This document shows, in pieces, positions 1 through 64,000 of a DNA stretch of 64,000 bases. The translations under genes were made by a program, and so were the position numbers. Numbering within the stretch: position 1 is the stretch's first letter; every line of letters starts with the position of its first letter. The notes under the pieces are model-generated. The model saw nothing but the letters and a program-made list of their open reading frames with translations. It was not told where the DNA came from and searched no databases. This DNA comes from Nitrospinaceae bacterium (GTDB taxonomy: Bacteria; Nitrospinota; Nitrospinia; Nitrospinales; VA-1), in contig BQJC01000004.1 in NCBI GenBank assembly GCA_021604505.1, forward strand, positions 88,117 through 152,116, in the 5' to 3' direction.

Positions 1-1
1 C

Positions 2-754
2 GATATAAACTCTGTTTTCAAAGATCCGACCACTTATAAATTCGAGGCCGCCTACCGGATTCTTGAAACCGGAACGCGAATCCGGGGAGCCTTTGCGACT
101 GGTTTCCGGGCACCCACCTTGAATGAGCTGTTCTTTCCCAATTTTGGCGACCCTTCCATAGCGCCGGAGGAAAGTAAGGGTTGGGAAGTGGGCCTCGATC
201 AAACCTTGTTTCGCAAAAAAGTAAAGGCCAGTGTCACCTATTTTGAAACGGACTTTGAAAACCTCATTCAAACGACAACCGTACCGGTGAGCGCTCAGTT
301 TCCGTTTGGCACCGCCGCCCAAAATGTCGCGAAAGCCACGACAAAAGGTGTAGAGACCGCTATCACTCTTGTTTTACCGCATAACTTCAGGGCATCGACA
401 AACTATACCTGGTTAAATGCCCGTGAAGAGGACGGCCAACCTCTTGTACGTCGCGCGGAACATAATTTCACGGCTAATGTAACCCACACGTGGAAAGAAA
501 AACTGGAAACACTATTGGGAATACGAGTACGAAGCGACACGCGTTCCAACAGCACGGGAAGCCGCATTACTCCCGCCTTCACCACCATGCGCGCCGCAGT
601 CAGCTATTGGGTCAATAAACATTTAAAAGTGACCGCCAGGGGTGAAAATCTTTTTGATGAACCTTATGAAGAAAACTTTGGATTTGGCACTGCCGGTGTA
701 TCCGGTTATGCCGGGTTCACCTGGTATTTTAATCCTCAGTCCGCAACCAATTAA
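2..754 (+). CDS. TonB-dependent outer-membrane receptor, C-terminal fragment (5' end lies outside the window); BtuB-like by context
   Basis: The frame is open from position 2. The translation reads ...GAFATGFRAPTLNELF... and ends ...GVSGYAGFTWYF plus a short tail, typical of a terminal beta-barrel strand. It sits directly upstream of cobalamin genes. Confidence 0.8.
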   Translation, partial: DINSVFKDPTTYKFEAAYRILETGTRIRGAFATGFRAPTLNELFFPNFGDPSIAPEESKGWEVGLDQTLFRKKVKASVTYFETDFENLIQTTTVPVSAQFPFGTAAQNVAKATTKGVETAITLVLPHNFRASTNYTWLNAREEDGQPLVRRAEHNFTANVTHTWKEKLETLLGIRVRSDTRSNSTGSRITPAFTTMRAAVSYWVNKHLKVTARGENLFDEPYEENFGFGTAGVSGYAGFTWYFNPQSATN

Positions 755-822
755 TGGATTTATTCATGAACAATAAAAGATGATCACTTCGGCTCTTATA
801 AACAGGGGAGCTATTAATTAAT

Positions 823-2229
823 ATGACGGTCCCTCAGCAAAAAATTAAAGGCTTCATCATTGCCGGAACTCAATCGGATATTGGCAAGACTTCGGTTTCG
901 TTGGGATTGATGCGCCTTTTCGCTCGAAGAGGGTTGGCAGTAGCGCCGTTTAAAGTGGGCCCGGATTATATCGATCCGGGTCACCATTCCCGCGCCTGTG
1001 GACGGCCCGGTTATAATCTGGACTCCTTCATGTGCACGAAACCCTATGTTCGCAGGCTTTTCTCGGAAATATCGACAGGTTCCGATGTCGCCATCGTGGA
1101 GGGGGTCATGGGCCTGTTTGACGGCGCGTCTCCAAAGTCCGATAAAGGCTCCACAGCCGAAATCGCAAAACTGCTTGAACTTCCCGTCATCCTCATTTTT
1201 AACGGCGAAGCAACGGCACGCTCCGCAGCGGCTCTGGTGCAAGGATTCACAAACTTTGACCCTGCACTAAAGTTTTTAGGGGTGATCGCTAACCGGGTCA
1301 ATCATCCCGGACACGCGAACATACTCAAAGCCGCTGTAGAAAAATACACGTCCACCAGGTTTCTGGGTCATATACCCAGCGATCCGGAATTGACCCTGCC
1401 TTCTCGTCACCTGGGTTTATTACAAAGCCATGAGAATCGGGAGAGTTTTTACGACCGTTGGGCGGACCATCTGGAAAGCCATATCAACATCCCGGGTATT
1501 CAAAAATTTCTACGCTCATCTGTAAAGAACAGTTCCTTCAAAACCACCACTCAGACTCAGCGTTGGCCACGGAGAAAAGCTAAATCGTCTTGCAAAGTGG
1601 CTGTTGCCAAAGACGAGGCGTTTGCATTCTGCTATCAAGACACTCTGGATGTCTTTGCCCATCACGGTGTAGACATCTGCTTTTTCTCTCCACTCAAGGA
1701 TAAGGGACTGCCCGGGGAATGCGACTGGGTTTACCTTCCCGGCGGCTATCCGGAACTGCATCTCAAAAAACTCAGCGCCAATAAAACCATGCGCAGAAGT
1801 TTAAAGTCATTTGGAGAATCGGGAAAAGTCATCGTCGGCGAATGCGGTGGAATGATGTATCTGGGCAAAAATATTCGCGATGACAAAAATCAATCTCATG
1901 ACATGACGGGGCTTTTTGATTTTTCCACCACGATGGAACCCAAAAAACTCACCCTGGGCTACCGCATTCTAAAACTTCAAAAAAAGGGACATCGTGAGAA
2001 GGATTTGCGTTTAAAAGGGCACGAGTTCCATTACTCCAGTTTCACGAAAAACAGGGAAACGCCCCGCCTGCGGGAAACACGAGCTGGAAATTTTTCGACA
2101 ATAAAGGATGGATATTTCTATAAAAATTGTTTCGCGTTTTATTCCCATATTTACTGGGGCAGCTCTACCCCCTGGTTGCAATTTATTTTAAACAGAATTC
2201 AATCCGCTCGCACCGCGAAATCTTTTTGA
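823..2229 (+). CDS. cbiA: Cobyrinate a,c-diamide synthase
   Basis: 468 aa. N-terminal nucleotide-binding motif GTQSDIGKTSVSLGL, then FKVGPDYIDPGHH. C-terminal glutamine-amidotransferase motif GECGGMMYLG. Confidence 0.85.
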   Translation: MTVPQQKIKGFIIAGTQSDIGKTSVSLGLMRLFARRGLAVAPFKVGPDYIDPGHHSRACGRPGYNLDSFMCTKPYVRRLFSEISTGSDVAIVEGVMGLFDGASPKSDKGSTAEIAKLLELPVILIFNGEATARSAAALVQGFTNFDPALKFLGVIANRVNHPGHANILKAAVEKYTSTRFLGHIPSDPELTLPSRHLGLLQSHENRESFYDRWADHLESHINIPGIQKFLRSSVKNSSFKTTTQTQRWPRRKAKSSCKVAVAKDEAFAFCYQDTLDVFAHHGVDICFFSPLKDKGLPGECDWVYLPGGYPELHLKKLSANKTMRRSLKSFGESGKVIVGECGGMMYLGKNIRDDKNQSHDMTGLFDFSTTMEPKKLTLGYRILKLQKKGHREKDLRLKGHEFHYSSFTKNRETPRLRETRAGNFSTIKDGYFYKNCFAFYSHIYWGSSTPWLQFILNRIQSARTAKSF

Positions 2230-2240
2230 AAGATGTTGAT

Positions 2241-2795
2241 ATGAGAAAAATGCCGGCTTCAGACAAACGCAAGAGAAAGGGGTTGATCATCGTCAACACC
2301 GGCGATGGAAAAGGCAAATCCACCGCCGCCTTTGGAATTGCCCTGCGCGCCGCAGGGAACAAAATGAACGTGTTCATCATGCAGTTCATGAAGGGAAAAT
2401 GGAAAGCCGGAGAAAGGAAGGCGTTTGATCTGTTGGCGCCCACCATCGAAGTGGTCCCGATGGGGGATGGCTTCACCTGGGACACAGAAAACCCTGAACA
2501 GGATAGGAAAACCGCCCGCACAGCCTGGAACATCGCTTTTGAAAAATTAAACAGCGGCAAATATAAAATGGTGGTGCTGGATGAAATCAACTACGTGCTT
2601 CACTACAATTTTCTGCCCGCAAAAGATCTTATTGATGCATTAAAGAATAAACCTGCCGATGTTCACGTCATCTGCACCGGCAGAAACGCGCCGGACGAAC
2701 TCATCGAGATCGCGGATCTGGTAACGGAAATGCGTTGCGTGAAGCATCCGTTTGGAGAACAGGGCATCCCCGCCCAAAAAGGGATCGAATTTTAG
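2241..2795 (+). CDS. cobO: Cob(I)yrinic acid a,c-diamide adenosyltransferase
   Basis: GLIIVNTGDGKGKSTAAFG P-loop and FMKGKW motif, about 184 aa from the ATG at 2241. The ORF-track start at 2127 overlaps cbiA and adds non-homologous residues. Confidence 0.85.
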   Translation: MRKMPASDKRKRKGLIIVNTGDGKGKSTAAFGIALRAAGNKMNVFIMQFMKGKWKAGERKAFDLLAPTIEVVPMGDGFTWDTENPEQDRKTARTAWNIAFEKLNSGKYKMVVLDEINYVLHYNFLPAKDLIDALKNKPADVHVICTGRNAPDELIEIADLVTEMRCVKHPFGEQGIPAQKGIEF

Positions 2796-2829
2796 GTTTT
2801 ATAAAAGAGTGATTATTTTCCAAACAGCA

Positions 2830-4212
2830 ATGAACTCACTTTCCTTAAAAAAACGTTTAAAAAAACACCCGTTGCTGTTAGCCATCGCTTTTTCGGCGGC
2901 GGTCCATCTGGTCGCTTTTTATTTTTCTCCCTCTTTTTCCACCCTGCCCCAACCCGATAAAGGAAAAGTGATCCGGATCAAAGCGGTCGTGGAAAAAAAA
3001 GCGAAACCCCTTGAGAAAGGCCGAACTCTGGTTAAAAGGAACGTGGCGCGAAAAAGCACTCCTGCGGCAGAAACACCAGATAATTACGCGCCCAAACCGC
3101 GGCCGAAGTCTGATATAATTGAACACGTTAAAGCTGTCACGAACGGCCCTTCCCCGGTTTCTACAAGGAACCCAGTGCCGACCCGAAACCTCACGGAAAC
3201 CTTTAAACCTGTGAATCCGGTCCAATCAAATACGTCTGCTCCACCTTTAGTTTCTGCAGTTACGGCCCATGAGTCATTTGTGATGCCTGATATCCTTCAG
3301 CCGGTGCCCAGAAAGAACAGAGCCGTCTCCCGGAACCCGGAAATGCATCTGGCCGTAGCAAGGGAAGCCTATCCTTTGAAAACTTTAAACGATTCGACAA
3401 AGGCCACCATCACCGCTTCATCCAAATGGAGTGGCGAAAGATTTGCCCAACAAACCACGGTGATTCAAAAACGTCAACCCCTTGAGTTTGACCAGACATC
3501 ATTAGCCAGTCCACCGGTATCTCTAGCAAGTAATTTGGGGCCAGCAAACAATTCGCGCCCGTTTAAAACCCTGCAGGCAAAAAGTCCACAAACCTTCAAT
3601 GAACCAGAGACGGCAATACTTGCAAAAAGAGAAATAGTGGGCTCAACGATTCAACACCAGCAACGAGCGGAAGTTCAGGTGCGGGCTCCTGAAAATTTGC
3701 ATTTGGAATCCACAGCGCTCCATCAACCCACAATGCCAGTTTACGCAAACTACTTTTCTTCGCCCCTGAAAAGCGCAAACCTTTTTAAAGAAGCCGCAAT
3801 TCCTTCCGGTTTTTCCGAGGAAACACTCAAGTCCGGGAACGAGGATCAAGAAGCCTCGGCAAAAATTGCCAATCTGAGTGTTGGAATCGATGTCATTTCG
3901 GAGGAAGGGTTGAAGAAAATCAAAAACGGATTTTCCACTCAAGTCCGGACAAAAATCGCGAAAGTCAAATATTACCCTCGCATTGCCCGTAACCGCGGGT
4001 TCGAGGGACAACCGGTAATCGCGTTTACTTTAGGAAGCAAAGGAGAACTGTTGGACTTATCCATCGCCGCCCCTTCTCCTTTTAAACTTTTGGACGAGGC
4101 CGCATTAAACGCCATCAAATCGGCAAGTCCCTACCCCCCGATCCCCGCGCCCCTAAAATTGAAATCCATGAAATTTAAAATTCCAATATCCTTTAATCTG
4201 GAGGAACGATGA
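2830..4212 (+). CDS. TonB family energy transducer with an unusually long linker
   Basis: N-terminal TM anchor HPLLLAIAFSAAVHLVAFYF. About 330 aa of P/S/T/N/Q-rich linker. C-terminal TonB fold motif YPRIARNRGFEGQPVIAFTL...ALNAIKSASPYPPIP. Start chosen at ATG 2830. Confidence 0.8.
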   Translation: MNSLSLKKRLKKHPLLLAIAFSAAVHLVAFYFSPSFSTLPQPDKGKVIRIKAVVEKKAKPLEKGRTLVKRNVARKSTPAAETPDNYAPKPRPKSDIIEHVKAVTNGPSPVSTRNPVPTRNLTETFKPVNPVQSNTSAPPLVSAVTAHESFVMPDILQPVPRKNRAVSRNPEMHLAVAREAYPLKTLNDSTKATITASSKWSGERFAQQTTVIQKRQPLEFDQTSLASPPVSLASNLGPANNSRPFKTLQAKSPQTFNEPETAILAKREIVGSTIQHQQRAEVQVRAPENLHLESTALHQPTMPVYANYFSSPLKSANLFKEAAIPSGFSEETLKSGNEDQEASAKIANLSVGIDVISEEGLKKIKNGFSTQVRTKIAKVKYYPRIARNRGFEGQPVIAFTLGSKGELLDLSIAAPSPFKLLDEAALNAIKSASPYPPIPAPLKLKSMKFKIPISFNLEER

Positions 4213-4940
4213 AATCTTCAAAAAAGGTTACATTTTTCTTATTTCTGGCCCTGGGGATTCTATCATCCAACGCCTACGGCGAAATCATTCAGGTCGACAG
4301 CGATTTCGATGGGAAACTGGACCAGTGGCACGAAATGTCCGAAGACGGCAAGCTCATCAAAATTGAATACGACACCAACGGGGATGGCAAGCTGGATCAG
4401 GTCGATATTTTTGAAGGCAACAAAAAACCCGTCCTCGCCAAGCTCGATCGCAATTTTGACGGAGTTCTTGACCAGTTTCAATTTTACTCCAAAAATTTTT
4501 CCCTCGAACGTATCGAAAAAGATTCCAGGTTTAACGGGAAAGTGGACAGAAAAGAATTTTTCGGTTCCAATCAAAAGATATCCCGCATTGAAATCGATGA
4601 AAACCTGGATGGCACGATGGATATTTTTCAATTTTTTGATAAGCAGGAAGTCTTGGTCCGGGTGGAATACGACACCAACAAAAATAACAAAATCGATCGT
4701 TGGGAATACTTTGCCGGCGAAGAAAATCTTCAGTCCGCGGCTTTCGATTCGAATGGCGACGGCAAGCAAGACCAATGGCAATACTTTAAAGGCTCAACAA
4801 CACCGGAAAAAGTGGAATACGACATCAATCTGGATGGCGAGGTGGACCGCTGGGAGTATTTTGAACCCTCCGGCCAATTGATGCGCGTCGAGCTGGACAG
4901 AAATTACGATGGAATAACCGACATGGTCAAACGCAGATAA
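4209..4940 (+). CDS. Secreted repeat protein with about 9 DxDxDG-type (EF-hand-like) calcium-binding hairpin repeats
   Basis: Signal peptide FFLFLALGILSSNAYG. Repeats of about 24 aa such as YDTNGDGKLDQ, LDRNFDGVLDQ, FDSNGDGKQDQW and YDINLDGEVDRWEYF. Its ATG overlaps the tonB stop (ATGA). Confidence 0.65.
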   Translation: MKSSKKVTFFLFLALGILSSNAYGEIIQVDSDFDGKLDQWHEMSEDGKLIKIEYDTNGDGKLDQVDIFEGNKKPVLAKLDRNFDGVLDQFQFYSKNFSLERIEKDSRFNGKVDRKEFFGSNQKISRIEIDENLDGTMDIFQFFDKQEVLVRVEYDTNKNNKIDRWEYFAGEENLQSAAFDSNGDGKQDQWQYFKGSTTPEKVEYDINLDGEVDRWEYFEPSGQLMRVELDRNYDGITDMVKRR

Positions 4941-4956
4941 CAGGAGGTAATTCTTA

Positions 4957-5349
4957 ATGACAGCATTTCGAGGGTTGGTACTTTTTTCGCTTCTCTTTGT
5001 GGCTTCATGCGCTCCGGAGGCCACCAAAGAGGTTCCTCAAGAATTTAAAGCGGGACAAAAGTATTATCATAAAGTGTGTTCCAATTGCCACGGGGCCGAC
5101 GCAATGGGCAAGCACACTCAAGCCCCCCGACTCATCGATGCAGAATATATTGAAGAAAATTTTTCGGATGAGGAATTTTCCGAAACCATTATCCATGGAA
5201 TCAATAAAATGCCTTCGCAGAGAAGCAAGTTGACCGATGAAGAAATTGCGGAAATCATCAAATACCTGCGTTATTCCCAGAAAATAGCGGGCCTTGTCGT
5301 GGAAGAAGACGTCGAAGAAGAAATGTTAAACGATGAAGATGCTCAGTAA
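4957..5349 (+). CDS. Small class-I-like c-type cytochrome, probable lipoprotein
   Basis: Signal peptide with lipobox-like LLFVASC. Single heme-c motif CSNCH. Downstream INKMPSQ is a candidate Met axial ligand. Acidic C-terminal tail. Confidence 0.75.
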   Translation: MTAFRGLVLFSLLFVASCAPEATKEVPQEFKAGQKYYHKVCSNCHGADAMGKHTQAPRLIDAEYIEENFSDEEFSETIIHGINKMPSQRSKLTDEEIAEIIKYLRYSQKIAGLVVEEDVEEEMLNDEDAQ

Positions 5350-5352
5350 TTT

Positions 5353-6417
5353 ATGCTCGAATCGATTCAAAAAACCATCCGCCAAATACAACCCGTAAAT
5401 AACGGCGACCTGGAGACGGCGCAACAACGGCTCGATTCCCTGACAAAGCCTCCGGGGAGTCTCGGGAGATTGGAGGAGCTCGCCCGGCGCTACGCCGCAA
5501 TTAAAGGGACCCACCTTCCTCGAATCGACAAGAAAACTGTTTTTGTTTTTGCGGCGGATCATGGCATCGCAACGGAGGGAGTCAGCGCTTATCCGCAGGA
5601 AGTCACTCCGCAAATGGTGCAGAACTTTTTGGCTGGAGGCGCCGCCATCAATGTTCTCGCCAGCCATGCCTCAGCGGAAATAAAGGTCGTCGATATCGGA
5701 GTCAATTTTGACTTCCAAAACTGCCCCGGCATGATTCACAAAAAAATCGCTCCCGGAACCAGGAACATCTCTAAAGGTCCCGCCATGACCCGTCAGCAGG
5801 CGGAAGAAGCGATAGAAATCGGGATCGACCTGGCAGGTGAATCGGTGAACCAGGGAACGGATGTCCTGGCCTCCGGCGACATGGGCATCGGAAACACCAC
5901 GCCGTCCGCGGCCATCATGTGCGTTTACGGGAACAAAAGCCCGCGTCAAACCGCGGGAAAAGGAACCGGCATCGACACGGCAACCTTCAATAGAAAAGTG
6001 GCCCTCATCGAACAGGCCATCAAAATCAACAATCCCAACGAAGAGGATCCTGTCGAGGTTCTTGCCAAAATAGGCGGATTTGAAATTGCCGGAATCGCCG
6101 GACTCATTCTCGGCGCCGCCGCCAAAAAGACTCCCGTTATCATCGACGGGCTGATCTCGGGAGCGGGAGCCGTCATCGCCTATAAACTCAATCCCACAGT
6201 GGGAGATTATATATTCACCTCGCATCAATCTCAGGAACCCGGCCATGAAATCCTGTTTCACCTCCTCGACCAACCGCCGTTATTTAATTTTGGAATGCGG
6301 CTGGGAGAAGGGACCGGCGCCGTTTTAGCCATGAACATTCTGGAAGCCTCGGTCAAAATTTACTCGCAAATGGCTACCTTTCAGGAAGCGGGGGTCTCCT
6401 CCAAAATCGGTCGTTGA
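5353..6417 (+). CDS. cobT: Nicotinate-nucleotide--dimethylbenzimidazole phosphoribosyltransferase
   Basis: 354 aa. Motifs SLGRLEEL, GDMGIGNTT and MRLGEGTGAVLA are characteristic of CobT. Confidence 0.85.
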   Translation: MLESIQKTIRQIQPVNNGDLETAQQRLDSLTKPPGSLGRLEELARRYAAIKGTHLPRIDKKTVFVFAADHGIATEGVSAYPQEVTPQMVQNFLAGGAAINVLASHASAEIKVVDIGVNFDFQNCPGMIHKKIAPGTRNISKGPAMTRQQAEEAIEIGIDLAGESVNQGTDVLASGDMGIGNTTPSAAIMCVYGNKSPRQTAGKGTGIDTATFNRKVALIEQAIKINNPNEEDPVEVLAKIGGFEIAGIAGLILGAAAKKTPVIIDGLISGAGAVIAYKLNPTVGDYIFTSHQSQEPGHEILFHLLDQPPLFNFGMRLGEGTGAVLAMNILEASVKIYSQMATFQEAGVSSKIGR

Positions 6418-6422
6418 CAGCC

Positions 6423-7337
6423 ATGCCCTCCAGGCTTTCGTTTAAATTCCTGCTGTTTCTTGTGATTTTTTCCCTTCCCGCCACAGCCCTGGGGTTCAAC
6501 GACGATTCCACCGATGACACCCGCAGTTTACTGGAAATTCGCACGATTTGCGAAAATGGCAAAACGGTCATCGATTCCGATATCCAGCGCTCGTCCTGCC
6601 AGGGAGACGATGTCTACCTGAATCAGCTCAGAACCGGTCTGTTCAAAAACGGCGTCGAGATCACCCACGAAAAAATTCTCGATTTTAAAGTCGCCCGAAA
6701 CGGCAACGTCTATTATCGAACTGAAAAAGGACCCTACTTATATGATGAAGAAGGGCCGTTAAACAGCAACGGCAGTACCGTCGTTCTGTTTCTGGTCGCT
6801 TCAAACGGCGATGTGGTGTATTTGAACGACCGGGGAGATATTTTTAAGAACGGGTCCAAACTTTCCAGAGGCGCGGCTAAAGTTTCCGTCAACTTTGTGG
6901 AAATCGGATTCCTGGGAGAAAGAATCGCTCTGTTTGAAAATCCCATAGTCGCCAGAAATGGAAAAGCGGTTTACATCAATGACGCAGGGCATCTTTATGT
7001 GGATGGCAATCGCATCAATTCGAAGATCAGCAACGTGGTTGCGCTCAAGCTCAACACAGATGGAGATGTCTATTTCATCGACGACAACAACCGCCTGTAC
7101 CGTAACAAATATAAATTGTTTGACGGTCGTTTTGATATTCTCGAGTTTCAACTCAGCAATAGGGGAAAAGCTGTTTACCTCACGGATTCCATATCCAAAA
7201 ATCTATTCATGGAAGACAAGGTTCTACCGGCGGGTTCGCAGAAAGTGGTCAATTTCAACTTCAACAGTTCCGGCGAAGTGATTTACGAAGATGAATTGCG
7301 CCGGCTCTGGAAAGACGGCCGGCAGATCGGTCGATGA
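6423..7337 (+). CDS. Secreted hypothetical repeat protein (possible beta-propeller-like)
   Basis: Signal peptide FKFLLFLVIFSLPATALG. Recurring units of about 40 aa such as ARNG(N/K)(V/A)VY..D.G.L(Y/F).(D/N)G. Overlaps the cobT stop if the TTG at 6414 is used. Confidence 0.55.
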   Translation: MPSRLSFKFLLFLVIFSLPATALGFNDDSTDDTRSLLEIRTICENGKTVIDSDIQRSSCQGDDVYLNQLRTGLFKNGVEITHEKILDFKVARNGNVYYRTEKGPYLYDEEGPLNSNGSTVVLFLVASNGDVVYLNDRGDIFKNGSKLSRGAAKVSVNFVEIGFLGERIALFENPIVARNGKAVYINDAGHLYVDGNRINSKISNVVALKLNTDGDVYFIDDNNRLYRNKYKLFDGRFDILEFQLSNRGKAVYLTDSISKNLFMEDKVLPAGSQKVVNFNFNSSGEVIYEDELRRLWKDGRQIGR

Positions 7338-7402
7338 CGACCCTTCCTCATTCATCGCGGAATCCTAATGAGCCCTTTTCTGGTTTATGGACAGGCCTTT
7401 CC

Positions 7403-7431
7403 TTGACACCAACCCGGTTTTTGGCTAGATT
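7403..7431 (+). promoter_or_regulatory. Candidate sigma70-type promoter for the aminotransferase gene
   Basis: TTGACA (7403-7408), a 17-nt spacer, then TAGATT (7426-7431), about 70 nt upstream of the ATG at 7500. Confidence 0.4.
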
Positions 7432-7499
7432 TATCGACTCGGTTTAAAATTCCCGTTTTATTTCATAACTCATTTATCAGTTCCCGGAGAGATAACAAC

Positions 7500-8741
7500 A
7501 TGTCCGACAAAGAAAGTTATATACAATCTCTATTCGCAAAGAGGCTGGGTGGAGACCAATTTGGCAAAGACACCAAGATTTATAAATTCGAAAAAATAAA
7601 ACGGGCGAAGCGAGCCGCTCTCGAAGAAAATCCCGGCAAGGATTTATTCGACATGGGTGTCGGCGAACCGGACGAAAAGGCCTATCCGGGAGTGATCAAG
7701 GCCCTGCAACTGGAAGCGGAAAAAGCCGACAACCGGGGTTATACCGACAACGGAATTCAGGATTTCAAGGACGCCGCCGTCACCTACATGGAAAATGTGT
7801 TTGGCGTCAAAAACCTCGACCCCAATAAACACATCAACCACACCATTGGCTCCAAACCTGGCCTAGCCATGGTTCCCGCGATTGTTATCAATCCAGGCGA
7901 TGTCACGCTGATGACCGTTCCCGGCTACCCGGTGATGGGCACCCATGCAAAATATCTCGGCGGCGACGTCGTGAACCTGCCGTTGTTGGAAGAAAACCAT
8001 TTTCTTCCCGATCTAAAAAGCATCGATCCAAAAATTGTGGAGCGCACCAAACTGTTGTATCTCAATTACCCCAATAACCCCACCGGCGCCACCGCCACAC
8101 GGGAGTTTTTCGAAGAAGTGGTCGAATTTGCCAAAAAGAATCAGATCGTCGTCATTCAAGATGCCGCTTACGCCGCTCTCAGCTACAACAATGAACCGTT
8201 GAGTTTTTTATCCGTTCCCGGAGCCATGGACGTCGGCGTCGAGTTTCATTCCCTGTCAAAGGCCTACAACATGACGGGCTGGCGGCTGGCATTCATCGTT
8301 GGCAACGAACTGGTGGTCAAAGGGCTGGCGCATGTGAAAGACAACGTCGACTCCGGGCAGTTCGCGGCCATTCAGAAAGCCGGCGTTTTTGCCCTCAACC
8401 ATCCGGAGATCACCGAGGAGATTCTTGAAAAATACCGCCGCCGATTGACTTTGATGGTCGACGCTCTCAATTCCGTCGGGTTCAACGCCAAACTGCCGGG
8501 CGGCTCCTTTTTTCTTTACGTCAAAGCCCCCAAAGGAATCGAGGGAGGACAACAGTTTAAAACCGCTGAGGACTTTTCTCAGTTTCTCATTAAAGAGATG
8601 CTGATCTCCACCGTACCCTGGGACGATGCCGGGTCCTATGTCCGTTTTTCGGCAACGTTCGCCGCCAGGGAACCATCCGACGAAAAACGCATCATGGATG
8701 AAATCAAAACGAGATTGTCCTCGGTTAAATTCGTTTTTTAG
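7500..8741 (+). CDS. dapL: Class I/II PLP aminotransferase, probable LL-diaminopimelate aminotransferase
   Basis: 413 aa. PLP-lysine motif SLSKAYNMTGWRLAF, YPNNPTG, and N-terminal FEKIKRAKR...DMGVGEPD, as I recall for DapL-type enzymes. Confidence 0.6.
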   Translation: MSDKESYIQSLFAKRLGGDQFGKDTKIYKFEKIKRAKRAALEENPGKDLFDMGVGEPDEKAYPGVIKALQLEAEKADNRGYTDNGIQDFKDAAVTYMENVFGVKNLDPNKHINHTIGSKPGLAMVPAIVINPGDVTLMTVPGYPVMGTHAKYLGGDVVNLPLLEENHFLPDLKSIDPKIVERTKLLYLNYPNNPTGATATREFFEEVVEFAKKNQIVVIQDAAYAALSYNNEPLSFLSVPGAMDVGVEFHSLSKAYNMTGWRLAFIVGNELVVKGLAHVKDNVDSGQFAAIQKAGVFALNHPEITEEILEKYRRRLTLMVDALNSVGFNAKLPGGSFFLYVKAPKGIEGGQQFKTAEDFSQFLIKEMLISTVPWDDAGSYVRFSATFAAREPSDEKRIMDEIKTRLSSVKFVF

Positions 8742-8773
8742 CGTTTCGGTGTGCCAAAAAGGATTTTTCTGCC

Positions 8774-9271
8774 GTGCCCAATTCAGCCTATATAGGCATT
8801 GGATCCAATCTGGGGTCGCCGCTGGCCAACTGCCAACAGGCTCTGACGCATTTTGAAAACCATCCGGAAATTCAAGTCACCGCATGTTCCTCATTTTATA
8901 AAACCCAACCGGTGGGGGTGACGGAGCAAGGCTGGTTCGTCAATGCCGTGGCCAAAATACTCACGGATCTCGAACCCCTGCCACTATTAGAATTGTTGTT
9001 GGGTATTGAAAAGGCGATGGGGAGAACCCGCGATAAAAAATGGGGACCGCGCATCGTGGATCTCGACCTTCTGCTTTATGAAGATCGAATTATAAAGATC
9101 CCCAGGCTTCAAATTCCGCATCCTGAAATGAATCGAAGACGCTTTGTGCTGGCCCCCTTAAGCGAACTGGCGTCCGGTACGATTCATCCGGTTGCCAACA
9201 AAACCATTCAGCAATTGCTGTCCGAATTACCGGAGAACGAAAAGGTCATCAAAGTTCACACAGCCACCTGA
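8774..9271 (+). CDS. folK: 2-amino-4-hydroxy-6-hydroxymethyldihydropteridine pyrophosphokinase
   Basis: AYIGIGSNLG, GPRIVDLDLLLY and PHPEMNRRRFVLAPL. 165 aa. GTG start. Confidence 0.85.
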   Translation: MPNSAYIGIGSNLGSPLANCQQALTHFENHPEIQVTACSSFYKTQPVGVTEQGWFVNAVAKILTDLEPLPLLELLLGIEKAMGRTRDKKWGPRIVDLDLLLYEDRIIKIPRLQIPHPEMNRRRFVLAPLSELASGTIHPVANKTIQQLLSELPENEKVIKVHTAT

Positions 9272-10452
9272 CCGTCCAGCGCGATCACTTCGATTTTTTC
9301 CAGCGCGTCCCGCATCAAGTCCTGCCAGGGAAAGGAAGATTCGTCTCTCTCCAGCTTTTCTTTCTTACTCTTTGTCGCCGGGCGCGGCGGCATGAAAACC
9401 GAACAACAGTCCGGTTGCGGTTCGATGCTTATGGGGTAGGTCTCAATTTTTTTCGCCTGCCCGATGATGTCCTGCTTATCCATGCCGATCAACGGCCGAA
9501 ACACGCTCGCCGCAACGACATGCGAAACCGCCGCCAGATTTTCCAAAGTCTGAGAAGCCACCTGTCCCAGCGATTCCCCGGTCACCAGCCCCAGAAAGTG
9601 GTTTTTTTCAGCCACCGCCTCGGCGATGCGGTACATCATCCGGCGGTACAAGACAACGCGATTCTCCGGTGAGCAATGGTCGCGGATCGCCACTTGCATA
9701 TCCTGAAAAGGAACCACATAAACTTTTCCCCGCGATTGGTAACGGTTGAGAACCTGGCCCAGCTTGAGCACCTTATCGTACCCTCCCCTGCCCAGAAACG
9801 GCTGATTGTCAAAAAAAATAAAGTTCACCCGGCACCCCCGGCGCATCATGTAAAACGAAGCCACCGGGCTGTCGATGCCTCCCGAAAGCAGGCTTAAAAC
9901 GGTGCCCGAACAACCGACGGGCAAGCCACGGATTCCGGGAATGCGGTGATCGAACAAAACCGTCTCGCCAAGACCCAGCTCAATTTCAATCACAACTTCC
10001 GCCTCATTGATGTTGACGGTCAAACCCTTCTCCGCAAGGGCGGTCATGATCCTGGACCCCACTTCAAAACTGACCTCCGGCGAAGTCTTGGGAAACGATT
10101 TATCGCTGCGCCGCGTCTGCACACAGAATTTCATCTCCTGGCCGGAGCGTAACTGCGGCTCGAGCAATTCAATTCCCAAAGCCGCCATTTCATCAAAATC
10201 GGGATTGACAGGAAACCCGACACTGAACGAGGCAATGCCGGGGACATAAGGCAGGCGTTGGGCACATTCTTTAGCTACCTGGGAAGACGTGTCGATCATG
10301 ATGCGGCCGCGGGGAAGCCGGTAACGAATCCCTTCCAGCCCGTCAAACGCTCGCTTGATATTGTCCAAAAGGCAGTTCTCGAAAAACTTTCGATTCCGCC
10401 CCTTCAGGCCAATTTCATCGTAGCGGATCAGCAGGGTCCGGGCATCGTTCAT
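9256..10452 (-). CDS. thiI: tRNA 4-thiouridine synthase ThiI (no rhodanese domain)
   Basis: N-terminal ferredoxin-like/THUMP region (IRYDEIGLKGRNR) and PP-loop SGGIDSPVA. 398 aa. Confidence 0.85.
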   Translation of the reverse strand: MNDARTLLIRYDEIGLKGRNRKFFENCLLDNIKRAFDGLEGIRYRLPRGRIMIDTSSQVAKECAQRLPYVPGIASFSVGFPVNPDFDEMAALGIELLEPQLRSGQEMKFCVQTRRSDKSFPKTSPEVSFEVGSRIMTALAEKGLTVNINEAEVVIEIELGLGETVLFDHRIPGIRGLPVGCSGTVLSLLSGGIDSPVASFYMMRRGCRVNFIFFDNQPFLGRGGYDKVLKLGQVLNRYQSRGKVYVVPFQDMQVAIRDHCSPENRVVLYRRMMYRIAEAVAEKNHFLGLVTGESLGQVASQTLENLAAVSHVVAASVFRPLIGMDKQDIIGQAKKIETYPISIEPQPDCCSVFMPPRPATKSKKEKLERDESSFPWQDLMRDALEKIEVIALDGQVAV

Positions 10453-11672
10453 TTTCCCGCCGCGTTCTTATTAGAAAACGTTGGATAAAGGGCATCGTGA
10501 GCTTTGCCGAATGCATCGAGAAACCGATCGACCTCTTGCAATGTATTCTGGCGGCCAAATGAAATTCTCAGACTGCAGCGCGCCTCTTCTACCGTCAGCC
10601 CCAGTCCGGTGAGGATTTTTGAAGGCTCCTTGGAATGGGCGCTGCACGCGCTTCCCAACCCCACGTAAATGTCTTGTTCTTCCAGATGATGCAGAAGCAC
10701 TTCTCCTTCGACCGGCGGAAAACTGAAATTAACCATGGACGGAGACTGACGCATCACATCGTCCACCGGCAGAGAATTGAACCGCAGGTTAAAATTAGGC
10801 GAGCGTTCGGATAGTTCCCGCAAACCTTCAATGAGATGACTGTGCAATTTTCTAAGGTGAGCCTGGGTTTCATCGACCCGCTCCACGGCCAGTTGGACGG
10901 CTTTTGCCAGCCCCAGAATCAAAGGCGCCGGCAAGGTTCCCGAGCGCACGCCAAACTGTTGCCTGCCGCCATGAATCTGCGGATTCAACGCCAACCGGGA
11001 ATCATAGATCAACAAACCGATCCCCTTCGGACCGTTTATTTTGTGGCCGGAGATAGAATATCCGGCCAATCCCGGCCAGGTTCCCGGCGACAGAGCGAGT
11101 TTGCCGACCGCCTGCACGCCATCCAGAAATATCCGGGTTTGAGGAGAATCACTTTTTATCGCCGCAACCACGCTTTCCGGATCGTTGACCGTTCCCAGTT
11201 CGTTATTCACATGCGACAGGCAAAGAAGCCGGACCCGGTTTTTTTTGAGGACGGGAATGGCGCTTTGCAAATCCAGCCTTCCCTCTTTTTGATACTCCAA
11301 TAAATTAAAGGGTTCGTTGCCAAATTCCGCCAGATACTTCAACGTATCCACAACGCTGGGATGTTCCAGCCCCAAATAAGCGGCCTTTTTATCCGGAAAA
11401 CAAATTCCCTTGATGAACAGATTGTTCGATTCACTGCCGCCGCTGGTAAATACCAGACGGTGAGTGGATGGCACACCGAGTGCATCTGCAATTTTCTCCG
11501 CCGCCCTTTCGATGCATTTCCTGGCATCCAGCCCGATCCGGTAGACCGCGCCCGAATTGGCAAAGTCCTGGCGCATCGATTCCGCGATGACTTCAATCAC
11601 TGCTGGGTCCACAGGGGTTGTAGCGGCGTTGTCCAGATAAATCATTTCGGTGTTTGCATCCCTTTGTTTCAT
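10449..11672 (-). CDS. Cysteine desulfurase (NifS/IscS family)
   Basis: IYLDNAATTP, PLP-lysine motif SGHKINGPKGIG, and active-site loop GSACSAHSKEPS. 4-nt overlaps with both neighbours. Confidence 0.85.
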   Translation of the reverse strand: MKQRDANTEMIYLDNAATTPVDPAVIEVIAESMRQDFANSGAVYRIGLDARKCIERAAEKIADALGVPSTHRLVFTSGGSESNNLFIKGICFPDKKAAYLGLEHPSVVDTLKYLAEFGNEPFNLLEYQKEGRLDLQSAIPVLKKNRVRLLCLSHVNNELGTVNDPESVVAAIKSDSPQTRIFLDGVQAVGKLALSPGTWPGLAGYSISGHKINGPKGIGLLIYDSRLALNPQIHGGRQQFGVRSGTLPAPLILGLAKAVQLAVERVDETQAHLRKLHSHLIEGLRELSERSPNFNLRFNSLPVDDVMRQSPSMVNFSFPPVEGEVLLHHLEEQDIYVGLGSACSAHSKEPSKILTGLGLTVEEARCSLRISFGRQNTLQEVDRFLDAFGKAHDALYPTFSNKNAAGK

Positions 11673-12223
11673 GAATCGTAAGGCGGCACTAAATCCTGAG
11701 GCATCCCGATCTGGTCCATGATCCGGGCCACGACGAAATCGATGAGATCATCCATGGTTTTTTGCCCCTGGTAAAATCCTGGAGACGCAGGAAGGATCAA
11801 TCCGCCCGCCTGATCCAGGGTCAGAAGATTTTTTAAGTGGATGGTGCTGAAGGGAGTTTCCCTGGGAACCAGGATCAGTTTCCTTTTCTCTTTCAAAGTC
11901 ACATCCGCCACCCGTTCGATCAGGGTTTCCGAAACCCCCGAGGCGATCCGGCCAATCGTCCCCATACTTGCTGGAACGATCACCATCGCATCGGTCGGAA
12001 ACGAACCACTGGCGATCGATGCGTTGATCTTGGAATTTTTGTGAACGGTGACATTCTCCTTTTGAAAGTAGGAAACCTTCAAACCCAGCTCCAGGTTCAA
12101 CAGCTCCGTCCCCCGCTCGGACACGATGACGTGCAGTTCCGCCTTCGGTTGCAGACAGTCAAACAACCGCTTGGCATAGGCCGCCCCGCTCGCTCCGGTG
12201 ATTCCCAGCACAAACCGCTTCAT
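11669..12223 (-). CDS. ubiX: Flavin prenyltransferase UbiX
   Basis: GITGASGAAYA at the N-terminus, VIVPASMGT, 184 aa. Confidence 0.85.
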   Translation of the reverse strand: MKRFVLGITGASGAAYAKRLFDCLQPKAELHVIVSERGTELLNLELGLKVSYFQKENVTVHKNSKINASIASGSFPTDAMVIVPASMGTIGRIASGVSETLIERVADVTLKEKRKLILVPRETPFSTIHLKNLLTLDQAGGLILPASPGFYQGQKTMDDLIDFVVARIMDQIGMPQDLVPPYDS

Positions 12224-12840
12224 TTCTTACCTTCCAAAGCTATCAAAGCATCCACCTCGGTGCGTAATTTGGCATGCACCTCGTCCGGAGGCGGCTCTGT
12301 ATCAATCCGGCGGATCACCGGATCTGAAAAAGAGTCGAAGATCTGCTGAACCTTCTGCAAATAATCCAGCTTTTCAAAAGATGTCTTCTCCGACCGCGAC
12401 TTCTGGATTCGCTCCAGGCATTGTTCCGGCGACGCGACGAAAAGAAACACAAGGTCCGGTTTGGGAGCAAAAGCTTCATTTTCCCGAAGTATTTGTTCGG
12501 GGTCGAACCCCAGCGCTCCCTGATAAGCCGCCGTCGAATAATAATAGCGGTCCAGAATAATGATCTTTTTCTGATCCAGGCCGGGCCGAATATTTTTCTC
12601 CACATCCTCTTTTCGGTCATTGATGAACCAGCGCAACTCTTCCTCAGGAGACACGTCACCCCGTCCCTCGGTCAGCAGTTTGCGGATCTTCATTCCCCAG
12701 GGCCCTTGAGTCGGCTCGAACAGTCTCAAAACCGGAAATCCACTGGATTTCAAATAGTCGGCCAGCAGACGGCAATGGGTGCTTTTTCCGGTCCCGTCGA
12801 TGCCTTCAAAAACGATCAAATAGCCCCGGTTGAGTTTCAA
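12220..12840 (-). CDS. tmk: Thymidylate kinase
   Basis: FEGIDGTGKST P-loop and LDRYYYST. 206 aa. Confidence 0.9.
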   Translation of the reverse strand: MKLNRGYLIVFEGIDGTGKSTHCRLLADYLKSSGFPVLRLFEPTQGPWGMKIRKLLTEGRGDVSPEEELRWFINDRKEDVEKNIRPGLDQKKIIILDRYYYSTAAYQGALGFDPEQILRENEAFAPKPDLVFLFVASPEQCLERIQKSRSEKTSFEKLDYLQKVQQIFDSFSDPVIRRIDTEPPPDEVHAKLRTEVDALIALEGKK

Positions 12841-12918
12841 CCTTCCTCCCTTTTTTAGCCAAATAGCTTATTTTATATGAGTTTATTAGATAATCCCAAT
12901 GGAAACAACCCGTAGTGG

Positions 12919-12960
12919 AAAACAAAAAGAAAAAGCCGCCCACCCGGCAAGGTGGACGGC
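12919..12960 (-). terminator. Rho-independent terminator downstream of the chemoreceptor gene
   Basis: 10-bp GC-rich stem (12935-12944 / 12951-12960, one mismatch). On the minus strand it is followed by a T-rich tract (plus-strand A-tract 12919-12934). Confidence 0.65.
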
Positions 12961-13002
12961 TTTTCAACCGGTTAAACTTAGTTGCCAGTCAACTCACAGA
13001 TA

Positions 13003-15456
13003 TCAATATTTGAACTGACTGACCAGTTTCTGCAGACTCTGAGCCATTCGCGAGAGCTCGTTAGCCGCCTCTTGCGTTTGACCGACCCCAGAGGAGGTTT
13101 CCTGAGCGGCCTGAGCCACGCCGGAAATGTTTTCGGAAATTTCGGCACTTCCTCTGGAGGTTTCAGCGACATTTCGGCCAATTTCCGCCGTTGTCGCCGT
13201 CTGTTCTTCTACGGCGCTGGCGATGGTGTTTGAAATATCGTTGATCTGATTGATGATTTGCGTGATCTCACCGATGGCATCCACCGAACTTTTGGTGTCC
13301 TGTTGAATGGCTTCGATTTTTTGACTGATGTCCTCCGTGGCTTTGGCCGTTTGGTTCGCCAGTTCCTTAACCTCGTTGGCGACGACCGCAAAGCCTTTTC
13401 CGGCTTCCCCGGCACGTGCCGCCTCGATAGTGGCGTTTAGGGCCAGGAGATTGGTCTGCTCCGCGATCGAGGTGATGACCTTGATCACCTGACCGACCTC
13501 CGCACTGCTGTCTCCCAGTTTCGCGACGGTCTGATTAGTGGTTTCCGCAACCTCTACCGCGGATTTTGCCACCCGGGCCGCTTCGTTGGCGTTCTGAGCA
13601 ATTTCCTTGATACTCGCGCTCATTTCATCTGCCCCGGTAGAAACCGTTTGAACATTTTTACTGATCTGCTCAGTTGCGGCTGACACGACATTGGCCTGAG
13701 CGGAAGTTTCCTCGGCGTTTCCGGCCATGGTCTGGCTCACCGAGGTCAACTCCTCTGAAGAACTGCCCAGAGTCTGCGCCATATTCGCAATTTCAGAAAT
13801 GCTGTTTCTAAGATTCTTGAAAAATCCAGACAACCCTTCACCCATTCGACCAATAGCGTCTTCGCCCTTAATCGCAATTTCCTGGGTCAGGTCCCCTTGG
13901 GAAGCGCTGCTCACAACCCCAAGGATACTATCCACTTTTTCACGCAATTCCTGTGCCTGATGCTGGTCGCGCTCAACCATTTCTTGAGCTTTTTTCTCAT
14001 TTTCGATCTTTTCAGTGACCACCTGCCAGGAGAGCATTGGGCCAAGATAAGTGCCTTCTTTGTCGAAAATTCCCGCGACCATAACGTCAAAGGTTTCCGG
14101 GCCAAATTTAATCAATGACTGATGCGGTGAACCATTGGAATTTGAAATACTATTCCTTGCATCGTTCGGGATTTGATAAATAACGTCCATTGACTGGCCA
14201 ATCAGTTCCTCCGACGAAACTGAAAGATGCTGGCTCAATTTCGAGAAGAGTTGCTTGGCCGCCGGGTTGACGTAACGGATATTGAAATCCGTATCGGCGT
14301 AAACCATATAGCCTGGGTTGTTTTCCACCATTCCTGCCACCCGCGCCATCTGGGTTTCCGCTTCCACTTTTTCTGTCACGATTTCCCAGGACAACATCGG
14401 CCCGAGATATTCATGGTTCTGATCGAAAACAGCACTGACGGCGATATCGATTTTTTCCTCCCCGACAGTAATCAACGTATGTATTGGAAGGTTATTGGGA
14501 TCGGATACAATTCTTCGCTGATGATCCGGATTTTTGTGGAAAAGATCGATGGATTGCCCAATGATGTTGTCCTCGCCCACCGGCAGAAATTTTTCCAGTT
14601 TCTTCATTATTTTTTTGGATTCCGCGTTCAAGTATTGGATATTCCAGTTTTTGTCCGCGAACATGGCCCCTTTCGGAGTATTTTCCATCATCGAAACAAT
14701 TTTAGCGGTTTCCGTTTCCGATCTTTTCATCGACCGCATGAACATCCAGACGCCGGCAACCATCATGCCTACTAAAACCAGACAAAAAGCAGTAATACCG
14801 ATCACGCGGCTCAACATGGAATCATTCGCCACAAGTTGCGTGTCGATGGGAGAAATGACCTCAAGCACACCCCGCACGTCTCCCAATTTCCAATTATTTT
14901 TCGGAGTATCAGCACGGCTGTTGTGACAGTTGACACAGGCTTCAGCGATCATCCTGTCCGCCACCGCCACACGCACGACTTCCTGTCCGTTCAGCGATTC
15001 CTGTCTTACAAAAGAATCATCAGGATTGGCTCTAAAAAATGCCAATGCATCCGTCCCGAAACCATCCAGTTTCCTGTCTGCTCTGTTCGGGAAAGGAAAT
15101 TCACTGTAAAGTTTTAATTTCACTTTATCTTCGCCTTTTTTACTCAACAATGCACTCATGTCATGAATCAAAGTGGCAGGCAGGGGAATCCCGTCAGGCA
15201 TGGTTTCGTGATCGTAGGAAATTTTCAAACCGGTATCGTTCCCCTTGACTTTTTTAATGACGCTTTTAACGTAATACGCTCTCAGGGTTTTGAATTGATC
15301 AATAATGGATAACGCATTCAGCTTACTTCCTTCCTGGGTATTATGAAGGCTGGTATTAGAAATATAGATAATGAGCCCCACAATGCTAATTGCCAGAACC
15401 CCCACAACCGAAAACATCATTTTTGCCATGTGTTTTTTTAAAAACGCTTCATTCAT
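13003..15456 (-). CDS. Methyl-accepting chemotaxis protein with a periplasmic CXXCH (heme-c type) sensor domain and two PAS-like repeats
   Basis: TM1 ([18 protein letters not shown]). Periplasmic domain carrying [28 protein letters not shown], which resembles the Tll0287-like/DUF3365 domain. TM2. Two homologous PAS-like units of about 105 aa, both ending LGPMLSW(E/Q)(I/V)VTEK. C-terminal MCP signalling core [31 protein letters not shown]. Confidence 0.85.
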
Positions 15457-15826
15457 CGCTTCTTCCTCCCCCTAGGGCTTCTAAATGAAATTTGTAAAAT
15501 ATTTAATGATTGCCGATTGGTCTGATTATCTGAAGAATCCACTTAGTTATTCTAGACTATAAATGTAAATCTGTAAATATAATTAGTTGTTTTTTATGAT
15601 GTTTTGCTATATTAACCAGAAGATTAAAACATTTAACTTCGAATGGCTGTGCCTTTATATCGGAAAAAAACGGATTCGGGATGGTTGGTTGCAAACGGAT
15701 ATTTTTTATTTGATAATGGGCTCGCCGAATTATGGAAAGTCTGCTTAGAAACAGCTTGCTTGATTTATCGGCTTTTATAGTCAATAAGTTAATAATAAAG
15801 GTAAGTGAAAAGGGTAAACGATCAAA

Positions 15827-16360
15827 GTGAAGCGTTTTTTCAAAGTCCTGGGCTGGGTTTGTCTGGGGATATTTTTACAATTCAAATTCAACGTGCTATA
15901 CGGCATCGTCTTTCTTGAAAACCTGAATTTCCACGATCGAACCTATATTGTAAAAATGGGGCTCACCCCTGTCACTGAAGGGGCGAAAGTCCTGAATATT
16001 GAAACCACCGTCCACCACTCCCTGGGGTCTGATTACTTTGCTACCGTTTATATCCCAATAGGTTATAAAGTTTTGAATCAAAAAGTCTACCAGGGAACCG
16101 AAGCGATTGAAGGCTACCAGGCGTACCAAATGAATATGAAACGCCGTTACCGGGATGTTCTGGCCACAGCGGATTTTATTATCTCCCCTGAAAAGTCAGC
16201 GAAAGAAACTCCCGCGAATCCAATTCTAGTGCAATTTGAAAACCTCGATCAACTCCTGCATAAAGATTCCACCTACCTTCTCTCCATAAAAAACAAGCAG
16301 GTCAGTTTGGAAGGCCCTGAAATGGCCGAAGCCAAATACCCGCAAAAATTTGGTATGTAG
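15827..16360 (+). CDS. Hypothetical protein with an N-terminal hydrophobic segment
   Basis: 177-aa ORF with a GTG start. No motif I recognise. It sits in an otherwise empty AT-rich gap. Confidence 0.4.
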   Translation: MKRFFKVLGWVCLGIFLQFKFNVLYGIVFLENLNFHDRTYIVKMGLTPVTEGAKVLNIETTVHHSLGSDYFATVYIPIGYKVLNQKVYQGTEAIEGYQAYQMNMKRRYRDVLATADFIISPEKSAKETPANPILVQFENLDQLLHKDSTYLLSIKNKQVSLEGPEMAEAKYPQKFGM

Positions 16361-16388
16361 CCGATGATTTTGCGATACGATAATAGGT

Positions 16389-17249
16389 ATGAATCCCCGC
16401 ACCAAAGAATTTAAAGACTACTATAAAATCCTGAACGTTCAGGAAATTGCCACAGATGTGGAAATCAAAAAAGCTTACCGCAAGCTCGCCCTGGAAAATC
16501 ATCCCGACCACCATCCCGATGACCCCAAAAGCGAAGACCGGTTCAAGGAAATCACCGAAGCTTACGGAGTTTTGATTGACCCTGCCAAAAGGCGCGAATA
16601 CGATCTCTTCCGGGCGGCCACGCTCTCAGGAAACGGTCCTGGTTCAAACCCGTTCAGCTATTCCCAGGAAGATATCTTTGAAAATATGTTTCGCCAGGGA
16701 AACGCACGCGACATTTTTGAAGAGCTGAACCGGGAGTTTGCCAAATCCGGCGTCCGGTCGGGCAACCCCTTTTTCCAATCCATGCTTTTTGGCGGTGCTC
16801 TGGGCGGCTTGACGCGCATCCTGGGCATGATCCCCGGTCCACTGGGCAAAATCGGTTATGGGATCCGAATCGCACAAATGGTCGGTTCCTCTTTCATGGC
16901 ATACAACCAGATGCGGCAGGCGCAAAAAAAAGCCTCGCCTGATGGCAGCGAACCGCCGCCGGACATCCTGGACTCGGTCAAGGGAGCCTTAAAAAAGGGC
17001 GTTCATACCATCACCGGTCCTGGGCAAAATTCAGCGAACATCAATTTGTCCATCACGGTACCGGCTGTGGAAGCAATGACGGGCGCACGCAAGAAAATCT
17101 CCTACAAGCTGGGCGATGACACGGAACGGTTGGTCGTCAGCATCCCTCCTCAATTTCCTCCGAATGGGAAATTACGGATTCCTCAAAAGGGCCGGCTGAT
17201 AAACGGCAAACGCGGAGACTTGTTTCTCACCGTTAAAATCGAAACATAA
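16389..17249 (+). CDS. J-domain protein (DnaJ/CbpA-like, no zinc finger)
   Basis: J domain YYKILNVQEIATDVEIKKAYRKLALENHPDHH. The C-terminal GDLFLTVKIE resembles the end of a DnaJ C-terminal domain. Confidence 0.75.
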   Translation: MNPRTKEFKDYYKILNVQEIATDVEIKKAYRKLALENHPDHHPDDPKSEDRFKEITEAYGVLIDPAKRREYDLFRAATLSGNGPGSNPFSYSQEDIFENMFRQGNARDIFEELNREFAKSGVRSGNPFFQSMLFGGALGGLTRILGMIPGPLGKIGYGIRIAQMVGSSFMAYNQMRQAQKKASPDGSEPPPDILDSVKGALKKGVHTITGPGQNSANINLSITVPAVEAMTGARKKISYKLGDDTERLVVSIPPQFPPNGKLRIPQKGRLINGKRGDLFLTVKIET

Positions 17250-17376
17250 AACTGTTCACCGGCTTTCTCCCCGATTGATCTCAAAAGTATTTCCCAAACT
17301 GATTTTATTTTCATCCCCACCAGCGTATAATCAATTGTAATTTCATTACTTATTTTTATTTTCGGTCGACGAACGG

Positions 17377-18687
17377 ATGCCTTACCGATACCTCAGCAAT
17401 CATCGAGGATATTTAATATCACTCCTTTTATTCGCGGTCGTTGCCTGCGGTAAAACCAACGCCGAAGACAAGGGAGGAAAGCCGGACAATCCTGTACCGG
17501 TAGTCGTTGCCCAGGTAAAAAAACAAGCGGCTATCGTCAATATAGAACTGCCGGGAACCATCCTCGCCTGGTCGACCACCCGCATGGCGGCTGAAATCGA
17601 TGGACGGGTGGAAAAGTTTTTCTACCAGGAAGGCGAGTATGTCCAAAAAGGCAAACCTATTGTGCAACTGCACACGCGGCCTCTGGAACTGGAGCTGGAT
17701 TTTGCCATGGCGGAAAGGGAACGCGCCGCCAACCGCCTGGAAGAATTGCAAACCGGAACACGGGTGGAGGTTCTGGATGCAGCCAAGGCGGCTTTGAATA
17801 AAGCCGAGGCCCGGGTTGAACTGACGAATCAGGAATATAAGCGGATTAAAAAATTAAAGGACGACGGCGTATTGAGCGTCAATGAATATGACAACGCAGT
17901 GGCTCAATGGGAAGAAGCCAGGGCGCAATTCAATGAGAGCAAAGCCAAATTGGATGAACACCTTGCCGGTCCCCGGATCGAACAGATCCAGCAGGAGGAA
18001 GCCAGTCTCTCTGCCGCGGAAGCGAAAGTCAATATCATAAAAGATCAAATCCACCGGGGAACGGCTTTTGCTCCCTTTAATGGCTTTCTGATCAAAAAAG
18101 AAACGGAAATCGGACAATGGCTGGAAAAAGGCGAGCCTTTGTTCACTCTGATTGCGGTCAACCCGGTCAAGGCGGAAGTGAACTTGCCGCAATCCCAGTT
18201 CAACAAGATCCAGCTGGGAATGCCCGCACAGGTGATATTGGAAACGGAAGATCCCAACGAGTCCAACCGGATTTTTAAGGGAAAAGTCATAGAGAAGATT
18301 CAATCCGGAGACCCGCAGTCCCGCACCTTTCCGGTACGAATTAAAATCGACAATCCCAAATCGGAAATCGCCGTTGGCATGCTGGTCCGTGTCCGATTCC
18401 ATCAGTCAACCCGGAAAAAACCACGCCTTTATGTTCCCAAAGACGCTCTGGTCCGTTCTCCTTTTGCCACCGTGGTCTGGCGGGTGGATAAAAAGGAAGA
18501 TCAAACCCATCGGGTTGAAAAAGTATCCGTGAAGACCGGTGATATATCTGAGAGCCTGATTTCCATAGACCCGGAAAATGATGGCATCAAAGAAAACGAT
18601 TGGGTGGTGGTGCATGGAAATGAGCGGCTTCGACCGGGAGGTCAAGTCAACGTCACCCAAAGCCCTCCTTCGCAAAAATCTCCATGA
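17377..18687 (+). CDS. RND efflux periplasmic adaptor (membrane fusion protein)
   Basis: Lipobox-like VVACG, a coiled-coil hairpin region, and beta-barrel/MP segments typical of the HlyD/AcrA family. Overlaps the downstream RND pump gene (ATGA). Confidence 0.8.
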   Translation: MPYRYLSNHRGYLISLLLFAVVACGKTNAEDKGGKPDNPVPVVVAQVKKQAAIVNIELPGTILAWSTTRMAAEIDGRVEKFFYQEGEYVQKGKPIVQLHTRPLELELDFAMAERERAANRLEELQTGTRVEVLDAAKAALNKAEARVELTNQEYKRIKKLKDDGVLSVNEYDNAVAQWEEARAQFNESKAKLDEHLAGPRIEQIQQEEASLSAAEAKVNIIKDQIHRGTAFAPFNGFLIKKETEIGQWLEKGEPLFTLIAVNPVKAEVNLPQSQFNKIQLGMPAQVILETEDPNESNRIFKGKVIEKIQSGDPQSRTFPVRIKIDNPKSEIAVGMLVRVRFHQSTRKKPRLYVPKDALVRSPFATVVWRVDKKEDQTHRVEKVSVKTGDISESLISIDPENDGIKENDWVVVHGNERLRPGGQVNVTQSPPSQKSP

Positions 18688-21600
18688 AGTGGATTGAAGG
18701 TTCATTAAAGTACGGAGTCACCGTGGCCGTGGGGGTCACCCTGATCATCCTGTTTGGCACCCTCTCCCTGTTCCGCATTCCCGTCCAGCTGGTTCCGGAT
18801 ATCAGCCAGCCCGAACTAACCGTCACCACCGAATGGCCGGGCGCCAGCCCGGAAGAAGTCGAACGGGACATCATCGATGAGCAGGAAAAACACTTAAAAT
18901 CGCTTGTGGGTCTGGTGGAGATGAAAAGCCTGTCTCAGACCGGCCGGGCGGACGTGTATCTCACGTTTCAAACGGGAGCGGATTTACAGGAAATTCTGGT
19001 TCGCACATCCAACGCCCTGCAACAGGTCACCTCATACCCGGAAGACGTGGATCAACCCAGAATCAAGACGGTGAACGTATCGGACCGCCCCATTGCCTGG
19101 TTCGTTCTGCAACCCCTGCCCGGAATGGAAAACGAAGTCAACGTTTACCATTACCGGGACTTCGCGGAGGATAAAATCCAATCCCGCTTCGAACGGGTGC
19201 CCGGCGTTTCAGACAGTGAAGTTCGCGGCGGCAGTCCCCTGGAGGTGCATGTCACATTCAATCCCGACGCACTGGCCGAACGGGGCTTGAGCGTTTTTGC
19301 CTTGCGGGAAGCCCTGCGCCAGCAAAACCACAATATCAGCGGCGGAGATTTTGATGAGGGCAAGCGCCGGTACATCATCCGCACCCAGGGAGAGTTCCGG
19401 TCCGTCGAAGACATCAAAAACACCATCCTCGCCCAGGTCAACGGACGCGCCATCTATACCAAAGATGTTGCCGAGGTGACGGTTGATTACGACGAGTTGA
19501 GAGACTACGTCCGTCATAACGGATTGGCGGGAATCGCCGTCAATGCCCGGAGGCAGCTGGGTTCAAATATCCTCACGGTCATGAAGGACCTGAAAAAGGT
19601 CCAGGCTGAAATGAACGAAAATTTGTTGCACCCCCTGGGCCTGCATCTGGTCCAGACCGCCGACAAAACCGAATACATCACGCGCTCCATCGACATGGTG
19701 CAACTCAATCTTGTGGTGGGGGGAATTTTCGCCACCCTCATTCTTCTGCTTTTTTTAAGAAGCTTATACAGCACGATGGTCATCGCCATCGCCATTCCCA
19801 TCAGCGTGATCGGGTCGTTTCTGGTGATCACCCTGATGGGCCGGACCATCAATGTCATCATGCTTGCGGGGATGGCATTCGCCGTAGGAATGGTGGTCGA
19901 TGCGTCGATCATTGTCCTGGAAAATATATACCGACACAAACAAATGGGAAAACCCACCCGCCAAGCGGCATTGGATGGCGCCAGCGAAGTCTGGGGCGCC
20001 ATTTTGGCGACCACTCTCACCACCCTGGCGGTGTTTGTTCCCATTCTTTTTATTGAAGAGGAAGTCGGGCAATTATTCCGCGACATTGCCGTGGCCATCA
20101 GCGCCGCGGTGACCCTTTCCATGATCGTGAGTATCCTGGTCATCCCCCCCTTGAGCAATAAACTTCTGCAATACGAATCCGAACACCCTAAGAGTGCAGC
20201 GTCCTATTTAAAAAAACTGTTTCAAAACCTTTTTGGAGTGTATGCGGTTGCGGCTAAATTGAGAAAAGTCATTCTTTCTTCGTTAAAAACCATTTTTCGT
20301 TCACGAAAAGCGCAATGGACCGTGGTCGCCTCGTTGACCCTCCTGCCCGTTATAGCGGCATGGGTCATGGTTCCCAAAGCGGAATACCTGCCCGAAGGAG
20401 AACAGAACGTCATCATCGGGATGATGATCCCCCCGCAGGGCTATAACATCCAGGAAGCCCACAGGCTGGGAAACGAACTGGAAAAAATTTACCGGCCTTA
20501 TTGGGAGGCGATGCCGGGAAGCGCGGAAGAAAAAAAATTAAAAGGACCCGCGGTACGGAATTTTCTGTTTATCGGCAGCCGGGGCCGGTTGTTCACTGTC
20601 GTCAAGGCCAAGGACCCTAAAAGATCAAAAGATCTCATTCCCGTTCTCAAGGAAGAACTGGAAAAGGCGCCCGGAATGATCGTGGTCACCCGCCAGCTTT
20701 CGTTACTCACCGGGGCATTCCGCGGTTCCCGGGGGATCGAGATCAATATCATGGGGCCCGATTTGGCGAAACTGACGTTGATCACGCAGAACGCGTTTTT
20801 CAAGCTCAAAACCTTGATGCCCGGCGCGCAGATCCGCCCCGTTCCAGGGATGGAACTCGGTCAGCCGCAAATTCAGATCATCCCCAAGTGGCGGGAAGTG
20901 GCGGAAATGGACGTGAATGTTTCTGAACTTGGCTATTCCGTTTCGGCCCTGGCGGACGGGGTGTTTGCCGATGAAGTCTACCTCGACCCCGAGAACCTTC
21001 AGGTCCCCTATGTACCGAGGGATGGAATCGACCTGATCCTGAAAAGCCGGGCGCAGGATGTGCAAAAAACTCAGGACATCGGCAAAATGGTGGTTTACAC
21101 CCGAAGAGGAAAAACCGTGCCGTTGACCAGTGTGGCCCTGCTCAAGGAAACGGTCAGCTCCGAACAGATCCAGCATTTTGAAAGGCAGCGGTCGATCACG
21201 CTTGAGGTGGTGCCGCCTGCGGCAATGCCGCTGGAAGAAGGCATCGACATTGTTCGCCAGGAAATCATTCAGCCTCTCATCGACGACGGCGCCTTGACCG
21301 GGGGCTATTCCATCAGCCTGACCGGAAACGCCGATAAACTGGAGAATACCCGAAAGGCGATCTCGGGGAATTTTATCCTGGCGATCATCATCACCTATCT
21401 TTTGCTCACCGTACTTTTTCAACACTGGGGATACCCTTTGATCATCATGCTGAGCGTTCCCCTGGCGGCGGTGGGAGGCGTGTTCGGTCTGTGGTTCCTG
21501 AATCTCTTCGTCCTTCAGCCGCTGGATGTACTGACGATGCTGGGGTTCATCATTCTAATCGGGGTGGTGGTCAATAATGCGATTTTGATCATCCACCAGA

Positions 21601-21872
21601 GTTTAAGGAATATGCGCGAAGAAAATATGGAACCCCAGCAGGCGATTCTGGAGAGCGTCAACACGCGTATCCGTCCGATTTTCATGAGCACCCTGACCAG
21701 TATTTTCGGCCTGATGCCGCTGGTGGCCCTGCCGGGCGCCGGCAGTGAAATTTACCGGGGCATCGGCATCGTGATACTATCCGGGTTATTCTTAAGCACC
21801 CTGTTCACTCTTTTTCTCATTCCTTGTCTAATGAACCTCAGCACCAGTAAAAATTTTCCGAAATATGGATAA
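18684..21872 (+). CDS. RND efflux transporter permease (AcrB/CzcA superfamily)
   Basis: 1,062 aa. Two large periplasmic loops and two 6-TM bundles. Motifs such as VMLAGMAFAVGMVVDASIIVLEN. Confidence 0.9.
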   Translation: MKWIEGSLKYGVTVAVGVTLIILFGTLSLFRIPVQLVPDISQPELTVTTEWPGASPEEVERDIIDEQEKHLKSLVGLVEMKSLSQTGRADVYLTFQTGADLQEILVRTSNALQQVTSYPEDVDQPRIKTVNVSDRPIAWFVLQPLPGMENEVNVYHYRDFAEDKIQSRFERVPGVSDSEVRGGSPLEVHVTFNPDALAERGLSVFALREALRQQNHNISGGDFDEGKRRYIIRTQGEFRSVEDIKNTILAQVNGRAIYTKDVAEVTVDYDELRDYVRHNGLAGIAVNARRQLGSNILTVMKDLKKVQAEMNENLLHPLGLHLVQTADKTEYITRSIDMVQLNLVVGGIFATLILLLFLRSLYSTMVIAIAIPISVIGSFLVITLMGRTINVIMLAGMAFAVGMVVDASIIVLENIYRHKQMGKPTRQAALDGASEVWGAILATTLTTLAVFVPILFIEEEVGQLFRDIAVAISAAVTLSMIVSILVIPPLSNKLLQYESEHPKSAASYLKKLFQNLFGVYAVAAKLRKVILSSLKTIFRSRKAQWTVVASLTLLPVIAAWVMVPKAEYLPEGEQNVIIGMMIPPQGYNIQEAHRLGNELEKIYRPYWEAMPGSAEEKKLKGPAVRNFLFIGSRGRLFTVVKAKDPKRSKDLIPVLKEELEKAPGMIVVTRQLSLLTGAFRGSRGIEINIMGPDLAKLTLITQNAFFKLKTLMPGAQIRPVPGMELGQPQIQIIPKWREVAEMDVNVSELGYSVSALADGVFADEVYLDPENLQVPYVPRDGIDLILKSRAQDVQKTQDIGKMVVYTRRGKTVPLTSVALLKETVSSEQIQHFERQRSITLEVVPPAAMPLEEGIDIVRQEIIQPLIDDGALTGGYSISLTGNADKLENTRKAISGNFILAIIITYLLLTVLFQHWGYPLIIMLSVPLAAVGGVFGLWFLNLFVLQPLDVLTMLGFIILIGVVVNNAILIIHQSLRNMREENMEPQQAILESVNTRIRPIFMSTLTSIFGLMPLVALPGAGSEIYRGIGIVILSGLFLSTLFTLFLIPCLMNLSTSKNFPKYG

Positions 21873-22557
21873 ACCGGCCCTGCTCAATTACTGGCAAAAA
21901 TTTTTTTCCGACCTCTTTCTGGGCACGTTTAAAAAATTGTTTCTCTTCAGCCTGACGGGGTTTGTTTCCGGTGTGCTGGTTTTGTTCGTCTTCAAATCCA
22001 CCATGATCGCGGAACTGGATTGGCAGGCGTGGCTCAAGACCCTGGTGCTTGTCCTGGTATTTTTCTGGTTCGGGGGGTTTGGAGTTTTTCACGGACTGAT
22101 CTCGTCCGTCATCCATGTGGTCGGAAAAAAGTTCAAGGAGGCGGTGCTCGGGTTGCATGACCTCCTGGACCTTTTCACCCGGGAAGTCATGACCAGAATT
22201 CCCAGGTTCAACAAAAGCACTCCCAGGGAGGAAATCGAAAAACAATTTGAAAATATCGGCAGGGATTTTCAGAACAAACTGCGCTTGAAAGGGATCACCG
22301 GCTGGATCTCAAGCCTGTTTTTTTGGGTCCTGGTCAAGGCATTGAAGATTTTATTTCTGGACAGCGTGGCGGAAGAATTGCTCAAAAACCCTTCCGACCA
22401 AATAGAGTCCAGCGACATCGAACACGCCGTCCGGCGGGTGGGCGTGGAAATTATCTTAGAGCCGATCACCGACAGTTTATTATTATTTCAAATCCTCAAC
22501 GGGGTTTTGGTCATCTTAATCTTCGCGATCCCCTTCGGGATATTTTTCTTGCTTTAA
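21865..22557 (+). CDS. Hypothetical integral membrane protein
   Basis: 230 aa with several hydrophobic helices. Its start overlaps the RND gene end by 8 nt, which implies co-transcription. Confidence 0.5.
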   Translation: MDKPALLNYWQKFFSDLFLGTFKKLFLFSLTGFVSGVLVLFVFKSTMIAELDWQAWLKTLVLVLVFFWFGGFGVFHGLISSVIHVVGKKFKEAVLGLHDLLDLFTREVMTRIPRFNKSTPREEIEKQFENIGRDFQNKLRLKGITGWISSLFFWVLVKALKILFLDSVAEELLKNPSDQIESSDIEHAVRRVGVEIILEPITDSLLLFQILNGVLVILIFAIPFGIFFLL

Positions 22558-22583
22558 AATTCCAGAAACCATAAAGTGTAAAA

Positions 22584-22889
22584 ATGGTTGATTCGGGCAA
22601 AAAACTAAAATCCTTTATTCCCAGGCTGGGCGTCCTTCTGGCGTTGCTCAGCTTCGGATTCATGATTGGCCTGGCCCCGGTGCTGCACGCTCATGAACTG
22701 GATTTTGATGCGGCACATGACGATTGCGCCCCCTGCCACTGGAGCCAATCCCATCAATCCGTTGAAACCACTGCAAACACGATATCCAAAACCTCACTGG
22801 TGTATACCCAGCCATTTTCCCCTGCCGAGTTCATCGGCCAGCAGTTTACCAGCAACGTCCTCAACCGCGGTCCCCCTCTTCTTTCGTAG
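22584..22889 (+). CDS. Membrane-anchored Cys/His-rich mini-protein, paralog 1 (101 aa)
   Basis: TM anchor LGVLLALLSFGFMIGLAPVL, then HAHELDFDAAHDDCAPCHW (contains CXXCH). Conserved C-terminus PAEFIGQQFTSNVLNRGPPLLS. Confidence 0.7.
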   Translation: MVDSGKKLKSFIPRLGVLLALLSFGFMIGLAPVLHAHELDFDAAHDDCAPCHWSQSHQSVETTANTISKTSLVYTQPFSPAEFIGQQFTSNVLNRGPPLLS

Positions 22890-22982
22890 CACCCCACTCG
22901 TAAAACAAACAATATTTTTTTAAGATCCTTGAAATGCTTCCTGCGTAAAGGAACGTTTCCCCGTGGTCTTCTGTGCAAAAAA

Positions 22983-23288
22983 ATGGTCCTTCTGGATAAA
23001 AAACTAAAATCCTTTCTTCCAAGGCTGGGTGTTCTTCTGGTTTTGCTCAGCTTCGGGTTCATGACCGGCCTGGCTCCGGTGTTGCACGCTCATGAATTTG
23101 ATTTCGATGTAGCTCATGACAATTGCGCTCCCTGTCACTGGGTTCAATCCAATCAATCCGTCGAAACCTCCGTCAACACATTGGCAGCAGCCCCCCTGCT
23201 ACAATTTTCGATCTTTTTTCCTGCCGAGTTCATCGGCCAGCCGTTCACTGGCAACGTCCTCAACCGCGGCCCTCCCCTGCTTTCGTAA
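22983..23288 (+). CDS. Membrane-anchored Cys/His-rich mini-protein, paralog 2 (101 aa)
   Basis: About 75% identical to paralog 1 and the same length. HAHEFDFDVAHDNCAPCHW and ...NVLNRGPPLLS. ATG at 22983 chosen by alignment with paralog 1. Confidence 0.7.
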   Translation: MVLLDKKLKSFLPRLGVLLVLLSFGFMTGLAPVLHAHEFDFDVAHDNCAPCHWVQSNQSVETSVNTLAAAPLLQFSIFFPAEFIGQPFTGNVLNRGPPLLS

Positions 23289-23374
23289 CCTCTCGCTAAT
23301 CATCCAACTATAAATTTGGGATCACTCCTGCGCAAAGACGCGTTCGCCCGTGGTCCTCTTAATGGAGAGTGTTT

Positions 23375-24553
23375 ATGAAATCCTTGAACCTGTTCTCTTT
23401 GGTGTTGCTCTGCGTCCTGATGGGCTCAAATGCCAGCGCCGAAGATAAAAAATATTTTAAAAACCGTATCGAGCAACTCGAAAACCGCGTGAAGCAACTG
23501 GAATCTGAAAAGTCCCAAAAAGCTTCCCCATCCGGTAGTGAACGCGCTTCCGGGTCGACCACAGCTACAGGAATTTCCCGCTATTTCAATCCCGCCATCA
23601 GCGTCAACGGCCTGCTTCTTGGAACCTATACCAACCGGGGAAGAAATGACGCCTCGCGGGAAGTAAAAACCGGAATGAAGATTCAGGAAGTGGAAATGCG
23701 CTTCACCGCAAACATCGACTCCTACCTCACAGGAGATCTGACGATCGCCTTTGAAGGCGATGAAGTGGAAATTGAAGAGATCATCGCTTCCCTGCTTGTG
23801 ACCAACAATCTGGCTTTCCGGGCCGGAAAGTTTTTCACGCCCTTTGGAAAGCACAACCTTCTGCACACCCATAACTTCCCATTCATTGACGCGCCTTTAA
23901 TCAATGAGGAAATTCTCGGTGAGGAAGGCATCAATGAAGTTGGAGTGGGTGCGTCGGTTCTATTGCCAACCCCCTGGTTCTCGGAGGTCAACCTGCAAAT
24001 CCTGGAAGGTGACAACGCGCTGTTCAGCGGTCCGTTGAATGATGATTTTCTTTATCTCGCCCATTGGAAAAATCTCATCGACCTCACACGCGAGTTGACC
24101 GCCGAACTTGGAGGCTCCTTCGCCTATGGCCGCAACGACCTCATAACCGGCCCCTATAACCACACCACCCTGGCGGGAGCCGACATGACGTTCAAATGGA
24201 AACCGGCAGGCCGGGAAAAATACCGCACGCTGATATGGCAGACCGAGTTCATGAACTCATCTAAAAACATAGATAAAAAGGGCATTTACACGCTCGTGCA
24301 ACACCAGTTCGCCCGCCGCTGGTGGGTCCAGGGGCGCTACGATTTTTTGACCCTTCCCCGCGACGCCGTCGGCGGCGGCGAGGTGAAACAGGACAAACAC
24401 CGTTACGCCGGTCTTCTGGCGTTTGTGCTCAGCGAATTTTCCGCACTCAGACTGCAATACAGTTTTCTGGATTCGTCCATCGCTGAAAACGAGCATCAGG
24501 TGCTTTTGCAACTCAACTTCACATTCGGGTCGCATCCGGCGCACTCTTATTGA
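23375..24553 (+). CDS. Putative outer-membrane beta-barrel (porin-like) protein
   Basis: Signal peptide ending SNASA. N-terminal coiled coil (NRIEQLENRVKQLESE). Alternating beta-strand pattern through to the C-terminal LLQLNFTFG. GGAGAG RBS 5 nt before the ATG at 23375. Confidence 0.6.
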   Translation: MKSLNLFSLVLLCVLMGSNASAEDKKYFKNRIEQLENRVKQLESEKSQKASPSGSERASGSTTATGISRYFNPAISVNGLLLGTYTNRGRNDASREVKTGMKIQEVEMRFTANIDSYLTGDLTIAFEGDEVEIEEIIASLLVTNNLAFRAGKFFTPFGKHNLLHTHNFPFIDAPLINEEILGEEGINEVGVGASVLLPTPWFSEVNLQILEGDNALFSGPLNDDFLYLAHWKNLIDLTRELTAELGGSFAYGRNDLITGPYNHTTLAGADMTFKWKPAGREKYRTLIWQTEFMNSSKNIDKKGIYTLVQHQFARRWWVQGRYDFLTLPRDAVGGGEVKQDKHRYAGLLAFVLSEFSALRLQYSFLDSSIAENEHQVLLQLNFTFGSHPAHSY

Positions 24554-24580
24554 TCGAACAAAATTCAACCAGGTGAAACC

Positions 24581-25534
24581 ATGAGACCTTTCAATTTAAT
24601 AAAAATTGTTTTCGTTTTTTTCTTAATCGGTTTATCCCATCCGGCAATGGCGATGGCCAAAATCAATGTCGTGACCACCACCGAAGACATTGCATCCATT
24701 GTCAGAGAAGTCGGGGGAAACCGGGTTGCCGTGCAAAGCATCGCCAGAGGCTATCAGGACCCGCACGTCGTTGAAGCCAAGCCCAGCTACATGCTGAAAA
24801 TCAACCGCGCCGATTTACTGGCGTATCAGGGTCTGGAACTGGAGGTGGGCTGGCTTCCCTTATTGATCCAAGGTGGCAGGAATAAAAAAGTCATGCCGGG
24901 ACAATTGGGCCATCTGGACGTATCCCACGCCATCACGCCCCTGGAAGTTCCCGCAGGGCAACTGGACCGCTCGATGGGCGATGTGCATCCGCTCGGAAAC
25001 CCGCACTACACCTTGAATCCCGAGAATGGTCTGTTGATCGCCGCTGTCATCGCGGAGCGGTTGAGTCAGCTCGACCCATCCGGCTCACAAAGCTATCAGG
25101 CCAATTTAGAAAAGTTCCGTCAGCGTCTGAAAGCGAAAGTTGTTGAATGGAAATCCCGGTTGGAAAAATTCAAGGGTTCCAAGGTGGTCACGTACCACAC
25201 GACCTGGAGTTACCTTCTGGATTTTTTTAAAATCGAATCGGTTGGCGCCATTGAAAACCGCCCCGGAATTCCCCCCAGTGGACGACACCTCGCCGAACTG
25301 GCAACCTTGATGAATCAAACCGGCACCAAAGTCATTCTGCAGGCCAACTATTTCGATGACGAATTTTCACAATTGCTGGCCAGCAAGACCGAGGCAACGG
25401 TGCTGGCTCTTCCAGTGGCGGTAGGAGGCACGGAAGAAGCGCAGGACACCTTCACTTTATTTGAGATTTTGGTCGATAAACTGGAAAAGGCTTTTGCGAA
25501 ACATCAATCCCTCATTAAAAAGGAAAATCATTAA
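24581..25534 (+). CDS. Metal ABC transporter substrate-binding protein (ZnuA/TroA family)
   Basis: Signal peptide. DPHVVEAKPS, HPLGNPHYTLNP and YHTTWSYL are typical cluster A-I metal-binding-protein motifs. Confidence 0.8.
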   Translation: MRPFNLIKIVFVFFLIGLSHPAMAMAKINVVTTTEDIASIVREVGGNRVAVQSIARGYQDPHVVEAKPSYMLKINRADLLAYQGLELEVGWLPLLIQGGRNKKVMPGQLGHLDVSHAITPLEVPAGQLDRSMGDVHPLGNPHYTLNPENGLLIAAVIAERLSQLDPSGSQSYQANLEKFRQRLKAKVVEWKSRLEKFKGSKVVTYHTTWSYLLDFFKIESVGAIENRPGIPPSGRHLAELATLMNQTGTKVILQANYFDDEFSQLLASKTEATVLALPVAVGGTEEAQDTFTLFEILVDKLEKAFAKHQSLIKKENH

Positions 25535-25540
25535 ATCGAT

Positions 25541-26362
25541 ATGAGTGAATTTCTGACATTCATGGGTCCATCGGCAGCTGCCTGCTTCCTGCTCGCCGTC
25601 ATTTACACCTATTTTGGCTGTCACGTTTTAAAGCGCGAGATCATTTTCATCGATCTATCGCTTGCCCAGTTGGCCGCGCTGGGGACAACCACCGCCTTCG
25701 CACTTGACCTCGAACTGGATGCTTCCGGTTCTTTCGCCCTGTCACTTTTGTTTGTGGTTGCGGGGTCGGTGTTTTTTTCAACCACGCGCAATCTCGGGAA
25801 AAGCATTCCCCAGGAAGCCGTCATCGGAATCGTTTACGTCGTCAGCGCCTCGGTGGCCCTGCTTCTCGCAAGCGGGATGCCGCACGGAGCGGAGCATTTG
25901 AAAACGCTTTTAAACGGCTCCATCCTGTGGATCACCTGGGGGGGAGTCCTGCAAATTTTCGGTGTGACCCTGGGAGTCGGCGGATTGCACTGGGCAATGA
26001 GAGCCCAGTTTTTTAAACTCTCGGAAACTTACAAAAACGCCGATGCCGCAAATTCACTGAGTAAAACCTGGGATTTTTTGTTTTACGTCACCTTAGGGTT
26101 GGTGATCGTCTTCTCGGTCAGAACGGCGGGTGTTTTTTTGATTTTCACATTTCTTATTATCCCCGCGGTCTGCGGGGCGCTGTTTTCCCCATCGATGGTC
26201 CGGCAATTCATCACAGGTTCCATCCTTGGCATTGTCGTCAGTCTGGCGGGTTTGCTCCTTTCGTTTTTTCTCGATTTACCTACAGGCGCCACGCTCGTCT
26301 GTTCCTTCGGCACGGTCTTTTTTGCGTCTCTTGTGCTGAGGCGGTTTCGGCCGTCTATCTAG
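25541..26362 (+). CDS. Metal ABC transporter permease (ZnuB/TroC family)
   Basis: 273 aa with about 8 hydrophobic helices. Immediately follows the binding-protein gene. Confidence 0.75.
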   Translation: MSEFLTFMGPSAAACFLLAVIYTYFGCHVLKREIIFIDLSLAQLAALGTTTAFALDLELDASGSFALSLLFVVAGSVFFSTTRNLGKSIPQEAVIGIVYVVSASVALLLASGMPHGAEHLKTLLNGSILWITWGGVLQIFGVTLGVGGLHWAMRAQFFKLSETYKNADAANSLSKTWDFLFYVTLGLVIVFSVRTAGVFLIFTFLIIPAVCGALFSPSMVRQFITGSILGIVVSLAGLLLSFFLDLPTGATLVCSFGTVFFASLVLRRFRPSI

Positions 26363-26483
26363 CATCCCGTGAAACTCGCTCAATCTGTAAGGAACGGATA
26401 TCCTCGCCGACCAAACAAAAAATTCCAGTCATCCATTGGCCTGGGTTTTAATGTTCAATTTTTTCGATCGAAGGGAAAGCCAA

Positions 26484-26645
26484 ATGAAACAACTCATGAG
26501 TCTGGGAATTCTTATTGTCTTTCTGACACCCTTGGCATTGGGAGTTTCGGGTTGCGCAGGCCCCAAGCACCAGGGCGGGTCCACCTACGAAAAATCAAAA
26601 TCCGATTACGAAAAGAAAAGGCGGGAAGGTTCAGGCGGGTATTAA
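26484..26645 (+). CDS. Small lipoprotein (53 aa)
   Basis: MKQLMSLGILIVFLTPLALGVSGC lipobox followed by a charged tail. A purine-rich (GAAGGGAAAG) stretch lies upstream. Confidence 0.5.
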   Translation: MKQLMSLGILIVFLTPLALGVSGCAGPKHQGGSTYEKSKSDYEKKRREGSGGY

Positions 26646-26775
26646 TGGAAATAAGGAGTATTTCCGAATGGACCTTATTTTCGACTCATAAACGATTTGT
26701 TCGCGTTAGGATCGAATTTTAGGGTATATTACGGCCTTGGTTGAATTTCAGTAATTTTTTCTTACAATTATTCGC

Positions 26776-27642
26776 ATGTCTCGAGCCCAGACCGGGATTT
26801 CTCCCCTCCTTCCAAAACACACCTTGATTGTCTCTTTCCAGGTCCGGGATATCCCCTTGACCGCAATGAGCGTCGGGCACGTTGCGGCCAATGTTCCAGG
26901 GCTCGCCAATGAATTTAGAAAGTCGGCCACGGGTTCGGATCTGGTCTATACCATCGGGTTCGGCTGGCAGGTGTGGAATTTCATCTGGCAGGGCGCCATG
27001 CCCCCTGGGTTTTCCCATCTTGAGGTCGAAGAAAACGAGGATGAGATCGAAGAAGATGATGAGGACGATGACGAGCCCGGTCCGCACCTCCTGTTTAGTT
27101 TTTCCGCCTCGGAACCGGAGGTTCTCCGCGAACTGGCCGAGCAAAGCAGGACCCACCTGAAAAATATCGCCGACGTTCATGAAATGGTCCTGGCAACTCC
27201 GGTTGCAGACCCGGAGCATCCTTCTCCTAAAAGCCGGGAAACAGCTGTAGAAGCTTTGATTGGCCAGCAGAACGCGGAATACGCGCAAAGCAGTTATTTA
27301 TTGGCCCTAAATATGACATCGGAAAAAGCAACCGCGGACAACAGCTTATCCAGGGATGTTACAACCCTCACCGAAAACCAATCCGGCCTCATCTCTCATC
27401 TATATGGCTGTAAAACAGAAACCGAATCCAAACATTACCTAATGGCATTTTGTAATCACGTCCGGCCCTTTCAGGGGATTCTCGATCGAATCGCCGTGCC
27501 CTCCGATTCCCTCAAGGCTCCCTGGAGCGATATTGCGGTATGCCCTTCCCTGTTTTTCCTGCCTTCGCTTGAAATACTGGGAGCCTTGCGAATGGGAACG
27601 CTGAGAATGGGACCCCTCTCGCCCACCGCCCGCTGGAAATAA
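26776..27642 (+). CDS. Hypothetical protein with an acidic low-complexity insertion
   Basis: 288-aa ORF. EVEENEDEIEEDDEDDDEPG insertion. The N-terminus (QTGISPLLPKHTLIVSFQV) faintly recalls DyP-type peroxidase N-termini, but the distal GXXDG-type motif is not seen. Confidence 0.45.
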   Translation: MSRAQTGISPLLPKHTLIVSFQVRDIPLTAMSVGHVAANVPGLANEFRKSATGSDLVYTIGFGWQVWNFIWQGAMPPGFSHLEVEENEDEIEEDDEDDDEPGPHLLFSFSASEPEVLRELAEQSRTHLKNIADVHEMVLATPVADPEHPSPKSRETAVEALIGQQNAEYAQSSYLLALNMTSEKATADNSLSRDVTTLTENQSGLISHLYGCKTETESKHYLMAFCNHVRPFQGILDRIAVPSDSLKAPWSDIAVCPSLFFLPSLEILGALRMGTLRMGPLSPTARWK

Positions 27643-27794
27643 GAGAACCCGAATGGGCCTTTTCGGCCTTTATCCGGCACCGTGGAAACTTTAGGTGACT
27701 CGGGAAGGCTATTAATGTTAGGATTTCACCTTTACTAAATCTAAAAATATTATCAATCAATTGAATCTTTGATTCAAATTAAGGAAGGATAGCA

Positions 27795-28280
27795 ATGGTT
27801 AAGAAGGATAGCGTGGTCAGCATGAGTTACAACTTGAAAAATGCCGCAGGTGAAGAACTGGGCAGTGCCGATAGCGCCAAGCCCCTCACCTACCTTCAAG
27901 GGTCGGGACAGATCGTTCCCGGTCTGGAAAATGCCCTCGAAGGGTTGGTTATCGGTGATAAAAAGGATGTCACTCTCACCGCCCAGGAAGGCTATGGAGA
28001 GTTGAATCCTGAATTAAAAATGAAGGTGGAACGCAAAATGTTCCCCCCCGATGCGGAAATCAAGGCCGGGATGCAGTTTCGCGCCAACATCGGCGGCGAT
28101 CGCGAGCACACGTTCACCGTCATGGATGTTCAAAACGACGATGTTTTTGTCGACGGCAATCATCCCCTGGCGGGACAAACACTGCATTTTTCAGTTGAGA
28201 TCGTCGGCATTCGGGAAGCTACCCAGGAAGAACTGACGCATGGCCACGCCCATGGACCGGACGGAACCCATTCCCATTGA
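27795..28280 (+). CDS. slyD: FKBP-type peptidyl-prolyl isomerase SlyD
   Basis: FKBP core with an inserted IF domain, GNHPLAGQTLHF, and a His-rich tail HGHAHGPDGTHSH. Confidence 0.85.
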   Translation: MVKKDSVVSMSYNLKNAAGEELGSADSAKPLTYLQGSGQIVPGLENALEGLVIGDKKDVTLTAQEGYGELNPELKMKVERKMFPPDAEIKAGMQFRANIGGDREHTFTVMDVQNDDVFVDGNHPLAGQTLHFSVEIVGIREATQEELTHGHAHGPDGTHSH

Positions 28281-28309
28281 GGAAGTGGGTAGTTACTGAG
28301 GGCTTTGCT

Positions 28310-30097
28310 TCACGCTGGAGACAGGATGTTGAGGCGTTCCCGAATATCTTCTCTTTGATGATGCCCAAGATACAGCAGGCCGTCTGACAGGGAGTAGTTG
28401 TCCGGGAAGGTCATCACTTCCCGTCCCAGTTTTTCGATGATTTCCTGATACAGTTCCGTGGCTTGTTCCGCCGTCATGCCCACCGTCCCTTCATAGGAAT
28501 ACCCCAGGCTCAAATCCTGATCCGGCGGCGTGTAGATTTTGGTGATATGCCATTCGGCGGGATTCTTTTCGAGGGGTGTGCCTTTTTCCAGGTCGAATTG
28601 CGAGGCGATGCAGGAAAAACCCGGCGAATCGAGCAGTCTCTGATTGTCGAGCACAAAGTTGACGGAATCCATGACTTCTTCCCGCGTCTCAGTGGGAAAC
28701 CCGCAGATCAGGTAAAAATGCATGGCGATGCCGATGCGCAGACATTCTTCCACCGTTTTGTCGACGACCTCCAGTTCAACCCCTTTTTTCATGGAATCGA
28801 GAACGCGCTGGTTGTAGGATTCCAAACCGAAAATCAGTTTCCGGCATCCCGAACGGTAGAGCAGTTCCATCCGGTTTTCCTTCAAGAGACTCTTCTCAAA
28901 CTTCAACTCACCGGTCCACTGAATGTCCAGCTCCTGATCGACGATTTTTCCGGCGAAGGTTTTCATGAAGTTGATGGGCAACGCCTCGTCGGTGAAGAAG
29001 AAATAATTGCAGTTGTATTTCTCCTTGAGGTTTCTCACGTCGTTGACCACATTTTCCGCATAGCGCACGTGAAAATCCATATGATCGAAAGGAATCGAAC
29101 AAAAAGCGCACCGCTCCCAGTAGCAACCGCGTGACCCCATGATCGGCAGAACGCGCTCCGGCGACAAATAAAGATCCAGAGGCAGGCCGTCAAAATCCGG
29201 CGTGGGAAGCGCATTCAGCTCTTCCTTGGCGAAAGGACGGTTGACCTGCACCTTGCCTTCCACTTCATAAGCCAGATTCGGCACCTTGGTAAGATCCTTG
29301 CCGCCTCGCAATTCCTGCACCAGACGTAGGAGGGGCGTCTCCCCTTCGTGCACGATGAAACTGTCGATAAACTTAAAGAGAGGCGAACCGTTTTTTTCCA
29401 GCCGGTCCACCAGCTTGGTGAACACACTGCCGCCGACCGTGATATGAATGTCCTTGCGGTGTTTCTTGACCAGGTGCGCCAGCGTCAATCCAGGGATGAT
29501 CTGCTCAACCGAGGTGATGGAAATTCCCAGGATGTCGATGTCCTTTTCCAGAATCGACGGCAGATACCATCGCTCATAAAGATCGTAGAAATAATTCTCT
29601 TCCGGGTGGTTGAACGAATCGATGATCTCCACAGAAGAATACGGCGTGAACCGCAACTGACTGCCAATGACGGTCAACTGCGATGGGTAATAAGGCGACA
29701 GGATATTGTCCAGCCAGACATCGATGATCTTGAGGCTTTCCATATACCGTTCCAGATCGTAAAAATCCTCCGAGCGCAGAGATTGCTTCGCCGCGTCTAT
29801 CTGATCTTTCAGTGATGGAATGATCTCTTCCGCCTCCAGCAGTTTGGCGTACTTCTCCTGCTCAAATTTATTGCGGTTGGAATTCGCTCTCAGTTCGTTG
29901 AGCTCGCGAATGATACGCTCGTACAACGGCTTGGTTTTCTCCCAGGTGCACAAATCGTCCAGCAGTTCGATCGCCAGATCGCGCTGAGCGACATCGTGGA
30001 TGCCGTTTTTTGCAAGAAACGCCTTGAGGCTGGGGAGACTGAGATAAGGCTGAGAAGGATGCCAGGAAGATGGAAACACCAGATAAATCATCAGCAA
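28310..30097 (-). CDS. B12-binding-domain radical SAM protein (class B-like)
   Basis: 595 aa. N-terminal region typical of the B12-binding-domain group (SQPYLSLPSLKAFLAKNG). Cysteine cluster GSRGCYWERCAFCS. TIM-barrel-length core. Confidence 0.7.
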   Translation of the reverse strand: MLMIYLVFPSSWHPSQPYLSLPSLKAFLAKNGIHDVAQRDLAIELLDDLCTWEKTKPLYERIIRELNELRANSNRNKFEQEKYAKLLEAEEIIPSLKDQIDAAKQSLRSEDFYDLERYMESLKIIDVWLDNILSPYYPSQLTVIGSQLRFTPYSSVEIIDSFNHPEENYFYDLYERWYLPSILEKDIDILGISITSVEQIIPGLTLAHLVKKHRKDIHITVGGSVFTKLVDRLEKNGSPLFKFIDSFIVHEGETPLLRLVQELRGGKDLTKVPNLAYEVEGKVQVNRPFAKEELNALPTPDFDGLPLDLYLSPERVLPIMGSRGCYWERCAFCSIPFDHMDFHVRYAENVVNDVRNLKEKYNCNYFFFTDEALPINFMKTFAGKIVDQELDIQWTGELKFEKSLLKENRMELLYRSGCRKLIFGLESYNQRVLDSMKKGVELEVVDKTVEECLRIGIAMHFYLICGFPTETREEVMDSVNFVLDNQRLLDSPGFSCIASQFDLEKGTPLEKNPAEWHITKIYTPPDQDLSLGYSYEGTVGMTAEQATELYQEIIEKLGREVMTFPDNYSLSDGLLYLGHHQREDIRERLNILSPA

Positions 30098-30294
30098 ATT
30101 CCTTTATTTGCAATAAGCGCCATTCGTGTTCACAAATTTTGGAAAGCCATTAACCCGCCGCTCGATGACATGGATTCCAAGCTAAGCCTGGCTCCTGCGC
30201 GCAGGGCGGGTTTGCTCACGACGTGCAACGATTCATTCACGGAACTGAAATCGGTTAATCCAAAAACCATCGCACGTTAATATTAAGTCCAGCG

Positions 30295-30615
30295 TTACGC
30301 TGGCTTGGGAGCCATAAACACCAGCATCACCAATTTTGCGTTCGTATGGTTGACCACACCGTGGTCCTGTCCACTGGGAGCCAGAGTGATTTCATCAGCG
30401 GTCATTTCGCGTTCCACAGTGCCGACGGTCACCTTGCCTTTTCCTTCCAGAACGTAGTAAACCTTGTCCGGCCCATCATGAGAGTGAATTTTCTGGGACT
30501 GACCCGGTTCAAAACAATATACATCACAAAAGAAATTGTCCGTATCGAAAAGAGGGACCTTTTTTAACTTTTCGGGGCTGAAAGCCACCCGATCTCTAAC
30601 TTTAACAACGTTCAT
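30295..30615 (-). CDS. Cupin domain protein
   Basis: 106 aa. Cupin motif 1 GQSQKIHSHDGPDKVYYVLEG and motif 2 region APSGQDHGVVN. Confidence 0.75.
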   Translation of the reverse strand: MNVVKVRDRVAFSPEKLKKVPLFDTDNFFCDVYCFEPGQSQKIHSHDGPDKVYYVLEGKGKVTVGTVEREMTADEITLAPSGQDHGVVNHTNAKLVMLVFMAPKPA

Positions 30616-30937
30616 ACCGCCCCGGCGAGTTGGAAATTCTTAAATTATAAGGGATCGGACCCAGGCCACTGCCAGTCATTCGCCTCCCCCTACCCTCACG
30701 GAAACATCTGGAAAACATGCGATTCTGCAAATTTTATCATAGAAAATCCAGCCATCCAACCAAATTGAAATTCAAGGAGTTTTTCCCTCCAATTTTATTG
30801 ACTTCGCAGGCTATATCCACTATTTTTTATAAAAACAATCCTGAAGTTTTTCCGTGGAGAAACAACCCCCGCATCCATCAAAACATACTGGAATGGATCG
30901 GAAACCACGCTTCGGGAATCGGAACATACACTTAAAA

Positions 30938-31015
30938 CGGGACGTAGCGCAGCCTGGTTAGCGTACTTGACTGGGGGTCAAGTGGTCGGAGGTTCAAATC
31001 CTCTCGTCCCGACCA
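30938..31015 (+). tRNA. tRNA-Pro (anticodon GGG), CCA encoded
   Basis: Manual fold. Acceptor CGGGACG/CGTCCCG; D arm GCGC-AGCCTGGTTA-GCGT; anticodon arm CTTGA-CTGGGGG-TCAAG; variable loop TGGTC; T arm GGAGG-TTCAAAT-CCTCT; discriminator A plus CCA. Confidence 0.9.
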
Positions 31016-31022
31016 TATAAAA

Positions 31023-31064
31023 CAATGGGTTATCAGTTCATGCTGATGACCCATTGTCGTTTAT
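31023..31064. terminator. Hairpin terminator between tRNA-Pro and the convergent operon (potentially bidirectional)
   Basis: 14-bp stem CAATGGGTTATCAG / CTGATGACCCATTG (one G-U pair), a 6-nt loop, then a TCGTTTAT tail. Confidence 0.55.
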
Positions 31065-31096
31065 AGAGTGACAAGTATTAAAACGGGAAATTGGAC

Positions 31097-31867
31097 CTAC
31101 AAGGTTTTTTCAAACAAATTGAGCCCCGTTTTAAAAGCTTCCCGCAGTTGGCTCAATCGTCTGGGGTCTACTGTTAAGCTTTTTGGGTCGAACCAGGGGT
31201 TGGAGAGATATAATTTTCGATTCATTTCAATTTGAATCCAGGGTACCGGATCGTTTCCGTATTTTCTGGTGATATACCCCCCCGCGAAAGGCTCGTTGAT
31301 CGTCACGTCCCCTGCTTTTAAGTGAAAACCTTCCTGAAGGCATTCAGCTAATTTTTGCACCCACTCATCGGAACAACTTTTTCCATAATTATTTCCCAGG
31401 CAAATAAGAGGACGCTCTTTCCCACTATCGGGAGCGATGGGAGGGCCAACAGGCTCCATGGTATGACAATCCAGGCCTAATTTGATCCCGGAATGGGTGT
31501 TCAACAACTCCCGGATTTTTTTGTGGTAAGGGTCGTGGTATTTTTGAATCAGTTCCTCACCGATTGTTTCGTCGAGCAACAACCCAGGAGAATAGATCGG
31601 CTGGCCATGGCAGGTTTTGGTTTTGACAATGCCGTCCGGGTTTTTGGGAGGCCGGTCTGAAGTTTCACGGTTCAAATCGACAAACGCTCTGGCGATGTCC
31701 GTTTCGATAAAAGCCTGAACTTCATCGCGGATCCCGTAGATCTCCCGGGTGAAGGCATCCCCATCCTCAAACAAATCCTTCTGCGTGATACAAACCCGAT
31801 CGGAAATTTCTTGGGGAGTTTTTGTTCCCCCATGGGGAATAGAGATCAGAAATGGAAGTTTAGCCAT
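31097..31867 (-). CDS. N-formylglutamate amidohydrolase family protein
   Basis: ISIPHGGTKTP near the N-terminus, plus GLDCHTM and PWIQIEMNR motifs of the FGase family. 256 aa. Confidence 0.75.
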   Translation of the reverse strand: MAKLPFLISIPHGGTKTPQEISDRVCITQKDLFEDGDAFTREIYGIRDEVQAFIETDIARAFVDLNRETSDRPPKNPDGIVKTKTCHGQPIYSPGLLLDETIGEELIQKYHDPYHKKIRELLNTHSGIKLGLDCHTMEPVGPPIAPDSGKERPLICLGNNYGKSCSDEWVQKLAECLQEGFHLKAGDVTINEPFAGGYITRKYGNDPVPWIQIEMNRKLYLSNPWFDPKSLTVDPRRLSQLREAFKTGLNLFEKTL

Positions 31868-31870
31868 TAT

Positions 31871-33502
31871 TCATGGCCCTTGCGCCGTACCGTCACGCCT
31901 GATTTCGGCAACGCCTTGAAACTGATCTTTGGTCTGGCATTTGAGGACGGCATGAATGGCGCCAAGATAAAAAGAGTAGGCTTCCCTGCGATCAATTTTA
32001 TATCCCACCTGTTCAAGATACCGGATGACCTCGGCGTCAAATCTCTCCGCTTCAATACTCAATTTTCCTCCCACGGTGCAGTGAAACCTGGGTTTTTCCA
32101 TGGCTTCGTCAATGGAAAGATCGGAGTCCACAATATGGGAAAGAAACTGACTCATCGATGAAAAGATACGCTCACTTCCAGGGCTTCCCGCAACCAGCCA
32201 GGGTTTATCCTTGTAAAAGGCGATTATAGGAGCGACCGAACTCCAGGGAATGGCGTTGGGTCTTAAGTAGTAGGGATGAGAAGGGTCAAGCGTGTCGAGA
32301 GAGCTCATATAATTGTTGTATAGAAAGCCCAGGCCCCGTCCCGCTACTTTTGCTCCATAAACCAATTCAATAGACTGAGTAATACCGATGGCGTTGCCTT
32401 CCTTATCCATGACCGAAAGATGCGTGGTGTCATTGGCCAAAGAAAATAATTCCGTCAAGGGAAGAGAGGGGTCGATTCCATCTCGAATGGTGGAAGAAAG
32501 ATTTCTGGCAAACGACTGACTCAGAATTTTTCTATCATCCGGTAATTGCGGATAGATGTTTGGATCGAAAGGACGTTCTTTATGATTCAACAGCCCCTTT
32601 CTAAAAATCTCCGCCATGAAATGATAGGCCTGCGCGCTTCTACTCTTCAATACTTTGGAAGGCAGGTTTTTTAAAATTTGCAAAACCAGTAACAACGTTC
32701 TACCTGCCCCGGGAGGCGGGCTGGTAAACACCTTGATCTTCCGGTAATTTCTGCTGATCGGTTTTCTTTCAACCGGCCAGGGAATCAAGGCCAGGTCTTC
32801 AGCGCGTAAAAACCCTTCGTGAAACCGCATATCCTCATCAATGCGTTTCGCAATATCCCCCGTGTAAAATGATTTCACCCCGTGCCGGGACAGATGCTCC
32901 AATAACTGCGCCAGGTCTTCCTGTACAAATCGCTCTCCCACAGGATAAGGGGTTTGACCGTCTTTTAAAAAGTATTTGGCTCCCGACAGAGAATCCATGA
33001 GCAGGAAGTTGTCAGTTTCCCGGATTTGCAGATCATGCTGAAGTTGGGTGATCGCGTACCCTTCACGGGCGATACGAATCGCCGGCTCCAAAATTTGTGA
33101 CCATTCCAGTTTTCCATAACGAAAATTCAAATGGCCAAGAACAGCAGGGGTGCTGGGAACGGTCGTGGCCTTATAACCTCGGAACCTTTGGGTCTTCTTA
33201 TCAATGCGGTCCATATGAGCAAGAGAAGGAACGCGGCTCGAGCCATCCAAAGCAATGGTCCTTTCATCGATATGCAAAATAGCCATGGACTGGCCTCCAA
33301 GGCCGCTGGCTTGCGGCTCACACACGCTCAATGCAAAAGCGGCGGCGCAGGCGGCATCAATGGCATTGCCGCCTCTGCGAAGCATTTCCACCCCCGCTTC
33401 CGTCGCTTCAGGAAAAGCGGTGGAGACCATGCCTCCTGACGAGGTGGCGCATTTTCCATCTTCCGTGGGAGAAAAACTACTTTCAATATTATCCAGTTTC
33501 AT
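31871..33502 (-). CDS. ggt: Gamma-glutamyltransferase family protein with no signal peptide
   Basis: Autoprocessing/nucleophile motif NDTTHLSVMDKEGNAIGITQSIE, and GSPGSERI. The N-terminus has no hydrophobic leader. Confidence 0.85.
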   Translation of the reverse strand: MKLDNIESSFSPTEDGKCATSSGGMVSTAFPEATEAGVEMLRRGGNAIDAACAAAFALSVCEPQASGLGGQSMAILHIDERTIALDGSSRVPSLAHMDRIDKKTQRFRGYKATTVPSTPAVLGHLNFRYGKLEWSQILEPAIRIAREGYAITQLQHDLQIRETDNFLLMDSLSGAKYFLKDGQTPYPVGERFVQEDLAQLLEHLSRHGVKSFYTGDIAKRIDEDMRFHEGFLRAEDLALIPWPVERKPISRNYRKIKVFTSPPPGAGRTLLLVLQILKNLPSKVLKSRSAQAYHFMAEIFRKGLLNHKERPFDPNIYPQLPDDRKILSQSFARNLSSTIRDGIDPSLPLTELFSLANDTTHLSVMDKEGNAIGITQSIELVYGAKVAGRGLGFLYNNYMSSLDTLDPSHPYYLRPNAIPWSSVAPIIAFYKDKPWLVAGSPGSERIFSSMSQFLSHIVDSDLSIDEAMEKPRFHCTVGGKLSIEAERFDAEVIRYLEQVGYKIDRREAYSFYLGAIHAVLKCQTKDQFQGVAEIRRDGTAQGP

Positions 33503-35691
33503 AAATCGAAATTCTTGGAAGATTGATAAATGAGGTAAGCAAGAAGAACGCCCCGGTCAATGAGGCTGTCGCGAACGACGTGCTCGTTATTGGAGCCATA
33601 AGCGCCTGTAACCGGACCAAATCCATCAAGAGCCGGAACACCCTCTGCTACATTTGCCATATAGGAAACCATACTGTTCTCAGATTTTTTAACCCTGACT
33701 TCCAGTAACTTAGCCATTTTTTTGATCTTCTCGAAAAACTTAAGATTTTTTTCGGTTTCCAAAAAGGGCTTTCTTTGCGCTCCCTTGGTGACATGGACCT
33801 TGATGTTATCTTGCGGTTTGGCGGCAAATATCAGATTGACCTGCTCCCCCAGCCTTTTTCTCTGGTCTAACGTACGATAGCGGATGACAAATGATAATGC
33901 GGCATGATAGGTGGGCTGGTCTTCCATTCCCTTCGTCTGCAATCCTGTTATGGTGGTAAAAATTCCATCCTGCTCGGAATTTAATTTCCTCAACGCGTTA
34001 ATTTTTTGAGACGAAAAAAGTATGGGGTCGCTGACCTCAGAGGAAGATTTTAAACCCTGCTTATTCTGTGTCCGGTTGATTTCAATCTCATACCTTAAAG
34101 TCCCGGAGCAGGATGTCATGATCTCGCCACTCAAACCCGCGCCCCTCAATCCAACGACATAATTCGATTTTTTAGAAAGCTCCTCAATGACCGGCTTCGA
34201 GGACCGCTCGCCCATCGATTCATCCGTAATCAACAGGATTCCACACTTGACCCTTTTTAAGGTCCGCGTGTACCGCAATGCTTTAATAGCGCCCAACAAA
34301 ACGGCAATGCCGCCTTTTCCTCTGGCCACTCCGGTTCCGTATAAACGACCCTTTTCCTCATTGAAAGAACTGTAATCTTCAAAATCCACCGGGTTGTCCA
34401 GATTGCCAACCACAAGAATATCGTTGGTCTCTTCCATGTGATTGGTAAGATACAGAATATTTCCGAATTCCGCCCGTGAATACACTTGACGATGAAATCC
34501 AATAGCACTCAATTTATTGGCAACCCAATGGCCCAGGGAATTGATGCCCTCGATATTTTGCACAAAGGAGTTAATATCCACCATCTTCTCAAGGTCATCT
34601 TCCATGGTTTGAAGGTTTCCACGCAGATGACTTCTCAAGCGAATCCGAAGCGGGTCCTTTTTGGTTTTCGTTTCAGGCTCTTCAACAGCTATTTGATCTA
34701 TTTGCTGACCGCCAAAATAACGTTCCACCGCCACATCCAGCATTCTGTTCACCATGGAATCATAAGTGTAGCCTGCTACCTTGGCGGCATGAACATAAGA
34801 GCCGGTCCGGCCAAGACTGGCCATCGAGTTCAACTCCAGAATATATAAGTTTCCGTCCTTATCCATGCGAAAATCCACCCGGCAAAAATCATAAATCCCC
34901 AGAACACGGAATGTCTCCTTGGTCAAACGGCGAATTTCTTCACTCACTTTTTCATCGATCTGGGATGGGCATATTTTCCCCTTAGGTTTTTTAAGCTTGT
35001 CTTCAAGGCTTTGAATCGCGTCCGGGTCCCCTTCGAGATCAATTTCCAATACAGGGAAAATCTCAGGATCCCGGTTGCCCAATAATCCCACCGCAAACTC
35101 CCTTCCAGGAATGAACTGTTCGACTAAGATAGGCTGTTTAAACTGCTCTACCAGATCGGCGATAGCCGTCTTTAAAGAAGGCAGGTCGTGGATGACCTGG
35201 ATGCCCATAGAAACCGCTTCCATCTTTGGCTTGGTGATCACGGGAAACGGCAAATCATCGGGGATCTGTTCGGCGTCATAAAAAACCCAGTACGGCGCTG
35301 TGGGGAGTCCTGCCGCGTGGATCATTACTTTCGTGGTGACTTTATCAAGCGCCACCCCATGACCCGCGGGACTCGACCCCACATAGGGGACCCCAAGCAT
35401 TTCAAGCAGGGAGGGGATATGGGTATAACGGCTGACTCCCTGAATACCGTATGCCATGTTAAAAACCATGCCGGGTTGTTCCCCTTGAACGACCCGCGGC
35501 ATAAAATCCTGCAGTTGCTCGATGACATTGATGTTTCCATCAATGACGCGTACGTTGTGGCCGCCTTTTTCTAAGGCGGATGCAACCATCTCAACTGTTT
35601 TCGGGTTATAAGTTTCCTGATTCTGCATTCCAAAAACGTTGAGGACGCCTTCATTATCTTTAGGTTTATTGTAAATGACCGCGACTTTCAT
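33499..35691 (-). CDS. Fusion protein: D-Ala-D-Ala-ligase-like ATP-grasp domain (N) plus M20 peptidase-like domain (C)
   Basis: N-terminal half: MKVAVIYN..., ITKPKMEAVSMGI, CRVDFRMDKDGNLYILELNS (ATP-grasp). C-terminal half aligns by eye to the M20 motifs, e.g. YGTGVARGKGG and ILLITDESMG. 4-nt overlap with ggt. Confidence 0.75.
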   Translation of the reverse strand: MKVAVIYNKPKDNEGVLNVFGMQNQETYNPKTVEMVASALEKGGHNVRVIDGNINVIEQLQDFMPRVVQGEQPGMVFNMAYGIQGVSRYTHIPSLLEMLGVPYVGSSPAGHGVALDKVTTKVMIHAAGLPTAPYWVFYDAEQIPDDLPFPVITKPKMEAVSMGIQVIHDLPSLKTAIADLVEQFKQPILVEQFIPGREFAVGLLGNRDPEIFPVLEIDLEGDPDAIQSLEDKLKKPKGKICPSQIDEKVSEEIRRLTKETFRVLGIYDFCRVDFRMDKDGNLYILELNSMASLGRTGSYVHAAKVAGYTYDSMVNRMLDVAVERYFGGQQIDQIAVEEPETKTKKDPLRIRLRSHLRGNLQTMEDDLEKMVDINSFVQNIEGINSLGHWVANKLSAIGFHRQVYSRAEFGNILYLTNHMEETNDILVVGNLDNPVDFEDYSSFNEEKGRLYGTGVARGKGGIAVLLGAIKALRYTRTLKRVKCGILLITDESMGERSSKPVIEELSKKSNYVVGLRGAGLSGEIMTSCSGTLRYEIEINRTQNKQGLKSSSEVSDPILFSSQKINALRKLNSEQDGIFTTITGLQTKGMEDQPTYHAALSFVIRYRTLDQRKRLGEQVNLIFAAKPQDNIKVHVTKGAQRKPFLETEKNLKFFEKIKKMAKLLEVRVKKSENSMVSYMANVAEGVPALDGFGPVTGAYGSNNEHVVRDSLIDRGVLLAYLIYQSSKNFDL

Positions 35692-35708
35692 CTAGTTTTC
35701 CTCGAATA

Positions 35709-36437
35709 TTAAAAGGTCCATTCCATCACTTCCAAATGCTCTCTAAGCTGGGACACTGTTTTGAATTTTTTCACAATCATACTCTTTTTAAGGCCGCAAC
35801 AGATATATTTAATTGCCTGCGGATGCTTGGAATAATTTTTGCTTCCGCCTAAAACTTCATAGAAAATATTAATCAATCCAATCAAATCATCCCTAAGAAA
35901 CTCAGGTCGAGCGGCTCCATAGTGAAATAAATCTAAAAGCTTGAGTTCGAAGTTGAGACCAAATTTATTGACAATAATATTATCGCTGTGCAAATCGCCG
36001 TGATATTCATTTCTAAGATGAATTTCCTCAATTCCCTTTGCCAAAGCATGCAAAAGATGCAGGGCTTTATAGGGGTCCAGTTTCTTCCCCGGAAAATTAA
36101 GAAGAAATTCCGACAACAGAACTCCTTCCACATATTCGGAAACTAAAACAGTGACGGGAAATTTATGATAGATGATTTCCTCTTGAGTGTGATACTGGAT
36201 GAGCAAAGAGCATTGGCGTAGTTTGTGTAATTTCTGGGCATATCTTTTTGCGGATTTACCCCGCAGGTTCCTTTGCGGATAAAATAATTTTGCCGCTTTT
36301 TCAATTCCAGTTTTAACTTCATAAATTTTATAAACTTCTCCCTCCCAGCCAGAACCCAACCTGGAAAGGACCTTGTATTTTCCAGCAATGGACTTGCCAG
36401 CAGGCAAATTGAATTCTGTTATTTTTGAAGGGTTCAT
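35709..36437 (-). CDS. Minimal protein-kinase-like protein (242 aa)
   Basis: Gly-rich loop LGSGWEGEVY, AAKLF (VAIK-like Lys), catalytic loop YHGDLHSDNIIV, and LLDLF (DFG-like). First gene of the operon. Confidence 0.65.
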   Translation of the reverse strand: MNPSKITEFNLPAGKSIAGKYKVLSRLGSGWEGEVYKIYEVKTGIEKAAKLFYPQRNLRGKSAKRYAQKLHKLRQCSLLIQYHTQEEIIYHKFPVTVLVSEYVEGVLLSEFLLNFPGKKLDPYKALHLLHALAKGIEEIHLRNEYHGDLHSDNIIVNKFGLNFELKLLDLFHYGAARPEFLRDDLIGLINIFYEVLGGSKNYSKHPQAIKYICCGLKKSMIVKKFKTVSQLREHLEVMEWTF

Positions 36438-36635
36438 TTCAACAGGTCAATGAAAAAAGATCATGTTGAAATATATCACTCCAAATACCTGCGGAATCAA
36501 AATAATCTAATATTTTTTGTCAGCGTAACAAATCGACTCTATTTTCCATTCACCTGTAACCCATAGCGCAATTAACAAATTAAGGATAAAATTTTCAATA
36601 TTTTCCCTCGTATCGGGAAATGGGGCGGTATTATT

Positions 36636-36678
36636 GGGAGACGAGTGGCCTTCAGTTCAAATCTTCTCGTCTCGAACC
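36636..36678 (+). other. Truncated tRNA-like remnant (acceptor plus T-loop region, no D or anticodon arms)
   Basis: 36644-36678 matches the tRNA-Pro 3' part at 26/35 positions (19/22 from GTTCAAATC onward). GAGACGAG (36638-45) pairs perfectly with CTCGTCTC (36666-73). Same orientation as the tRNA-Pro gene. Confidence 0.4.
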
Positions 36679-36802
36679 TAAAGGGCGGCTTGGAAACAGA
36701 GGATCCACCATTGCTTGTGGCTGATATTGGGGTTATTTTAAAGTATCGCTCAGGAAAAAACAGAAAAATAAACCTTGGAAATATCGTTTCTATTCTTCTT
36801 AA

Positions 36803-37306
36803 ATGATAAGGGCCGCTTTAAGAAAAAAAATGAAAAAAATTAAACTTCCATTGGTTATTTTACTTTGCGGGCTATCCGTTTCTTTAGCCGTTGCAGGCAC
36901 AGATGAAGCACAAACCGCTCCCACTCTCCCCACTTTAAAGCCAACCGTTTCCTTAAACACCCCTAAGGAAATGCAAAAGAATCCCGATAGGCCGAAAATA
37001 AGCCAGGATTTGCTGAACCTCTACAAAACCTATCAAGCACAGAATGACCGCTCAAACGGCAGGAAAACAAACGGAAGCCTGGAACAGCCAATGCTTCCGG
37101 TTTCTGACGGGTTTGTGACCATCGACGCCATCGCGTCGAATGATACCAAGGCCCTGAAAACCGATATGGAGACATTGGGTTTAAAAAACTCCGCCAGCTT
37201 TGGGCGTGTGGTTTCCGGCCTTTTCCCCATTTCCCAAATCTCTAAGCTCTCCGACTTGAAGAGCCTGAAATATGTCAGAGCTTCTTCAGCAATAACCCAC
37301 AACTGA
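36803..37306 (+). CDS. Secreted stand-alone homolog of the giant protease's N-terminal prodomain
   Basis: Signal peptide. Residues about 95-167 (VSDGFVTIDAIASND...LGLKNSASFGRVVSGLFPIS) align at about 45-50% identity with residues about 93-160 of the giant protein (VSDSYVVIDAIAVSD...IGLKNAGIFGKMVSGLLPIS). Confidence 0.7.
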   Translation: MIRAALRKKMKKIKLPLVILLCGLSVSLAVAGTDEAQTAPTLPTLKPTVSLNTPKEMQKNPDRPKISQDLLNLYKTYQAQNDRSNGRKTNGSLEQPMLPVSDGFVTIDAIASNDTKALKTDMETLGLKNSASFGRVVSGLFPISQISKLSDLKSLKYVRASSAITHN

Positions 37307-37338
37307 GCTTTTAAGAAAACGTTTTTTGATATTTGGAG

Positions 37339-40300
37339 TCAACAAGGGTTGGGAACGTATTCCATATGCAGAAGAGGCGCGGCGCTGGGAACCCCGTTGA
37401 AAGATTCAGCGGCTCGTTCTCCGGTTCCACTGATAATGACCGCCAGCGAATTGCCGCTCACCCATCCCGGCAGGTTAATGATTTCCTGAATGACGGAAGC
37501 GATATCCGGAGTTCGCTGATCCAACCCGGCTTCTCCCACCGAAGTCCACGAAGGAACCCCAGGCCAGCCCACCGAGGCTCCCGTCAGCGGCCGGTCGGTG
37601 ATGTTGTTGCTTGCACTGGTAAACGTCGCGGCGTTGGCCGCAGCCTGCCCGCGCACCGTGAGCGACGTGGTCCCGGAATGGCTTTCATCCGCCTGAAACT
37701 GAACATAGGCATTGGTGATCGTCGAACAACCGGGGACACTCACCCCGTTAAAGCGCAGGCCAATGGTCTGGTTGTCTCCGGCATCAAAGGTCATTTCGAG
37801 ATCGGAGCTGGTCAGCGACATACTTCCCGAGGCCCGTTCTTCCGCATCGTCCGTACTCGATGAAACACGGATGTCGAGAATCGTAGAAGCTGAAGGTGGA
37901 CCCGTGGAGACAACGATTTTGACACTGCTGCCTGCCGCAGCACTGGCTCCGCCTATCGGATTCTGGCTGATCACATCTCCCGCAGAAACCGTAGCGCTGC
38001 TCTGCGTTGAAACCGTTCCAACATCCAGTCCCGCACCGACAATCGCCGCTTCCGCAGCAGCTTGCGTCAGACCCACAACGTCAGGGACCGACACCAATAC
38101 CGGTGGCGTGCTTGAAAATTCCACATACAATAAAGGTGCGGCGCCGGGAACCCCGTTGAAGGATTCAGCAACCCGCTCTCCGGTCCCGCTGATAATGACC
38201 GCCAGCGAATTGCCACTCACCCATCCCGGCAGGTTGATGATTTCCTGAATGACCGATGCTATATCCGGTGTCCGCTGATTTGGCCCGGCTTCTCCCACCG
38301 AATTCCATGCAGGAACAGAAGGCCAGGCCACCGACGCTCCCGTTAACGACCGGTCGGTGATGTTGTTGGTTTCACTGGTAAACGTCGCGGCGTTGGCCGC
38401 CGCCTGCCCGCGAACCGTGAGCGACGTGGACCCGGAATGGCTTTCATCCGCCTGAAACTGAACATAGGCTTTGGTGATCGTTGCACCTGCGGGAATATTC
38501 ACCCCGTTAAAGCGCATACCGATGGTCTGGTCGCCTCCGGCATCAAAGGTCAGCTCGAGATCGGAGCTGGTCAGCGACATATCCCCAGAGGCCCGTTCTT
38601 CCGCATCGTCCGAACCCGATGCAACCCGAATATCGAGAACCGTTGTCCCCGAACTCTCGGTCACAGTGATGCTCAACTCGTCGAAGACAGTGAACTCGCC
38701 GTCAAAGGCAGTCAGGCGCAAAACGTAGGTCCCCGGCAAATTGAAACTGACGGTCGTGTCTTCCGCATTGGCGTTGGCAAAGGTCGCCGTTCCGCCCGCA
38801 GGCCCGCTTTCCTGATTCCAGGTAATCGTCGGAGTCGCCTGCACCAGGCCGTCGTCGGTGACCGTTCCATTCAGTGTCGCACTTGCCGGAAGAACAATCG
38901 ACTGGTCCGGACCGGCGTTGACCGTGGGGGGAGTGTTGGACGGCGGGGTGACAACCTCCACGGTGATCGTGTCCTGTCCCGGCAGGCCGCCGCTGTCCGT
39001 CACTGAAGCGGTGATGGTGTGTATTCCTGTCGATAACCCAGCCGTTGCAAAGGAAACCGCCTGCACTCCACCGTTGAGAACCCCATCCAGGTTGGAAGTC
39101 CACGTGAGATTCGACGACAGGTTACCGTCCTCAAAATCATTGGCCGTGCCGCTGAAAGTGATGCTGGCCCCCGCGTTGAAAGTCAAACCGTCCGCTGGTG
39201 CGTTGATCCCCACCGTGGGGGGCTGGTTGCCCTGACTGGAACCGTATTCCACATGCAGAAGAGGCGCGGCGCTCGGAACCCCGTTGAAAGATTCAGCGGC
39301 TCGCTCTCCGGCCCCGCTGATAATGACCGCCAACGAATTGCCACTCGCCCATCCCGGCAGGTTGATGATTTCCTGAATGACCGATGCTATATCCGGAGTC
39401 CGCTGATCGACACCTGCTTCTCCCACCGAATTCCATGCAGGAACCCCAGGCCAGGCCACCGACGCTCCTGTCAGGGGCCGGTCGGTGATGTTGTTGGTTT
39501 CACTGGTAAACGTCGCGGCGTTCGCCGCAGCCTGCCCGCGCACCGTCAGCGACGTGGACCCGGAATGGCTTTCATCCGCCTGGAACTGAACATAGGCTTT
39601 GGTGATCGTTGCGCCTGCGGGAATATTCACCCCGTTAAAGCGCATGCCGATGGTCTGATCGCCTCCGGCATCAAAGGTCAGCTCGAGATCGGAGCTGGTC
39701 AAAGACAGATCCCCTGAGGACCGTTCTTCCGCATCGTCCGAACCCGATGCAACCCGAATATCGAGCACATCCTGGCTGGGACTTTCAGTTGCCGTGATGC
39801 TCAACTCGTCAAAGATAGTGAACTCGCCGTCGAAGGCAGTCAGGCGTAAAACGTAGGTCCCCGGCAAATTGAAACTGACGGTCGTGTCTTCCGCATTGGC
39901 GTTGGCAAAGCTCGCCGTTCCACCTGCAGGACCGCTTTCCTGATTCCAGGTAATCGCCGGAGTCGCCTGCACCAGGCCGTCGTCGGTGACCGTTCCATTC
40001 AGCGTCGCACCCGCCGGAAGAACAATCGACTGGTCCGGACCGGCGTTGACCGTTGGCGGAGCATTGACCGCGACGGCGGGGTTGACGGTGACGGTCAACT
40101 CATCGAAAGCCGTCAACTCGCCATCAAACGCGGTCAATCGGAGGACATACGTACCAGCTTCGGAGAAACTGACGGTCGTGTCCTCAGCATTGAAATTGGC
40201 AAAGGTAGCCGTTCCACCCGCAGGCCCGCTCTGCTGGCTCCAGGTAATCGTCGGAGTTGTCTGTATCTGGCCGTCGTCGGTAACGGTTCCATCTAAAATT

Positions 40301-43300
40301 GCGTTAGCCGGAAGGGTGATCGTCTGGTCAGGCCCTGCGTCTGGCACCGGAGCACTATTGGCATTGCCACCAATATTACACGTGTCTGAACCTGTATCCG
40401 TAAATTCAAACCCCGCCTCAGGAAGGAATTCCCAATCATAGCCATTGTCTCTTAATGTTAATTTGATAATACCCAGTGAGGAATTGTATTTAACCTCGCT
40501 ATTGGGGATTGGATTGTCAAAATTGTAAAGGGATCTCCCGCCGGTACCGACGACAAAGGCCCGGATGCCGTTCGGGTCAAGATTGCTGTTTGAATCCTGT
40601 TTCGCAAACCGCTCGTAAGTATGATCGTGACCTGCAATAACAATATCCGCCCCGGCGATGTATAGTTCTTGCCAAAATTCAATCGTTCGCGTTGAACTTC
40701 CATGACGTCCTGAGCTGTAGTACGGACGGTGCCAATAAGCAAGAATGCAGGATCCGGAATGCGCCGCTAGATCTTGTTTCAACCACTCCACTTGTGCGGA
40801 ACCCGCCTCAAAATCAACTTCCGAATCGAGTGAAATGATGTGCCAGTTTCCGAGGTCGTAGCTGTAAAAAAGTTGTTGTGTATTTCCAGGAAAGACGCAA
40901 TCATTGGCTGTAGGACAGAAATAATCCAGATAATCCGCCGCACCTGCAACCCCGTAGTCATGGTTGCCGGGCGAGGGAAAGGTTCGCGAACGGTGTCTGC
41001 CCCACGTCGGGTCGTATTTCTGCAGAAAATCAGCTGCTGTGCCGTTGTCATAGGCATTGTCCCCTGCAGTGAATACAATGGCGCCAGGATCATTGGCAAC
41101 CACGTTATCGATGATTTGTGCGGTTGCCTCGGGCCCCCCTGTTATGGAACCATCATCGGCAATATCCCCCGCGCCGACCAGCGTATAAGAAGTAATTTGA
41201 CCGGGATCAAGCGTTGTCGCGCTTGCGGGAAGACTTGCTTCTGAAAGATTATTCGAACTATCCCGTGCAACAACTTCATACGTATAACTCGTAATCGTCG
41301 AAAGGTCCGTATCAAGAAACGAAGTTGCCGATGTTGAACCTATAAATGCGCTGGGCGTGCAACCGAAACCTTGACAGCGAAACACATCGTATCCAGCAAC
41401 CGCAATGTTGTCCGTTGAAGCACTCCATGTAAGGTTGATGCGGGAGGATAAAACACCCGTTCCCGTTAACCCCGTGGGAACGGAGGGGGGTTCTGAATCA
41501 GTCACTGCTAAAAATTCCACATGCAATAAAGGTGCGGCGCCGGGAACCCCGTTGAAGGATTCAGCCGCTCGCTCCCCGGTCCCGCTGATAATGACCGCCA
41601 GAGAATTGCCACTCGCCCATCCCGGCAGGTTGATGATTTCCTGAATGACCGATGCTATATCCGGAGTCCGCTGATTTGGCCCGGCTTCTCCCACCGAATT
41701 CCATGCAGGAACCCCAGGCCAGGCCACCGACGCTCCCGTTAACGACCGGTCGGTGATGTTGTTGGTTTGACTGGTAAACGTCGCGGCGTTGGTCGCAGCC
41801 TGCCCGCGAACCGTGAGCGACGTGGACCCGGAATGGCTTTCATCCGCCTGAAACTGAACATAGGCTTTGGTGATCGTTGCGCCTGCGGGAATATTCACCC
41901 CGTTAAAGCGCATGCCGATGGTCTGGTCACCTCCGGCATCAAAGGTCAGCTCGAGATCGGAGCTGGTCAGTGACATATCCCCTGAGGCCCGTTCTTCCGC
42001 ATCGTCCGAACCCGATGCAACCCGAATATCGAGCACATCCTGGCTGGGACTTTCAGTTAAAGTGATGCTCAAATCGTCGAAGACAGAGAACTCGCCATCG
42101 AAGGCAGTCAGGCGCAAAACGTAGGTCCCCGGCAAATTGAAACTGACGGTCGTGTCTTCCGCATTGGCGTTGGCAAAGGTCGCCGTTCCACCCGCAGGCC
42201 CGCTTTCCAAATTCCAGGTAATCGTCGGAGTCGCCTGCACCAGACCGTCGTCGGTGACCGTTCCATTCAGCGTCGCACCCGCCGGAAGAACAATCGACTG
42301 GTCCGGACCGGCGTTGACCGTGGGGGGAGTGTTGACTGGCGGCGGACCAGAACTTTGGCTAAAAAAGATGAAGGCCGAGCCGGAATCGTTTTCGCCGTTG
42401 TTATCGTCTTGATAAGCTCCCACGATGACATCGTCGATGCCGTCGCCATTGTAATCGCCTGCTGACGATATAGAAAAACCAAACGAATCATTTTCGTTCT
42501 GACCATTCAAAATCACGTCCGAATCTGCGTCGGCCCTTAATGTCAACTGAGCTCCAGCGGGGTTGCGGCCGAAAAAGATGAAAGCGCTGCCAGAGTTACA
42601 AAGTTCGCTTAGGCAATCCGGGTTGTTATCATCGGAAGGTACTCCGACGATAACGTCGCCTAATCCGTCGCCGTTGAAGTCACCCGCCAATGACACCCTA
42701 GAACCAAAGTTGTTCTGTGCGTTCTGTCCATTGAGGATCACATCCGCGTCAGCATCCGCTCGTAAAAACAACTGAACACCTTCCGGATCACGGCCGAAAA
42801 AAATAAAGGCACTACCGGAATTGATTTTACCGTTATTATCGTCATTATGAGCGCCAACGATAATATCATCTACACCGTCGCCGTTGAAGTCGCCCGCTGA
42901 GGACACTGAAGACCCGAAAAAGTCATCTGTACTCTGGCCCCACAAGATCATGTTCGCGTGGCTATTCGCCCCTAGGGTCAATTGTCCAACCGGTTGGCGG
43001 CCGAAAAAGATAAAGGCGCTGCCAGATTGAGTTTGGCCGTTATTACTGGCAAAAGCGGCTCCGACGATGACGTCGTCCTTTCCATCGCCATTGAAATCAC
43101 CCGCCGGGGATACAGATCCGCCAAACCTACCTAATAGATTTTGACCATTGATGATCACATCGACATCGGCATCCGCACTTAAAGTCAACTGAACACCCGC
43201 ACCCGGATCACGGCCCAAAAATATGGAGGCACTCCCGTTATTAGCTAACCCGATACTATCGTCCAATGGAACTCCGACGATGACATCACTCTTGCCGTCA

Positions 43301-46170
43301 CCATTGAAGTCCCCAGTTGAGGAGAACACACCACCAAATCGACCACCTGCAGTTTGGCCATTCAAGATCACGTCCGCATCCGCATCGGCCACTAATGTCA
43401 ACTGAACGCCCCCTGTGCTACGGCCGAAAAAGATGAACGCACTGCCAGAGTCACAAAATTCGTTTGTACAATCCGGGCTGTTATCATCATTTGATGCCCC
43501 TACCATGACGTCGTCTTTGCCGTCACCATTGAAGTCCCCCACAAACGAAACTGTTAGACCAAACAAATCATTTGCACTCTGGCCACTTAGGATCACATCG
43601 GCATCGGCCTCTGATCTTAGCCCAAGCTGAACGCCAACGAGGTTGCGGCCAAAAAATATGAAGGCGCTATTCGATAAATTGGAACCGACGATTATATCGT
43701 CAATGCCATCGCCATTAAAATCCCCGGCCGATGACACGGAATTACCAAATCGATCCCCTGCGTTTTGACCATCGAGGATGACATTGGCGTCACTATCCAC
43801 CGTTAGAATGGGCGATGTCTTAACCGTAACTGTTTGGGTTGCCGTTCCGGTATTGCCCGAAGAGTCCGTTGCCGAATACGTCACTATGGTAACGCCAGCT
43901 GGGAAACCACCTGCAGGGGCATCGTTGATTGGTATGATCGTTCCATCCACCCCGTCAATGGCGGTGACTGTGCCCAAGGCAACTGGTGTCAATGTCCCCG
44001 TCGCAGCCACCACTAAATCTGGAAGATAGACAGTAACCTCTGGCAGGGTGGTATCGACAATCGTAATGGTTTGCGTGGCTGTTGAGGAATTACCCCTCTC
44101 ATCGGTGGCGGTCCAGATAACCGGGGTAACACCCACCGGGAACTGGATATAGCCTATCCGGTGGGGGGGTGGCGCATTGTTGGTGATAGTAATATCAGCC
44201 GGTGCACTCACATTATCAGTTGCCGTTGCTTGACCAATAAACACACCCGTCTGTATACCGGTTGCCTCAACCGTTAAATCCGCAGGAACCGTTATTACAG
44301 GAGGTATAGAATCAATTTCAAGACCATCAATAACTGTAATGGCCGGAACGGCCTGCACCAATCCATAACCCGTGGCAAAATCGACACCGGTGTCAAACCC
44401 TGCAGTTCCAGGATCATCCATATCGATGGCAGTCGATTCCAGAGCCAAATAAATTTCTGCTGGAAATAATCCAGGTTTATTTTGAAACAACAAAGCGGCA
44501 AGCCCCGCGACGTGAGGAGCGGCGGCGGAGGTCCCGAAAAAATCCGGGAACCCGTCTCCATTACTGTCGGGACTGCCAAAAAAAGTGGTGCTGCCACCAT
44601 CCGGGCCGACAATATTCGGTTTGAATCGAATTTCAGGCGAAGCCAATGGGTTCCCTGCGAGGTCGAACAGAATAGGGACGCCGCCGATAGAGGAAAACGC
44701 TTCCAATTGCGGCGGGTTGACTCCAAACTCCGGGGTATTGATAAAATTTGCCGCTCCTACCGCTTCCGCTCCCAAGGCGTTGGCGTGCCCGTAGGAAGTG
44801 GGGCTCGCTGTATTAAACTGATTGACCGTTGAGTTGCCGAACTGGACATATTTGATTTTACCGGGATTCGCTCCCCCACCATTGGTGATGACAATATTGA
44901 AAGTCTGCGTGGCTCCCGTGTTTTGAAAAAACAGGACTTCTACCGGGTCCAGACCAATATTAGCTTCCGCACTGGCCGCAACCACCGTAGTGGCAGCGGC
45001 ATTGGCCAGGTAGATATCCACATCGTTGGGAGAACCGGCCCCACCCGCCGAGGCCGCCGGAGAGTCCCATTGCAGGGCAATCAAAAGGGTTCCCCCGCCC
45101 GGAATCGTCACCTGCTGAAATATATCCACCCCGCCGCCCGGATCAAAATCGTGGACCTCAAAAACTTCCGGGCCGATGGTGATCGTCTGCCCTCCCCGGA
45201 ACACATCCTCATAGCTGTTCCGGGATTGGTTCCCCGCCGCTGAAAAATACGCAACTCCCGTTCCATTCACCTGATCGACGGCCTGGGCGATGATTCCGTC
45301 TTGAAACATCGGTTCGGCAAAATAAATGATGTCATCGACAATAACTTGCGCACCGGCATTGGCGAGGTCAATAATGCCTTGCGCAAAGTTGGCCTGACCA
45401 TTGAAGGCTGTGTGAAAAGCCAGCGAAGCGCCCGGCGCTACGTCATGCACGATCTGCAGCATGCCCCGGCCTTCGTCGATACTGCTAGCACATGAGGCGG
45501 TGTCATCCAGAACGGTCACACCTCCCGCAGGAAGGTCCCCGGATGAAATGTCCCCCGCCGCCCCGCCGAGGCAATCGTAACTATCCGAAAGAACCCCGAC
45601 CGTCACGCCCGACCCATCCACGCCGAAAGTCGTGCGCGCAATATCTGCCCGCATGGAAAGGTCCCCCTGACTGGTCACCGACCCTGCGTTGGTGGCCGCC
45701 ATGGACGGACGCGCAAAAGTCAGATAATGGCATTGCGGTAGTTGATCGACTGCCGAAATGGGTAAGAGGCCTGAGACCATCTTTCCAAAAATTCCGGCAT
45801 TTTTAAGGCCGATTCCTTCCAACTCCTCTTTCAAGTCGTTTGGATCCGAAACGGCGATGGCATCGATCACCACATAGCTATCAGACACCTTGACCATGGA
45901 GTTTTGCGGCCTGAATTTCCCTTTGAAGCTGAAGGACTTGTTCTTTCTAAAGGACTGGAAGTCTTCGTAAACCTCTCGCAAATGTTTTCCGACCTTGGGT
46001 CTTATCGATGGTCTTGACTTTATATCTTTTTGAGAGATTTCGAGGCGGGTTTGCGGGTCGTTTTCCCTTTTACTGTTATCGGCATGAACGGACAGGGAGG
46101 GCAGAATCGTTAAAAATAAAGCCAGTATTAAAACAGTCAGCCCGGTTTTTGAATTTCTGCCGATTCTCAC
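37339..46170 (-). CDS. Giant secreted multidomain protein (2,943 aa). Order: signal, prodomain, S8 subtilase, 2x HYR, 7x FG-GAP, PKD+X, FN3, metallophosphoesterase, PKD', PKD+X, Ig-like, PKD+X, PASTA, X
   Basis: One uninterrupted 8.8-kb ORF. The motifs are listed in the domain features below. All plus-strand ORFs inside it are antisense shadows. Confidence 0.85.
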   Translation of the reverse strand: MRIGRNSKTGLTVLILALFLTILPSLSVHADNSKRENDPQTRLEISQKDIKSRPSIRPKVGKHLREVYEDFQSFRKNKSFSFKGKFRPQNSMVKVSDSYVVIDAIAVSDPNDLKEELEGIGLKNAGIFGKMVSGLLPISAVDQLPQCHYLTFARPSMAATNAGSVTSQGDLSMRADIARTTFGVDGSGVTVGVLSDSYDCLGGAAGDISSGDLPAGGVTVLDDTASCASSIDEGRGMLQIVHDVAPGASLAFHTAFNGQANFAQGIIDLANAGAQVIVDDIIYFAEPMFQDGIIAQAVDQVNGTGVAYFSAAGNQSRNSYEDVFRGGQTITIGPEVFEVHDFDPGGGVDIFQQVTIPGGGTLLIALQWDSPAASAGGAGSPNDVDIYLANAAATTVVAASAEANIGLDPVEVLFFQNTGATQTFNIVITNGGGANPGKIKYVQFGNSTVNQFNTASPTSYGHANALGAEAVGAANFINTPEFGVNPPQLEAFSSIGGVPILFDLAGNPLASPEIRFKPNIVGPDGGSTTFFGSPDSNGDGFPDFFGTSAAAPHVAGLAALLFQNKPGLFPAEIYLALESTAIDMDDPGTAGFDTGVDFATGYGLVQAVPAITVIDGLEIDSIPPVITVPADLTVEATGIQTGVFIGQATATDNVSAPADITITNNAPPPHRIGYIQFPVGVTPVIWTATDERGNSSTATQTITIVDTTLPEVTVYLPDLVVAATGTLTPVALGTVTAIDGVDGTIIPINDAPAGGFPAGVTIVTYSATDSSGNTGTATQTVTVKTSPILTVDSDANVILDGQNAGDRFGNSVSSAGDFNGDGIDDIIVGSNLSNSAFIFFGRNLVGVQLGLRSEADADVILSGQSANDLFGLTVSFVGDFNGDGKDDVMVGASNDDNSPDCTNEFCDSGSAFIFFGRSTGGVQLTLVADADADVILNGQTAGGRFGGVFSSTGDFNGDGKSDVIVGVPLDDSIGLANNGSASIFLGRDPGAGVQLTLSADADVDVIINGQNLLGRFGGSVSPAGDFNGDGKDDVIVGAAFASNNGQTQSGSAFIFFGRQPVGQLTLGANSHANMILWGQSTDDFFGSSVSSAGDFNGDGVDDIIVGAHNDDNNGKINSGSAFIFFGRDPEGVQLFLRADADADVILNGQNAQNNFGSRVSLAGDFNGDGLGDVIVGVPSDDNNPDCLSELCNSGSAFIFFGRNPAGAQLTLRADADSDVILNGQNENDSFGFSISSAGDYNGDGIDDVIVGAYQDDNNGENDSGSAFIFFSQSSGPPPVNTPPTVNAGPDQSIVLPAGATLNGTVTDDGLVQATPTITWNLESGPAGGTATFANANAEDTTVSFNLPGTYVLRLTAFDGEFSVFDDLSITLTESPSQDVLDIRVASGSDDAEERASGDMSLTSSDLELTFDAGGDQTIGMRFNGVNIPAGATITKAYVQFQADESHSGSTSLTVRGQAATNAATFTSQTNNITDRSLTGASVAWPGVPAWNSVGEAGPNQRTPDIASVIQEIINLPGWASGNSLAVIISGTGERAAESFNGVPGAAPLLHVEFLAVTDSEPPSVPTGLTGTGVLSSRINLTWSASTDNIAVAGYDVFRCQGFGCTPSAFIGSTSATSFLDTDLSTITSYTYEVVARDSSNNLSEASLPASATTLDPGQITSYTLVGAGDIADDGSITGGPEATAQIIDNVVANDPGAIVFTAGDNAYDNGTAADFLQKYDPTWGRHRSRTFPSPGNHDYGVAGAADYLDYFCPTANDCVFPGNTQQLFYSYDLGNWHIISLDSEVDFEAGSAQVEWLKQDLAAHSGSCILAYWHRPYYSSGRHGSSTRTIEFWQELYIAGADIVIAGHDHTYERFAKQDSNSNLDPNGIRAFVVGTGGRSLYNFDNPIPNSEVKYNSSLGIIKLTLRDNGYDWEFLPEAGFEFTDTGSDTCNIGGNANSAPVPDAGPDQTITLPANAILDGTVTDDGQIQTTPTITWSQQSGPAGGTATFANFNAEDTTVSFSEAGTYVLRLTAFDGELTAFDELTVTVNPAVAVNAPPTVNAGPDQSIVLPAGATLNGTVTDDGLVQATPAITWNQESGPAGGTASFANANAEDTTVSFNLPGTYVLRLTAFDGEFTIFDELSITATESPSQDVLDIRVASGSDDAEERSSGDLSLTSSDLELTFDAGGDQTIGMRFNGVNIPAGATITKAYVQFQADESHSGSTSLTVRGQAAANAATFTSETNNITDRPLTGASVAWPGVPAWNSVGEAGVDQRTPDIASVIQEIINLPGWASGNSLAVIISGAGERAAESFNGVPSAAPLLHVEYGSSQGNQPPTVGINAPADGLTFNAGASITFSGTANDFEDGNLSSNLTWTSNLDGVLNGGVQAVSFATAGLSTGIHTITASVTDSGGLPGQDTITVEVVTPPSNTPPTVNAGPDQSIVLPASATLNGTVTDDGLVQATPTITWNQESGPAGGTATFANANAEDTTVSFNLPGTYVLRLTAFDGEFTVFDELSITVTESSGTTVLDIRVASGSDDAEERASGDMSLTSSDLELTFDAGGDQTIGMRFNGVNIPAGATITKAYVQFQADESHSGSTSLTVRGQAAANAATFTSETNNITDRSLTGASVAWPSVPAWNSVGEAGPNQRTPDIASVIQEIINLPGWVSGNSLAVIISGTGERVAESFNGVPGAAPLLYVEFSSTPPVLVSVPDVVGLTQAAAEAAIVGAGLDVGTVSTQSSATVSAGDVISQNPIGGASAAAGSSVKIVVSTGPPSASTILDIRVSSSTDDAEERASGSMSLTSSDLEMTFDAGDNQTIGLRFNGVSVPGCSTITNAYVQFQADESHSGTTSLTVRGQAAANAATFTSASNNITDRPLTGASVGWPGVPSWTSVGEAGLDQRTPDIASVIQEIINLPGWVSGNSLAVIISGTGERAAESFNGVPSAAPLLHMEYVPNPC
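37357..37881 (-). repeat. Fourth, more divergent X-domain copy (D) at the C-terminus, with no PKD partner
   Basis: ILDIRVSSSTDDAEERASGSMSLTSSDLEMTFDAG...LLHMEY. About 87% aa identity to copies A-C by eye. Confidence 0.8.
37900..38091 (-). other. PASTA-like domain of the giant protein
   Basis: VPDVVGLTQAAAEAAIVGAGLDVGTVSTQSSATVSAGDVISQNPIGGASAAAGSSVKIVVSTG matches the PASTA pattern (PDVVG.....A...L...GL......V........G.V..Q.P..G......V.L..S.G). Confidence 0.65.
38116..38934 (-). repeat. Intragenic 819-bp repeat unit C (PKD-like plus X domain)
   Basis: Same length and frame as units A and B. Ends LLYVEF. Confidence 0.85.
39244..40062 (-). repeat. Intragenic 819-bp repeat unit B (PKD-like plus X domain)
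   Basis: Same length and frame as unit A. A diverged extra PKD-like module lies at 40063-40350. Confidence 0.85.
40426..41193 (-). other. Calcineurin-like metallophosphoesterase domain of the giant protein
   Basis: All signature motifs are present: GAGDIAD, AGDNAYDNG, PGNHDY, YWHRP and GHDHTYERF. Confidence 0.8.
41512..42330 (-). repeat. Intragenic 819-bp repeat unit A (PKD-like 98 aa plus X domain 175 aa)
   Basis: Encodes TPPTVNAGPDQSIVLPAGATLNGTVTDDGL... followed by VLDIRVASGSDDAEER...LLHVEF. Roughly 95% DNA identity to units B and C over the stretches I compared by eye. Confidence 0.85.
42355..43803 (-). other. Seven FG-GAP repeats (integrin-alpha-like beta-propeller) in the giant protein
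   Basis: Seven units FG..V...GD(F/Y)NGDG.DD(V/I)(I/M)VG...SGSAFIFFGR. Units 2 and 6 carry an extra Cys pair (NSPDCTNEFC and NNPDCLSELC). Confidence 0.8.
44341..45633 (-). other. Subtilisin-like (S8) peptidase domain of the giant protein
   Basis: Putative triad D196 (GVTVGVLSDS), H242 (EGRGMLQIVHDVAPGA) and S548 (GTSAAAPHVAGLAALL). Oxyanion Asn in SAAGNQ. Confidence 0.8.
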
Positions 46171-46261
46171 TTTTCAAATTTCCAAAGTCTAAATATTTAA
46201 AGGGGTTCGATCATAAGCCGTTCACTCCGAATCAACGAAACGGATACCATATAGGCTGGGG

Positions 46262-46290
46262 ATTATAAATTAAACACACCGTTTATACAA
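46262..46290 (-). promoter_or_regulatory. Weak candidate promoter for the giant gene
   Basis: On the minus strand: TTGTAT (46285-46290), a 17-nt spacer, then TATAAT (46262-46267), about 90 nt upstream of the ATG at 46170. Confidence 0.3.
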
Positions 46291-46582
46291 TCTTCCTGCA
46301 GGGAAACTTGTGACATTTAAAGGGTTTAGATATTGGCATAGGGATATAAGCTCTGAACCGGAAATCCCTTAAGCTTGCGTATTGTTTTGCTTGAAAGATT
46401 CCTTATCTTTTCCCTTTATTTCATACTTTACAGAGAAGGGGTTGCTCACAAAATTTATATTTTCTAAATGATTACAAAGAGTTAAAGGTGAGCCTGTAAC
46501 CCACAGTCAATTTGTGTTAATTTAATAGAATGCAGTTTAGTTTCCCCAACATTCCCATTCTAAAACCAAAATTCGGAATCAA

Positions 46583-47653
46583 ATGTATTTGAACACAAAA
46601 GACGAGAACACCCTTTGCAAAATCAATTACCCCGAAATAGAAAAAGAATTTAAGGAACTGATAAACCTTGAAAACCTGGACCAGAGAATCGCCGAGGAGC
46701 CTGCCCGGGTCGAATCTTTTGAAGAAGACCTCGACGAGATCCTTTCCGAAGCGTTCGACGACGAGGCGCATGATTCTTCCTCGGCCCACCTGTTTATTCA
46801 CCGGATTCTATATCGGATCAACCGCCTGAAACTGTTCTGGTACGACGATCTGAGCAATTATGCCAATGAAAATTCCCAGTATCTTTTTAAAGTCCGCAAT
46901 CAAATCGAGTCTGTATGGCAGGATTGGGAGAAAAATCATCTCAAAATGGCATATCTTTCCTCTGCCAAGGTAAAAAGCGGATTGAGGGAACAGATTGCAA
47001 GAGACTTGCACCCGGAACCGTCCGAGGATGGTTTATATTTTCGCAACGAAATGACTCTGCAGGGATATTGCAGGCTTTTGGCCATCGCTTCTCTGGATGG
47101 ATTGGTGGAAGCGAGTCAACTGTCCAGAATGCTAGGGGGGGCGAGCAATGAAGTTCAATCTATGCTCACGCGAATATTTTTGGAGGAGTATGGAGGGGGC
47201 CGTTTACAGCGCAAGCACTCCTCCTATTTTTCCAACATGCTGGAAGGGCTCGGCATGAATACCCAGCCGGAAGCCTATTTTGACCGGGTGCCCTGGGAGG
47301 TTCTCGCCAATATCAATCACAGTTTTTTCCTCAGCGAAGGCAACCGCCATTTTTTGCGCTACGCGGGAAGCCTGCTCTATACCGAAGTTTCCGTTCCCGC
47401 GTCCTTTGATAATTTCCGTCTGGCCGGAGAGCGCCTCGGTTTGGGCGAAGACGCCATCACCTATTGGGATCTGCATATCAAAGAGGACATCAGGCACGGT
47501 CAATGGATGCTGGATGACGTGGCGCTCCCCCTGGCCGAACGCTACCCGGAAGAAGCCTGGGAAATCCTTTGGGGATATGAGCAACAGCGGTTTTTCAGTA
47601 CCCGGGCAAGCCGGGCCACGGCACGAGCCGTTCAGGAAGCTGAAGCTTCCTGA
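46583..47653 (+). CDS. Iron-containing redox enzyme family protein (heme-oxygenase-like di-iron fold)
   Basis: FLEEYGGGRLQRKHSSYF and HIKEDIRHGQW resemble the paired E...H metal-ligand helices of the CADD/PqqC-like heme-oxygenase-like di-iron oxidase family. 356 aa. Confidence 0.6.
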   Translation: MYLNTKDENTLCKINYPEIEKEFKELINLENLDQRIAEEPARVESFEEDLDEILSEAFDDEAHDSSSAHLFIHRILYRINRLKLFWYDDLSNYANENSQYLFKVRNQIESVWQDWEKNHLKMAYLSSAKVKSGLREQIARDLHPEPSEDGLYFRNEMTLQGYCRLLAIASLDGLVEASQLSRMLGGASNEVQSMLTRIFLEEYGGGRLQRKHSSYFSNMLEGLGMNTQPEAYFDRVPWEVLANINHSFFLSEGNRHFLRYAGSLLYTEVSVPASFDNFRLAGERLGLGEDAITYWDLHIKEDIRHGQWMLDDVALPLAERYPEEAWEILWGYEQQRFFSTRASRATARAVQEAEAS

Positions 47654-47679
47654 AATCCGGCAGGCGCAGAGGAGAGTTC

Positions 47680-48462
47680 TTGCAGTCACGGGAAAACATC
47701 CTGGTCATCACAGGCGAGGAGTTGCGCCATCAATATTTTGCCAATCAAATAAATGCCCATTTCCCTCTGGCCGCTATTTTCACCGAGGCTTCGCATTATC
47801 CTGCCCCCCCGGCAGGTTCCGAAGAAGAAAGCGGCGCCTGGGATTGGTTTTTTACCCGGCGCGCCCAATATGAAAACCGGGTGTTTGGAACCGCCAGTCA
47901 GCTTCCAACGGTTAACCCCCCTCCCCTCATACGAATTCAAAAAGGGAAATTGAATTCACCGGAAACCGCCGAGGCTATAAAAAAATGCCATCCGGGCTTC
48001 ATCGCCATTTTTGGAACCGGGATGTTGGAAGATAAAATTCTGGCGCTTTTTCCGGAACGAATCTTCAACCTTCATGTGGGACTGCCTGACTTCTACAGAG
48101 GGTCTTCTTGTAATTTCTGGCCCATTTATGAAGGGCGGTTGGAGAAACTTGGCGCGGCGGTCCATTCAACCAGCCGGGGAATCGACACCGGGAAAATCGC
48201 CGCCCAGACAACCATCGAACTGGATTCCAACGACGATGAACAGACCTTAATGGGCAAAACACTGTTTGCTGGAGTGAAGTTAATGATTTCCACGATTCAC
48301 AATTGGAGAAAAGATACCTTGCACCTTTCCCACCTTGCATCCCCTGGAAACTTGTATGTAAGAAAAGACTTTACTCCCCGCGCGGTTTTACGTGTCAGGA
48401 AGATGGTCGAATCGGGGGAATTAAAACATCTAATTCAAAAAACTCAAAGGGACAACCACTAA
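47680..48462 (+). CDS. Formyltransferase-family protein (catalytic N-domain only)
   Basis: IFNLHVGLPDFYRGSSCNFWPI (the N/H of the formyltransferase triad) and VHSTSRGIDTGKIAAQ (the Asp). TTG start preceded by GGAGAG. Confidence 0.65.
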   Translation: MQSRENILVITGEELRHQYFANQINAHFPLAAIFTEASHYPAPPAGSEEESGAWDWFFTRRAQYENRVFGTASQLPTVNPPPLIRIQKGKLNSPETAEAIKKCHPGFIAIFGTGMLEDKILALFPERIFNLHVGLPDFYRGSSCNFWPIYEGRLEKLGAAVHSTSRGIDTGKIAAQTTIELDSNDDEQTLMGKTLFAGVKLMISTIHNWRKDTLHLSHLASPGNLYVRKDFTPRAVLRVRKMVESGELKHLIQKTQRDNH

Positions 48463-49490
48463 TTGCGGACCAGCCGAATGCTTAAAGTTGGGCTATTGTA
48501 ACCTTTCAATTCAGTCACGCCATAACCCCCCATAAAAAAGAAATAGCGCGCGGATTCCATTCCCATTTCCTCATTGGACCAGAACCCATACCCGCCTCCG
48601 CTTTCAAAAGCTTCCGGGTTGCCGAGAAGAAATTTCTCTTTTTGATCGTAAGCCTGCTGTTTGCCATTTTCATTATAGATCGCCTGATAGTCTTCGATAG
48701 TGGGAGCACGCCAATCGGTATATCCCCCATAACGTTGCTCGTTAATCTTTTCCACCCACGACATCGCTTCCTGCCAGTCTTTAGGCTGCCGCTTCTCAAT
48801 GATCCTGAAGTCACGGGTCATCCACACTAAATCGGTTTTAGTGTCCTTCGCCGTTCCGTTATCATACTTCACCCAGTGTCCCATTTTTTGGCTGGTGCTT
48901 TCCAGCTTCACATTTCTCGCCCAACTGGAGTAAGCTTCAAACGTCCCAAATCCCAAAGCCATGATCACCATGGCCAAAACCAGTTTCTTTTTAATTTGCA
49001 TCAATCCTTGAACTTGATTATCTAAATTCTGCGTTTGCGCCTCCAACTCCGCCTTTTCTGTGAGTATTTTTTCATGCTCCCCGAGCTGAGCCTTTAATTT
49101 AAGAATACGGTCATTCTCACCAACGCCCTCTTGAATGGCTCGAGTCAGAATCTTAAAATCCAACGGCTTTTTGACAAAGCGGAAAACCTCCCCGGTATTG
49201 ACCACATCCTCAATGAGCTTGGCGTCGGTACCGGCAGTCATTAAGATTCTAACGGTATCGGGCGCCAGTCCTTTCAATTTTTCGAAAAATTCCGTCCCCC
49301 GCATGGTCGACAGTTTGTTTTCGCACACCACCACTGCCATGGGTCCCTTATCATCGATAACTTCCAAAGCTTCATCAGGATCGGAAGAAACCAATAACTG
49401 GTAATTCTCACGGGCCAGCAGTTTTTTGGCCGTCACCACGACCTTGTTGTCGCCATCCAGAAACATTACTTTTTTATTGATAGATGCCAT
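48459..49490 (-). CDS. Response-regulator receiver, coiled coil, TM helix, then an extracytoplasmic DUF1566-like domain
   Basis: Receiver (KVMFLDGDN...VVCENKL...). TM helix LVLAMVIMALGFGTFEAY. The C-terminal DLVWMTRDF...YTDWRAPTIEDYQAIY resembles the Lcl C-terminal/DUF1566 motif. Confidence 0.7.
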   Translation of the reverse strand: MASINKKVMFLDGDNKVVVTAKKLLARENYQLLVSSDPDEALEVIDDKGPMAVVVCENKLSTMRGTEFFEKLKGLAPDTVRILMTAGTDAKLIEDVVNTGEVFRFVKKPLDFKILTRAIQEGVGENDRILKLKAQLGEHEKILTEKAELEAQTQNLDNQVQGLMQIKKKLVLAMVIMALGFGTFEAYSSWARNVKLESTSQKMGHWVKYDNGTAKDTKTDLVWMTRDFRIIEKRQPKDWQEAMSWVEKINEQRYGGYTDWRAPTIEDYQAIYNENGKQQAYDQKEKFLLGNPEAFESGGGYGFWSNEEMGMESARYFFFMGGYGVTELKGYNSPTLSIRLVRN

Positions 49491-49708
49491 GATCTCTCAG
49501 TGTTTTCAGGCAAAAAAACTTTTCAACCGTCCACCACCGGACGGTGCGCACCAGAGCAACCCGGCCCAAACGAATTCGGGTTGTACCCAAAGGATAGCCC
49601 GTTTCGCAGGGCCTGTAAATACATAAGTCCTTATAAATCAATAGGAAATGTGGAATTCGATTGAAAAACCGCAGGTTGGATTGAGAAAAAAACAGGGGAT
49701 GTTTAGGG

Positions 49709-51994
49709 CTATTGCGGTTGTTTTACAGTCAGGGTGTTTATTTGTTTTAAAAGATCCGTCCGGGAGTAATTTCCCTTTTGAAAAATGCAGTCCACTTCTT
49801 TCTTAAGTTCTTTCAACTCTTCGCTCGAAAGCTCTTTGGCCGTGATAACGATGATTGGAATATGCTGCCATCGAACATTTTGACTTATTTCGGCAAGCAA
49901 ATCGTACCCGTTAAAATCCGGCAGAATCAAATCCAGAATGAGCAACCCAGGATTCTCCGTTTCCATCATATTTCGGGCCACATTACCATCGACCGCTTCT
50001 AACACCTGAAACCCTTCCCGCCTTAAAACACGGCATAAAGCGCCCCGGTTGGTCGCATCGTCTTCCACCACCAGGATCGGGAGAGAAGCGGATTTCGCCA
50101 CTGCCTTCACAGCCTCCAAAAACCGAACCCAATCCACTGGTTTGGTGATTATGTCCACGGCACCCGACCGGATGGCCCTTTCTTTTTCATTCTCAACCGT
50201 GAGCAGGATGACAGGAGTCTGGGCAAGAAAAGGGTCCTTCTTTATTTCCGACAGCGCCATCCAGCCATTTGTTTCAGGCATCATCACATCCAGAGTGATG
50301 ATGTCGGGCTGAATTTCCCGGGCCAAACGCAGGCCTTCCGTTGCATTGGAGGCCGTGGTGACGGCAAACCCTTCCTGTTCCATAATCTTCCGAATGAGAT
50401 CCAAAGTACCCGGATCATCGTCGATCGCCAGCAGGGTCTCTACTTTTTGATCTGAAGAAGGTGTGGCATCCACCTTTTGCAGTTCAAACGATGGGGTTGG
50501 AGAAACTTTCGATTCTTCTAAAAGGGCCGGATCTCCAGCAGGTTCAGAAGGCGGAGCGTCCTCAACCTTCGGGCCTGGAACAGAACCCGGCTCACTGGCA
50601 TCCGCCGGCAACCTGACGCAAAAAATGGTTCCCTCGCCCAGTGCACTTTTTACGGAAATGTCCCCCCCCAATATCTGACAAAGGCGGCGGCTGATGGACA
50701 ACCCCAAGCCGGTGCCGCCGTATTTCCGGACGGCTGAACTTTCAGCCTGAGTGAATTCCTCGAACAATTTTGGGATCATTTCGGGACTCATTCCGATTCC
50801 TGTATCGGCAATGGAAAACGTCCACCATTCGAATTTATCACGTGTCTCACTGCTCACTTTAAGAGAAACGGAGCCATCTTCGGTAAACTTGCAGGCGTTG
50901 CTGAGCAGATTCAAAAGCACTTGCCGAACCCTTCCCGGATCGGAAAACATCGTCTTCGCCTGCCCCTGACTGGTGACGGAAATGGTATTGCGGTTTTTTC
51001 GGGCCAGCGGACGTATGGTCGCCATCACATCTTCCACCAGACTCAGCACCTTGAAATCTTCCAGATTGACATCCATTTTTCCAGCCTGAATTTTTGAATA
51101 GTCGAGGATATCGTTGAACAGTTCCAGCAAATGCCGCCCGGAAACCTCTATGGACCGGAGATCTTCGACAATGTCCGGGCGGTCAAATTTTTTGGTCTCG
51201 TATTGAAGGATCTCACAGTAACCCAGAATGGCATTTAAAGGAGTGCGAAACTCGTGGCTGATATTGGCGATGAATTCGCTTTTTACGCGTGCGGCCCGCT
51301 CGGCTTCCTCCTTGGCAACCACCAGGGATTCCTCGGCCAGCCGCCGGTAGGCGATTTCCTGCTTGAGTTCGTGGGTCTGTTCTTCCAGGGCCTGGGTTCG
51401 CTTGTGAACAATTTCCTCCAGGTTTTTATTCTGGTCGGAAATCAGCTTGTTGAGAGCGACCCCCTCAACTGCGTAGGAAGTATTCTGCAATATAATGGAG
51501 AGCGGGTATAATACGGTTTCCTGAATATCCTTTTGCTCCTCGGTCAGGATTCCGGCAAACATCCCTCTCACTTTGGATTTGGTCGCTAAAACGTGCAGAA
51601 TTAATGTCTTGCCGTACCTCTTCGACTGGACCACCACCGGCCGGTTCTGACTGACCGCCCAGGCAAAACTGCCATTTTCAATCTGGTCTTCGATCTCTTT
51701 CTGAATCCCGGATTTTTCGTTCTCAGGGCTCACCTCAGCCAACTCAAAATCGGAACGTTCTTCGGGAACCAGAAAAAACGACATGACCTGAAAGTTCAAC
51801 AATTTTTTTAAATGTTCTTCGCACAGTTTAAGAATCCGGGGGGTGTCACATTCCATGGCGGCATCGTGCTGAAGCTCATCCAGAGAAGCCAGCAGTCCCA
51901 GACCATAAAGATTCGAGCGGGCCAGATTTTCGAGGTATCCAATGCGGACCTCCCGTTTGTCGCTATATTCCCCAGATTCCCGTTTCTCGCCCAT
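49709..51994 (-). CDS. Hybrid sensor histidine kinase (GAF-like, HisKA, HATPase, 2x receiver)
   Basis: H-box FIANISHEFRTPLNAI, N/G boxes (LLSNACKFT, GGTGLGLSISRRL), and two receiver domains (LLAIDDDPG... and ILVVEDDATN...). Confidence 0.85.
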   Translation of the reverse strand: MGEKRESGEYSDKREVRIGYLENLARSNLYGLGLLASLDELQHDAAMECDTPRILKLCEEHLKKLLNFQVMSFFLVPEERSDFELAEVSPENEKSGIQKEIEDQIENGSFAWAVSQNRPVVVQSKRYGKTLILHVLATKSKVRGMFAGILTEEQKDIQETVLYPLSIILQNTSYAVEGVALNKLISDQNKNLEEIVHKRTQALEEQTHELKQEIAYRRLAEESLVVAKEEAERAARVKSEFIANISHEFRTPLNAILGYCEILQYETKKFDRPDIVEDLRSIEVSGRHLLELFNDILDYSKIQAGKMDVNLEDFKVLSLVEDVMATIRPLARKNRNTISVTSQGQAKTMFSDPGRVRQVLLNLLSNACKFTEDGSVSLKVSSETRDKFEWWTFSIADTGIGMSPEMIPKLFEEFTQAESSAVRKYGGTGLGLSISRRLCQILGGDISVKSALGEGTIFCVRLPADASEPGSVPGPKVEDAPPSEPAGDPALLEESKVSPTPSFELQKVDATPSSDQKVETLLAIDDDPGTLDLIRKIMEQEGFAVTTASNATEGLRLAREIQPDIITLDVMMPETNGWMALSEIKKDPFLAQTPVILLTVENEKERAIRSGAVDIITKPVDWVRFLEAVKAVAKSASLPILVVEDDATNRGALCRVLRREGFQVLEAVDGNVARNMMETENPGLLILDLILPDFNGYDLLAEISQNVRWQHIPIIVITAKELSSEELKELKKEVDCIFQKGNYSRTDLLKQINTLTVKQPQ

Positions 51995-52003
51995 AAACCA
52001 TCC

Positions 52004-52849
52004 CTATAAAAAAACTTCTACTAAATCACCCACCTGACGATCCACCTGAGTCACGATGGAAGACAACATACTGGGCTGCATTCCAAGAATATCCCAGGCC
52101 TTGCCATCCAGGGGAGGAACAAAACGCTCCCCACTGCTTCCCTGTTCCATGGTTTGAGCCACGATATCTCCGACATGGACGACCGCCGCCTCAAACGGAA
52201 AGTTCGGAGCATTTGACGGGCTGTGATGATATCGAACCCCCTGGACCAACCGGTCAGGAAGATACCATTTCTTTAACAATTCAGCCCCCACGTCAGCGTG
52301 ATCCCATCCCAAAACCTTGCATTCCGCTTCATGCAAAAGCCCTTCATCCTTGTTCAATTCCAGTACCCGGTTCATGTCTTCCGGAACAGCAAGGAATAAA
52401 AGCAAGCGTCCTAAATCGTGAAGCAGGCCGAGAACATAAAACCGCTCCGGGTTGGGTTTTTTCAAGAAAGTGCCGATCACCTGTCCCGCCAGGCCCACCG
52501 CAATACTGTGATGCCAGAACGATTTCATATTGACGGCGTCTCTTGGAATCCCCTTAAAATTGTTGATGATGGCCGTCGCCAGGGCCAGATCCCGCAGCTG
52601 CACCATGCCCACAATGGTCACCGCATGGGTGATCGTTTCGACCTTGGAGGAGAACCCGAAAAAGGAGCTGTTGACAATTTTAAGCAAACGGGCGCAAAGG
52701 GCAGAATCCTTGCTGATGATTTCACCGATTTCAGAAAAGGAACATTCTGGGTCCTCCACCGCCTCGTTGATTTGATAAAAAATTGTTGGCAAAGACCCCA
52801 GTTGCACCGTACTGTCCACGAGACTCACAATGTCCTGAGTAGTATCCAT
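52004..52849 (-). CDS. HDOD domain protein
   Basis: LPTIFYQINEAV...LCARLLKIVNSSFFG, and GLLHDLGRLLL typical of HDOD. Start moved to the ATG at 52849, which has a GGAGGGAG RBS. Confidence 0.8.
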   Translation of the reverse strand: MDTTQDIVSLVDSTVQLGSLPTIFYQINEAVEDPECSFSEIGEIISKDSALCARLLKIVNSSFFGFSSKVETITHAVTIVGMVQLRDLALATAIINNFKGIPRDAVNMKSFWHHSIAVGLAGQVIGTFLKKPNPERFYVLGLLHDLGRLLLFLAVPEDMNRVLELNKDEGLLHEAECKVLGWDHADVGAELLKKWYLPDRLVQGVRYHHSPSNAPNFPFEAAVVHVGDIVAQTMEQGSSGERFVPPLDGKAWDILGMQPSMLSSIVTQVDRQVGDLVEVFL

Positions 52850-52857
52850 ACTCCCTC

Positions 52858-53190
52858 CTAAACGGGCTCCATTTTTCTCAAAGCGCACAATTCCATTAGT
52901 TCCGCTACGGCGGGATGTTGCTTGTCAGCATATCGGAACAATTCCTCTACATGCTTTCTCACTTCAGTGGGAACCTTCTCCCAAAAGTTTTCGGGAACAT
53001 TCCCTTCGGTTTTCCCAGGCCCATTGCTGCCCTCGACCCCGGCCTCGGTCACTCCCCAGGCTTTAAACATTCGAAGATGCTTGCCGGTAATGTTCTCACC
53101 GGCGGATACGATCAAACGCCCGTTCCGATCCAGGACATCCCGGGCAAGGGTCATCCCCTCTTCTAAATCTCTAATTTTTATAGTGGCCAT
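52858..53190 (-). CDS. Small hypothetical protein resembling the N-terminal module of HD-GYP regulators
   Basis: IKIRDLEEGMTLARDVLDRNGRLIVSAGENITGKHL recalls the DUF3391-type N-termini. 110 aa. First gene of the signalling operon. Confidence 0.45.
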   Translation of the reverse strand: MATIKIRDLEEGMTLARDVLDRNGRLIVSAGENITGKHLRMFKAWGVTEAGVEGSNGPGKTEGNVPENFWEKVPTEVRKHVEELFRYADKQHPAVAELMELCALRKMEPV

Positions 53191-53397
53191 AGAATTATCA
53201 ATCCGGTAAAGATCAAGCTGCCTTCAAACACACTAATATAAATGATATCAATATATTAAGGGAAACTCGACCCTTTTGTTGCGAGCCGACCCAAAACCAA
53301 TTTAAAATTATATTTACAGTACAGGTGATAGATGGCAATATATACCCCTGAATTTCCCCAGCTTAAATGGGAATGCCTATTGGACTCTGGTTTGGTT

Positions 53398-53982
53398 ATG
53401 AAATCCTATCGACCGTTCAAGATTTTTACTTTAGTATCCCTCCTCCTATATTTCTCAGGGTGTTCTCAGATGCATTCCGTCACCATCAACCCGGCCCTGC
53501 CAGTGAGTCGATCGGATATAGGGCGGAACATCGTCTTGAACGTGAAGGTCATCGATTCACGCCCCAGCAATCTCATTTCGAACTGGAAGGGAAAACTTAA
53601 CTTTAGAAGTTTTAGAATCGCTCCCGATGAAGACCTTACCGCCGTCTTGCAAAACAAAATTGAAAACGGCTTGCAAAACCTGGGGTTTGTCCCCAAACGC
53701 AATCCCGTAAAGCAAACGCCGGCTTTAACGGTCGAAATCCTCCGGTTAAAAAGCGTTTACCACAAAAAAAGTCCCAACCTGGGTTTAAAAGTCGAATCGG
53801 TTTTGCGGGCCAGGTGCCAAAACATAAACCAAACCTATAAAATGGACTACAAGGAGCGGTTGACCCGGAATCCCATTATCCCCACATCGTTTCCCAATGA
53901 AACCCTGGTCAATGCTTCCCTTTCAGGGTCCTTAAAGAAAATGTTTTCCGACAAACAGCTCCTCCATTGCCTGGCCAGATGA
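53398..53982 (+). CDS. Putative lipoprotein (possibly YajG-like)
   Basis: MKSYRPFKIFTLVSLLLYFSGCS lipobox. About 194 aa. The family assignment is tentative. Confidence 0.55.
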   Translation: MKSYRPFKIFTLVSLLLYFSGCSQMHSVTINPALPVSRSDIGRNIVLNVKVIDSRPSNLISNWKGKLNFRSFRIAPDEDLTAVLQNKIENGLQNLGFVPKRNPVKQTPALTVEILRLKSVYHKKSPNLGLKVESVLRARCQNINQTYKMDYKERLTRNPIIPTSFPNETLVNASLSGSLKKMFSDKQLLHCLAR

Positions 53983-54247
53983 TTCAAAAACCTTCTATGA
54001 CGTCCATTTTGGCACTCCTGGAAAAACCAGCGCCCTCAGGGTTTAGCACTCAAAAGATTCCCCAGCCTTCTAATTACTTGAAGGTGCGGCAAAAATTTAC
54101 TATTGTTTGCTAGCGATTAAAAAAATAACCTGAACCAATCGCTTTTGGTCAAAATGATACGGAGGTTTTATTCAATGAACTAGGAATCGGATTTCCCGTA
54201 ACCGCGCGAATCCCCCCATCCGTTCCGATCGCAGGAGGAAAAGTATA

Positions 54248-55483
54248 ATGGACAAGGAAATAGTTGCACTCAGCAACAGCGGCGATGTGCTGTTCATGAT
54301 GCTGGGGGCGGTCATGGTTTTTGCCATGCACGGTGGGTTTGCATTTCTTGAAGTTGGAACGGTCCGCAAAAAAAATCAGGTGAACGCCCTGGTGAAAATA
54401 CTTTCTGATTTCGCCATATGCACCATTATTTATTTCACCATCGGTTATGCAATCGCTTACGGAGTTTCTTTTTATCAATCCGCACCCGATCTGGTGGGAA
54501 ACAACCAGGGGTACGAGCTGGTTCACTTTTTCTTTTTACTCACCTTTGCGGCGGCAATTCCGGCGATCATTTCCGGAGGAATCGCCGAACGCGCCAAATT
54601 CTGGACCCAGGCCCTGGCCGCAGGCATTTTCGTGGCCTTCGTCTATCCGTTCTTTGAGGGAATGGTCTGGGGACAAATCACCTTGCTAGGCCAGGACGAC
54701 TCCTGGCTTGCGGGAATATCCGGTGGCATCCCTTTCCACGATTATGCAGGGTCAGTGGTGGTGCATTCAGTGGGCGGCTGGATCGCTCTGGCGGCGGTCC
54801 TCGTTCTGGGGCCACGGATAGGACGCTGGGATTCCAATGGAAGAAGCCGGCCCCTTCCCATCAGCAGTGTGCCTTTCATGGCCCTAGGAAGCTGGATGCT
54901 TTGCATCGGATGGTTTGGATTCAACGTCATGTCAGCCGCTACAATGGATGGGATTACCGGTCTTGTGGCAATCAATTCCTTATTCGCCATGGCGGGAGGA
55001 ATCCTGGTTGCTTTGGTGGTATCGAAAAACGATCCCGGTTTTATTCACAACGGAGCTCTGGCGGGCCTGGTTGCCATTTGCGCCGGATCGGATAAGGTCC
55101 ATCCCCTGGGCGCCTTTATCATAGGCGGAATTGCCGCTGTTATCTTTGTGAAGGGGTTCACCTGGGAACAGGAAAAACTGAAGATCGACGATGTGCTGGG
55201 AGTCTGGCCCTTACACGGCATCTCCGGCACCTGGGGCGGGATCGCCTGCGGCATCTTTGGGCAAGAAGCTTTAGGCGGCATGGGCGGTGTCAGCCTGGTC
55301 GCCCAAACGGTCGGTTCGCTGGTCGCCATCGTCATTTCCCTGGGGTTTGGATTCGCGGTTTACAAAGTTCTGGATGCCTCTTTTGGAATCCGGCTTTCCC
55401 CTGAAGAAGAAATGCGGGGTTCCGACCTCACCATTCACAAACTGGAGGCTAACCCTGAGGACATCTCGGCGCGGTTCATGTAA
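54248..55483 (+). CDS. amt: Ammonium transporter
   Basis: 411 aa, about 11 TM helices. Motifs DFAGSVVVH-like (HDYAGSVVVHSVGG), AGLVAICAGS and VWPLHGISGTWGG. Confidence 0.9.
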   Translation: MDKEIVALSNSGDVLFMMLGAVMVFAMHGGFAFLEVGTVRKKNQVNALVKILSDFAICTIIYFTIGYAIAYGVSFYQSAPDLVGNNQGYELVHFFFLLTFAAAIPAIISGGIAERAKFWTQALAAGIFVAFVYPFFEGMVWGQITLLGQDDSWLAGISGGIPFHDYAGSVVVHSVGGWIALAAVLVLGPRIGRWDSNGRSRPLPISSVPFMALGSWMLCIGWFGFNVMSAATMDGITGLVAINSLFAMAGGILVALVVSKNDPGFIHNGALAGLVAICAGSDKVHPLGAFIIGGIAAVIFVKGFTWEQEKLKIDDVLGVWPLHGISGTWGGIACGIFGQEALGGMGGVSLVAQTVGSLVAIVISLGFGFAVYKVLDASFGIRLSPEEEMRGSDLTIHKLEANPEDISARFM

Positions 55484-55507
55484 CGCATCTCTTAAAGAGG
55501 TAGGACC

Positions 55508-57805
55508 ATGAAATTTCATGGGGCGGTCGCTCTATGCCTCTATTGTCTGATAATCGGTATCGCCCTGCCCTCGCAGGCTTTTGAAGACAAGATTGAGAGT
55601 TATAAAAAAGCCATTGAGGCCGATCCCAACGATTATGCCCCGCATTTTGCATTGGGGCAGATCTATCAGACCCTGGGACTGCACGAAGAGGCTATTTTCG
55701 AATATAAGGAAACCCTTCGTCTCGAGCCTCTTTTTTCGGCGGCTTATCACGGCCTTGGCGGCAGTTACGGCGAACTGGAACGATTCAAGGAGTCAGAGGC
55801 GGCCTACCTGGAAGCCACCCGCCTCGACCCCAACTATGCGGAGGGTCAATACGGTCTGGGCTGGGTGTACAGCAAGTTGGGCAAGTGCAAAAAGGCTCTG
55901 GAACCCTTAAAGGTCGCCATCAGCTTAAAGCCCGATTTGACCGCGGCCCACTATACGTTGGGCCACTGTTACGCCGAGCTCGGCCAGCCTGAGAAAGCCA
56001 TCGAGGAGTTCAACGAAACCCTGCAATTGACTCCTCTTTATTTCGAGGCGCATCTGGGCCTGGGTCATAGTTACCTGCTCCTGAAAAAATACGGCGACGC
56101 GATCGCCGCTTTTCAGGAAGCCCTTGAAATCAATCCCGGTTTTCATGAAGCGCTCACCGGAATCGGACAGGCTCATATTCAATCCGGGCGTTATCAAGAC
56201 GCCCTCGAACCTCTAAAGTCCGCGCTATTGATCAACCCCAAAGACGACAAAGCCTACGAAGCGTTGGGAGAAGCCTACCAAAAGCTGAAGAATCATCAAA
56301 AAGCTCTGAATGCATTTCAAAGTTTTGTCAAAATCAAATACCAGAATCCCGTGGCACATTATAAGCTGGGACAGGCCTACGCCAATCTGGGCCAGACTCA
56401 AAAAGCCATCAAAAGTTTTGAAAACGCCGTCAAATGGAACCGGGATTACGCCGCCGCCTATTTCAAAATCGCCTGGCTTCACCAAAAAACCAGGCAATAT
56501 CCCCTGGCCCTGAAAAATTATCAGGAAGTGGTCCGCATCCAGAAGAACAACAGCCGGGCGTATTTTAATATGGGAACCATTCACGAGCAGATGAAGCGCT
56601 ACAATCTGGCGGCGGATGCTTACAAGCAGGTCCTTAAAATCAACCCAAAGCACCCATCGGCGCACCAGCGGTTGGGAGAAAATTACCTGAAATTGAAATG
56701 GTACGAACCTGCACGCGATCAATTCCAACACGCCGTCGTCATCGATCCAAAATCCGCTGACATGCAATACAATCTTGGACTCACCTATATTGAATTACAG
56801 CAATACCGGAAAGCCATCAAACCGTTGACCACCGCCGTCAAACTGAATCCCAAACACCCCGACGCTCATTTCGAACTGGGGTTTGCGCACGTCAATCTGA
56901 AACAATACCAGAAAGCTCTGAAACCTTTGAACCAGGCCGCCAAAAACGACCCTGAAAACCCGCTGACCCGGTTGAGTCTCGGCATCTCCTACAGTGAGCT
57001 CGGACGCTACAAGGAAGCCCTGCCGCATTTGGAAAAGTCCATTCAAATCGCTCCCAACATCTCCAAGGCTCAATTTTTTCTGGGAATGGCCTACGCGCGA
57101 TCGGGCCGGTTTGAAGACGCCGTGGAACCCTTAAAGGCGGCTATCTCCCTGACCCCCGATTTTCTTGAGGGATACGACCGACTGGGAGCGGTATTGGTGG
57201 AATTGAAACGCTATGACAGCGCCATCAAAATTTACCAGGCCGGAACCAAACTCGACCCCAGGTTTCTGAACGGCTTCATCAATCAGGGTTCCATCCACAC
57301 CCTGCTCGAAAACCATGAAGAAGCCCTTAAAAATTTTGCAGAGGTGATTCGAATCGATCCGAACCACATTCAGGCCCACTATAAAACAGGACTCATCTAC
57401 GACGTGCTCGGGCGGTTCGATGAATCCATTGAAAAATATAAAAAAGTCATTGCAATCGACCCCACCTTTGCGGATGCCTACTCCAGCTTGGGCTGGGCCT
57501 ATCTGGAAATGAACCGCCCCCTGGAAGCCGTCGCCCCCCTCAAACAAGCCATTCGTTTGAATCCCGCCAACGCCAACGCATATTTCAACCTGGGTTGGGC
57601 GTACGGCGAAACCAAAAATTTCAAGGAAGCGACCCGTCAGTTTGAAGAGGCCATTCGTTTGAATCCCAACCACAGCGGGGCGCAGGAACGATTGGAACTG
57701 GCGAAAAGAAAGTTGAATGGAGATGTAAAAGACAATGGGAAAAACCCCACAAAAACCCGAAAAACCCGAAAACCGGGTCATCCGGTGATCATCATCACGC
57801 CCTGA
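55508..57805 (+). CDS. Secreted tetratricopeptide-repeat protein (about 20 TPRs)
   Basis: Signal peptide, then uninterrupted 34-aa TPR units (A..Y..A..L.P....A...LG). Basic C-terminal tail. Confidence 0.85.
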   Translation: MKFHGAVALCLYCLIIGIALPSQAFEDKIESYKKAIEADPNDYAPHFALGQIYQTLGLHEEAIFEYKETLRLEPLFSAAYHGLGGSYGELERFKESEAAYLEATRLDPNYAEGQYGLGWVYSKLGKCKKALEPLKVAISLKPDLTAAHYTLGHCYAELGQPEKAIEEFNETLQLTPLYFEAHLGLGHSYLLLKKYGDAIAAFQEALEINPGFHEALTGIGQAHIQSGRYQDALEPLKSALLINPKDDKAYEALGEAYQKLKNHQKALNAFQSFVKIKYQNPVAHYKLGQAYANLGQTQKAIKSFENAVKWNRDYAAAYFKIAWLHQKTRQYPLALKNYQEVVRIQKNNSRAYFNMGTIHEQMKRYNLAADAYKQVLKINPKHPSAHQRLGENYLKLKWYEPARDQFQHAVVIDPKSADMQYNLGLTYIELQQYRKAIKPLTTAVKLNPKHPDAHFELGFAHVNLKQYQKALKPLNQAAKNDPENPLTRLSLGISYSELGRYKEALPHLEKSIQIAPNISKAQFFLGMAYARSGRFEDAVEPLKAAISLTPDFLEGYDRLGAVLVELKRYDSAIKIYQAGTKLDPRFLNGFINQGSIHTLLENHEEALKNFAEVIRIDPNHIQAHYKTGLIYDVLGRFDESIEKYKKVIAIDPTFADAYSSLGWAYLEMNRPLEAVAPLKQAIRLNPANANAYFNLGWAYGETKNFKEATRQFEEAIRLNPNHSGAQERLELAKRKLNGDVKDNGKNPTKTRKTRKPGHPVIIITP

Positions 57806-58130
57806 ATTCCGGCAAGGAATTATCCTTCCAGGGAAGCCTCACGATCAAAAACCGCTCAGACCCATTGTCAATCAAATAACCTCAGCAAAACAAATGGATT
57901 ACCGTTTTTCCCGGTCTTGAAAAAGGCGAACGTCGCCTAAGGAGTGCAACATCCGATTGGTCTTAAAAGTGTCTATCCGGTAACCGGAAAAACCCTCAAT
58001 AGAAATAAAAAATCGCTGAAGAAAAAGGTTTTCAACTCAGTATTTTGCGAGGCGCCATTTCGATCAAAGACTTTTACCAAGGGCCTTCAAAACAAAGGAG
58101 TTTTACCTCATCAGGGAATCAATAAATAAG

Positions 58131-58160
58131 TTGACATAAATTAAACTCTGCCTTTATACT
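58131..58160 (+). promoter_or_regulatory. Candidate sigma70-type promoter for the nuoE-G-D genes
   Basis: TTGACA (58131-58136), an 18-nt spacer, then TATACT (58155-58160). This would give a leader of about 140 nt before the ATG at 58304. Confidence 0.45.
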
Positions 58161-58303
58161 TCCCCCTCCACCCCGTAGTTCGTGGAAGCGCGGCAGAAAA
58201 ATAAACTCAAACCTCATGAAGACAGGGTTTTTAATTTATCAGTTTAACCCCGAAAGTCTTTTATAATAGATACCAATATTTTCTTATAAAAGAGTGATCC
58301 TTT

Positions 58304-58870
58304 ATGGAAACCAACGATACGGCACTAGCAACCGACACCAGCCCGGAAGAAGAAGAACAACCGGTAGATCTGACTGCAGGGAAAGAAATTATCGGCAAAA
58401 TTCCGGACACTCCCAATAATAGACGGTATCTCATCCCCACTCTGCAGAAAATCCAGGATGCCTACCGTTATCTGCCCGATCCGGTGATCCGGCTCCTGAT
58501 GGCCAAATTGCGCATTGCCCGGGCCGAAATTTTCGGAGTGATCTCGTTTTATCCCGGACTCATGATTGAAGAGCCCGGCAAATACATCATCAAACTGTGT
58601 TATGGAACGGCCTGCTTTGTTAAAGGGGCCGAGATCATCGCCAACAAAATCCAGGAAAAGTATCATATTGGTCCCGGAGAAACCGACAAGAGCAAATTAT
58701 TCACCATGCAAACCGCCTCCTGCCTCGGCAACTGCGGCGCCGCTCCCATGGCCATCATCGGGGAGGACACCCACGGAACCATCGATCCTGAAAAAACACT
58801 GCCAATGCTGGCTTGCTACAAACTGGAGGAGGACGCACCAGCGGAGACCGAGGAGATAACGTCTGAATGA
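58304..58870 (+). CDS. nuoE: NuoE/HoxE-type thioredoxin-like [2Fe-2S] subunit
   Basis: CYGTAC...CLGNCGAAP cysteine pattern. Acidic N- and C-terminal extensions. Confidence 0.8.
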   Translation: METNDTALATDTSPEEEEQPVDLTAGKEIIGKIPDTPNNRRYLIPTLQKIQDAYRYLPDPVIRLLMAKLRIARAEIFGVISFYPGLMIEEPGKYIIKLCYGTACFVKGAEIIANKIQEKYHIGPGETDKSKLFTMQTASCLGNCGAAPMAIIGEDTHGTIDPEKTLPMLACYKLEEDAPAETEEITSE

Positions 58871-61497
58871 GCACCGTCGTCAAGAAAACCATAAATCTGA
58901 AAATTGATGGCAAGGAGGTCACCGCACCGGAAGGCACCGTGATTCTGGAAGCCGCAAAGCAACACGGTTTCGAGGTGACCAACCTCTGCTACAACAGAAA
59001 ACTGAAGCCCTTTGCGGCCTGCCGCACCTGTATGGTAGAAACGGTCACCGACGGCGAGAAGGAATTGGTGTATTCCTGCACCCATCCCGTGGCCGAAGGC
59101 ATGGAGGTGAAAACCAACACCGAGGAAACCGACCGCTACAACAAAGCCTGCCTGGAAATGCTTTTAGTGGAGCATCCCCTGGACTGTCCGATTTGCGACA
59201 AGTCCGGAGTCTGCCCTCTGCAAGACAACACCGATGCTCTCAAGCTCTACAACGGCCGCTTTGAGATCAACCGCAGGAACGAACCCAGTATCAAGAGCAA
59301 CCCCATCATCGAATTTTATTTGAACCGTTGCATCATGTGCGGATTGTGCGTACGCGCGTGTGATGAAACGCAAGGGGTGCAGGCCCTGGATTTCCACAAA
59401 CGCGGCATGAGCGTCGGCATCGGCACCGCCAACGACGAACCGCTCGATTGCGAGTTCTGCGGGCAGTGCATCACCGTCTGCCCGACAGGCGCCCTCATGG
59501 ACATGACTTCCGAAGCGCGAGGTCTGGCCGCCATGTTCACCAACACCCACACCACTTGCAACTACTGTTCGTGGGGATGCACGTTTCGACTGCAAACCAA
59601 AAAAGGTGAGGTTCTGCGCATTGAGGGAGACGAAGGTTACAACGTCGGCATCAACGAAGGCAATCTCTGTGCTAAAGGCCGGTTCGGGCATGGCATCATC
59701 CACAACGAAGACAGAATCAAATCCCCATTGATGAATTACGGCGGCGAATTTAAAGAGATCAGCTGGGACGAAGCCATTCAAACCATCGCCGAACGAATGC
59801 AAACCACCGTCAACCGAAGCGGCCCTGGGAGTATTGCGGGGATTGGGTCTGAAAAAATGACCAACGAGGAAGCCTACCTGTTCCAGAAGCTCTTTCGCAA
59901 TCAATTCGGCTCCAATCAGATCACCAATCTGGCTAATCTCAGAGCGCCTTACGTCAACCAGTTCATGCTGGACTGCTTCAAAGGCGGCATCGAATCCAAA
60001 CCCGTCACCGAACTTGAGCATGCTGATGTGGTCCTGATTTTCAATTCGGATCTTCCATCCGAATACCCGGTGGGCGGCAACTCCATCCGTAAAGGTGTCG
60101 TGTTTACCGGAACAGATATCATCATCGCCAACCCCAGAGACGTGGTATTCAACAACGAAGCCCAATGCGATATCCGTATGACCTTCAGCCACGGCGCGGA
60201 TCTGGCCGTTATCAGCCGGTTGACCCGGATCATCCTCGACGAGAAACTCATCGACCTGGATAAAGCCAAAGCCGCTGTTCCCAATTTTGACGACCTGGTC
60301 AAATCCTTGAAGCCCTATAGCGCCAAGGATGCAGAAAAAATGACCGGCTTAAAGGATGACATTCTCACTCAGGCGGCCAAACGATTTGCCAGAGAAGCGG
60401 ACCGATTCGTCATTCTCGGCAATGATATTCTAGACACCGGCCAGGGGGAAGATATCCTGAAAGCCCTGCTCAACCTGTCTCTTCTGGTCCATTATGGAGG
60501 GGAAGGCAGCATCAGCATCTATCCGCCCAGGGAGCACTGCAATTCCCAGGGTGTGAACGACATGGGCGTGACACCGGCGTTTCTCCCCGGATATCAACCG
60601 GCTCAGGACCCAGCGGCGTTAGAAGCGTTGTCAAAAACCTGGGAAAGAGAACCATTGAAACCCACAGAAGAGAACCTGGCGGAAGATCTTTTCACCAATT
60701 GCGCCAATGGCAAAACCAAACTGTTGTACATCGCTGGTGAAGACCCGATACAGTCCTACTACAAAGCGGCGCTTGTGAAAGACGCACTGCAAACCGTTCC
60801 GTTCCTTGTTGTCCAGGACGTGTTCATGACCGAAACCGCCAAAATGGCCGACATCGTTCTTCCCACCTCGACGTTTGCGGAAAAAGACGGGACCTTCACC
60901 AATATGACGCGCCATGTCCAACAGGTGAAAGCGGCGACCCTGCCGCAGGGAATGTCGAAACCGGATTTCGATATCTTCTGTGAAATCGCGGACGCTTTGG
61001 ACAAACCGTTCACTCAAAATTCCGTTGAAGAGGTGCAGGAAGAAATCGAACGCACCGTCTCCTTTTATAGTGGAACGATGCCGGGAGATGAGTCCAGGCA
61101 ATGGCCCGCTTCAGGGTTCGCGGACAAACCGGAATTTAAAATTCCTCAGGCTTATCAGGGTGCGGCTTCCAAAGATGGATTCCCATTTCGCCTGCAAACC
61201 AACAATCACATGTTCCATATTGGCAGTTACACCCAGCACGCAAAAGCGCTGGTCGAGGTAGGACCTGAGTGTTACGCCGAAATACACCCCGAAGATGCCG
61301 AATCCCTGAACCTTCAAGAGGGAGACCGCATCGTCGTTGAATCGCAAAATGCTAAAGTGGAAGTGCCCGTGAAAGCAAGCTACGTGACCGCAAAAGGCAT
61401 GGTTTACATCCCGCAAAACTGGGTGGATGTGCCCGTACACCAGTTAAGGAACGGGGAAGAAGGTCTGATCTCCATCAAAGTTTCCAAAGCAGATTGA
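58867..61497 (+). CDS. nuoG: NuoG-like / formate-dehydrogenase-alpha-like Fe-S molybdopterin-fold subunit
   Basis: N-terminal 2Fe-2S (CYNRKLKPFAACRTC), His-ligated cluster HPLDCPICDKSGVCPLQ, 4Fe-4S motifs CIMCGLCVRAC and CEFCGQCITVCP, MopB cluster CNYCSWGC, then a long molybdopterin-oxidoreductase fold. 4-nt overlap with nuoE. Confidence 0.75.
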   Translation: MSTVVKKTINLKIDGKEVTAPEGTVILEAAKQHGFEVTNLCYNRKLKPFAACRTCMVETVTDGEKELVYSCTHPVAEGMEVKTNTEETDRYNKACLEMLLVEHPLDCPICDKSGVCPLQDNTDALKLYNGRFEINRRNEPSIKSNPIIEFYLNRCIMCGLCVRACDETQGVQALDFHKRGMSVGIGTANDEPLDCEFCGQCITVCPTGALMDMTSEARGLAAMFTNTHTTCNYCSWGCTFRLQTKKGEVLRIEGDEGYNVGINEGNLCAKGRFGHGIIHNEDRIKSPLMNYGGEFKEISWDEAIQTIAERMQTTVNRSGPGSIAGIGSEKMTNEEAYLFQKLFRNQFGSNQITNLANLRAPYVNQFMLDCFKGGIESKPVTELEHADVVLIFNSDLPSEYPVGGNSIRKGVVFTGTDIIIANPRDVVFNNEAQCDIRMTFSHGADLAVISRLTRIILDEKLIDLDKAKAAVPNFDDLVKSLKPYSAKDAEKMTGLKDDILTQAAKRFAREADRFVILGNDILDTGQGEDILKALLNLSLLVHYGGEGSISIYPPREHCNSQGVNDMGVTPAFLPGYQPAQDPAALEALSKTWEREPLKPTEENLAEDLFTNCANGKTKLLYIAGEDPIQSYYKAALVKDALQTVPFLVVQDVFMTETAKMADIVLPTSTFAEKDGTFTNMTRHVQQVKAATLPQGMSKPDFDIFCEIADALDKPFTQNSVEEVQEEIERTVSFYSGTMPGDESRQWPASGFADKPEFKIPQAYQGAASKDGFPFRLQTNNHMFHIGSYTQHAKALVEVGPECYAEIHPEDAESLNLQEGDRIVVESQNAKVEVPVKASYVTAKGMVYIPQNWVDVPVHQLRNGEEGLISIKVSKAD

Positions 61498-61544
61498 GTT
61501 TCCCGGAACATTTTTTTATCGAGTAATTAAAAAAAAGACCGCTC

Positions 61545-62735
61545 ATGGCCGATTTAAAAGAACAACTGCATACCGATCACATGGTCCTCAACATGGGGCC
61601 GTCTCACCCCGCCACCCACGGAACCGTCAAGTTTCTGCTGACCCTGGACGGGGAAACGGTGGTAAACATGGATGTTGAGATCGGTTACCTGCATCGCGGG
61701 TTTGAAAAAATGTGCGAGAGCGTGACCTATTCCAACGTTTTCCCCTACACCGATCGGCTGAATTATTGCTCGGCCATCATGAACAACGTAGGCTTTGCGA
61801 TCGCGGTGGAAAAACTTTGCGGCATCGAAGCCACGGACCGTTGCAATTACATTCGTATGGTGACGAACGAACTGGCCCGCATCTCGGACCACTACACCAA
61901 TATCGCCGCCGCCGCTCTGGAGTTGGGCGCATTGACGGCGTTTATTTATTTTGTGGAAGCGCGGGAAATCGTTTGGGATCTTCTGGAAAAAGTATGCGGC
62001 GCCCGGTTAACGTCCAATTACATCCGCATCGGCGGGCTGATGTGCGACCTGCCTCCCGGATTCGACGAAGATTTGCAGACGTCCTACAAAAAACTGGATT
62101 CCCTGTTCGACGACGTGGATAAATTGCTCACCAAAAACCGGATCTTCCTCGACCGCATGCGGGACACAGGCGCCATTTCGGCGGAAGATGCGATCAACTG
62201 GGGGTTCACCGGTCCCTGCCTGCGGGCCTGCGGGGTGGATTACGATGTCCGCAAACAGCACCCCTACATGGGTTATGACCGTATCGATTTTGACATTCCC
62301 CTGGGAACCACCGGCGACAATTTCGACCGCTATCTTGTCCGCATGGAAGAAATCAAGCAAAGCTTTCGGATCATCAAACAAGCCATGAAGGACATGCCCG
62401 ACGGCCCCATCAACGTGGCCAACCCTTATATGCGGACACCGGCGAAACCCGATGTTTATTCCCGCATGGAAGAAATGATCGCCCACTTTAAGATGATCAT
62501 CGACGGGTTGAAACCGCCTGTCGGCGAAGTGTACTTTCCTTCGGAAGCAGCCAATGGAGAACTGGGGTTTTATCTGGTGAGCGATGGAACGGGAAAACCC
62601 TACAAATGCAGAGTCCGCCCCCCCAGCTTCACAATGACCGGGGCCATGGAAACGCTTTGCAAAGGCGGTATGCTCGCTGACATCATTCCCACATTTGACA
62701 TGATCAATATGATCGGCGGGGAATGCGATCGTTGA
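61545..62735 (+). CDS. nuoD: NADH-quinone oxidoreductase subunit D homolog
   Basis: MVLNMGPSHPATHGTVKF, IGYLHRGFEKM, and the C-terminal MINMIGGECDR typical of NuoD/49-kDa subunits. Confidence 0.85.
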   Translation: MADLKEQLHTDHMVLNMGPSHPATHGTVKFLLTLDGETVVNMDVEIGYLHRGFEKMCESVTYSNVFPYTDRLNYCSAIMNNVGFAIAVEKLCGIEATDRCNYIRMVTNELARISDHYTNIAAAALELGALTAFIYFVEAREIVWDLLEKVCGARLTSNYIRIGGLMCDLPPGFDEDLQTSYKKLDSLFDDVDKLLTKNRIFLDRMRDTGAISAEDAINWGFTGPCLRACGVDYDVRKQHPYMGYDRIDFDIPLGTTGDNFDRYLVRMEEIKQSFRIIKQAMKDMPDGPINVANPYMRTPAKPDVYSRMEEMIAHFKMIIDGLKPPVGEVYFPSEAANGELGFYLVSDGTGKPYKCRVRPPSFTMTGAMETLCKGGMLADIIPTFDMINMIGGECDR

Positions 62736-62851
62736 CCTTATCCCGCCTTTCTCGAAAATGCCCTCCATACTTCACAAAAAATAATCGTCGGTTAGAATCG
62801 TATTTTCGGACGTAATCTTTTTTAAACCATTTAACCCGCCCGCCTTCGCCA

Positions 62852-63853
62852 ATGGCAAAGTTTTTAAAGGTTGCCTTTCTTTTAGCCGGTCTCGCACTAT
62901 TCGCATGGTCGCTAAAGTTTGTCGATATGACCCGCGTGCTCTCCCTGCTTTGGGACATAGGATTTGGTTTTGTCCTCATCATGCTGGTCTACGCCCTGGT
63001 CACCTACATCGATACCCTGGCCTGGCGATACACTTTCAAACCTGAACAGGCCCGCAGATTCAGTTCACTGCAACTATGGAGAATACGCCAGATCGGCGAA
63101 GCCTACAATGTCATCACACCTTTCGGAACGGTGGGAGGCGAACCCGTCAAAGCCCAGCTCCTAAAGGATTATCACCATTTGACTTTCAAGCAGGGCTTGG
63201 CCTCGTTAGTCATCACCCGGACAACCCTGCTCACCGGGCTCATTATATTTTTCATCCCCGGGGTTTACATGATTCAAACCTCACAAGTCGTGTCCGGGGA
63301 ATTTAAAAGCGTCAGCCTCGCCGGAATGATCGTGTTCTCCACATTGATCTTCCTGTTCTTTTTATTTCAAATCACCGGGACATTGGGAGTATTGGCGTCC
63401 TGGGCGGACCGGCTGTTTACCAGGAAAAAAGAGGACGGTTTTCTCAGTCATTTACAGGTGTTAAATACCCTGATGTCAAAATATTACAAAGAGCATCAGG
63501 GAAGAGTTTATCTATCCATCCTGTACGCATTGATTGGCTGGGTGGTGGGGTTGGCTGAGCTTTATCTCGCCTTGTATCTTCTTGGCTACAATCCCAGTTT
63601 TCAGGAATTATGGATCATTGAAGCATTGGTCCAACTCATTCGGGTGGGGTCATTTTTTATCCCCATGAGCCTGGGAGCCCAGGAAGGAGGAATGATTCTT
63701 ATCTTTGTCGCCATGGGAATGACGGCGGATTTGGGCCTGACCGTGTCTTTCGTTCGCCGGGTCAAGGAACTGATATGGGTTTCAGCGGGCTTGCTCCTGG
63801 GTTGGAGCCTGGCCTTCAAACCCGCCAAAGTCCAACCCGACACACAAAGCTGA
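62852..63853 (+). CDS. Flippase-like / lysylphosphatidylglycerol-synthase TM-domain family membrane protein (UPF0104-like)
   Basis: 333 aa with about 8 TM helices. The GTVGGEPVKAQLLK motif resembles that family. Confidence 0.55.
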   Translation: MAKFLKVAFLLAGLALFAWSLKFVDMTRVLSLLWDIGFGFVLIMLVYALVTYIDTLAWRYTFKPEQARRFSSLQLWRIRQIGEAYNVITPFGTVGGEPVKAQLLKDYHHLTFKQGLASLVITRTTLLTGLIIFFIPGVYMIQTSQVVSGEFKSVSLAGMIVFSTLIFLFFLFQITGTLGVLASWADRLFTRKKEDGFLSHLQVLNTLMSKYYKEHQGRVYLSILYALIGWVVGLAELYLALYLLGYNPSFQELWIIEALVQLIRVGSFFIPMSLGAQEGGMILIFVAMGMTADLGLTVSFVRRVKELIWVSAGLLLGWSLAFKPAKVQPDTQS

Positions 63854-64000
63854 ATTCGCTGTCCAACAACGATCAAGCGGAATTAAAAAACATCCCTGGA
63901 AACTCCCCGGTCTCTGCCTCTTCCTCCGGGAGTTCGTTTCATGGAGTCGGTAAAAACATCCCCCTGCTGAACCAATCCGTCATGCGCGGTTTTGATGGTC

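Follow-up and report, generated by a model that had tools for sequence, protein, structure and literature searches.

Tandem membrane-anchored mini-proteins and a structured RNA leader upstream of porin, ZnuA-family and permease genes in Nitrospinaceae: candidate metal-responsive arrest peptides

The 64-kb window, by which we mean the whole stretch of DNA analysed, contains two tandem open reading frames, uORF1 and uORF2, directly upstream of genes for an outer-membrane barrel, a ZnuA-family protein and an ABC-3 permease (Table 1). For uORF2, the ATG at 22983 was chosen over the TTG at 22929 of the mechanical ORF list, because all homologs are 101 aa long. Gap-free alignment of the two mini-proteins gives 75/101 identical residues (74%). 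Both have a K/R-rich N-terminus followed by hydrophobic residues 15–34, and both carry LHAHE(L/F)DFD.AHD.CAPCHW and a C-terminal PAEFIGQ.FT.NVLNRGPPLLS; in uORF1, the His/Cys cluster is followed by a variable linker and the tail NRGPPLLS, with the stop codon three codons past the RGPP codons. An earlier note, made from the bare sequence, had described two 101-aa paralogs about 75% identical, each with a TM anchor, a His/Asp/Cys cluster and a shared C-terminus, and all of these are present in two real ORFs. The AF2 models show helices at residues 6–29 and 31–35, with a pLDDT of 96 over residues 11–30; they comprise a TM helix and a short helix (residues 49–57), the remainder being coil.

Table 1. 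Features of the locus (positions in the window).
Feature	Position	Strand	Remarks
HlyD/AcrB-type RND pair	17377–21872		5′ of the mini-genes
230-aa membrane protein gene	21865–22557		overlaps RND gene
uORF1 (paralog 1, leader ORF 1)	22584–22889	+	101 aa
uORF1 TM/signal anchor	22626–22685	+	residues ~15–34; sequence, AF2
uORF1 His/Cys cluster	22686–22742	+	H35-x-H37…H45-D-D-C48-A-P-C51-H-W
uORF1 R95-G96-P97-P98 codons	22866–22877	+	CGC GGT CCC CCT; predicted arrest site
Linker after uORF1	22890–22920	+	G-depleted, unstructured; 1 G in 22890–22921 (32 nt)
P1/P2 copy a	22921–22971	+	outer helix AAGAUC/GGUCUU, hairpin UUCC/GGAA; holds block 22939–22972
uORF2 (paralog 2, leader ORF 2)	22983–23288	+	101 aa; architecture as uORF1
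uORF2 RGPP codons	23265–23276	+	
P0 5′ strand	23281–23294	+	UUUCGUAACCUCUC; last uORF2 codons, stop, 6 nt beyond; folds, duplex tests
Linker after uORF2	23289–23312	+	G-depleted; 1 G in 23289–23317 (29 nt)
P1/P2 copy b	23313–23358	+	outer helix GGGAUCAC/GUGGUCCU, hairpin GCGC/GCGU; holds block 23326–23359
P0 3′ strand	23364–23380	+	GGAGAG (23364–23369), spacer, AUGAAA (23375–23380)
Outer-membrane barrel (porin) gene, putative target 1	23375–24553	+	392 aa; Shine-Dalgarno GGAGAG 23364–23369
ZnuA-family cluster A-I metal-binding protein gene, putative target 2	24581–25534	+	PF01297, E = 3.7e-47
ABC-3 (ZnuB-type) permease gene, putative target 3	25541–26362	+	PF00950, E = 5.4e-25
B12-binding radical-SAM gene	28313–30097	−	TIGR03975, 133.7 bits

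The duplicated unit spans ~399 nt and includes a 34-nt block 3′ of each paralog. The paralogs have a dN/dS of 0.23 overall (dS 0.71) and of 0.09 in the arrest tail; purifying selection acts on both copies. The motifs invariant in 32 homologs, the low dN/dS and the conserved block exceed chance, and R[AGS]PP occurs in the 64-kb window only in the two mini-proteins and three short spurious ORFs. We also considered signal-peptidase cleavage after LHA, leaving an N-terminal-His 'brace', and dropped the idea, because relatives have N, S or D at −1.

Carrying a signal peptide and, at its N-terminus, a coiled coil, the barrel belongs to the porin O/P superfamily as a distant member, with homologs carrying PF07396 (Porin_O_P). 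The ZnuA-family protein, when aligned to what we take to be the ligand residues in the PsaA structure, has His/His/His/Asp at the ligand positions, the third His replacing Glu, as in the zinc type; its best NCBIfam match is AztC, far below the cutoff of that family. The locus has no ATPase gene, and the window's sole Walker-A match is unrelated. Wherever a locus is sufficiently complete to judge, a mini-gene lies on the same strand directly 5′ of an uptake-type gene, at a spacing of 86–199 nt. Specifically, the downstream genes encode porin, ZnuA and ABC-3 in most loci, including those of Nitrospinales and of N. gracilis 3/211, a TonB-dependent receptor in locus L019, and a 275–284-aa exported protein in L002 and L011. 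The earlier note had placed the mini-genes between an RND efflux system and the importer; this is true of the window, but the RND neighbour is specific to some lineages and is not conserved in other genomes. The 230-aa gene ends 26 nt 5′ of uORF1; here and in closely related loci, the uORFs are not operon-first. The mini-gene is apparently the first of its cluster in L017 and N. gracilis.

The nearby radical-SAM gene admits a reading, in our view scarcely credible, of the mini-proteins as RiPP precursors of a metal-binding peptide, processed by the B12 radical-SAM enzyme and imported via the porin and ABC system. The best match of the enzyme is indeed the RiPP C-methyltransferase TIGR03975, but its score lies below the cutoff of 281.85 bits. 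A homologous gene is directly upstream on the same strand in L017, the only locus with an adjacent, co-oriented copy, and nearby in L019, whereas the enzyme is ~5 kb off and on the opposite strand in most loci, and N. gracilis has none within 4 kb. No gene for a protease, an exporter or a recognition domain is present, neither a TM anchor nor an RxPP tail is typical of these precursors, and the reading leaves unexplained the P0 helix described below.

The family was sampled as 32 close homologs and as 57 cluster representatives from an exhaustive profile search, with 47 diverse members used for column invariance and 161 members for spacing and motif counts. Pattern scans of genome and metagenome collections gave 4 loci each, and most loci were obtained via exact-protein look-ups; a 2459-aa match (P0048), a low-complexity repeat protein, was discarded as a false positive. 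Named family members are Nitrospinota without exception. Only H35, H37, C48, C51, P97 and P98 are invariant across the 47 diverse members, C48 and C51 being invariant in the 32 close homologs as well. The distance from the second Cys to the Arg is 44 (43 residues between CXXC and RxPP) in 155/161 members, exactly 3 residues follow RxPP in 141/161, and the putative arrest motif is RAPP in 88, RGPP in 47 and RSPP in 19. Outside the TM segment, His/Cys cluster and RxPP tail, the sequence varies among members, residues ~57–90 included, and coil is predicted.

Both window copies and 32/32 close homologs contain CAPCH, as would be expected of mini c-type cytochromes with a single CXXCH heme site. 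The probability of this reading is negligible, and heme attachment is rejected at the family level because the His of CXXCH is not conserved: it follows the second Cys in 128/161 members and is replaced by Q, S, N, T, K, E, L, G or I in the other 33/161, placing H52 outside the invariant columns. In addition, the AF2 model has no cytochrome fold, there is no conserved distal ligand, and the cytochrome families of Pfam and NCBIfam give nothing above noise. The doubt about heme voiced in the earlier note was thus justified.

The relation to DUF2946, which the earlier note had suggested, is partial. Scans of the two mini-proteins, the 32 homologs and the 47 diverse members against Pfam and NCBIfam return no family above threshold. 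With the DUF2946 model PF11162 (gathering threshold 23.7 bits), the mini-proteins and their 32 close homologs give zero matches even at E ≤ 10, and three of the 47 diverse members score 13.6–18.4 bits, below the cutoff, over the region from CxxC to the C-terminus. Profile–profile comparison by hhalign of the family (A5) with 7 annotated DUF2946 proteins gives a probability of 78.9% (E = 1.6e-5), and the alignment spans CxxC to the C-terminus in the correct register; the link rests largely on two short motifs, which could have converged. A tblastn search of plasmids with the most DUF2946-like member and a BLASTP search of paralog 1 against a proteobacterial HxxH…CxxC…RAPP uORF found nothing, and the NCBIfam CzcI family has no significant match among the 47 members (best E = 0.059).

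What does stand is the architecture. CruR of Bordetella pertussis (Bp2923; DUF2946/PF11162) has a CXXC motif, a spacing of 45 residues conserved within 1–2, and RAPP at residues 139–142 of 145, each of which is required for regulation (PMC9426467). The mini-proteins likewise have CXXC, an RGPP that occupies residues 95–98 of 101 in each copy and leaves exactly 3 residues after it, and a CXXC-to-RxPP spacing of 43, compared with 45 in CruR; two proteobacterial RAPP uORFs (WP_124948721.1 and WP_223303491.1; PMC12992588 supplement) also have 43 when counted by hand. The N-terminal segment is predicted to provide the export signal or N-in/C-out TM segment of the DUF2946/CruR family.

These features bear on a further reading, that the mini-proteins are stable, membrane-anchored periplasmic metal-binding proteins (a chaperone, relay or CzcI/CopL-like modulator) handing metal between the porin, ZnuA or the RND pump. 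An invariant His2Cys2 cluster adjoins the TM anchor, metal-transport genes are always neighbours, and some relatives of the CutF-like kind, CzcI among them, lack a Pro motif and are discussed as regulators that sense metal. We nevertheless consider it improbable. Residues ~57–90 vary and are predicted coil, RND adjacency is not conserved, and the reading explains neither an invariant RxPP at fixed distances from CxxC and the stop nor why the stop region pairs with the next start. Moreover, RGPP is strongly avoided in ordinary proteins, its mean frequency across 10 major bacterial groups being below that of every other tetrapeptide, and gives the most stable arrest among the RAPP-like motifs tested (PMC12992588). 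The DUF2946 prototypes are undetectable as mature proteins; they act as regulatory nascent peptides of short lifetime and not as chaperones (PMC9426467, PMC9973294), which speaks against the periplasmic metal relay proposed in the earlier note.

The stop region of uORF2 is complementary to the porin start region, and the two form a helix, P0, in the predicted fold of the free mRNA, in which the 3′ strand is sequestered and the porin AUG has an unpaired probability of 0.01. P0 is found in 14/14 units directly preceding the downstream gene and is contained in the minimum-free-energy fold of each. Each position of its 12-bp core is paired in 9–14 of the 14 units, and position +4 shows a compensatory change from C-G to U-A. 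The duplex energies range from −11.9 to −17.5 kcal/mol and are matched by only 0–61 of 500 shuffles, a statistic that overstates significance since related sequences share ancestry. Three deep-branching porin-type loci (L017, L020 and N. gracilis) have P0-type pairing with different sequences: UCCUCUUAUAG pairs with CUAUGGGAGGA in L017, CUCCUGAA pairs with UUCAGGAG in N. gracilis, and both the Shine-Dalgarno sequence and the AUG are sequestered in L020. Computation shows both the complementarity of P0 and its re-invention in distant lineages. A duplex test rejected a corresponding helix between the end of uORF1 and the start of uORF2.

The pairing of the uORF 3′ end with the Shine-Dalgarno sequence and AUG amounts to a predicted start-site-shielding stem of the SecM/CutF type. 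In thermodynamic predictions, blocking the uORF end raises the unpaired probability of the start region from 0.08–0.32 to 0.32–0.61, and that of the AUG from ~0 to ~0.5 in most units. The AUG remains paired in the blocking model of L001 and L006. In copy b of the window, the modelled opening is partial (0.29 to 0.46) because CCUCUC, the partner of the Shine-Dalgarno sequence, lies just past the stop and outside the strict +15 footprint.

A second RNA element, P1/P2, consists of two helices and holds the 34-nt block. The blocks are 27/34 identical, at the coordinates first reported, with 10 and 15 nt between their ends and the next ATG; the earlier note had located them by these distances, which hold, but they are better described as lying 3′ of each paralog, and the block is retained 3′ of every mini-gene in related Nitrospinaceae loci with a downstream porin. 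RNAalifold on the first MAFFT spacer alignment (A3), in which the 5′ strands were misaligned, returned no structure, and P1/P2 was then analysed by single-sequence folds, a trimmed alignment (A4) and a covariance model. For P1/P2, 76.8% of cells are paired compared with 71.9% in shuffles and 42–60% in slid controls, 0/500 shuffles match (subject to the same shared ancestry), and 11/18 pairs change on both sides. The covariance model scores copies a and b at 43.3 and 29.1 bits, and over 229 kb it matches the 18 expected sites only. P1/P2 covariation is thus shown by computation, and the suspected shared RNA element proves to be a conserved, covarying two-helix structure within the leader. An Rfam search of 22400–23500 gave two chance-level matches (E = 6.5 and 8.1), neither on P1/P2.

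Between each stop codon and P1/P2 lies a G-depleted linker; the first 6 nt of the uORF2 linker double as part of the P0 5′ strand. Across 17 post-stop linkers (29–38 nt), G amounts to 2%, compared with 24% in the window, and C to 23%, and the linkers are unstructured. This composition is rut-like and hints at arrest sensors with a transcriptional output, in which a stalled ribosome would keep Rho off the G-poor tract and its release would lead to termination before the porin gene, P1/P2 being a pause or termination-related structure rather than a clamp that sequesters the start site. Such an output, which might run alongside P0, seems rather unlikely. CruR operates through Rho and not through a stem-loop, with a spacer of 162 nt (PMC9426467), and the output of the mini-proteins may, by this analogy, differ from what we propose. 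Furthermore, uORF1-type units keep the linker and P1/P2 but have no P0 with the next start site, so the linker and P1/P2 must act on their own there, and in L019, with its TonB-dependent receptor gene and 199-nt spacer, the duplex test finds no stop-region/start-region duplex (in its minimum-free-energy fold, the Pro codons pair with the Shine-Dalgarno sequence). Against this, the linkers are short for a rut site and mostly A/U, Rho alone does not explain the conservation and re-invention of P0, and promoter and terminator scans are at chance level, with no terminator-like signal above chance in the spacers.

We favour the reading, with a probability of roughly 65%, that the mini-proteins are cis-acting metal-responsive arrest-peptide leaders of the CruR/CutF (DUF2946-like) kind that gate translation of the porin, ZnuA and permease genes. 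The N-terminal segment would insert N-in/C-out, and H35-x-H37 and C48-x-x-C51 would reach the periplasmic face. At R-G-P-P, 43 residues on, the ribosome would stall, P97 occupying the P-site and P98 the A-site, as the third and fourth codons do in RAPP-like arrest (PMC12992588). Because the stop codon lies exactly three codons past RGPP, the stalled ribosome would cover the last codons and the stop codon. In free mRNA, this region would be paired to the porin Shine-Dalgarno sequence and AUG as P0, with P1/P2 closing the ~85–100 nt between the P0 strands. A stall on uORF2 would expose the porin start, since the ribosome would cover the P0 5′ strand, and would turn on porin, ZnuA and permease. 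Plentiful metal would bind the His2Cys2 cluster, the nascent chain would be compacted or pulled, and the arrest would be released; termination would follow, P0 would re-form, and the importer would be off. uORF1 may serve as a further sensor or supply a spare anti-start-site strand. We infer the arrest itself, the sign of regulation, the identity of the metal and the role of uORF1.

The layout of an N-terminal TM/signal segment and a C-terminal RGPP is also canonical for arrest peptides that sense membrane insertion or secretion (Sec/YidC-type, such as SecM, MifM and ApdA/ApdP). SecM-secA, ApdA, ApdP, ApcA and Streptomyces SLIV share with the mini-proteins a C-terminal RAGP/RAPP/RGPP core with Pro-tRNA in the A-site (PMC7897499, PMC10951233, PMC12992588), an N-terminal localisation signal, and an mRNA structure coupling arrest to the downstream gene. 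Sensing of this sort, rather than of metal, is highly improbable here: a porin and a metal importer lie downstream, not sec or yidC, and the invariant residues besides the Pro motif are two His and two Cys at fixed spacing. The characterised members monitor Sec/YidC, whereas the cue for the mini-proteins is most likely metal at the His2Cys2 site.

Among metal systems, the leader is closest in design to those of CruR and CutF. Like CruR, each mini-protein is small and exported, is encoded by a uORF directly 5′ of an outer-membrane uptake protein gene, and has little structure in its C-terminal half, and the logic expected by analogy is that metal releases the arrest and turns uptake off. Unlike CruR, the window mini-proteins are missed by PF11162 and linked to DUF2946 only at the hhalign probability of 79%; they add an invariant H-x-H 11 residues before CXXC, probably keep the N-terminal segment as an uncleaved TM anchor, occur in tandem, precede a porin and ZnuA/ABC-3 importer probably for Zn rather than Cu, and appear to act by start-site sequestration rather than Rho termination. 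They also occur in Nitrospinota, a phylum missing from the published list of >2000 CruR homologs. CutF (Rhodobacter capsulatus cutFOG) has a CxxxC and a PPP-type, EF-P-dependent motif, and metal induces its stalling, turning on a detoxifying oxidase (PMC9973294; bioRxiv 10.1101/2025.02.05.636593). It shares with our reading of the mini-proteins a nascent chain that senses while being exported co-translationally, a Cys motif, a Pro-rich stalling motif at the C-terminal end, and a stem-loop that shields the next Shine-Dalgarno sequence until a stalled ribosome opens it. The opposite sign is expected for the mini-proteins, because the genes they would regulate are importers; moreover, their anti-start-site strand is the uORF's own stop region, and a separate P1/P2 closes the loop. 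CzcI, CopL and SilD-type proteins (the 'CutF-like' network) are likewise small, exported, Cys/His-containing and encoded beside metal-transport genes, but CzcI lacks the C-terminal Pro motif and lies upstream of efflux genes. A 2025 survey already lists RAPP/RGPP uORFs that precede TonB-dependent receptor, porin and metal genes (PMC12992588).

The Nitrospinota arrest-peptide family proposed here and its RNA leader have not been described previously. To our knowledge, two copper systems, CruR and CutF, are the established cases of metal control through nascent-peptide arrest, with broad predictions of more from RAPP/RGPP surveys. The locus would extend it to Nitrospinota, globally important marine nitrite oxidisers, to an apparent zinc-type importer with its own porin, and to a sub-family missed by the Pfam DUF2946 model. 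Its RNA design is unusually clear: the uORF stop region pairs with the next start, which would account for the position of RxPP, precisely three codons short of the stop, and the loop is closed by a covarying clamp. The locus also counsels caution in labelling small Cys/His proteins of this kind metallochaperones. The homolog in the cultured Nitrospina gracilis 3/211 makes the model directly testable.

The sensed metal is most likely Zn(II), given the ligand pattern of the ZnuA-family protein. Going further, we tentatively entertain, at well below even odds, that this is the first zinc-responsive His2Cys2 nascent-chain sensor, Nitrospinota-wide and reading Zn(II) of the periplasm, with a two-sensor gate and P1/P2 as an independent module. 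If so, full induction would need stalls on both uORFs, giving a sharper response, the uORF1 3′ end could be the spare anti-start-site strand, and the P1/P2 module could serve, for example, Rho, pausing or RNA stability. Recurrent tandem duplication of the mini-genes, in at least two to three independent events, would have built this gate.

The two mini-genes of the window, annotated NPINA01_28240 and NPINA01_28250 ("hypothetical" in both cases) in a Nitrospinaceae metagenome-assembled genome, are best read from their sequences as leader ORFs (uORF1 and uORF2) encoding regulatory arrest peptides, rather than the periplasmic metal-relay component proposed in the earlier note; the geometry of their RxPP motif and a downstream RNA helix, P0, favor this reading. 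Each protein starts with a K/R-rich stretch, followed by a hydrophobic segment of 20 residues (AF2 helices 6–29 and 31–35) and the cluster LHAHE.DF..AHD.CAPCHW; a variable linker, coil in the AF2 prediction, leads to the C-terminal tail NRGPPLLS. The paralogs are 74% identical in a gap-free alignment, and R[AGS]PP occurs across the 64-kb window only in these two proteins and in three short spurious ORFs. The mini-genes are preceded by an HlyD/AcrB-type RND pair and a 230-aa membrane protein of no known family, and the barrel gene that follows them is succeeded by genes for a ZnuA-family binding protein and an ABC-3 permease. Two 34-nt blocks match at 27 of 34 positions; the distance from their ends to the next ATG is 10 and 15 nt, respectively. 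Coordinates and alignment confirm the tandem pair, His/Cys cluster, 34-nt block, barrel and importer that the earlier note had described.

Features of the window and of three related loci (L002, L011 and L018)
Feature	Position	Strand	Remark
817-aa methyl-accepting chemotaxis protein	13003-15456	-	Tll0287-like sensor domain
230-aa multi-TM protein	21865-22557	+	no Pfam or NCBIfam family
Paralog 1 (uORF1)	22584-22889	+	101 aa
Paralog 2 (uORF2)	22983-23288	+	101 aa; counted from ATG
34-nt block, copies a and b	22939-22972; 23326-23359		
ACCGCGG/CCGUGGU pairing	22860-22868 / 22960-22968; 23259-23267 / 23347-23355		
Barrel gene	start ATG 23375	+	preceded by Shine-Dalgarno GGAGAG
ZnuA-like gene and ABC-3 permease	24581-26362		no adjoining ATPase (ZnuC) gene
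Conserved 288-aa acidic protein	26776-27642	+	no known family; next after permease in most loci
SlyD-like FKBP peptidyl-prolyl isomerase	27795-28280	+	His-rich C-terminal tail HGHAHGPDGTHSH
B12-binding radical-SAM enzyme	28313-30097	-	best match RiPP C-methyltransferase TIGR03975, below threshold
Small cupin	30298-30615	-	adjoins radical-SAM gene
Exported 275-284-aa protein	L002:6426-7280; L011:4475-5302		signal-like N-terminal segment, then HQ(L/F)GTPF
Two 99-aa ORFs in L018	4399-4698; 5001-5300	-; +	contig stops before downstream gene

The motifs of the family are very rigidly spaced. A phmmer search found 32 close homologs, nearly all precisely 101 aa long, while profile searches found 57 members among 1.84 billion cluster representatives (exhaustive search) and 422 matches at E ≤ 1 in a 5.8-billion-protein set; none of the best 120 of these 422 carries a Pfam domain, and all named proteins among those 120 are from Nitrospinota. 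In a diverse alignment of 47 sequences (16–74% identity), only H35, H37, C48, C51, P97 and P98 are invariant, and L34 is nearly so. Across 161 members, the second His lies 11 residues before the first Cys in 152, the second Cys lies 44 residues before the Arg (43 intervening residues) in 155, and exactly three residues follow RxPP in 141. The arrest-type motif is RAPP in 88 members, RGPP in 47 and RSPP in 19, and L or K stands in for the Arg in just a few. The His of CXXCH is substituted in 33/161 members, which rules out a heme-c reading of that motif.

The layout is the same as in CruR and CutF, the two characterised DUF2946 prototypes, and in RAPP/RGPP uORF proteins, with 43 intervening residues in the Nitrospinota family. 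In Bordetella pertussis CruR, copper sensed via CXXC lifts the RAPP arrest, and arrest release turns off the downstream TonB-dependent transporter through Rho (PMC9426467); Rhodobacter CutF is a nascent sensor exported co-translationally (PMC9973294). RGPP gives the most stable arrest of the RAPP-like motifs, is EF-P-resistant, and has the lowest mean frequency of any tetrapeptide across 10 major bacterial groups; the ribosome halts when codon three of the motif occupies the P-site and codon four the A-site (Fujiwara et al. 2025, PMC12992588). Small exported proteins with C-terminal RAPP or RGPP are enriched 5′ of TonB-dependent receptors, porins and copper genes (PMC12992588). No Nitrospinota occur among the published CruR homologs or in the searched supplements of the two survey papers.

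The resemblance to DUF2946 (PF11162) suggested in the earlier note holds for layout and spacing and has weak support from profile comparison, but the family stays below the curated PF11162 threshold. PF11162 matches neither window protein and none of the 32 homologs, even at E ≤ 10; three distant members match at 13.6–18.4 bits, under the gathering score of 23.7, with the region from CxxC to the C-terminus aligned to profile positions 51–117 of 117. Compared with a reference profile of "DUF2946 domain-containing" sequences from the PMC12992588 supplement (one verified at 44.6 bits), the family profile gives a probability of 78.9% (E = 1.6e-5), and the alignment, in the correct register, again spans the C-terminal half. 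By these comparisons the family is DUF2946-like in design and probably a distant relative of DUF2946; convergence, with no common descent, could also account for the likeness.

We compared the genomic context of 22 loci. In every locus complete enough to tell, the mini-gene lies on the same strand as, and immediately 5′ of, an uptake-type gene. The Nitrospinaceae order is the 230-aa membrane protein, one or two mini-genes, a 384–414-aa barrel, ZnuA, sometimes an ArsP_2 permease, and ABC-3, with the RND pair at only some loci. The mini-gene, barrel, ZnuA and ABC-3 recur in a Nitrospinales genome (34% identity), and the cultured Nitrospina gracilis 3/211 encodes a 99-aa member (...LHSHEFDLKDLHQDCSPCHF...SGRSPPLFS) 110 nt 5′ of porin, ZnuA and ABC-3. 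This member is encoded at L021:3591-3890 (HG422173.1). In one Nitrospinae contig, a RAPP member has a TonB-dependent receptor 199 nt downstream. In L002 and L011, an exported protein of no known family replaces the importer, and both loci retain the uORF and the stop-region/start-region helix despite loss of the porin-ZnuA-permease block, which suggests that the leader module can move from one target gene to another. The barrel homologs bear Pfam Porin_O_P. At positions aligned with what we take to be the metal ligands of the PsaA structure, the ZnuA-like protein has His, His, His (replacing Glu) and Asp, the zinc-type pattern in cluster A-I binding proteins.

In every unit (one mini-gene plus its following spacer) immediately 5′ of the downstream gene, P0 is formed by complementarity between the uORF end (its last codons, the stop codon and the ~7 nt that follow) and the downstream AUG with its 5′ flank. 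In the window, P0 joins 23281–23294 to 23364–23380. An alignment that fixes one segment at the stop codon and the other at the start codon shows a 12-bp core, each position of which is paired in 9–14 of 14 units; position +4 carries a compensatory C-G to U-A exchange. Each of the 14 units has P0 in its minimum-free-energy fold. The duplex energy is −11.9 to −17.5 kcal/mol, where shuffles average −4 to −10, and only 0–61 of 500 shuffles reach it. Deep-branching members build P0-type pairing from different sequences: UCCUCUUAUAG pairs with CUAUGGGAGGA in L017, and CUCCUGAA with UUCAGGAG in N. gracilis. The Shine-Dalgarno sequence and AUG are both sequestered in L020, and the L019 minimum-free-energy fold has the Shine-Dalgarno sequence paired to the Pro codons. 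When the uORF end is blocked up to +3 in the folding model, mimicking a stalled ribosome, the start region opens: its mean unpaired probability rises from 0.08–0.32 in free RNA to 0.32–0.61. The conservation of the three-residue tail can be explained because P97 in the P-site puts the stop codon at ~+15, the leading edge of the ribosome.

The linker 3′ of the mini-genes (29–38 nt) contains 2% G, against 24% in the window. A separate two-helix element of 41–53 nt, P1/P2, comprises the 34-nt block and its 5′ partner strand. In a structure-blind alignment, 76.8% of its cells are paired versus 71.9% in shuffles, a value reached by 0/500 shuffles, with 42–60% in slid controls; both sides have changed in 11 of 18 pairs. 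A covariance model matched the 18 expected sites and nothing else in 229 kb, and Rfam holds no match for the element. The suggestion that the 34-nt block is a shared RNA element is thus supported, the block being conserved 3′ of each mini-gene in all units compared and lying within the covarying P1/P2. A possible alternative partner for CCGUGGU on the P1 3′ side is ACCGCGG, at the Arg-Gly codons of the arrest motif; copy a shows this pairing in its minimum-free-energy fold, and it may couple the arrest site to P1.

In the proposed mechanism, translation of the uORF is accompanied by N-in/C-out insertion of its TM segment, as sequence and AF2 indicate. The ribosome would then arrest at RGPP and cover the P0 5′ strand, freeing the porin Shine-Dalgarno/AUG so that porin, ZnuA and permease are made. 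Metal bound by H35, H37, C48 and C51 at the periplasmic face would fold or pull the chain and release the arrest, and after termination P0 would re-form, turning uptake off. The sensed metal is most likely Zn(II), as the His2Cys2 ligands and the zinc-type pattern of the binding protein suggest. The putative sign of regulation (metal turns uptake off) is taken from CruR and homeostatic logic, and the start-site unmasking is modelled on CutF and SecM. Rho-dependent attenuation via the G-poor linker may operate in place of or besides P0. The mini-genes would represent a Nitrospinota-specific, probably zinc-linked variant of known arrest-peptide regulation, with a particularly clear RNA design in the leader and a cultured representative in N. 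gracilis.

The window, L003, L004, L010 and L014 each have a mini-gene pair. By the identity matrix, mini-genes seem to have duplicated separately at least two to three times; the members of the window pair, and likewise of the L010 pair, are mutual closest relatives. A dS of 0.71 marks the window pair as old, and dN/dS (0.23 overall, 0.09 in the arrest tail) shows that it evolves under purifying selection. Upstream-copy units retain the linker and P1/P2, their pseudo-Shine-Dalgarno sequence has decayed, and no P0 was found between the upstream-copy end and the next uORF start. Upstream-copy 3′ ends are able to pair with the porin start region (−10 to −14 kcal/mol), and a whole-leader model gave no clear two-input gate.

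Several neighbors recur near these loci. In every Nitrospinaceae locus the 230-aa gene lies immediately 5′ of the mini-genes; it shares 8 nt with the end of the RND gene in loci that have the RND pair, and the Nitrospinales and N. gracilis loci lack it. A permease of the ArsP_2 '10TM heavy-metal exporter' family is inserted between ZnuA and ABC-3 in L001, L004 and L014. A six-frame Walker-A search of the 64-kb window matched only an unrelated kinase-like ORF near 12804 (-). The L002 ortholog of the 288-aa acidic protein has a weak Dyp-type peroxidase N-terminal match (E = 0.014). Most related loci keep the SlyD-like gene two genes 3′ of the importer, so it may be connected with metal handling. 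The radical-SAM/cupin pair is also found with the mini-gene locus of the distant L019, and in L017 a radical-SAM gene lies immediately 5′ of the mini-gene. In L018, a divergent 99-aa member adjoins a divergently transcribed TonB-ExbB-ExbD cluster, with a second 99-aa ORF on the opposite strand. The chemotaxis gene is syntenic with the mini-gene locus in most Nitrospinaceae contigs.

Follow-up and report, generated by a model that had tools for sequence, protein, structure and literature searches.

Organization of the locus

The locus raises the question of whether a predicted amide ligase, two putative amide hydrolases and a small kinase-fold protein, encoded side by side, form one functional unit, and on what compound such a unit might act. 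The genes lie in a 64,000-nucleotide stretch of a Nitrospinaceae MAG, here called the window. An earlier note on this DNA had described four minus-strand genes with spacings of 17 nt, a 4-nt overlap and 3 nt, and this layout is confirmed by the open reading frames (Table 1) and by direct reading of the junctions. The kinase TAA is followed by the spacer tattcGAGGAAAactag and the fusion ATG. The fusion ends and GGT begins within one ATGA, and ata lies between the GGT TGA and the FGase ATG. The four domain assignments made at that time are all correct as well (Pfam Pkinase, Dala_Dala_lig_C with Peptidase_M20, G_glu_transpept and FGase).

Table 1. Features of the four-gene locus and their positions in the window.
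Feature	Position	Strand	Basis or remark
Kinase-fold ORF, 242 aa	35709-36437	minus	ORF listing
ATP-grasp::M20 fusion ORF, 730 aa	33499-35691	minus	ORF listing
ATP-grasp (Ddl-like) ligase domain, aa 1 to ~330 of the fusion	34702-35691	minus	PF07478, 3e-31
Degenerate M20 (CPG2-like) domain, aa ~346-730 of the fusion	33502-34656	minus	PF01546, 9e-13
GGT-like ORF, 543 aa; leaderless GGT-family Ntn hydrolase	31871-33502	minus	ORF listing; PF01019 G_glu_transpept, 1e-109, full length
FGase-like ORF, 256 aa; FGase-family zinc amidohydrolase (N-formylglutamate amidohydrolase-like)	31097-31867	minus	ORF listing; PF05013, 5e-52, profile positions 2-219 of 219
Hairpin and U-tract 3' of the FGase stop	31016-31057	minus	Likely intrinsic terminator, 3' end of the unit

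The hairpin at the 3' end has a value of -26.5 kcal/mol (z = -3.84), and none of 200 shuffled sequences folds as well. It is abutted by a convergent tRNA-Pro(GGG) at 30938-31015. Because consensus scans for promoters and terminators inside the four-gene unit gave results no better than those of shuffled sequence, it is the spacing from which we infer co-transcription of the four genes. Neighbouring genes in the window encode a giant surface protein, a cupin and a radical SAM enzyme.

Conservation of the cassette

The genes of the fusion, the GGT-like and the FGase-like protein stay together in 48 of the 55 evaluable loci. A cassette-type GGT gene directly follows the fusion in 38 loci, lies downstream on the same strand with genes in between in six and is found elsewhere in the locus in four; the FGase gene then follows in nearly all of them. 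The fusion has no cassette-type GGT or FGase gene nearby in seven loci. The hosts are Nitrospinaceae, Nitrospina watsonii, Nitrosomonas aestuarii, Ca. Magnetomorum HK-1, clade L083 and Nitrosopumilaceae. Some of them are not strictly marine (Nitrosarchaeum, an Antarctic lake, wastewater). The identity matrices of the three proteins group the taxa alike, in keeping with three genes that are inherited and transferred together.

The small kinase-fold gene behaves differently. The Pfam match (Pkinase, 8e-12) covers only profile positions 1-142 of 263. The Hanks-type catalytic set is present and invariant in 16 family members: the Gly-rich loop (G28-x-G30), the beta3 Lys (Lys50), the HxD...N motif (H146-G-D148...N153) and the metal-binding Asp (Asp169). 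The protein lacks a complete C-lobe (activation segment/APE, alphaF-alphaI) and ends 73 residues past the DLF motif. It belongs to a family with more than 3,400 homologs; these are ~243 aa long, share 60-70% identity between phyla and have varied, unrelated neighbours elsewhere. Among the cassette loci compared, adjacency of kinase and fusion is limited to a few Nitrospinaceae (the window, L004, L023, L024). The kinase is reduced to a ~70-aa remnant in the close relative L014 (91% identity) and is absent from every non-Nitrospinota cassette. Its inclusion in the functional unit, as proposed earlier, is not supported, given the few adjacent loci, the remnant and the large family with unrelated neighbours. 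The kinase is probably co-transcribed with the cassette in the window. It is a local, lineage-specific accessory neighbour outside the conserved cassette, with no demonstrated link to its function.

The conserved unit is thus made of three genes, not four: co-conservation, the check attached to the four-gene proposal, holds for the fusion, GGT and FGase genes across phyla and across the divide between bacteria and archaea, and fails for the kinase. Literature searches aimed at this cassette, which is common to marine nitrite- and ammonia-oxidizing bacteria and ammonia-oxidizing archaea, found no published description, in agreement with the earlier view that it is not a pathway that can be named.

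The ATP-grasp::M20 fusion protein

The N-terminal half of the fusion resembles Ddl structures (Foldseek TM ~0.8). Seventeen orthologs were aligned to the validated E. coli DdlB for comparison of the D-Ala-binding residues. DdlB K97, K144, E180, E187, R255, D257, E270 and N272 are kept in the window protein as K117, K154, E191, E198, R271, D273, E286 and N288, whereas E15, H63, S150, Y216, S281 and L282 are not. In all 17 orthologs, Glu15 is replaced by Q/K, Ser150 by V/T, Tyr216 by a gap, His63 by Y and Ser281/Leu282 by G/S. The domain therefore shares with Ddl/Van ligases the fold, the ATP/Mg2+ site and the catalytic Arg/Asp/Glu/Asn, and differs from them in the Glu15/Ser150/Tyr216 D-Ala-binding triad and the omega-loop, which are not conserved. 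The fusion also scores below every NCBIfam Ddl cut-off (best model NF002378, 152.2 bits versus 243) and, unlike those ligases, is found in archaea, which have no murein. Judged by these residues, the ATP-grasp domain is predicted to be active, with a non-Ddl substrate pocket. Its closest relatives, at 41-42% identity, carry a fused PF14402 7TM_transglut domain. In Pseudomonas, this domain serves as the membrane module of RloB, encoded in an operon that has been connected with hypo-osmotic tolerance and the cleavage of polyglutamate (PMC11957051).

The C-terminal half is an M20-family domain (PF01546, 49 bits versus a cut-off of 24.6), whose nearest relatives are carboxypeptidase G2 (CPG2) and "glutamate carboxypeptidase". 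CPG2 is the top match both in sequence (1cg2, phmmer 1.7e-09) and in fold (1cg2 and 6xj5, Foldseek E 2e-26 to 3.5e-27, target TM 0.72-0.74), the dimerization (lid) domain included. The pLDDT of the fusion model is mostly 80-95 over aa 350-730. Unlike in CPG2, the domain is joined to a ligase and its five zinc ligands are replaced in the window protein (H112 by N430, D141 by R457, E176 by S492, E200 by R516 and H385 by G699). It should therefore be unable to act as a metallopeptidase and is, by its residues, a pseudo-peptidase without metal ligands. The zinc site is incomplete in every ortholog examined. The archaeal and Magnetomorum domains keep H112, have Glu at the position of D141 and miss E176 and E200.

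The GGT-like and FGase-like hydrolases

The GGT-like protein starts with MKLDNIESSFSPTEDGKCATSSGGMVS, and its residue 21 aligns to residue 46 of the E. coli GGT precursor, which indicates that it has no signal peptide. The presumed cytoplasmic location in the earlier note is supported by this start and alignment. The score against the TIGR00066 equivalog model (341.5 bits) is below the cut-off of 357.85. Thr359 (codon 32426-32428) aligns to E. coli Thr391, is invariant in the orthologs and is the predicted autoprocessing nucleophile.

Compared with E. coli GGT, T391, S462, S463 and R513 are kept, and R114->S, T409->S, N411->E, Q430->Y, D433->S and G484->S are changed. The Gly483-Gly484 oxyanion pair thus becomes G-S, and the lid loop is 9 aa shorter. 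This signature is common to the bacterial and archaeal cassette orthologs, except for position 433, which is Ala in most archaeal ones, and single-locus exceptions (Magnetomorum, L020). Arg114, Asn411, Gln430, Asp433 and Gly483-Gly484 have roles in gamma-glutamyl recognition. When Asp433 is lost from a canonical GGT, transpeptidation is abolished and acyl groups lacking a free alpha-amine are favoured; enzymes without a lid loop have an open cleft that accepts poly-gamma-glutamate (PMC8062742). From the sequence alignment, the cassette pocket is proposed to be non-canonical, such that a free alpha-amino group may no longer be required.

Leaderless GGTs in which Arg114 is replaced by Ser form a known intracellular group (PMC8062742). 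Members with Ser at this position still hydrolyse ordinary gamma-glutamyl substrates, which counts against the function proposed below. With the extremophile, archaeal and YwrD-type intracellular GGTs, the window protein shares the missing signal peptide, the missing lid loop and the Arg114->Ser change (PMC8062742). It differs from them in the absence of Asp433, in Gly484->Ser and in its setting in a conserved cassette, and by sequence it is nearer to E. coli GGT (7.5e-65) than to Thermoplasma 2i3o (4.7e-31).

In the FGase-like protein, the motifs PH12xG, ARxxVDxNR, YxPYH, DCH135xM, PFxGGxIT and QxE214 are conserved, with key residues invariant across 11-12 orthologs, and the ortholog profile matches PDB 2q7s at 2.7e-13. 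An identity as HutG ortholog was rejected: the TIGR02017 (HutG equivalog) score of 97.1 bits is under the cut-off of 278.75, and the annotated neighbours, both in the window and in related loci, include no hut genes.

Ion-channel context

In many archaeal loci, the cassette is interleaved with genes for ion transport. The order in L048 is fusion, CNNM, CorA, K+ channel (with a TTIGYGD filter), GGT and FGase, all six co-directional; the first three genes overlap by 4 nt and the CorA-to-channel gap is 10 nt. In L087, the order is fusion, CorA, K+ channel, GGT and FGase. Such nesting or adjacency of CNNM, CorA or K+ channel genes occurs in ~16 archaeal loci. The N. watsonii clade has a divergent MscS gene upstream of the cassette. 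In Melioribacteraceae (L035), the fusion is surrounded by an MscS gene, a CorA gene and further transporter-like ORFs, and the place before it, where GGT would be expected, is taken by a class-I GATase/C26 gene. Ion-transport neighbours are absent from about half of the archaeal loci and from the Nitrosomonas and Magnetomorum loci, and no channel or transporter gene adjoins the cassette in the window itself. An osmo-responsive riboswitch was searched for, and none was found. The earlier note was silent on this repeated association with cation and mechanosensitive channels, as well as on the zinc-ligand loss of the M20 domain and the non-canonical GGT pocket.

Possible function of the cassette

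From the observed gene order, co-conservation, domain identities, kept and lost catalytic residues and channel association, we tentatively propose that the cassette makes and turns over, in the cytoplasm, a gamma-glutamyl or N-acyl-glutamate compound with a link to osmotic and cation homeostasis. The domains all point to glutamate amides, because the kin of the M20 domain are CPG2 and "glutamate carboxypeptidase", the FGase-like protein belongs to the N-formylglutamate amidohydrolase family and the third protein to the GGT family. The intact ligase core, the invariant GGT nucleophile and the invariant FGase motifs were also counted for such a compound. In the direction of flux that we infer, the ligase would form an amide bond via an acyl-phosphate, the GGT-like enzyme would hydrolyse the gamma-glutamyl amide and the FGase-like enzyme would cut the remaining N-acyl-glutamate bond. 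The dead M20 domain, descended from a glutamate carboxypeptidase, might hold the substrate or product by its N-acyl-glutamate end, or scaffold a complex with the translationally coupled GGT. The simplest substrate class to fit all four domains would be gamma-glutamyl-glutamate or a short oligo-gamma-glutamate, with an N-acyl-gamma-glutamyl amide solute as close alternative; the data fit dipeptide, oligomer and N-acyl amide alike. We know of no Ddl-clade ATP-grasp enzyme that makes gamma-glutamyl-glutamate. Further points against the proposal are the loci that lack ion-transport neighbours, the window among them, the seven fusions with no cassette-type GGT or FGase gene nearby, the hosts that are not strictly marine and the negative search for an osmo-responsive riboswitch. 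The cassette may buffer the cytoplasmic glutamate/counter-anion pool during osmotic and K+/Mg2+ shifts. The endometabolomes of a marine ammonia-oxidizing archaeon (AOA) and of N. gracilis are dominated by glutamate (PMC11428151). The earlier suggestion that ligase and hydrolases work as a coupled unit on a gamma-glutamyl or N-acyl-amino-acid compound is supported as an idea.

The RimK/RimB and RloABC systems of Pseudomonas also encode an ATP-grasp amide ligase together with a hydrolase that undoes its product, in RloABC with a catalytically inactive enzyme-derived partner. For these systems, a link to glutamate/polyglutamate homeostasis has been proposed and a link to osmotic stress is experimental (PMC11957051). 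By analogy, the cassette might write and erase C-terminal glutamylation of a protein or peptide, the ATP-grasp domain adding glutamates, the dead M20 domain holding the C-terminus and the GGT-like and FGase-like enzymes trimming it. This would be in agreement with the recurrence of pseudo-enzyme, ATP-grasp and peptidase sets in both systems, with the RloB-type 7TM module fused to the closest ATP-grasp relatives and with a dead carboxypeptidase domain as plausible C-terminus binder. We nevertheless regard it as distinctly unlikely, since the taxa examined show no conserved gene beside the cassette that could encode a target and the ATP-grasp domain is Ddl-like, not RimK-like (the RimK domain PF08443 is not among the Pfam matches of the fusion at E <= 0.01). 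The substrates of characterized FGase enzymes are small molecules and not alpha-linked protein tails. The same holds for characterized GGTs, which act on small molecules or poly-gamma-glutamate (PMC8062742). The cassette also differs from both systems in its hydrolases, which are of GGT and FGase type and not retropepsins, no gene of which type occurs in any cassette locus examined, and in the cytoplasmic location of all its parts. Its pseudo-enzyme is an M20 domain joined to the ligase, where RloABC has a transglutaminase on a membrane protein. The likeness to RimK/Rlo systems goes no further than function and architecture.

A catabolic or salvage route, by which nitrogen-limited nitrifiers would use imported gamma-glutamyl, N-acyl-glutamate or peptidoglycan peptides, the hydrolases freeing glutamate and the ligase recycling the fragment, appears improbable. 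Characterized relatives of both hydrolases do release glutamate, the remodelled GGT pocket would suit an N-substituted gamma-glutamyl group such as L-Ala-gamma-D-Glu, and SBP_bac_5 peptide-binding proteins are encoded a few kb from the cassette in L087 and L082. However, the most conserved member is an ATP-consuming ligase translationally coupled to GGT, which is unexpected for pure catabolism, and the consistently linked transporters are cation channels, not peptide transporters.

The mixture of ATP-grasp, GGT and M20 also mirrors glutathione synthesis and degradation, and in yeast, cytosolic glutathione is cleaved by the Dug2(M20)-Dug3(Ntn) complex, a precedent for the pairing of M20 and Ntn proteins, here encoded by overlapping genes. 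In a cytoplasmic gamma-glutamyl cycle for a glutathione-like thiol or another gamma-glutamyl tripeptide, the ATP-grasp domain would be the second ligase (compare the C-terminal half of GshF), GGT would serve breakdown and M20 would be a relic of a Cys-Gly dipeptidase. Such a cycle is very improbable: no gamma-glutamylcysteine ligase was found in any cassette locus examined, the M20 domain should be unable to bind metal, the two residues that contact the gamma-glutamyl group of glutathione at its free alpha-amino acid end (Asp433 and Arg114) are replaced, and the channel context has no obvious redox logic. The yeast pair differs from the cassette in having no ligase domain and in Dug3, which is a class-II glutamine amidotransferase and not a GGT.

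That the four genes are unrelated neighbours from separate pathways (Ddl for the cell wall, GGT for glutathione, HutG for histidine use, a signalling kinase) is barely credible although every protein matches a well-known family and the kinase does behave in this way, since for the three core genes it is contradicted by their co-conservation (co-linear in 38 of the 55 loci, across phyla and two domains), their scores under the Ddl, GGT and HutG equivalog cut-offs, the fusion in murein-less archaea and the lack of hut genes among annotated neighbours.

For a glutamate compound with an osmotic role, further parallels are found in glutathionylspermidine synthetase/amidase, the cyanophycin enzymes CphA/CphB, the NAGGN genes Ngg/AsnO and the ectoine cluster of N. 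maritimus, in which synthesis of an amide-linked nitrogen-rich compound is encoded alongside its breakdown. None of them uses a Ddl-like ATP-grasp::dead M20 fusion with GGT and FGase. In the N. maritimus cluster, Widderich et al. reportedly described in 2016 that osmolyte genes of an ammonia-oxidizing archaeon lie beside a mechanosensitive channel gene, mscS.

A wider reading, which we put forward as doubtful, is that marine nitrifiers of two domains (Nitrospinota, marine Nitrosomonas and Nitrosopumilaceae) share, by horizontal transfer, a cassette for a novel glutamate-derived anionic solute or oligo-gamma-glutamate buffer, the archaeal copy of which would be co-expressed with K+/Mg2+ channels. 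Ammonia-oxidizing archaea without ectoine genes have no known osmolyte (PMC11428151). If this reading is true, the cassette would be their missing osmolyte/counter-ion system, and the pseudo-M20 domain would represent a new kind of substrate-holding module for ATP-grasp ligases.

Locus Structure

Four open reading frames (ORFs) lie close together on the minus strand (see the table). They encode a kinase-fold protein (the kinase), a Ddl-like ATP-grasp domain fused to an M20 domain (the fusion), a gamma-glutamyltransferase-family Ntn hydrolase (GGT) and an N-formylglutamate amidohydrolase-like protein (FGase), the last three being called the cassette. The ORF listing and a direct reading of the junctions reproduced the positions and spacings given in the earlier note, and every one of its domain calls was confirmed by Pfam. 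A 17-nt spacer with GAGGAAA ahead of the fusion ATG separates kinase and fusion, the stop of the fusion and the start of GGT overlap as ATGA, and the GGT/FGase junction reads TGA-ata-ATG. Downstream, the unit is closed by a strong hairpin with a U-tract (z = -3.84), adjoined by a convergent tRNA-Pro(GGG); upstream, 365 nt lie between the kinase and the divergent gene. Since scans for promoter and terminator consensus sequences inside the unit scored no better than shuffled sequence, it is the gene spacing alone that points to co-transcription. NPINA01_28360 of a Nitrospinaceae MAG matches the fusion at 100% identity.

Rfam scans for riboswitches in the window region and eight bacterial loci returned only tRNAs and one sub-threshold AdoCbl-II match (E 0.68), which scored 20.3 bits where the gathering score is 36.5. 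Located ~420-500 nt ahead of the kinase start, where it overlaps the divergent orf167, this match is probably due to chance.

Coordinates of the features in the window and in related loci (L0xx)
Feature	Locus	Positions	Strand	Description
Kinase	window	35709-36437	-	242 aa (ORF listing)
Fusion	window	33499-35691	-	730 aa (ORF listing)
GGT	window	31871-33502	-	543 aa (ORF listing)
FGase	window	31097-31867	-	256 aa (ORF listing)
AdoCbl-II-like match	window	36861-36942	-	
Giant protein	window	37339-46170	-	2,943 aa
B12-binding radical SAM protein	window	28310-30097	-	
Small cupin	window	30295-30615	-	adjoins the radical SAM gene
Radical SAM/cupin pair	L080	567-2717		Nitrospina watsonii
Kinase remnant	L014	7768-7974		~70 aa
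Alpha-E-, Anbu/proteasome-, transglutaminase-like ORFs	L014	5179-7750		directly upstream of the fusion
Kinase-family genes	L085, L086, L088, L089	5001 to ~5740		each locus
Truncated fusion homolog	L066	7992-9737		Peptococcia, 581 aa
GGT with signal peptide	L018, L025	6093-7844		same position in both
Stand-alone Ddl-like ATP-grasp and genes following it	L073	8812-11526		

Two other groups of genes flank the unit. A giant protein with an S8 subtilase domain, seven FG-GAP repeats and PKD/K319L, HYR, metallophosphoesterase and PASTA domains separates the cassette from haem-oxygenase-like, formyltransferase and response-regulator genes. In N. watsonii, the formyltransferase and response-regulator genes are found a short way downstream of the cassette, a difference suggestive of an insertion or rearrangement. 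On the other side, a small cupin adjoins a B12-binding radical SAM protein whose best model matches, to RiPP C-methyltransferase and PhpK, stay below the cut-offs; the pair is also found near the N. watsonii cassette. A RiPP link of this pair was rejected, as its synteny does not extend beyond Nitrospinaceae and the tRNA and the terminator lie between it and the cassette.

Conservation and Distribution

By tblastn and from locus gene tables, the window proteins were compared with 89 related loci, of which 55 were evaluable, having a full-length fusion ortholog and sufficient downstream sequence. A cassette-type GGT is situated directly 3' of the fusion in 38 of these 55, downstream on the same strand after intervening genes in six, elsewhere in the locus in four, and is missing in seven. 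FGase follows in nearly all loci having a cassette-type GGT. The conserved unit is a set of three genes (fusion, GGT and FGase) and not of four: co-conservation of the neighbourhood, the check proposed in the earlier note, holds for these three across loci and does not extend to the kinase.

Because the loci were retrieved by matching exact peptide patterns of the Nitrospinaceae query, they give an incomplete view of the taxonomic range, and absence from any genome (e.g., N. maritimus SCM1) cannot be claimed. Fusion identity is 64-91% in Nitrospinaceae, ~70% in Nitrosomonas aestuarii and related marine Nitrosomonas, nested within the Nitrospinaceae range, 58% in N. watsonii, and ~50% in Ca. 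Magnetomorum HK-1 and an unassigned clade. A Melioribacteraceae MAG carries the fusion only (45%). Many Nitrosopumilaceae archaea are also hosts, with identities of 42-47% for the fusion, 57-62% for GGT and 46-49% for FGase. The identity groupings are congruent among the three proteins, consistent with the unit having been inherited and horizontally transferred as a whole, also between domains.

Some loci stand apart. Three that were binned as Planctomycetota, Phycisphaerales and Woeseiaceae (L001, L002, L003) carry a fusion and GGT 90-93% identical to those of the window; they are probably mis-binned Nitrospinaceae contigs, as they come from the same OFTM sample series. The Peptococcia fusion homolog, truncated in its M20 half and adjoining a transposase-like gene, is probably a decaying copy. 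In two Nitrospinales genomes (L018 and L025), a GGT with a signal peptide is located just upstream of a solitary fusion. It keeps Arg114 and Asn411, but Asp433 is replaced by Asn. Its signal peptide and canonical pocket residues are those of an ordinary periplasmic GGT, and it was rejected as a cassette variant.

The Kinase

The kinase, counted in the earlier note as part of the functional unit, is adjacent to the cassette only in the window and in three related loci (L004, L023, L024). It lies several kb away on the opposite strand in two others (L006, L008), and is absent from every non-Nitrospinota cassette. At L014, the closest of the long relatives, where the fusion is 91% identical, it is cut to a remnant and other genes are found upstream; their resemblances, listed in the table, were read from translations by inspection.

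The kinase belongs to a family of more than 3,400 members of ~243 aa, 60-70% identical, spanning Nitrospinota, Gammaproteobacteria, Gemmatimonadota and Omnitrophica. Elsewhere, family members have neighbours without relation to the cassette: the gene immediately before the kinase in two gammaproteobacterial loci encodes a His_Phos_1 phosphatase, TrkA-TrkH lies upstream with one gene between in an Omnitrophica locus, and DUF1611, creatininase and MR_MLE genes are neighbours in Gemmatimonadota. Its catalytic residues are retained, and it is therefore probably an active atypical kinase. At the window locus it is a passenger; on the evidence of adjacency and family neighbours, a role as cassette regulator was rejected as unsupported.

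The Fusion Protein

An AlphaFold model of the fusion, built with 28 homologs (mean pLDDT 79.6), contains two domains connected by a disordered linker (aa 329-344). Compared with solved structures, the N-terminal half of the model resembles Ddl (target TM ~0.8) and the C-terminal half carboxypeptidase G2 (CPG2; E 2e-26 to 3.5e-27, target TM 0.72-0.74). The ATP-grasp residues were read by alignment to E. coli DdlB, the sequence of which was checked against PDB 2dln. The ATP/Mg2+ and catalytic residues are kept, while the D-Ala-binding Glu15/Ser150/Tyr216, His63 and Ser281/Leu282 are lacking and the omega-loop differs. The fusion falls below every Ddl model cut-off. It has invariant motifs of its own, e.g., NMAYGxQGxSRYTHxP, which may line the substrate site.

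In the M20 half, every zinc ligand of CPG2 is replaced (H112 by N430, D141 by R457, E176 by S492, E200 by R516 and H385 by G699). The archaeal and Magnetomorum orthologs retain His112, have Glu for Asp141 and lack Glu176 and Glu200. As read from these alignments, the M20 domain is degenerate throughout the family, a predicted pseudo-peptidase. The full fusion architecture is present in ~20 clusters at the 50% identity level, down to 31% identity.

The nearest ATP-grasp relatives without M20 (proteins P0414, P0409, P0405 and P0424; 41-42% identity) have a PF14402 7TM_transglut membrane module at the N terminus, and in a further relative, P0400, the fusion partner is a radical SAM domain. Behind the stand-alone ATP-grasp of L073, which is 36% identical to the N-terminal half of the fusion, come genes for a GNAT acetyltransferase and a lysine-2,3-aminomutase-like radical SAM enzyme; the group may be a beta-amino-acid solute cluster.

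The GGT-Like and FGase-Like Proteins

GGT has no signal peptide. In an alignment to E. coli GGT (EcGGT), on which the pocket reading is based, it keeps Thr359 (EcGGT Thr391), Ser462/Ser463 and Arg513, and has a lid loop 9 residues shorter. In EcGGT numbering, the family-wide signature consists of R114 to S, T409 to S, N411 to E, Q430 to Y, D433 to S/A and G484 to S; position 433 is variable and single-locus exceptions exist. A group of intracellular GGTs without leader and lid loop and with Ser at 114 is known, and its physiological role has been described as unknown in a review of bacterial GGTs (PMC8062742). Transpeptidation is lost when Asp433 is changed, and acyl groups lacking a free alpha-amine are then favoured; the open cleft of lid-loop-less GGTs accommodates poly-gamma-glutamate (PMC8062742).

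FGase matches PF05013 over its full length, and the family motifs in it are invariant. Its ortholog profile matches 2q7s, a solved N-formylglutamate amidohydrolase; phmmer with the single sequence gave no match in the PDB, and an AlphaFold model from that sequence alone had a mean pLDDT of 32, too low for use. Its score lies well short of the HutG equivalog cut-off, and the annotated neighbours included no hut genes.

Channel and Transporter Context

In ~16 archaeal loci, genes for CNNM, CorA, a K+ channel or a CPA2 antiporter are located beside or inside the cassette. The Nitrosarchaeum locus L048 has six co-directional genes in the order fusion, CNNM/CorC, CorA, K+ channel (TTIGYGD filter), GGT and FGase, with 4-nt overlaps at fusion/CNNM and CNNM/CorA and a 10-nt gap between CorA and the channel. 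The order in L087 is fusion, CorA, K+ channel, GGT and FGase, with gaps of 3-4 nt among CorA, channel and GGT and a 4-nt GGT/FGase overlap; L039, L057 and L065 are arranged similarly. In the N. watsonii clade, a divergent MscS gene lies ~135 nt upstream of the cassette.

The Melioribacteraceae fusion (L035) stands among transporter genes. MscS, CorA and a class-I GATase were confirmed there, and further ORFs resemble, by inspection, a Na+/Ca2+ exchanger, a TrkA-C protein and a cation-chloride cotransporter. The class-I GATase/peptidase-C26 gene is immediately upstream of the fusion, at the expected site of a gamma-glutamyl hydrolase. No such channel or transporter neighbours were found in the window or in the Nitrosomonas and Magnetomorum loci; the association is recurrent, not universal.

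This gene context points to cation and osmotic homeostasis. In Pseudomonas, RloB, which has the 7TM_transglut module, is encoded in an ATP-grasp/peptidase operon with links to polyglutamate cleavage and to tolerance of hypo-osmotic conditions (PMC11957051). Together with the 7TM_transglut-fused relatives of the fusion, this fits the osmotic reading.

Proposed Function

We infer that all four cassette domains descend from enzymes recognising glutamate amides (CPG2-type M20, GGT, FGase and an amide-forming ligase). As a tentative general model, we take the simplest hypothesis that uses all four: a cycle in the cytoplasm whose compound would be gamma-glutamyl-glutamate, a short oligo-gamma-glutamate or an N-acyl-gamma-glutamyl amide. 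The ligase would form the amide bond of the glutamate compound. The dead M20 domain would bind its N-acyl-glutamate end, or serve as the scaffold of a complex with GGT, which is translationally coupled to the fusion. No longer in need of a free alpha-amine, the GGT-like enzyme would cleave the gamma-glutamyl bond, and the FGase-like enzyme the leftover N-acyl-glutamate bond. Joining several glutamates would reduce the number of osmotically active particles while leaving negative charge available for K+/Mg2+, and hydrolysis would restore osmolytes quickly without new nitrogen assimilation. This would be a good fit for energy-limited nitrifiers, and would account for co-expression with channels.

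Glutamylation of protein C-termini by these enzymes is unlikely by comparison. Salvage of peptides is slightly less probable again, and a cycle resembling that of glutathione ranks lower still. That the genes are unrelated neighbours is hardly credible. The remaining probability belongs to functions other than the glutamate cycle and these four.

Each part of the cassette belongs to a known superfamily, yet fails membership of the enzyme that gives it its name: Ddl, active M20, canonical GGT and HutG. The cassette works most like the ligase/hydrolase pairs RimK/RimB, RloABC, glutathionylspermidine synthetase/amidase and cyanophycin synthetase/cyanophycinase, but is a member of none of them. 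The pathway had been called not nameable in the earlier note, and full-text literature searches, with the 2009 Iyer/Aravind amidoligase survey outside their scope, likewise found no published description. The osmoadaptation sections of Nitrospinae genome papers do not mention the cassette genes.

Nitrification in the ocean is carried out by Nitrospina, marine Nitrosomonas and Nitrosopumilus. For the many AOA without ectoine genes, no alternative osmolyte is known, according to a 2024 metabolomics study (PMC11428151). A horizontally shared cassette, interleaved in archaea with K+/Mg2+ channel genes, is a concrete candidate for this nitrifier osmolyte question. Through it, the intracellular, lid-loop-less GGT-like proteins would also gain a physiological role, and it adds a case of a predicted dead peptidase domain recruited by an ATP-grasp ligase.

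What the first reader, a model, noticed from the sequence alone, without database searches (positions are those of the whole stretch)
36803..37306. Stand-alone secreted copy of the giant protease's prodomain, encoded tail-to-tail with it
The 167-aa protein has its own signal peptide. Its C-terminal 70 or so residues align at roughly 45-50% identity with the N-terminal propeptide-like region of the giant subtilase (VSD..V.IDAIA..D...L....E..GLKN...FG..VSGL.PIS). The two genes converge with only 32 bp between their stop codons. Subtilase propeptides act as intramolecular chaperones and tight inhibitors. A trans-encoded copy could therefore be a dedicated inhibitor, an immunity factor or a folding helper for the exported protease.
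Basis: partly seen in the sequence, partly recalled or inferred. Interest (0 to 1): 0.55.

Follow-up and report, generated by a model that had tools for sequence, protein, structure and literature searches.

The report
Stand-alone copy of a protease prodomain
A small secreted protein encoded next to a giant subtilisin-like protease is a separate copy of that protease's own N-terminal prodomain, and this gene pair recurs across many bacterial phyla, so it is probably a dedicated partner (most likely an inhibitor) of the protease.

Summary
The small ORF (probably starting at 36830, giving 158 aa) has a signal peptide. Its C-terminal 116 residues match residues 46-161 of the 2943-aa S8 protein at 37% identity (BLASTP E=1e-21), and the last 70 residues match at 45.7%. 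The stop codons are 32 bp apart.

[quoted passage not shown] The best PDB fold matches are subtilase prodomains (CspB, Tk-subtilisin, BPN'), but their E-values are weak. No sequence method links the domain to Pfam I9 or to any PDB chain.

The small gene is not a one-off. A profile of it finds 1071 representative proteins, and at least 59 of the best 150 are clearly stand-alone, either soluble or carrying a C-terminal membrane anchor. In about 23 of 25 stand-alone genes with readable flanks, from Nitrospinota, Binatia, Syntrophobacteraceae, Rokubacteria, Methylomirabilia and Salinibacter relatives, the gene lies next to an S8 gene of the same clade that keeps its own prodomain. It usually sits directly upstream on the same strand, so tail-to-tail is the minority layout. 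dN/dS is 0.2-0.56.

The most likely function is a trans-acting prodomain mimic that inhibits the neighbouring protease. This is inferred, not shown. Comparable stand-alone mimics are known from eukaryotes (POIA1, PBI2, SPI-1, SUB1-ProM).

The parts
36830..37306 (+). Small gene for the stand-alone prodomain-like protein, 158 aa from the ATG at 36830. An alternative upstream ATG at 36803 gives 167 aa.
   Evidence: ORF list and translation. The NCBI protein P0001 starts at M10. dN/dS against 5 orthologues is 0.2-0.56.
36830..36895 (+). Sec-type signal peptide (MKKIKLPLVILLCGLSVSLAVA), with predicted cleavage after AVA or a few residues later, before the conserved Gln.
   Evidence: Read from the sequence. 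The hydrophobic core scores KD 2.6. All six orthologues align a hydrophobic N-terminus followed by an invariant A-Q.
37004..37060 (+). N-terminal helix of the module (KISQDLLNLYKTYQAQNDR). The protease copy has the same helix (KVGKHLREVYEDFQSFRKN).
   Evidence: AF2 helix 59-77 in the small protein and 62-77 in the giant. BLASTP alignment.
37112..37282 (+). [quoted passage not shown]
   Evidence: AF2 pLDDT is 93-98 here, with elements E95-102, H106-115, E119-124, E127-133, H134-142, E146-151. The top Foldseek PDB hits are subtilase prodomains.
37283..37303 (+). Seven-residue C-terminal tail (SSAITHN). It ends within a residue or two of the position matching the predicted prodomain/catalytic-domain junction of the protease (..SMAATN|AGSVTSQGD).
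   Evidence: Alignment. The tail is about as long as the HVAHAY tail of the subtilisin BPN' prosegment; that sequence was verified, and its role in the complex is from established knowledge. The orthologue in L033 also ends in THN*.
37307..37338 (.). 32-bp spacer between the two converging stop codons.
   Evidence: The simple scan found no terminator-like hairpin here.
37339..46170 (-). Giant secreted multidomain S8 protein of 2943 aa. It has a signal peptide, a prodomain-like N-domain and a divergent S8 catalytic domain, followed by HYR, FG-GAP x7, PKD-like, fn3, Metallophos and PASTA domains and four unassigned ~180-aa repeats.
   Evidence: Translation and Pfam scan.
45688..46035 (-). [quoted passage not shown]
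   Evidence: BLASTP. AF2 elements H62-77, E99-106, H110-119, E123-128, E131-137, H138-146, E150-155. The region is present in all 38 aligned family members.
44323..45684 (-). S8 catalytic domain (aa ~163-616) with conserved D196 (LSDS), E233 (DEGRGM, in the place of the canonical His), N314 and S548 (GTSAAAPH).
   Evidence: Pfam PF00082, PDB sequence hits around the Ser motif, conserved columns (E233, N314, S548 invariant, D196 in at least 90%), motif counts in 120 homologues, Foldseek hits to subtilases.

Best explanation
The small gene encodes a Sec-exported, free-standing paralogue of the N-terminal prodomain-like module of the neighbouring S8 protease. The two genes form a conserved module found in many bacterial phyla. 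The most likely mechanism is that the small protein binds the catalytic domain of the neighbouring protease in the way a cleaved subtilase prodomain does. Its beta-sheet would pack on the enzyme surface and its short C-terminal tail would lie in the substrate cleft. This would keep the protease inactive in the periplasm or at the cell surface until it is released. In short, it would be a dedicated trans inhibitor that mimics the prodomain, possibly with a secondary role in stabilising folding. Shown here: the homology, the predicted fold, the export signal, purifying selection and the conserved gene neighbourhood. Inferred: binding, inhibition and the place where it acts.
For: The homology is far beyond chance (E=1e-21; E=6.5e-27 and 2.7e-36). 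[quoted passage not shown] The small-protein model's best PDB matches are prodomain chains: CspB 4i0w_A (prob 0.99, TMt 0.61), PAM protease 8c4x_B, Tk-subtilisin propeptide 2z58_B (TMt 0.67, rmsd 2.8 A), A. fumigatus Alp1 8u45_A, PC1/3 9fid_E and BPN' prosegment 3cnq_P (TMt 0.66, rmsd 2.2 A). The 620-aa protease model best matches subtilases crystallised with their prodomains: CspA/CspC, ProN-Tk-SP 3afg, fervidolysin 1r6v and pro-subtilisin E 3whi. The small protein stops within a residue or two of the position aligned to the predicted processing junction, leaving a 7-residue tail after the last strand, as in a cleaved prosegment. The gene is under purifying selection (dN/dS 0.2-0.56). Neighbourhood: the stand-alone gene is adjacent to a same-clade S8 gene in the window, L001, L002, L003, L004, L006, L008, L009, L010, L012, L013, L014, L015, L016, L017, L019, L021, L026, L028, L029, L031, L032 and L033. 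The family also has membrane-tethered forms (21 of the best 150 representatives) and proteins made only of tandem copies (P0130, P0139). These architectures are typical of inhibitors. Stand-alone prodomain mimics encoded beside subtilase genes are proven potent inhibitors in eukaryotes, for example SUB1-ProM (PMC6993865).
Against: No binding or inhibition was measured, and no co-fold could be run. The tools returned no model coordinates, so how the cis prodomain docks on the catalytic domain could not be inspected. The Foldseek E-values for the small domain are weak (0.02-0.4), and other ferredoxin-like folds (RRM, ACT) are mixed in among the hits. No sequence-level link to I9 was found. The partner protease has Glu where the catalytic His should be, so its activity is itself unproven. 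Some S8 genes of the clade have no stand-alone copy within 6 kb (L018, L024, L025, L034), and one stand-alone copy has no S8 gene within 6 kb (L020).
Confidence: 0.5

Rival explanations
1. Trans-acting folding helper (intermolecular chaperone). The small protein would template or stabilise folding of the huge protease's catalytic domain in the periplasm, as isolated subtilisin prosegments can do in vitro or as the Lif foldase does for lipase, and would then be released or degraded.
For: It has the same fold and homology evidence as the best explanation. Subtilase prodomains are both chaperones and inhibitors (established knowledge; PMC6993865). The small gene usually lies directly upstream on the same strand, which suggests co-expression. 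Membrane-anchored forms recall the membrane-anchored Lif foldase (the Lif comparison is from my own knowledge).
Against: Every partner S8 protein examined keeps its own cis copy of the module (17 of 17 pairs). The folding need therefore seems already met in cis. Proteins made only of tandem copies (P0130, P0139) look like multi-headed inhibitors rather than foldases.
Confidence: 0.2
2. Non-inhibitory docking or tethering partner. The module would be a protein-protein interaction domain, and the free or membrane-anchored copy would hold the protease at the envelope or pair with the protease's own N-domain without blocking catalysis.
For: 21 of the best 150 representatives consist of the domain, a long Pro/Ser/Thr/Asp-rich linker and a C-terminal transmembrane helix. 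The module has an extra N-terminal helix not seen in classical I9 prodomains. There is no sequence link to I9.
Against: The top structural matches are subtilase prodomains, and the module sits exactly where a prodomain sits. The window's protein has no membrane anchor, and it ends close to the predicted processing junction.
Confidence: 0.12
3. Functionless leftover of a partial duplication of the 5' end of the protease gene.
For: The small protein covers the signal peptide plus the prodomain, which is what a 5' duplication would copy. A quick NJ tree suggests such duplications happened more than once, for example L019 small/S8 at 69% and L009 at 60-61%.
Against: dN/dS is 0.2-0.56 at dS up to about 1.5. 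Orthologues at 46-55% identity keep intact reading frames and domain boundaries in different gene orders. At least 59 distinct stand-alone clusters exist among the best 150 representatives. In the Nitrospinae-type clade, small proteins group with each other (46-89% identity), not with their neighbours' prodomains (30-38%).
Confidence: 0.03

Closest known systems
[quoted passage not shown]
   Same: [quoted passage not shown] It is encoded in a conserved locus next to subtilase genes and is most similar to the prodomain of one of them. [quoted passage not shown]
   Different: SUB1-ProM is eukaryotic. Here the module is bacterial, often looks operonic, forms its own sequence family with an extra N-terminal helix, has membrane-anchored and tandem variants, and partners an S8 clade that lacks the canonical His motif. 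Inhibition is untested here.
MEROPS family I9 / Pfam PF05922 (subtilase propeptides and the free-standing inhibitors POIA1, yeast PBI2 and Arabidopsis SPI-1)
   Same: The fold class and the position before the S8 catalytic domain are the same. There is a free-standing copy with a short C-terminal tail.
   Different: There is no detectable sequence relationship. No Pfam hit was found in 95 members at E<=10, no PDB hit with profile A3 at E<=10, and hhalign against I9 seeds gave probability 0.07%. By contrast, classical I9 members find each other at E=0.003-0.2.
Csp germination subtilases (CspB/CspA/CspC) with retained prodomains
   Same: These are the best structural matches both for the protease N-terminal 620 aa and for the small protein (4i0w_A, 9pr8, 9pr9, 6mw4). 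In Csp proteins the prodomain stays bound after cleavage (my own knowledge). CspC is deposited as a pseudoprotease (6mw4).
   Different: Sequence identity is only 11-15%, the organisms and biological roles differ, and no separate prodomain gene is part of the Csp system.
Spi, the SpeB-prosegment-like inhibitor encoded next to speB in Streptococcus pyogenes (from my own knowledge; not checked with the tools here)
   Same: It is a bacterial free-standing paralogue of a protease's own prosegment, encoded adjacent to the protease gene, and acts as an inhibitor.
   Different: It partners a cysteine protease (C10), not S8. Spi is cytoplasmic, whereas the protein here is exported.
Periplasmic inhibitors of secreted proteases, such as AprI/Inh for serralysin-type metalloproteases (my own knowledge)
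   Same: These are signal-peptide-bearing small proteins encoded beside the gene of an exported protease and are thought to protect the periplasm.
   Different: They are unrelated in fold and are not derived from the protease's prodomain.

Membership tests
MEROPS I9 / Pfam PF05922 Inhibitor_I9 (subtilase propeptide family) | Significant sequence or profile match to the family | tested here: not met
   No Pfam hit for the small protein or for the giant's N-domain at E<=1. PF05922 is absent from the scan of all 95 members of A3 at E<=10. Profile A3 against all PDB sequences gives 0 hits at E<=10. hhalign of A3 against 5 I9 prosegments gives probability 0.07%.
MEROPS I9 / Pfam PF05922 Inhibitor_I9 (subtilase propeptide family) | [quoted passage not shown] | tested here: met
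   AF2 gives this order of elements in the small protein (pLDDT 93-98) and in the protease N-domain. The Foldseek top hits are prodomain chains with TMt 0.55-0.68, but E-values are only 0.02-0.4 and other ferredoxin-like folds also appear. The feature is met at the level of prediction only.
MEROPS I9 / Pfam PF05922 Inhibitor_I9 (subtilase propeptide family) | The cis copy lies between the signal peptide and the S8 catalytic domain | tested here: met
   In the giant, the signal peptide is at aa 1-30, the module at 46-161 and the catalytic domain from about 163. All 38 aligned homologues have the same layout.
MEROPS I9 / Pfam PF05922 Inhibitor_I9 (subtilase propeptide family) | The cis copy is autoprocessed and the free domain inhibits the mature enzyme tightly | not testable with these tools
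   This needs N-terminal sequencing of the mature protease and inhibition kinetics.
Stand-alone prodomain-like subtilase inhibitors encoded beside their target (SUB1-ProM type) | Separate gene with its own export signal, made of little more than the prodomain-like module | tested here: met
   The protein ends 7 residues after the last strand.
Stand-alone prodomain-like subtilase inhibitors encoded beside their target (SUB1-ProM type) | Conserved adjacency to the subtilase gene in related genomes | tested here: met
   About 23 of 25 stand-alone genes with readable flanks are adjacent to an S8 gene. L020 is not, and L005 has no S8 start in the 435 bp of sequence downstream of the small gene.
Stand-alone prodomain-like subtilase inhibitors encoded beside their target (SUB1-ProM type) | Selective inhibition of the neighbouring subtilase | not testable with these tools
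   A biochemical assay is required.
Private steric chaperone / foldase supplied in trans (Lif-like logic) | The client enzyme lacks its own prodomain and depends on the trans partner | tested here: not met
   All 17 analysed partner S8 proteins carry their own copy of the module.
Peptidase family S8 (for the partner protein) | Asp-His-Ser catalytic triad plus the oxyanion Asn | tested here: inconclusive
   The Ser motif GTSAxxPH is in 120/120 homologues, the Asp motif LSDS in 112/120 and [SA]AGN in 117/120. No HGT motif is present; instead the conserved DEGR[AG]M motif (104/120) places Glu233 at the N-terminus of the helix that corresponds, by the order of secondary-structure elements, to the His64 helix. 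The Pfam match covers only profile positions 75-288. hhalign against BPN' aligns only the Ser region.

The most novel reading that the evidence does not exclude
A large, so far uncurated bacterial system. It pairs a big clade of exported subtilisin-fold enzymes that carry Glu instead of the catalytic His with free-standing paralogues of their own prodomain. These paralogues come as soluble, membrane-tethered and multi-headed forms, arose by repeated duplication, and act as dedicated trans inhibitors or regulators. This would be the bacterial counterpart of the eukaryotic I9-type stand-alone inhibitors, but in a sequence family of its own.
Probability: 0.4. Interest if true: 0.65.

Novelty: new variant of a known kind. 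Interest (0 to 1): 0.55.

Why it matters
Free-standing prodomain mimics that inhibit subtilases are established in fungi, plants and apicomplexan parasites. The literature searches run here found no bacterial example for S8 enzymes. If the inference holds, this domain has no Pfam or NCBIfam model yet has over a thousand representative sequences, and it defines a widespread two-gene protease/anti-protease module in environmental bacteria, including nitrite-oxidising Nitrospinaceae. That would give annotators a handle on many 'hypothetical' small secreted proteins. It would also supply natural, specific inhibitors for a poorly understood S8 clade, and a system for asking why an enzyme that already has a cis prodomain needs a second copy in trans. 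The partner clade's Glu-for-His active site is a separate question that the same experiments could address.

Tried and rejected
- **Chance similarity.** Rejected.
- **Pseudogene or duplication remnant.** Rejected on dN/dS, conservation across gene orders and family size.
- **I9 membership by sequence.** Tested four ways and not found.
- **NCBIfam.** No model hits the stand-alone proteins.
- **The search for related loci.** The six close orthologues (A1) found nothing in genome contigs. A4, an alignment of 18 stand-alone proteins, gave 21 loci.
- **Mapping the Asp/His positions onto subtilisin BPN'.** hhalign, including a forced full-length alignment, gave reliable alignment only around the catalytic Ser. 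The Glu-for-His assignment therefore rests on motif conservation and the order of predicted secondary-structure elements.
- **Promoter/terminator scan around the gene.** At background level and uninformative.
- **Literature searches.** Searches for DVUA0089, Nitrospina subtilases and Ser-Glu-Asp S8 enzymes found nothing relevant.
- **Lipoprotein reading of 'LLCG' in the signal peptide.** Considered and set aside, because the -1 and -2 residues do not fit a lipobox and the orthologues lack the Cys.

Full report
**1. Observation**

The window carries a 167-aa ORF at 36803-37306(+) and a 2943-aa ORF at 37339-46170(-). Their stop codons face each other across 32 bp.

BLASTP of the small protein against the first 621 residues of the giant gives 37% identity over 116 residues, E=1e-21 (small 53-166 against giant 46-161). 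Over the last 70 residues the ungapped identity is 45.7%, and over the core it is 55%.

The small protein begins with a basic stretch, a hydrophobic core and an AVA|G site (read from the sequence). NCBI annotates it from the second ATG (36830, 158 aa) as a hypothetical protein of a Nitrospinaceae MAG, and the orthologues support that start.

**2. What the shared module is**

Neither Pfam nor NCBIfam recognises the small protein or the matching part of the giant.

AlphaFold2 with a 95-sequence alignment models the small protein with pLDDT 93-98 over residues 90-150. The elements are a helix at 59-77, then strand 95-102, helix 106-115, strand 119-124, strand 127-133, helix 134-142 and strand 146-151. 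A model of giant residues 1-620 shows the same elements at 62-77 and 99-155, directly before the catalytic domain.

[quoted passage not shown] Foldseek of the small model against the PDB ranks prodomain chains at the top:
- CspB 4i0w_A
- PAM protease 8c4x_B
- Tk-subtilisin propeptide 2z58_B
- A. fumigatus Alp1 8u45_A
- PC1/3 9fid_E
- BPN' prosegment 3cnq_P

Their TM-scores are 0.55-0.68 on the target length. The E-values are only 0.02-0.4, and RRM- and ACT-type ferredoxin-like folds are interleaved. The 620-residue model best matches subtilases solved with their prodomains attached: CspA/CspC, ProN-Tk-SP, fervidolysin and pro-subtilisin E.

At the sequence level there is no link to I9:
- No PF05922 hit in any of 95 members at E<=10.
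- No PDB hit with the family profile at E<=10.
- hhalign probability of 0.07% against an I9 seed alignment.

Classical I9 members, by contrast, detect each other. So the module works like, and sits like, a subtilase prodomain. It is a sequence family of its own and carries an extra N-terminal helix.

**3. The small gene is a conserved gene, not debris**

The word-indexed search of 5.8 billion proteins found only five close relatives (46-55% identity). Pairwise dN/dS among the six genes is 0.2-0.56, with dS up to about 1.5.

A profile of the six proteins, searched against 1.84 billion representative proteins, finds 1071 proteins at E<=1e-3 and 406 at E<=1e-10. The best 150 were classified by what follows the domain:

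| Class | Count |
|---|---|
| Continue into the S8 catalytic domain | 46 |
| Stand-alone with a short non-S8 tail | 38 |
| Domain, then a Pro/Ser/Thr/Asp-rich linker, then a C-terminal transmembrane helix | 21 |
| End at the domain boundary (like the window's protein, or cut by a contig end) | 36 |
| Several copies of the domain | 3 |
| Other | 6 |

This ranking is biased towards stand-alone forms, because the query profile was built from them. Even so, at least 59 distinct 50%-identity clusters are clearly free-standing.

**4. The pairing with the protease is conserved**

I read the flanks of every stand-alone gene I could reach.

- **Close orthologues.** In L001, L002 and L004 the small gene lies 255-328 bp upstream of an S8 gene on the same strand, and that S8 protein carries its own copy of the module. 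In L003 the small gene converges on an ORF whose C-terminus matches the C-terminal repeat of the giant, the same tail-to-tail layout as in the window. In L033, which carries the closest S8 homologue (71% identity), the small gene lies downstream of the S8/PASTA/Metallophos ORFs on the same strand and again ends in THN*. L005 has too little flank to judge.
- **Distant members.** In L006 and L010 the small gene is 63-76 bp upstream of an S8 gene. L008 is convergent with an RTX-bearing S8 gene. In L009 a membrane-anchored form lies directly upstream of an S8 ORF that the gene caller missed.
- **GTDB species genomes.** A scan returned 21 loci from Syntrophobacteraceae, Binatia, Rokubacteria, Methylomirabilia, Thermodesulfobacteriota, Dehalococcoidia, Acidoferrum, Contendobacter and Salinibacter/Salinivenus. 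HMM-based classification shows a stand-alone gene next to an S8 gene in L012-L017, L019, L021, L026, L028, L029, L031 and L032. Some of these S8 ORFs are cut by a contig end. L020 has a stand-alone copy with no S8 gene within 6 kb. L018, L024 and L025 have an S8 gene with no stand-alone neighbour, and so does L034 among the close homologues.

Overall, about 23 of 25 stand-alone genes with readable flanks are paired. Every partner protease keeps its own cis copy. The usual layout is the small gene directly upstream on the same strand. The convergent layout of the window is a minority form, seen in the window, L003 and L008.

**5. Evolution**

In the Nitrospinae-type clade the small proteins group with each other (46-89% identity), and the protease prodomains group with each other (51-77%). 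Identity between the two groups is only 30-38%. The split therefore predates these lineages.

In other lineages the small protein is closest to its own neighbour's prodomain: L009 at 60-61%, L017 at 61% and L019 at 69%. A quick NJ tree shows lineage-specific sister clades of cis and trans copies. This suggests either repeated duplication of the 5' part of the protease gene or concerted evolution. The tree has no support values, so this is only an indication.

**6. Mechanism**

The free copy has the predicted fold and the boundaries of a cleaved prodomain. It ends 7 residues after the last strand, within a residue or two of the position aligned to ..ATN|AGSVTSQGD in the protease. That junction lies about 35 residues before the Asp196 strand, comparable to the 31 residues between the processing site and Asp32 in subtilisin BPN' (the BPN' numbering is established knowledge).

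In known complexes the prodomain sheet packs on two surface helices and its C-terminal tail occupies the substrate cleft, which makes it a tight competitive inhibitor (PMC6993865). The most economical reading is therefore a trans-acting prodomain mimic. It would be exported by Sec to the same compartment as the protease precursor and would hold the enzyme inactive there.

A pure foldase role is less likely, because the cis prodomain is always retained. The membrane-tethered and tandem-copy relatives fit inhibitors better than chaperones. None of this was measured. My rough probabilities are 0.5 for inhibitor, 0.2 for chaperone, 0.12 for a non-inhibitory docking partner and 0.03 for no function.

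**7. Comparison with known systems and novelty**

The concept is known from eukaryotes: POIA1, PBI2, SPI-1, TgMIC5 and SUB1-ProM. SUB1-ProM is also encoded beside subtilase genes. Two full-text searches found no bacterial S8 example. From memory, Spi/SpeB is the closest bacterial analogue, but it belongs to a cysteine protease.

Membership of I9 by sequence is not met. Membership of the functional class 'stand-alone prodomain-like partner encoded beside its subtilase' is met for every feature that could be tested here. I therefore rate the finding as a new variant of a known kind. It is a new, widespread and uncurated bacterial sequence family with new architectures, attached to an unusual S8 clade.

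**8. Caveats**

- The protease model is only moderately confident (mean pLDDT 67.6).
- No coordinates or multimer predictions were available.
- The fold-search statistics for an approximately 60-residue ferredoxin-like core are inherently weak.
- Most loci come from MAGs and short contigs.
- The partner's catalytic competence is uncertain, because Glu233 replaces the canonical His.

Noticed in passing
window 44323-45684 (-), giant protein aa 196-548: The S8 clade of the giant protein lacks the canonical HGT histidine motif. A conserved DEGR[AG]M motif (104 of 120 homologues) puts Glu233 at the start of the helix that corresponds, by the order of predicted elements, to the His64 helix of subtilisin. 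The Asp (LSDS), Asn ([SA]AGN) and Ser (GTSAxxPH) motifs are kept, and H340 and H462 are also invariant. This could be a Ser/Glu/Asp enzyme on a subtilisin scaffold or a pseudoprotease.
   Followed up: partly
window 37339-42600 (-), roughly giant aa 1190-2943: Four copies of an approximately 180-aa module (VLDIRVASGSDDAEER...ESFNGV..APLLHVEY) have no convincing Pfam family. The last copy ends the protein (...YVPNPC*). The same C-terminal module ends the convergent ORF in L003 659-907(-).
   Followed up: no
proteins P0130 and P0139: Two proteins are built only of tandem copies of the prodomain-like module, with no S8 domain. P0130 (460 aa, 3 copies) is from the eukaryotic alga Vitrella brassicaformis (CEM14786.1). 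P0139 (1327 aa) has at least 5 copies. Both look like multi-headed inhibitors.
   Followed up: partly
proteins P0135, P0144, P0148, P0151, P0152 and others; L009 8001-8633: A subfamily has a signal peptide, the domain, a long Pro/Ser/Thr/Asp-rich linker and a C-terminal transmembrane helix (21 of the best 150 representatives). In L009 such a gene sits directly upstream of an S8 ORF (8420-10933) that the gene caller missed, and a second same-clade S8 gene with a T9SS tail lies 4 kb downstream.
   Followed up: partly
L033 6001-12529: In the contig with the closest S8 homologue (71% identity), the giant gene appears split into separate S8, PASTA (x3) and Metallophos ORFs. This could be frameshifts or a truly modular version. 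The small prodomain gene follows them on the same strand.
   Followed up: no
L001 8023-9715 (-): In the 834-kb JGI contig, a relaxase and a NikA/MobC-like gene lie immediately upstream of the small-gene/S8 pair, and a 2930-aa RTX/SPM protein lies beyond them. This hints that the pair sits on or next to a mobile element there.
   Followed up: no
window 31097-36437 (-): Upstream of the small gene, on the opposite strand, is a run of genes unrelated to the finding: a truncated-looking Ser/Thr kinase-like ORF (242 aa), an ATP-grasp/D-Ala-D-Ala ligase fused to an M20 peptidase (730 aa), a gamma-glutamyltranspeptidase and an N-formylglutamate amidohydrolase. Together they look like a peptide or gamma-glutamyl metabolism cluster.
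   Followed up: no
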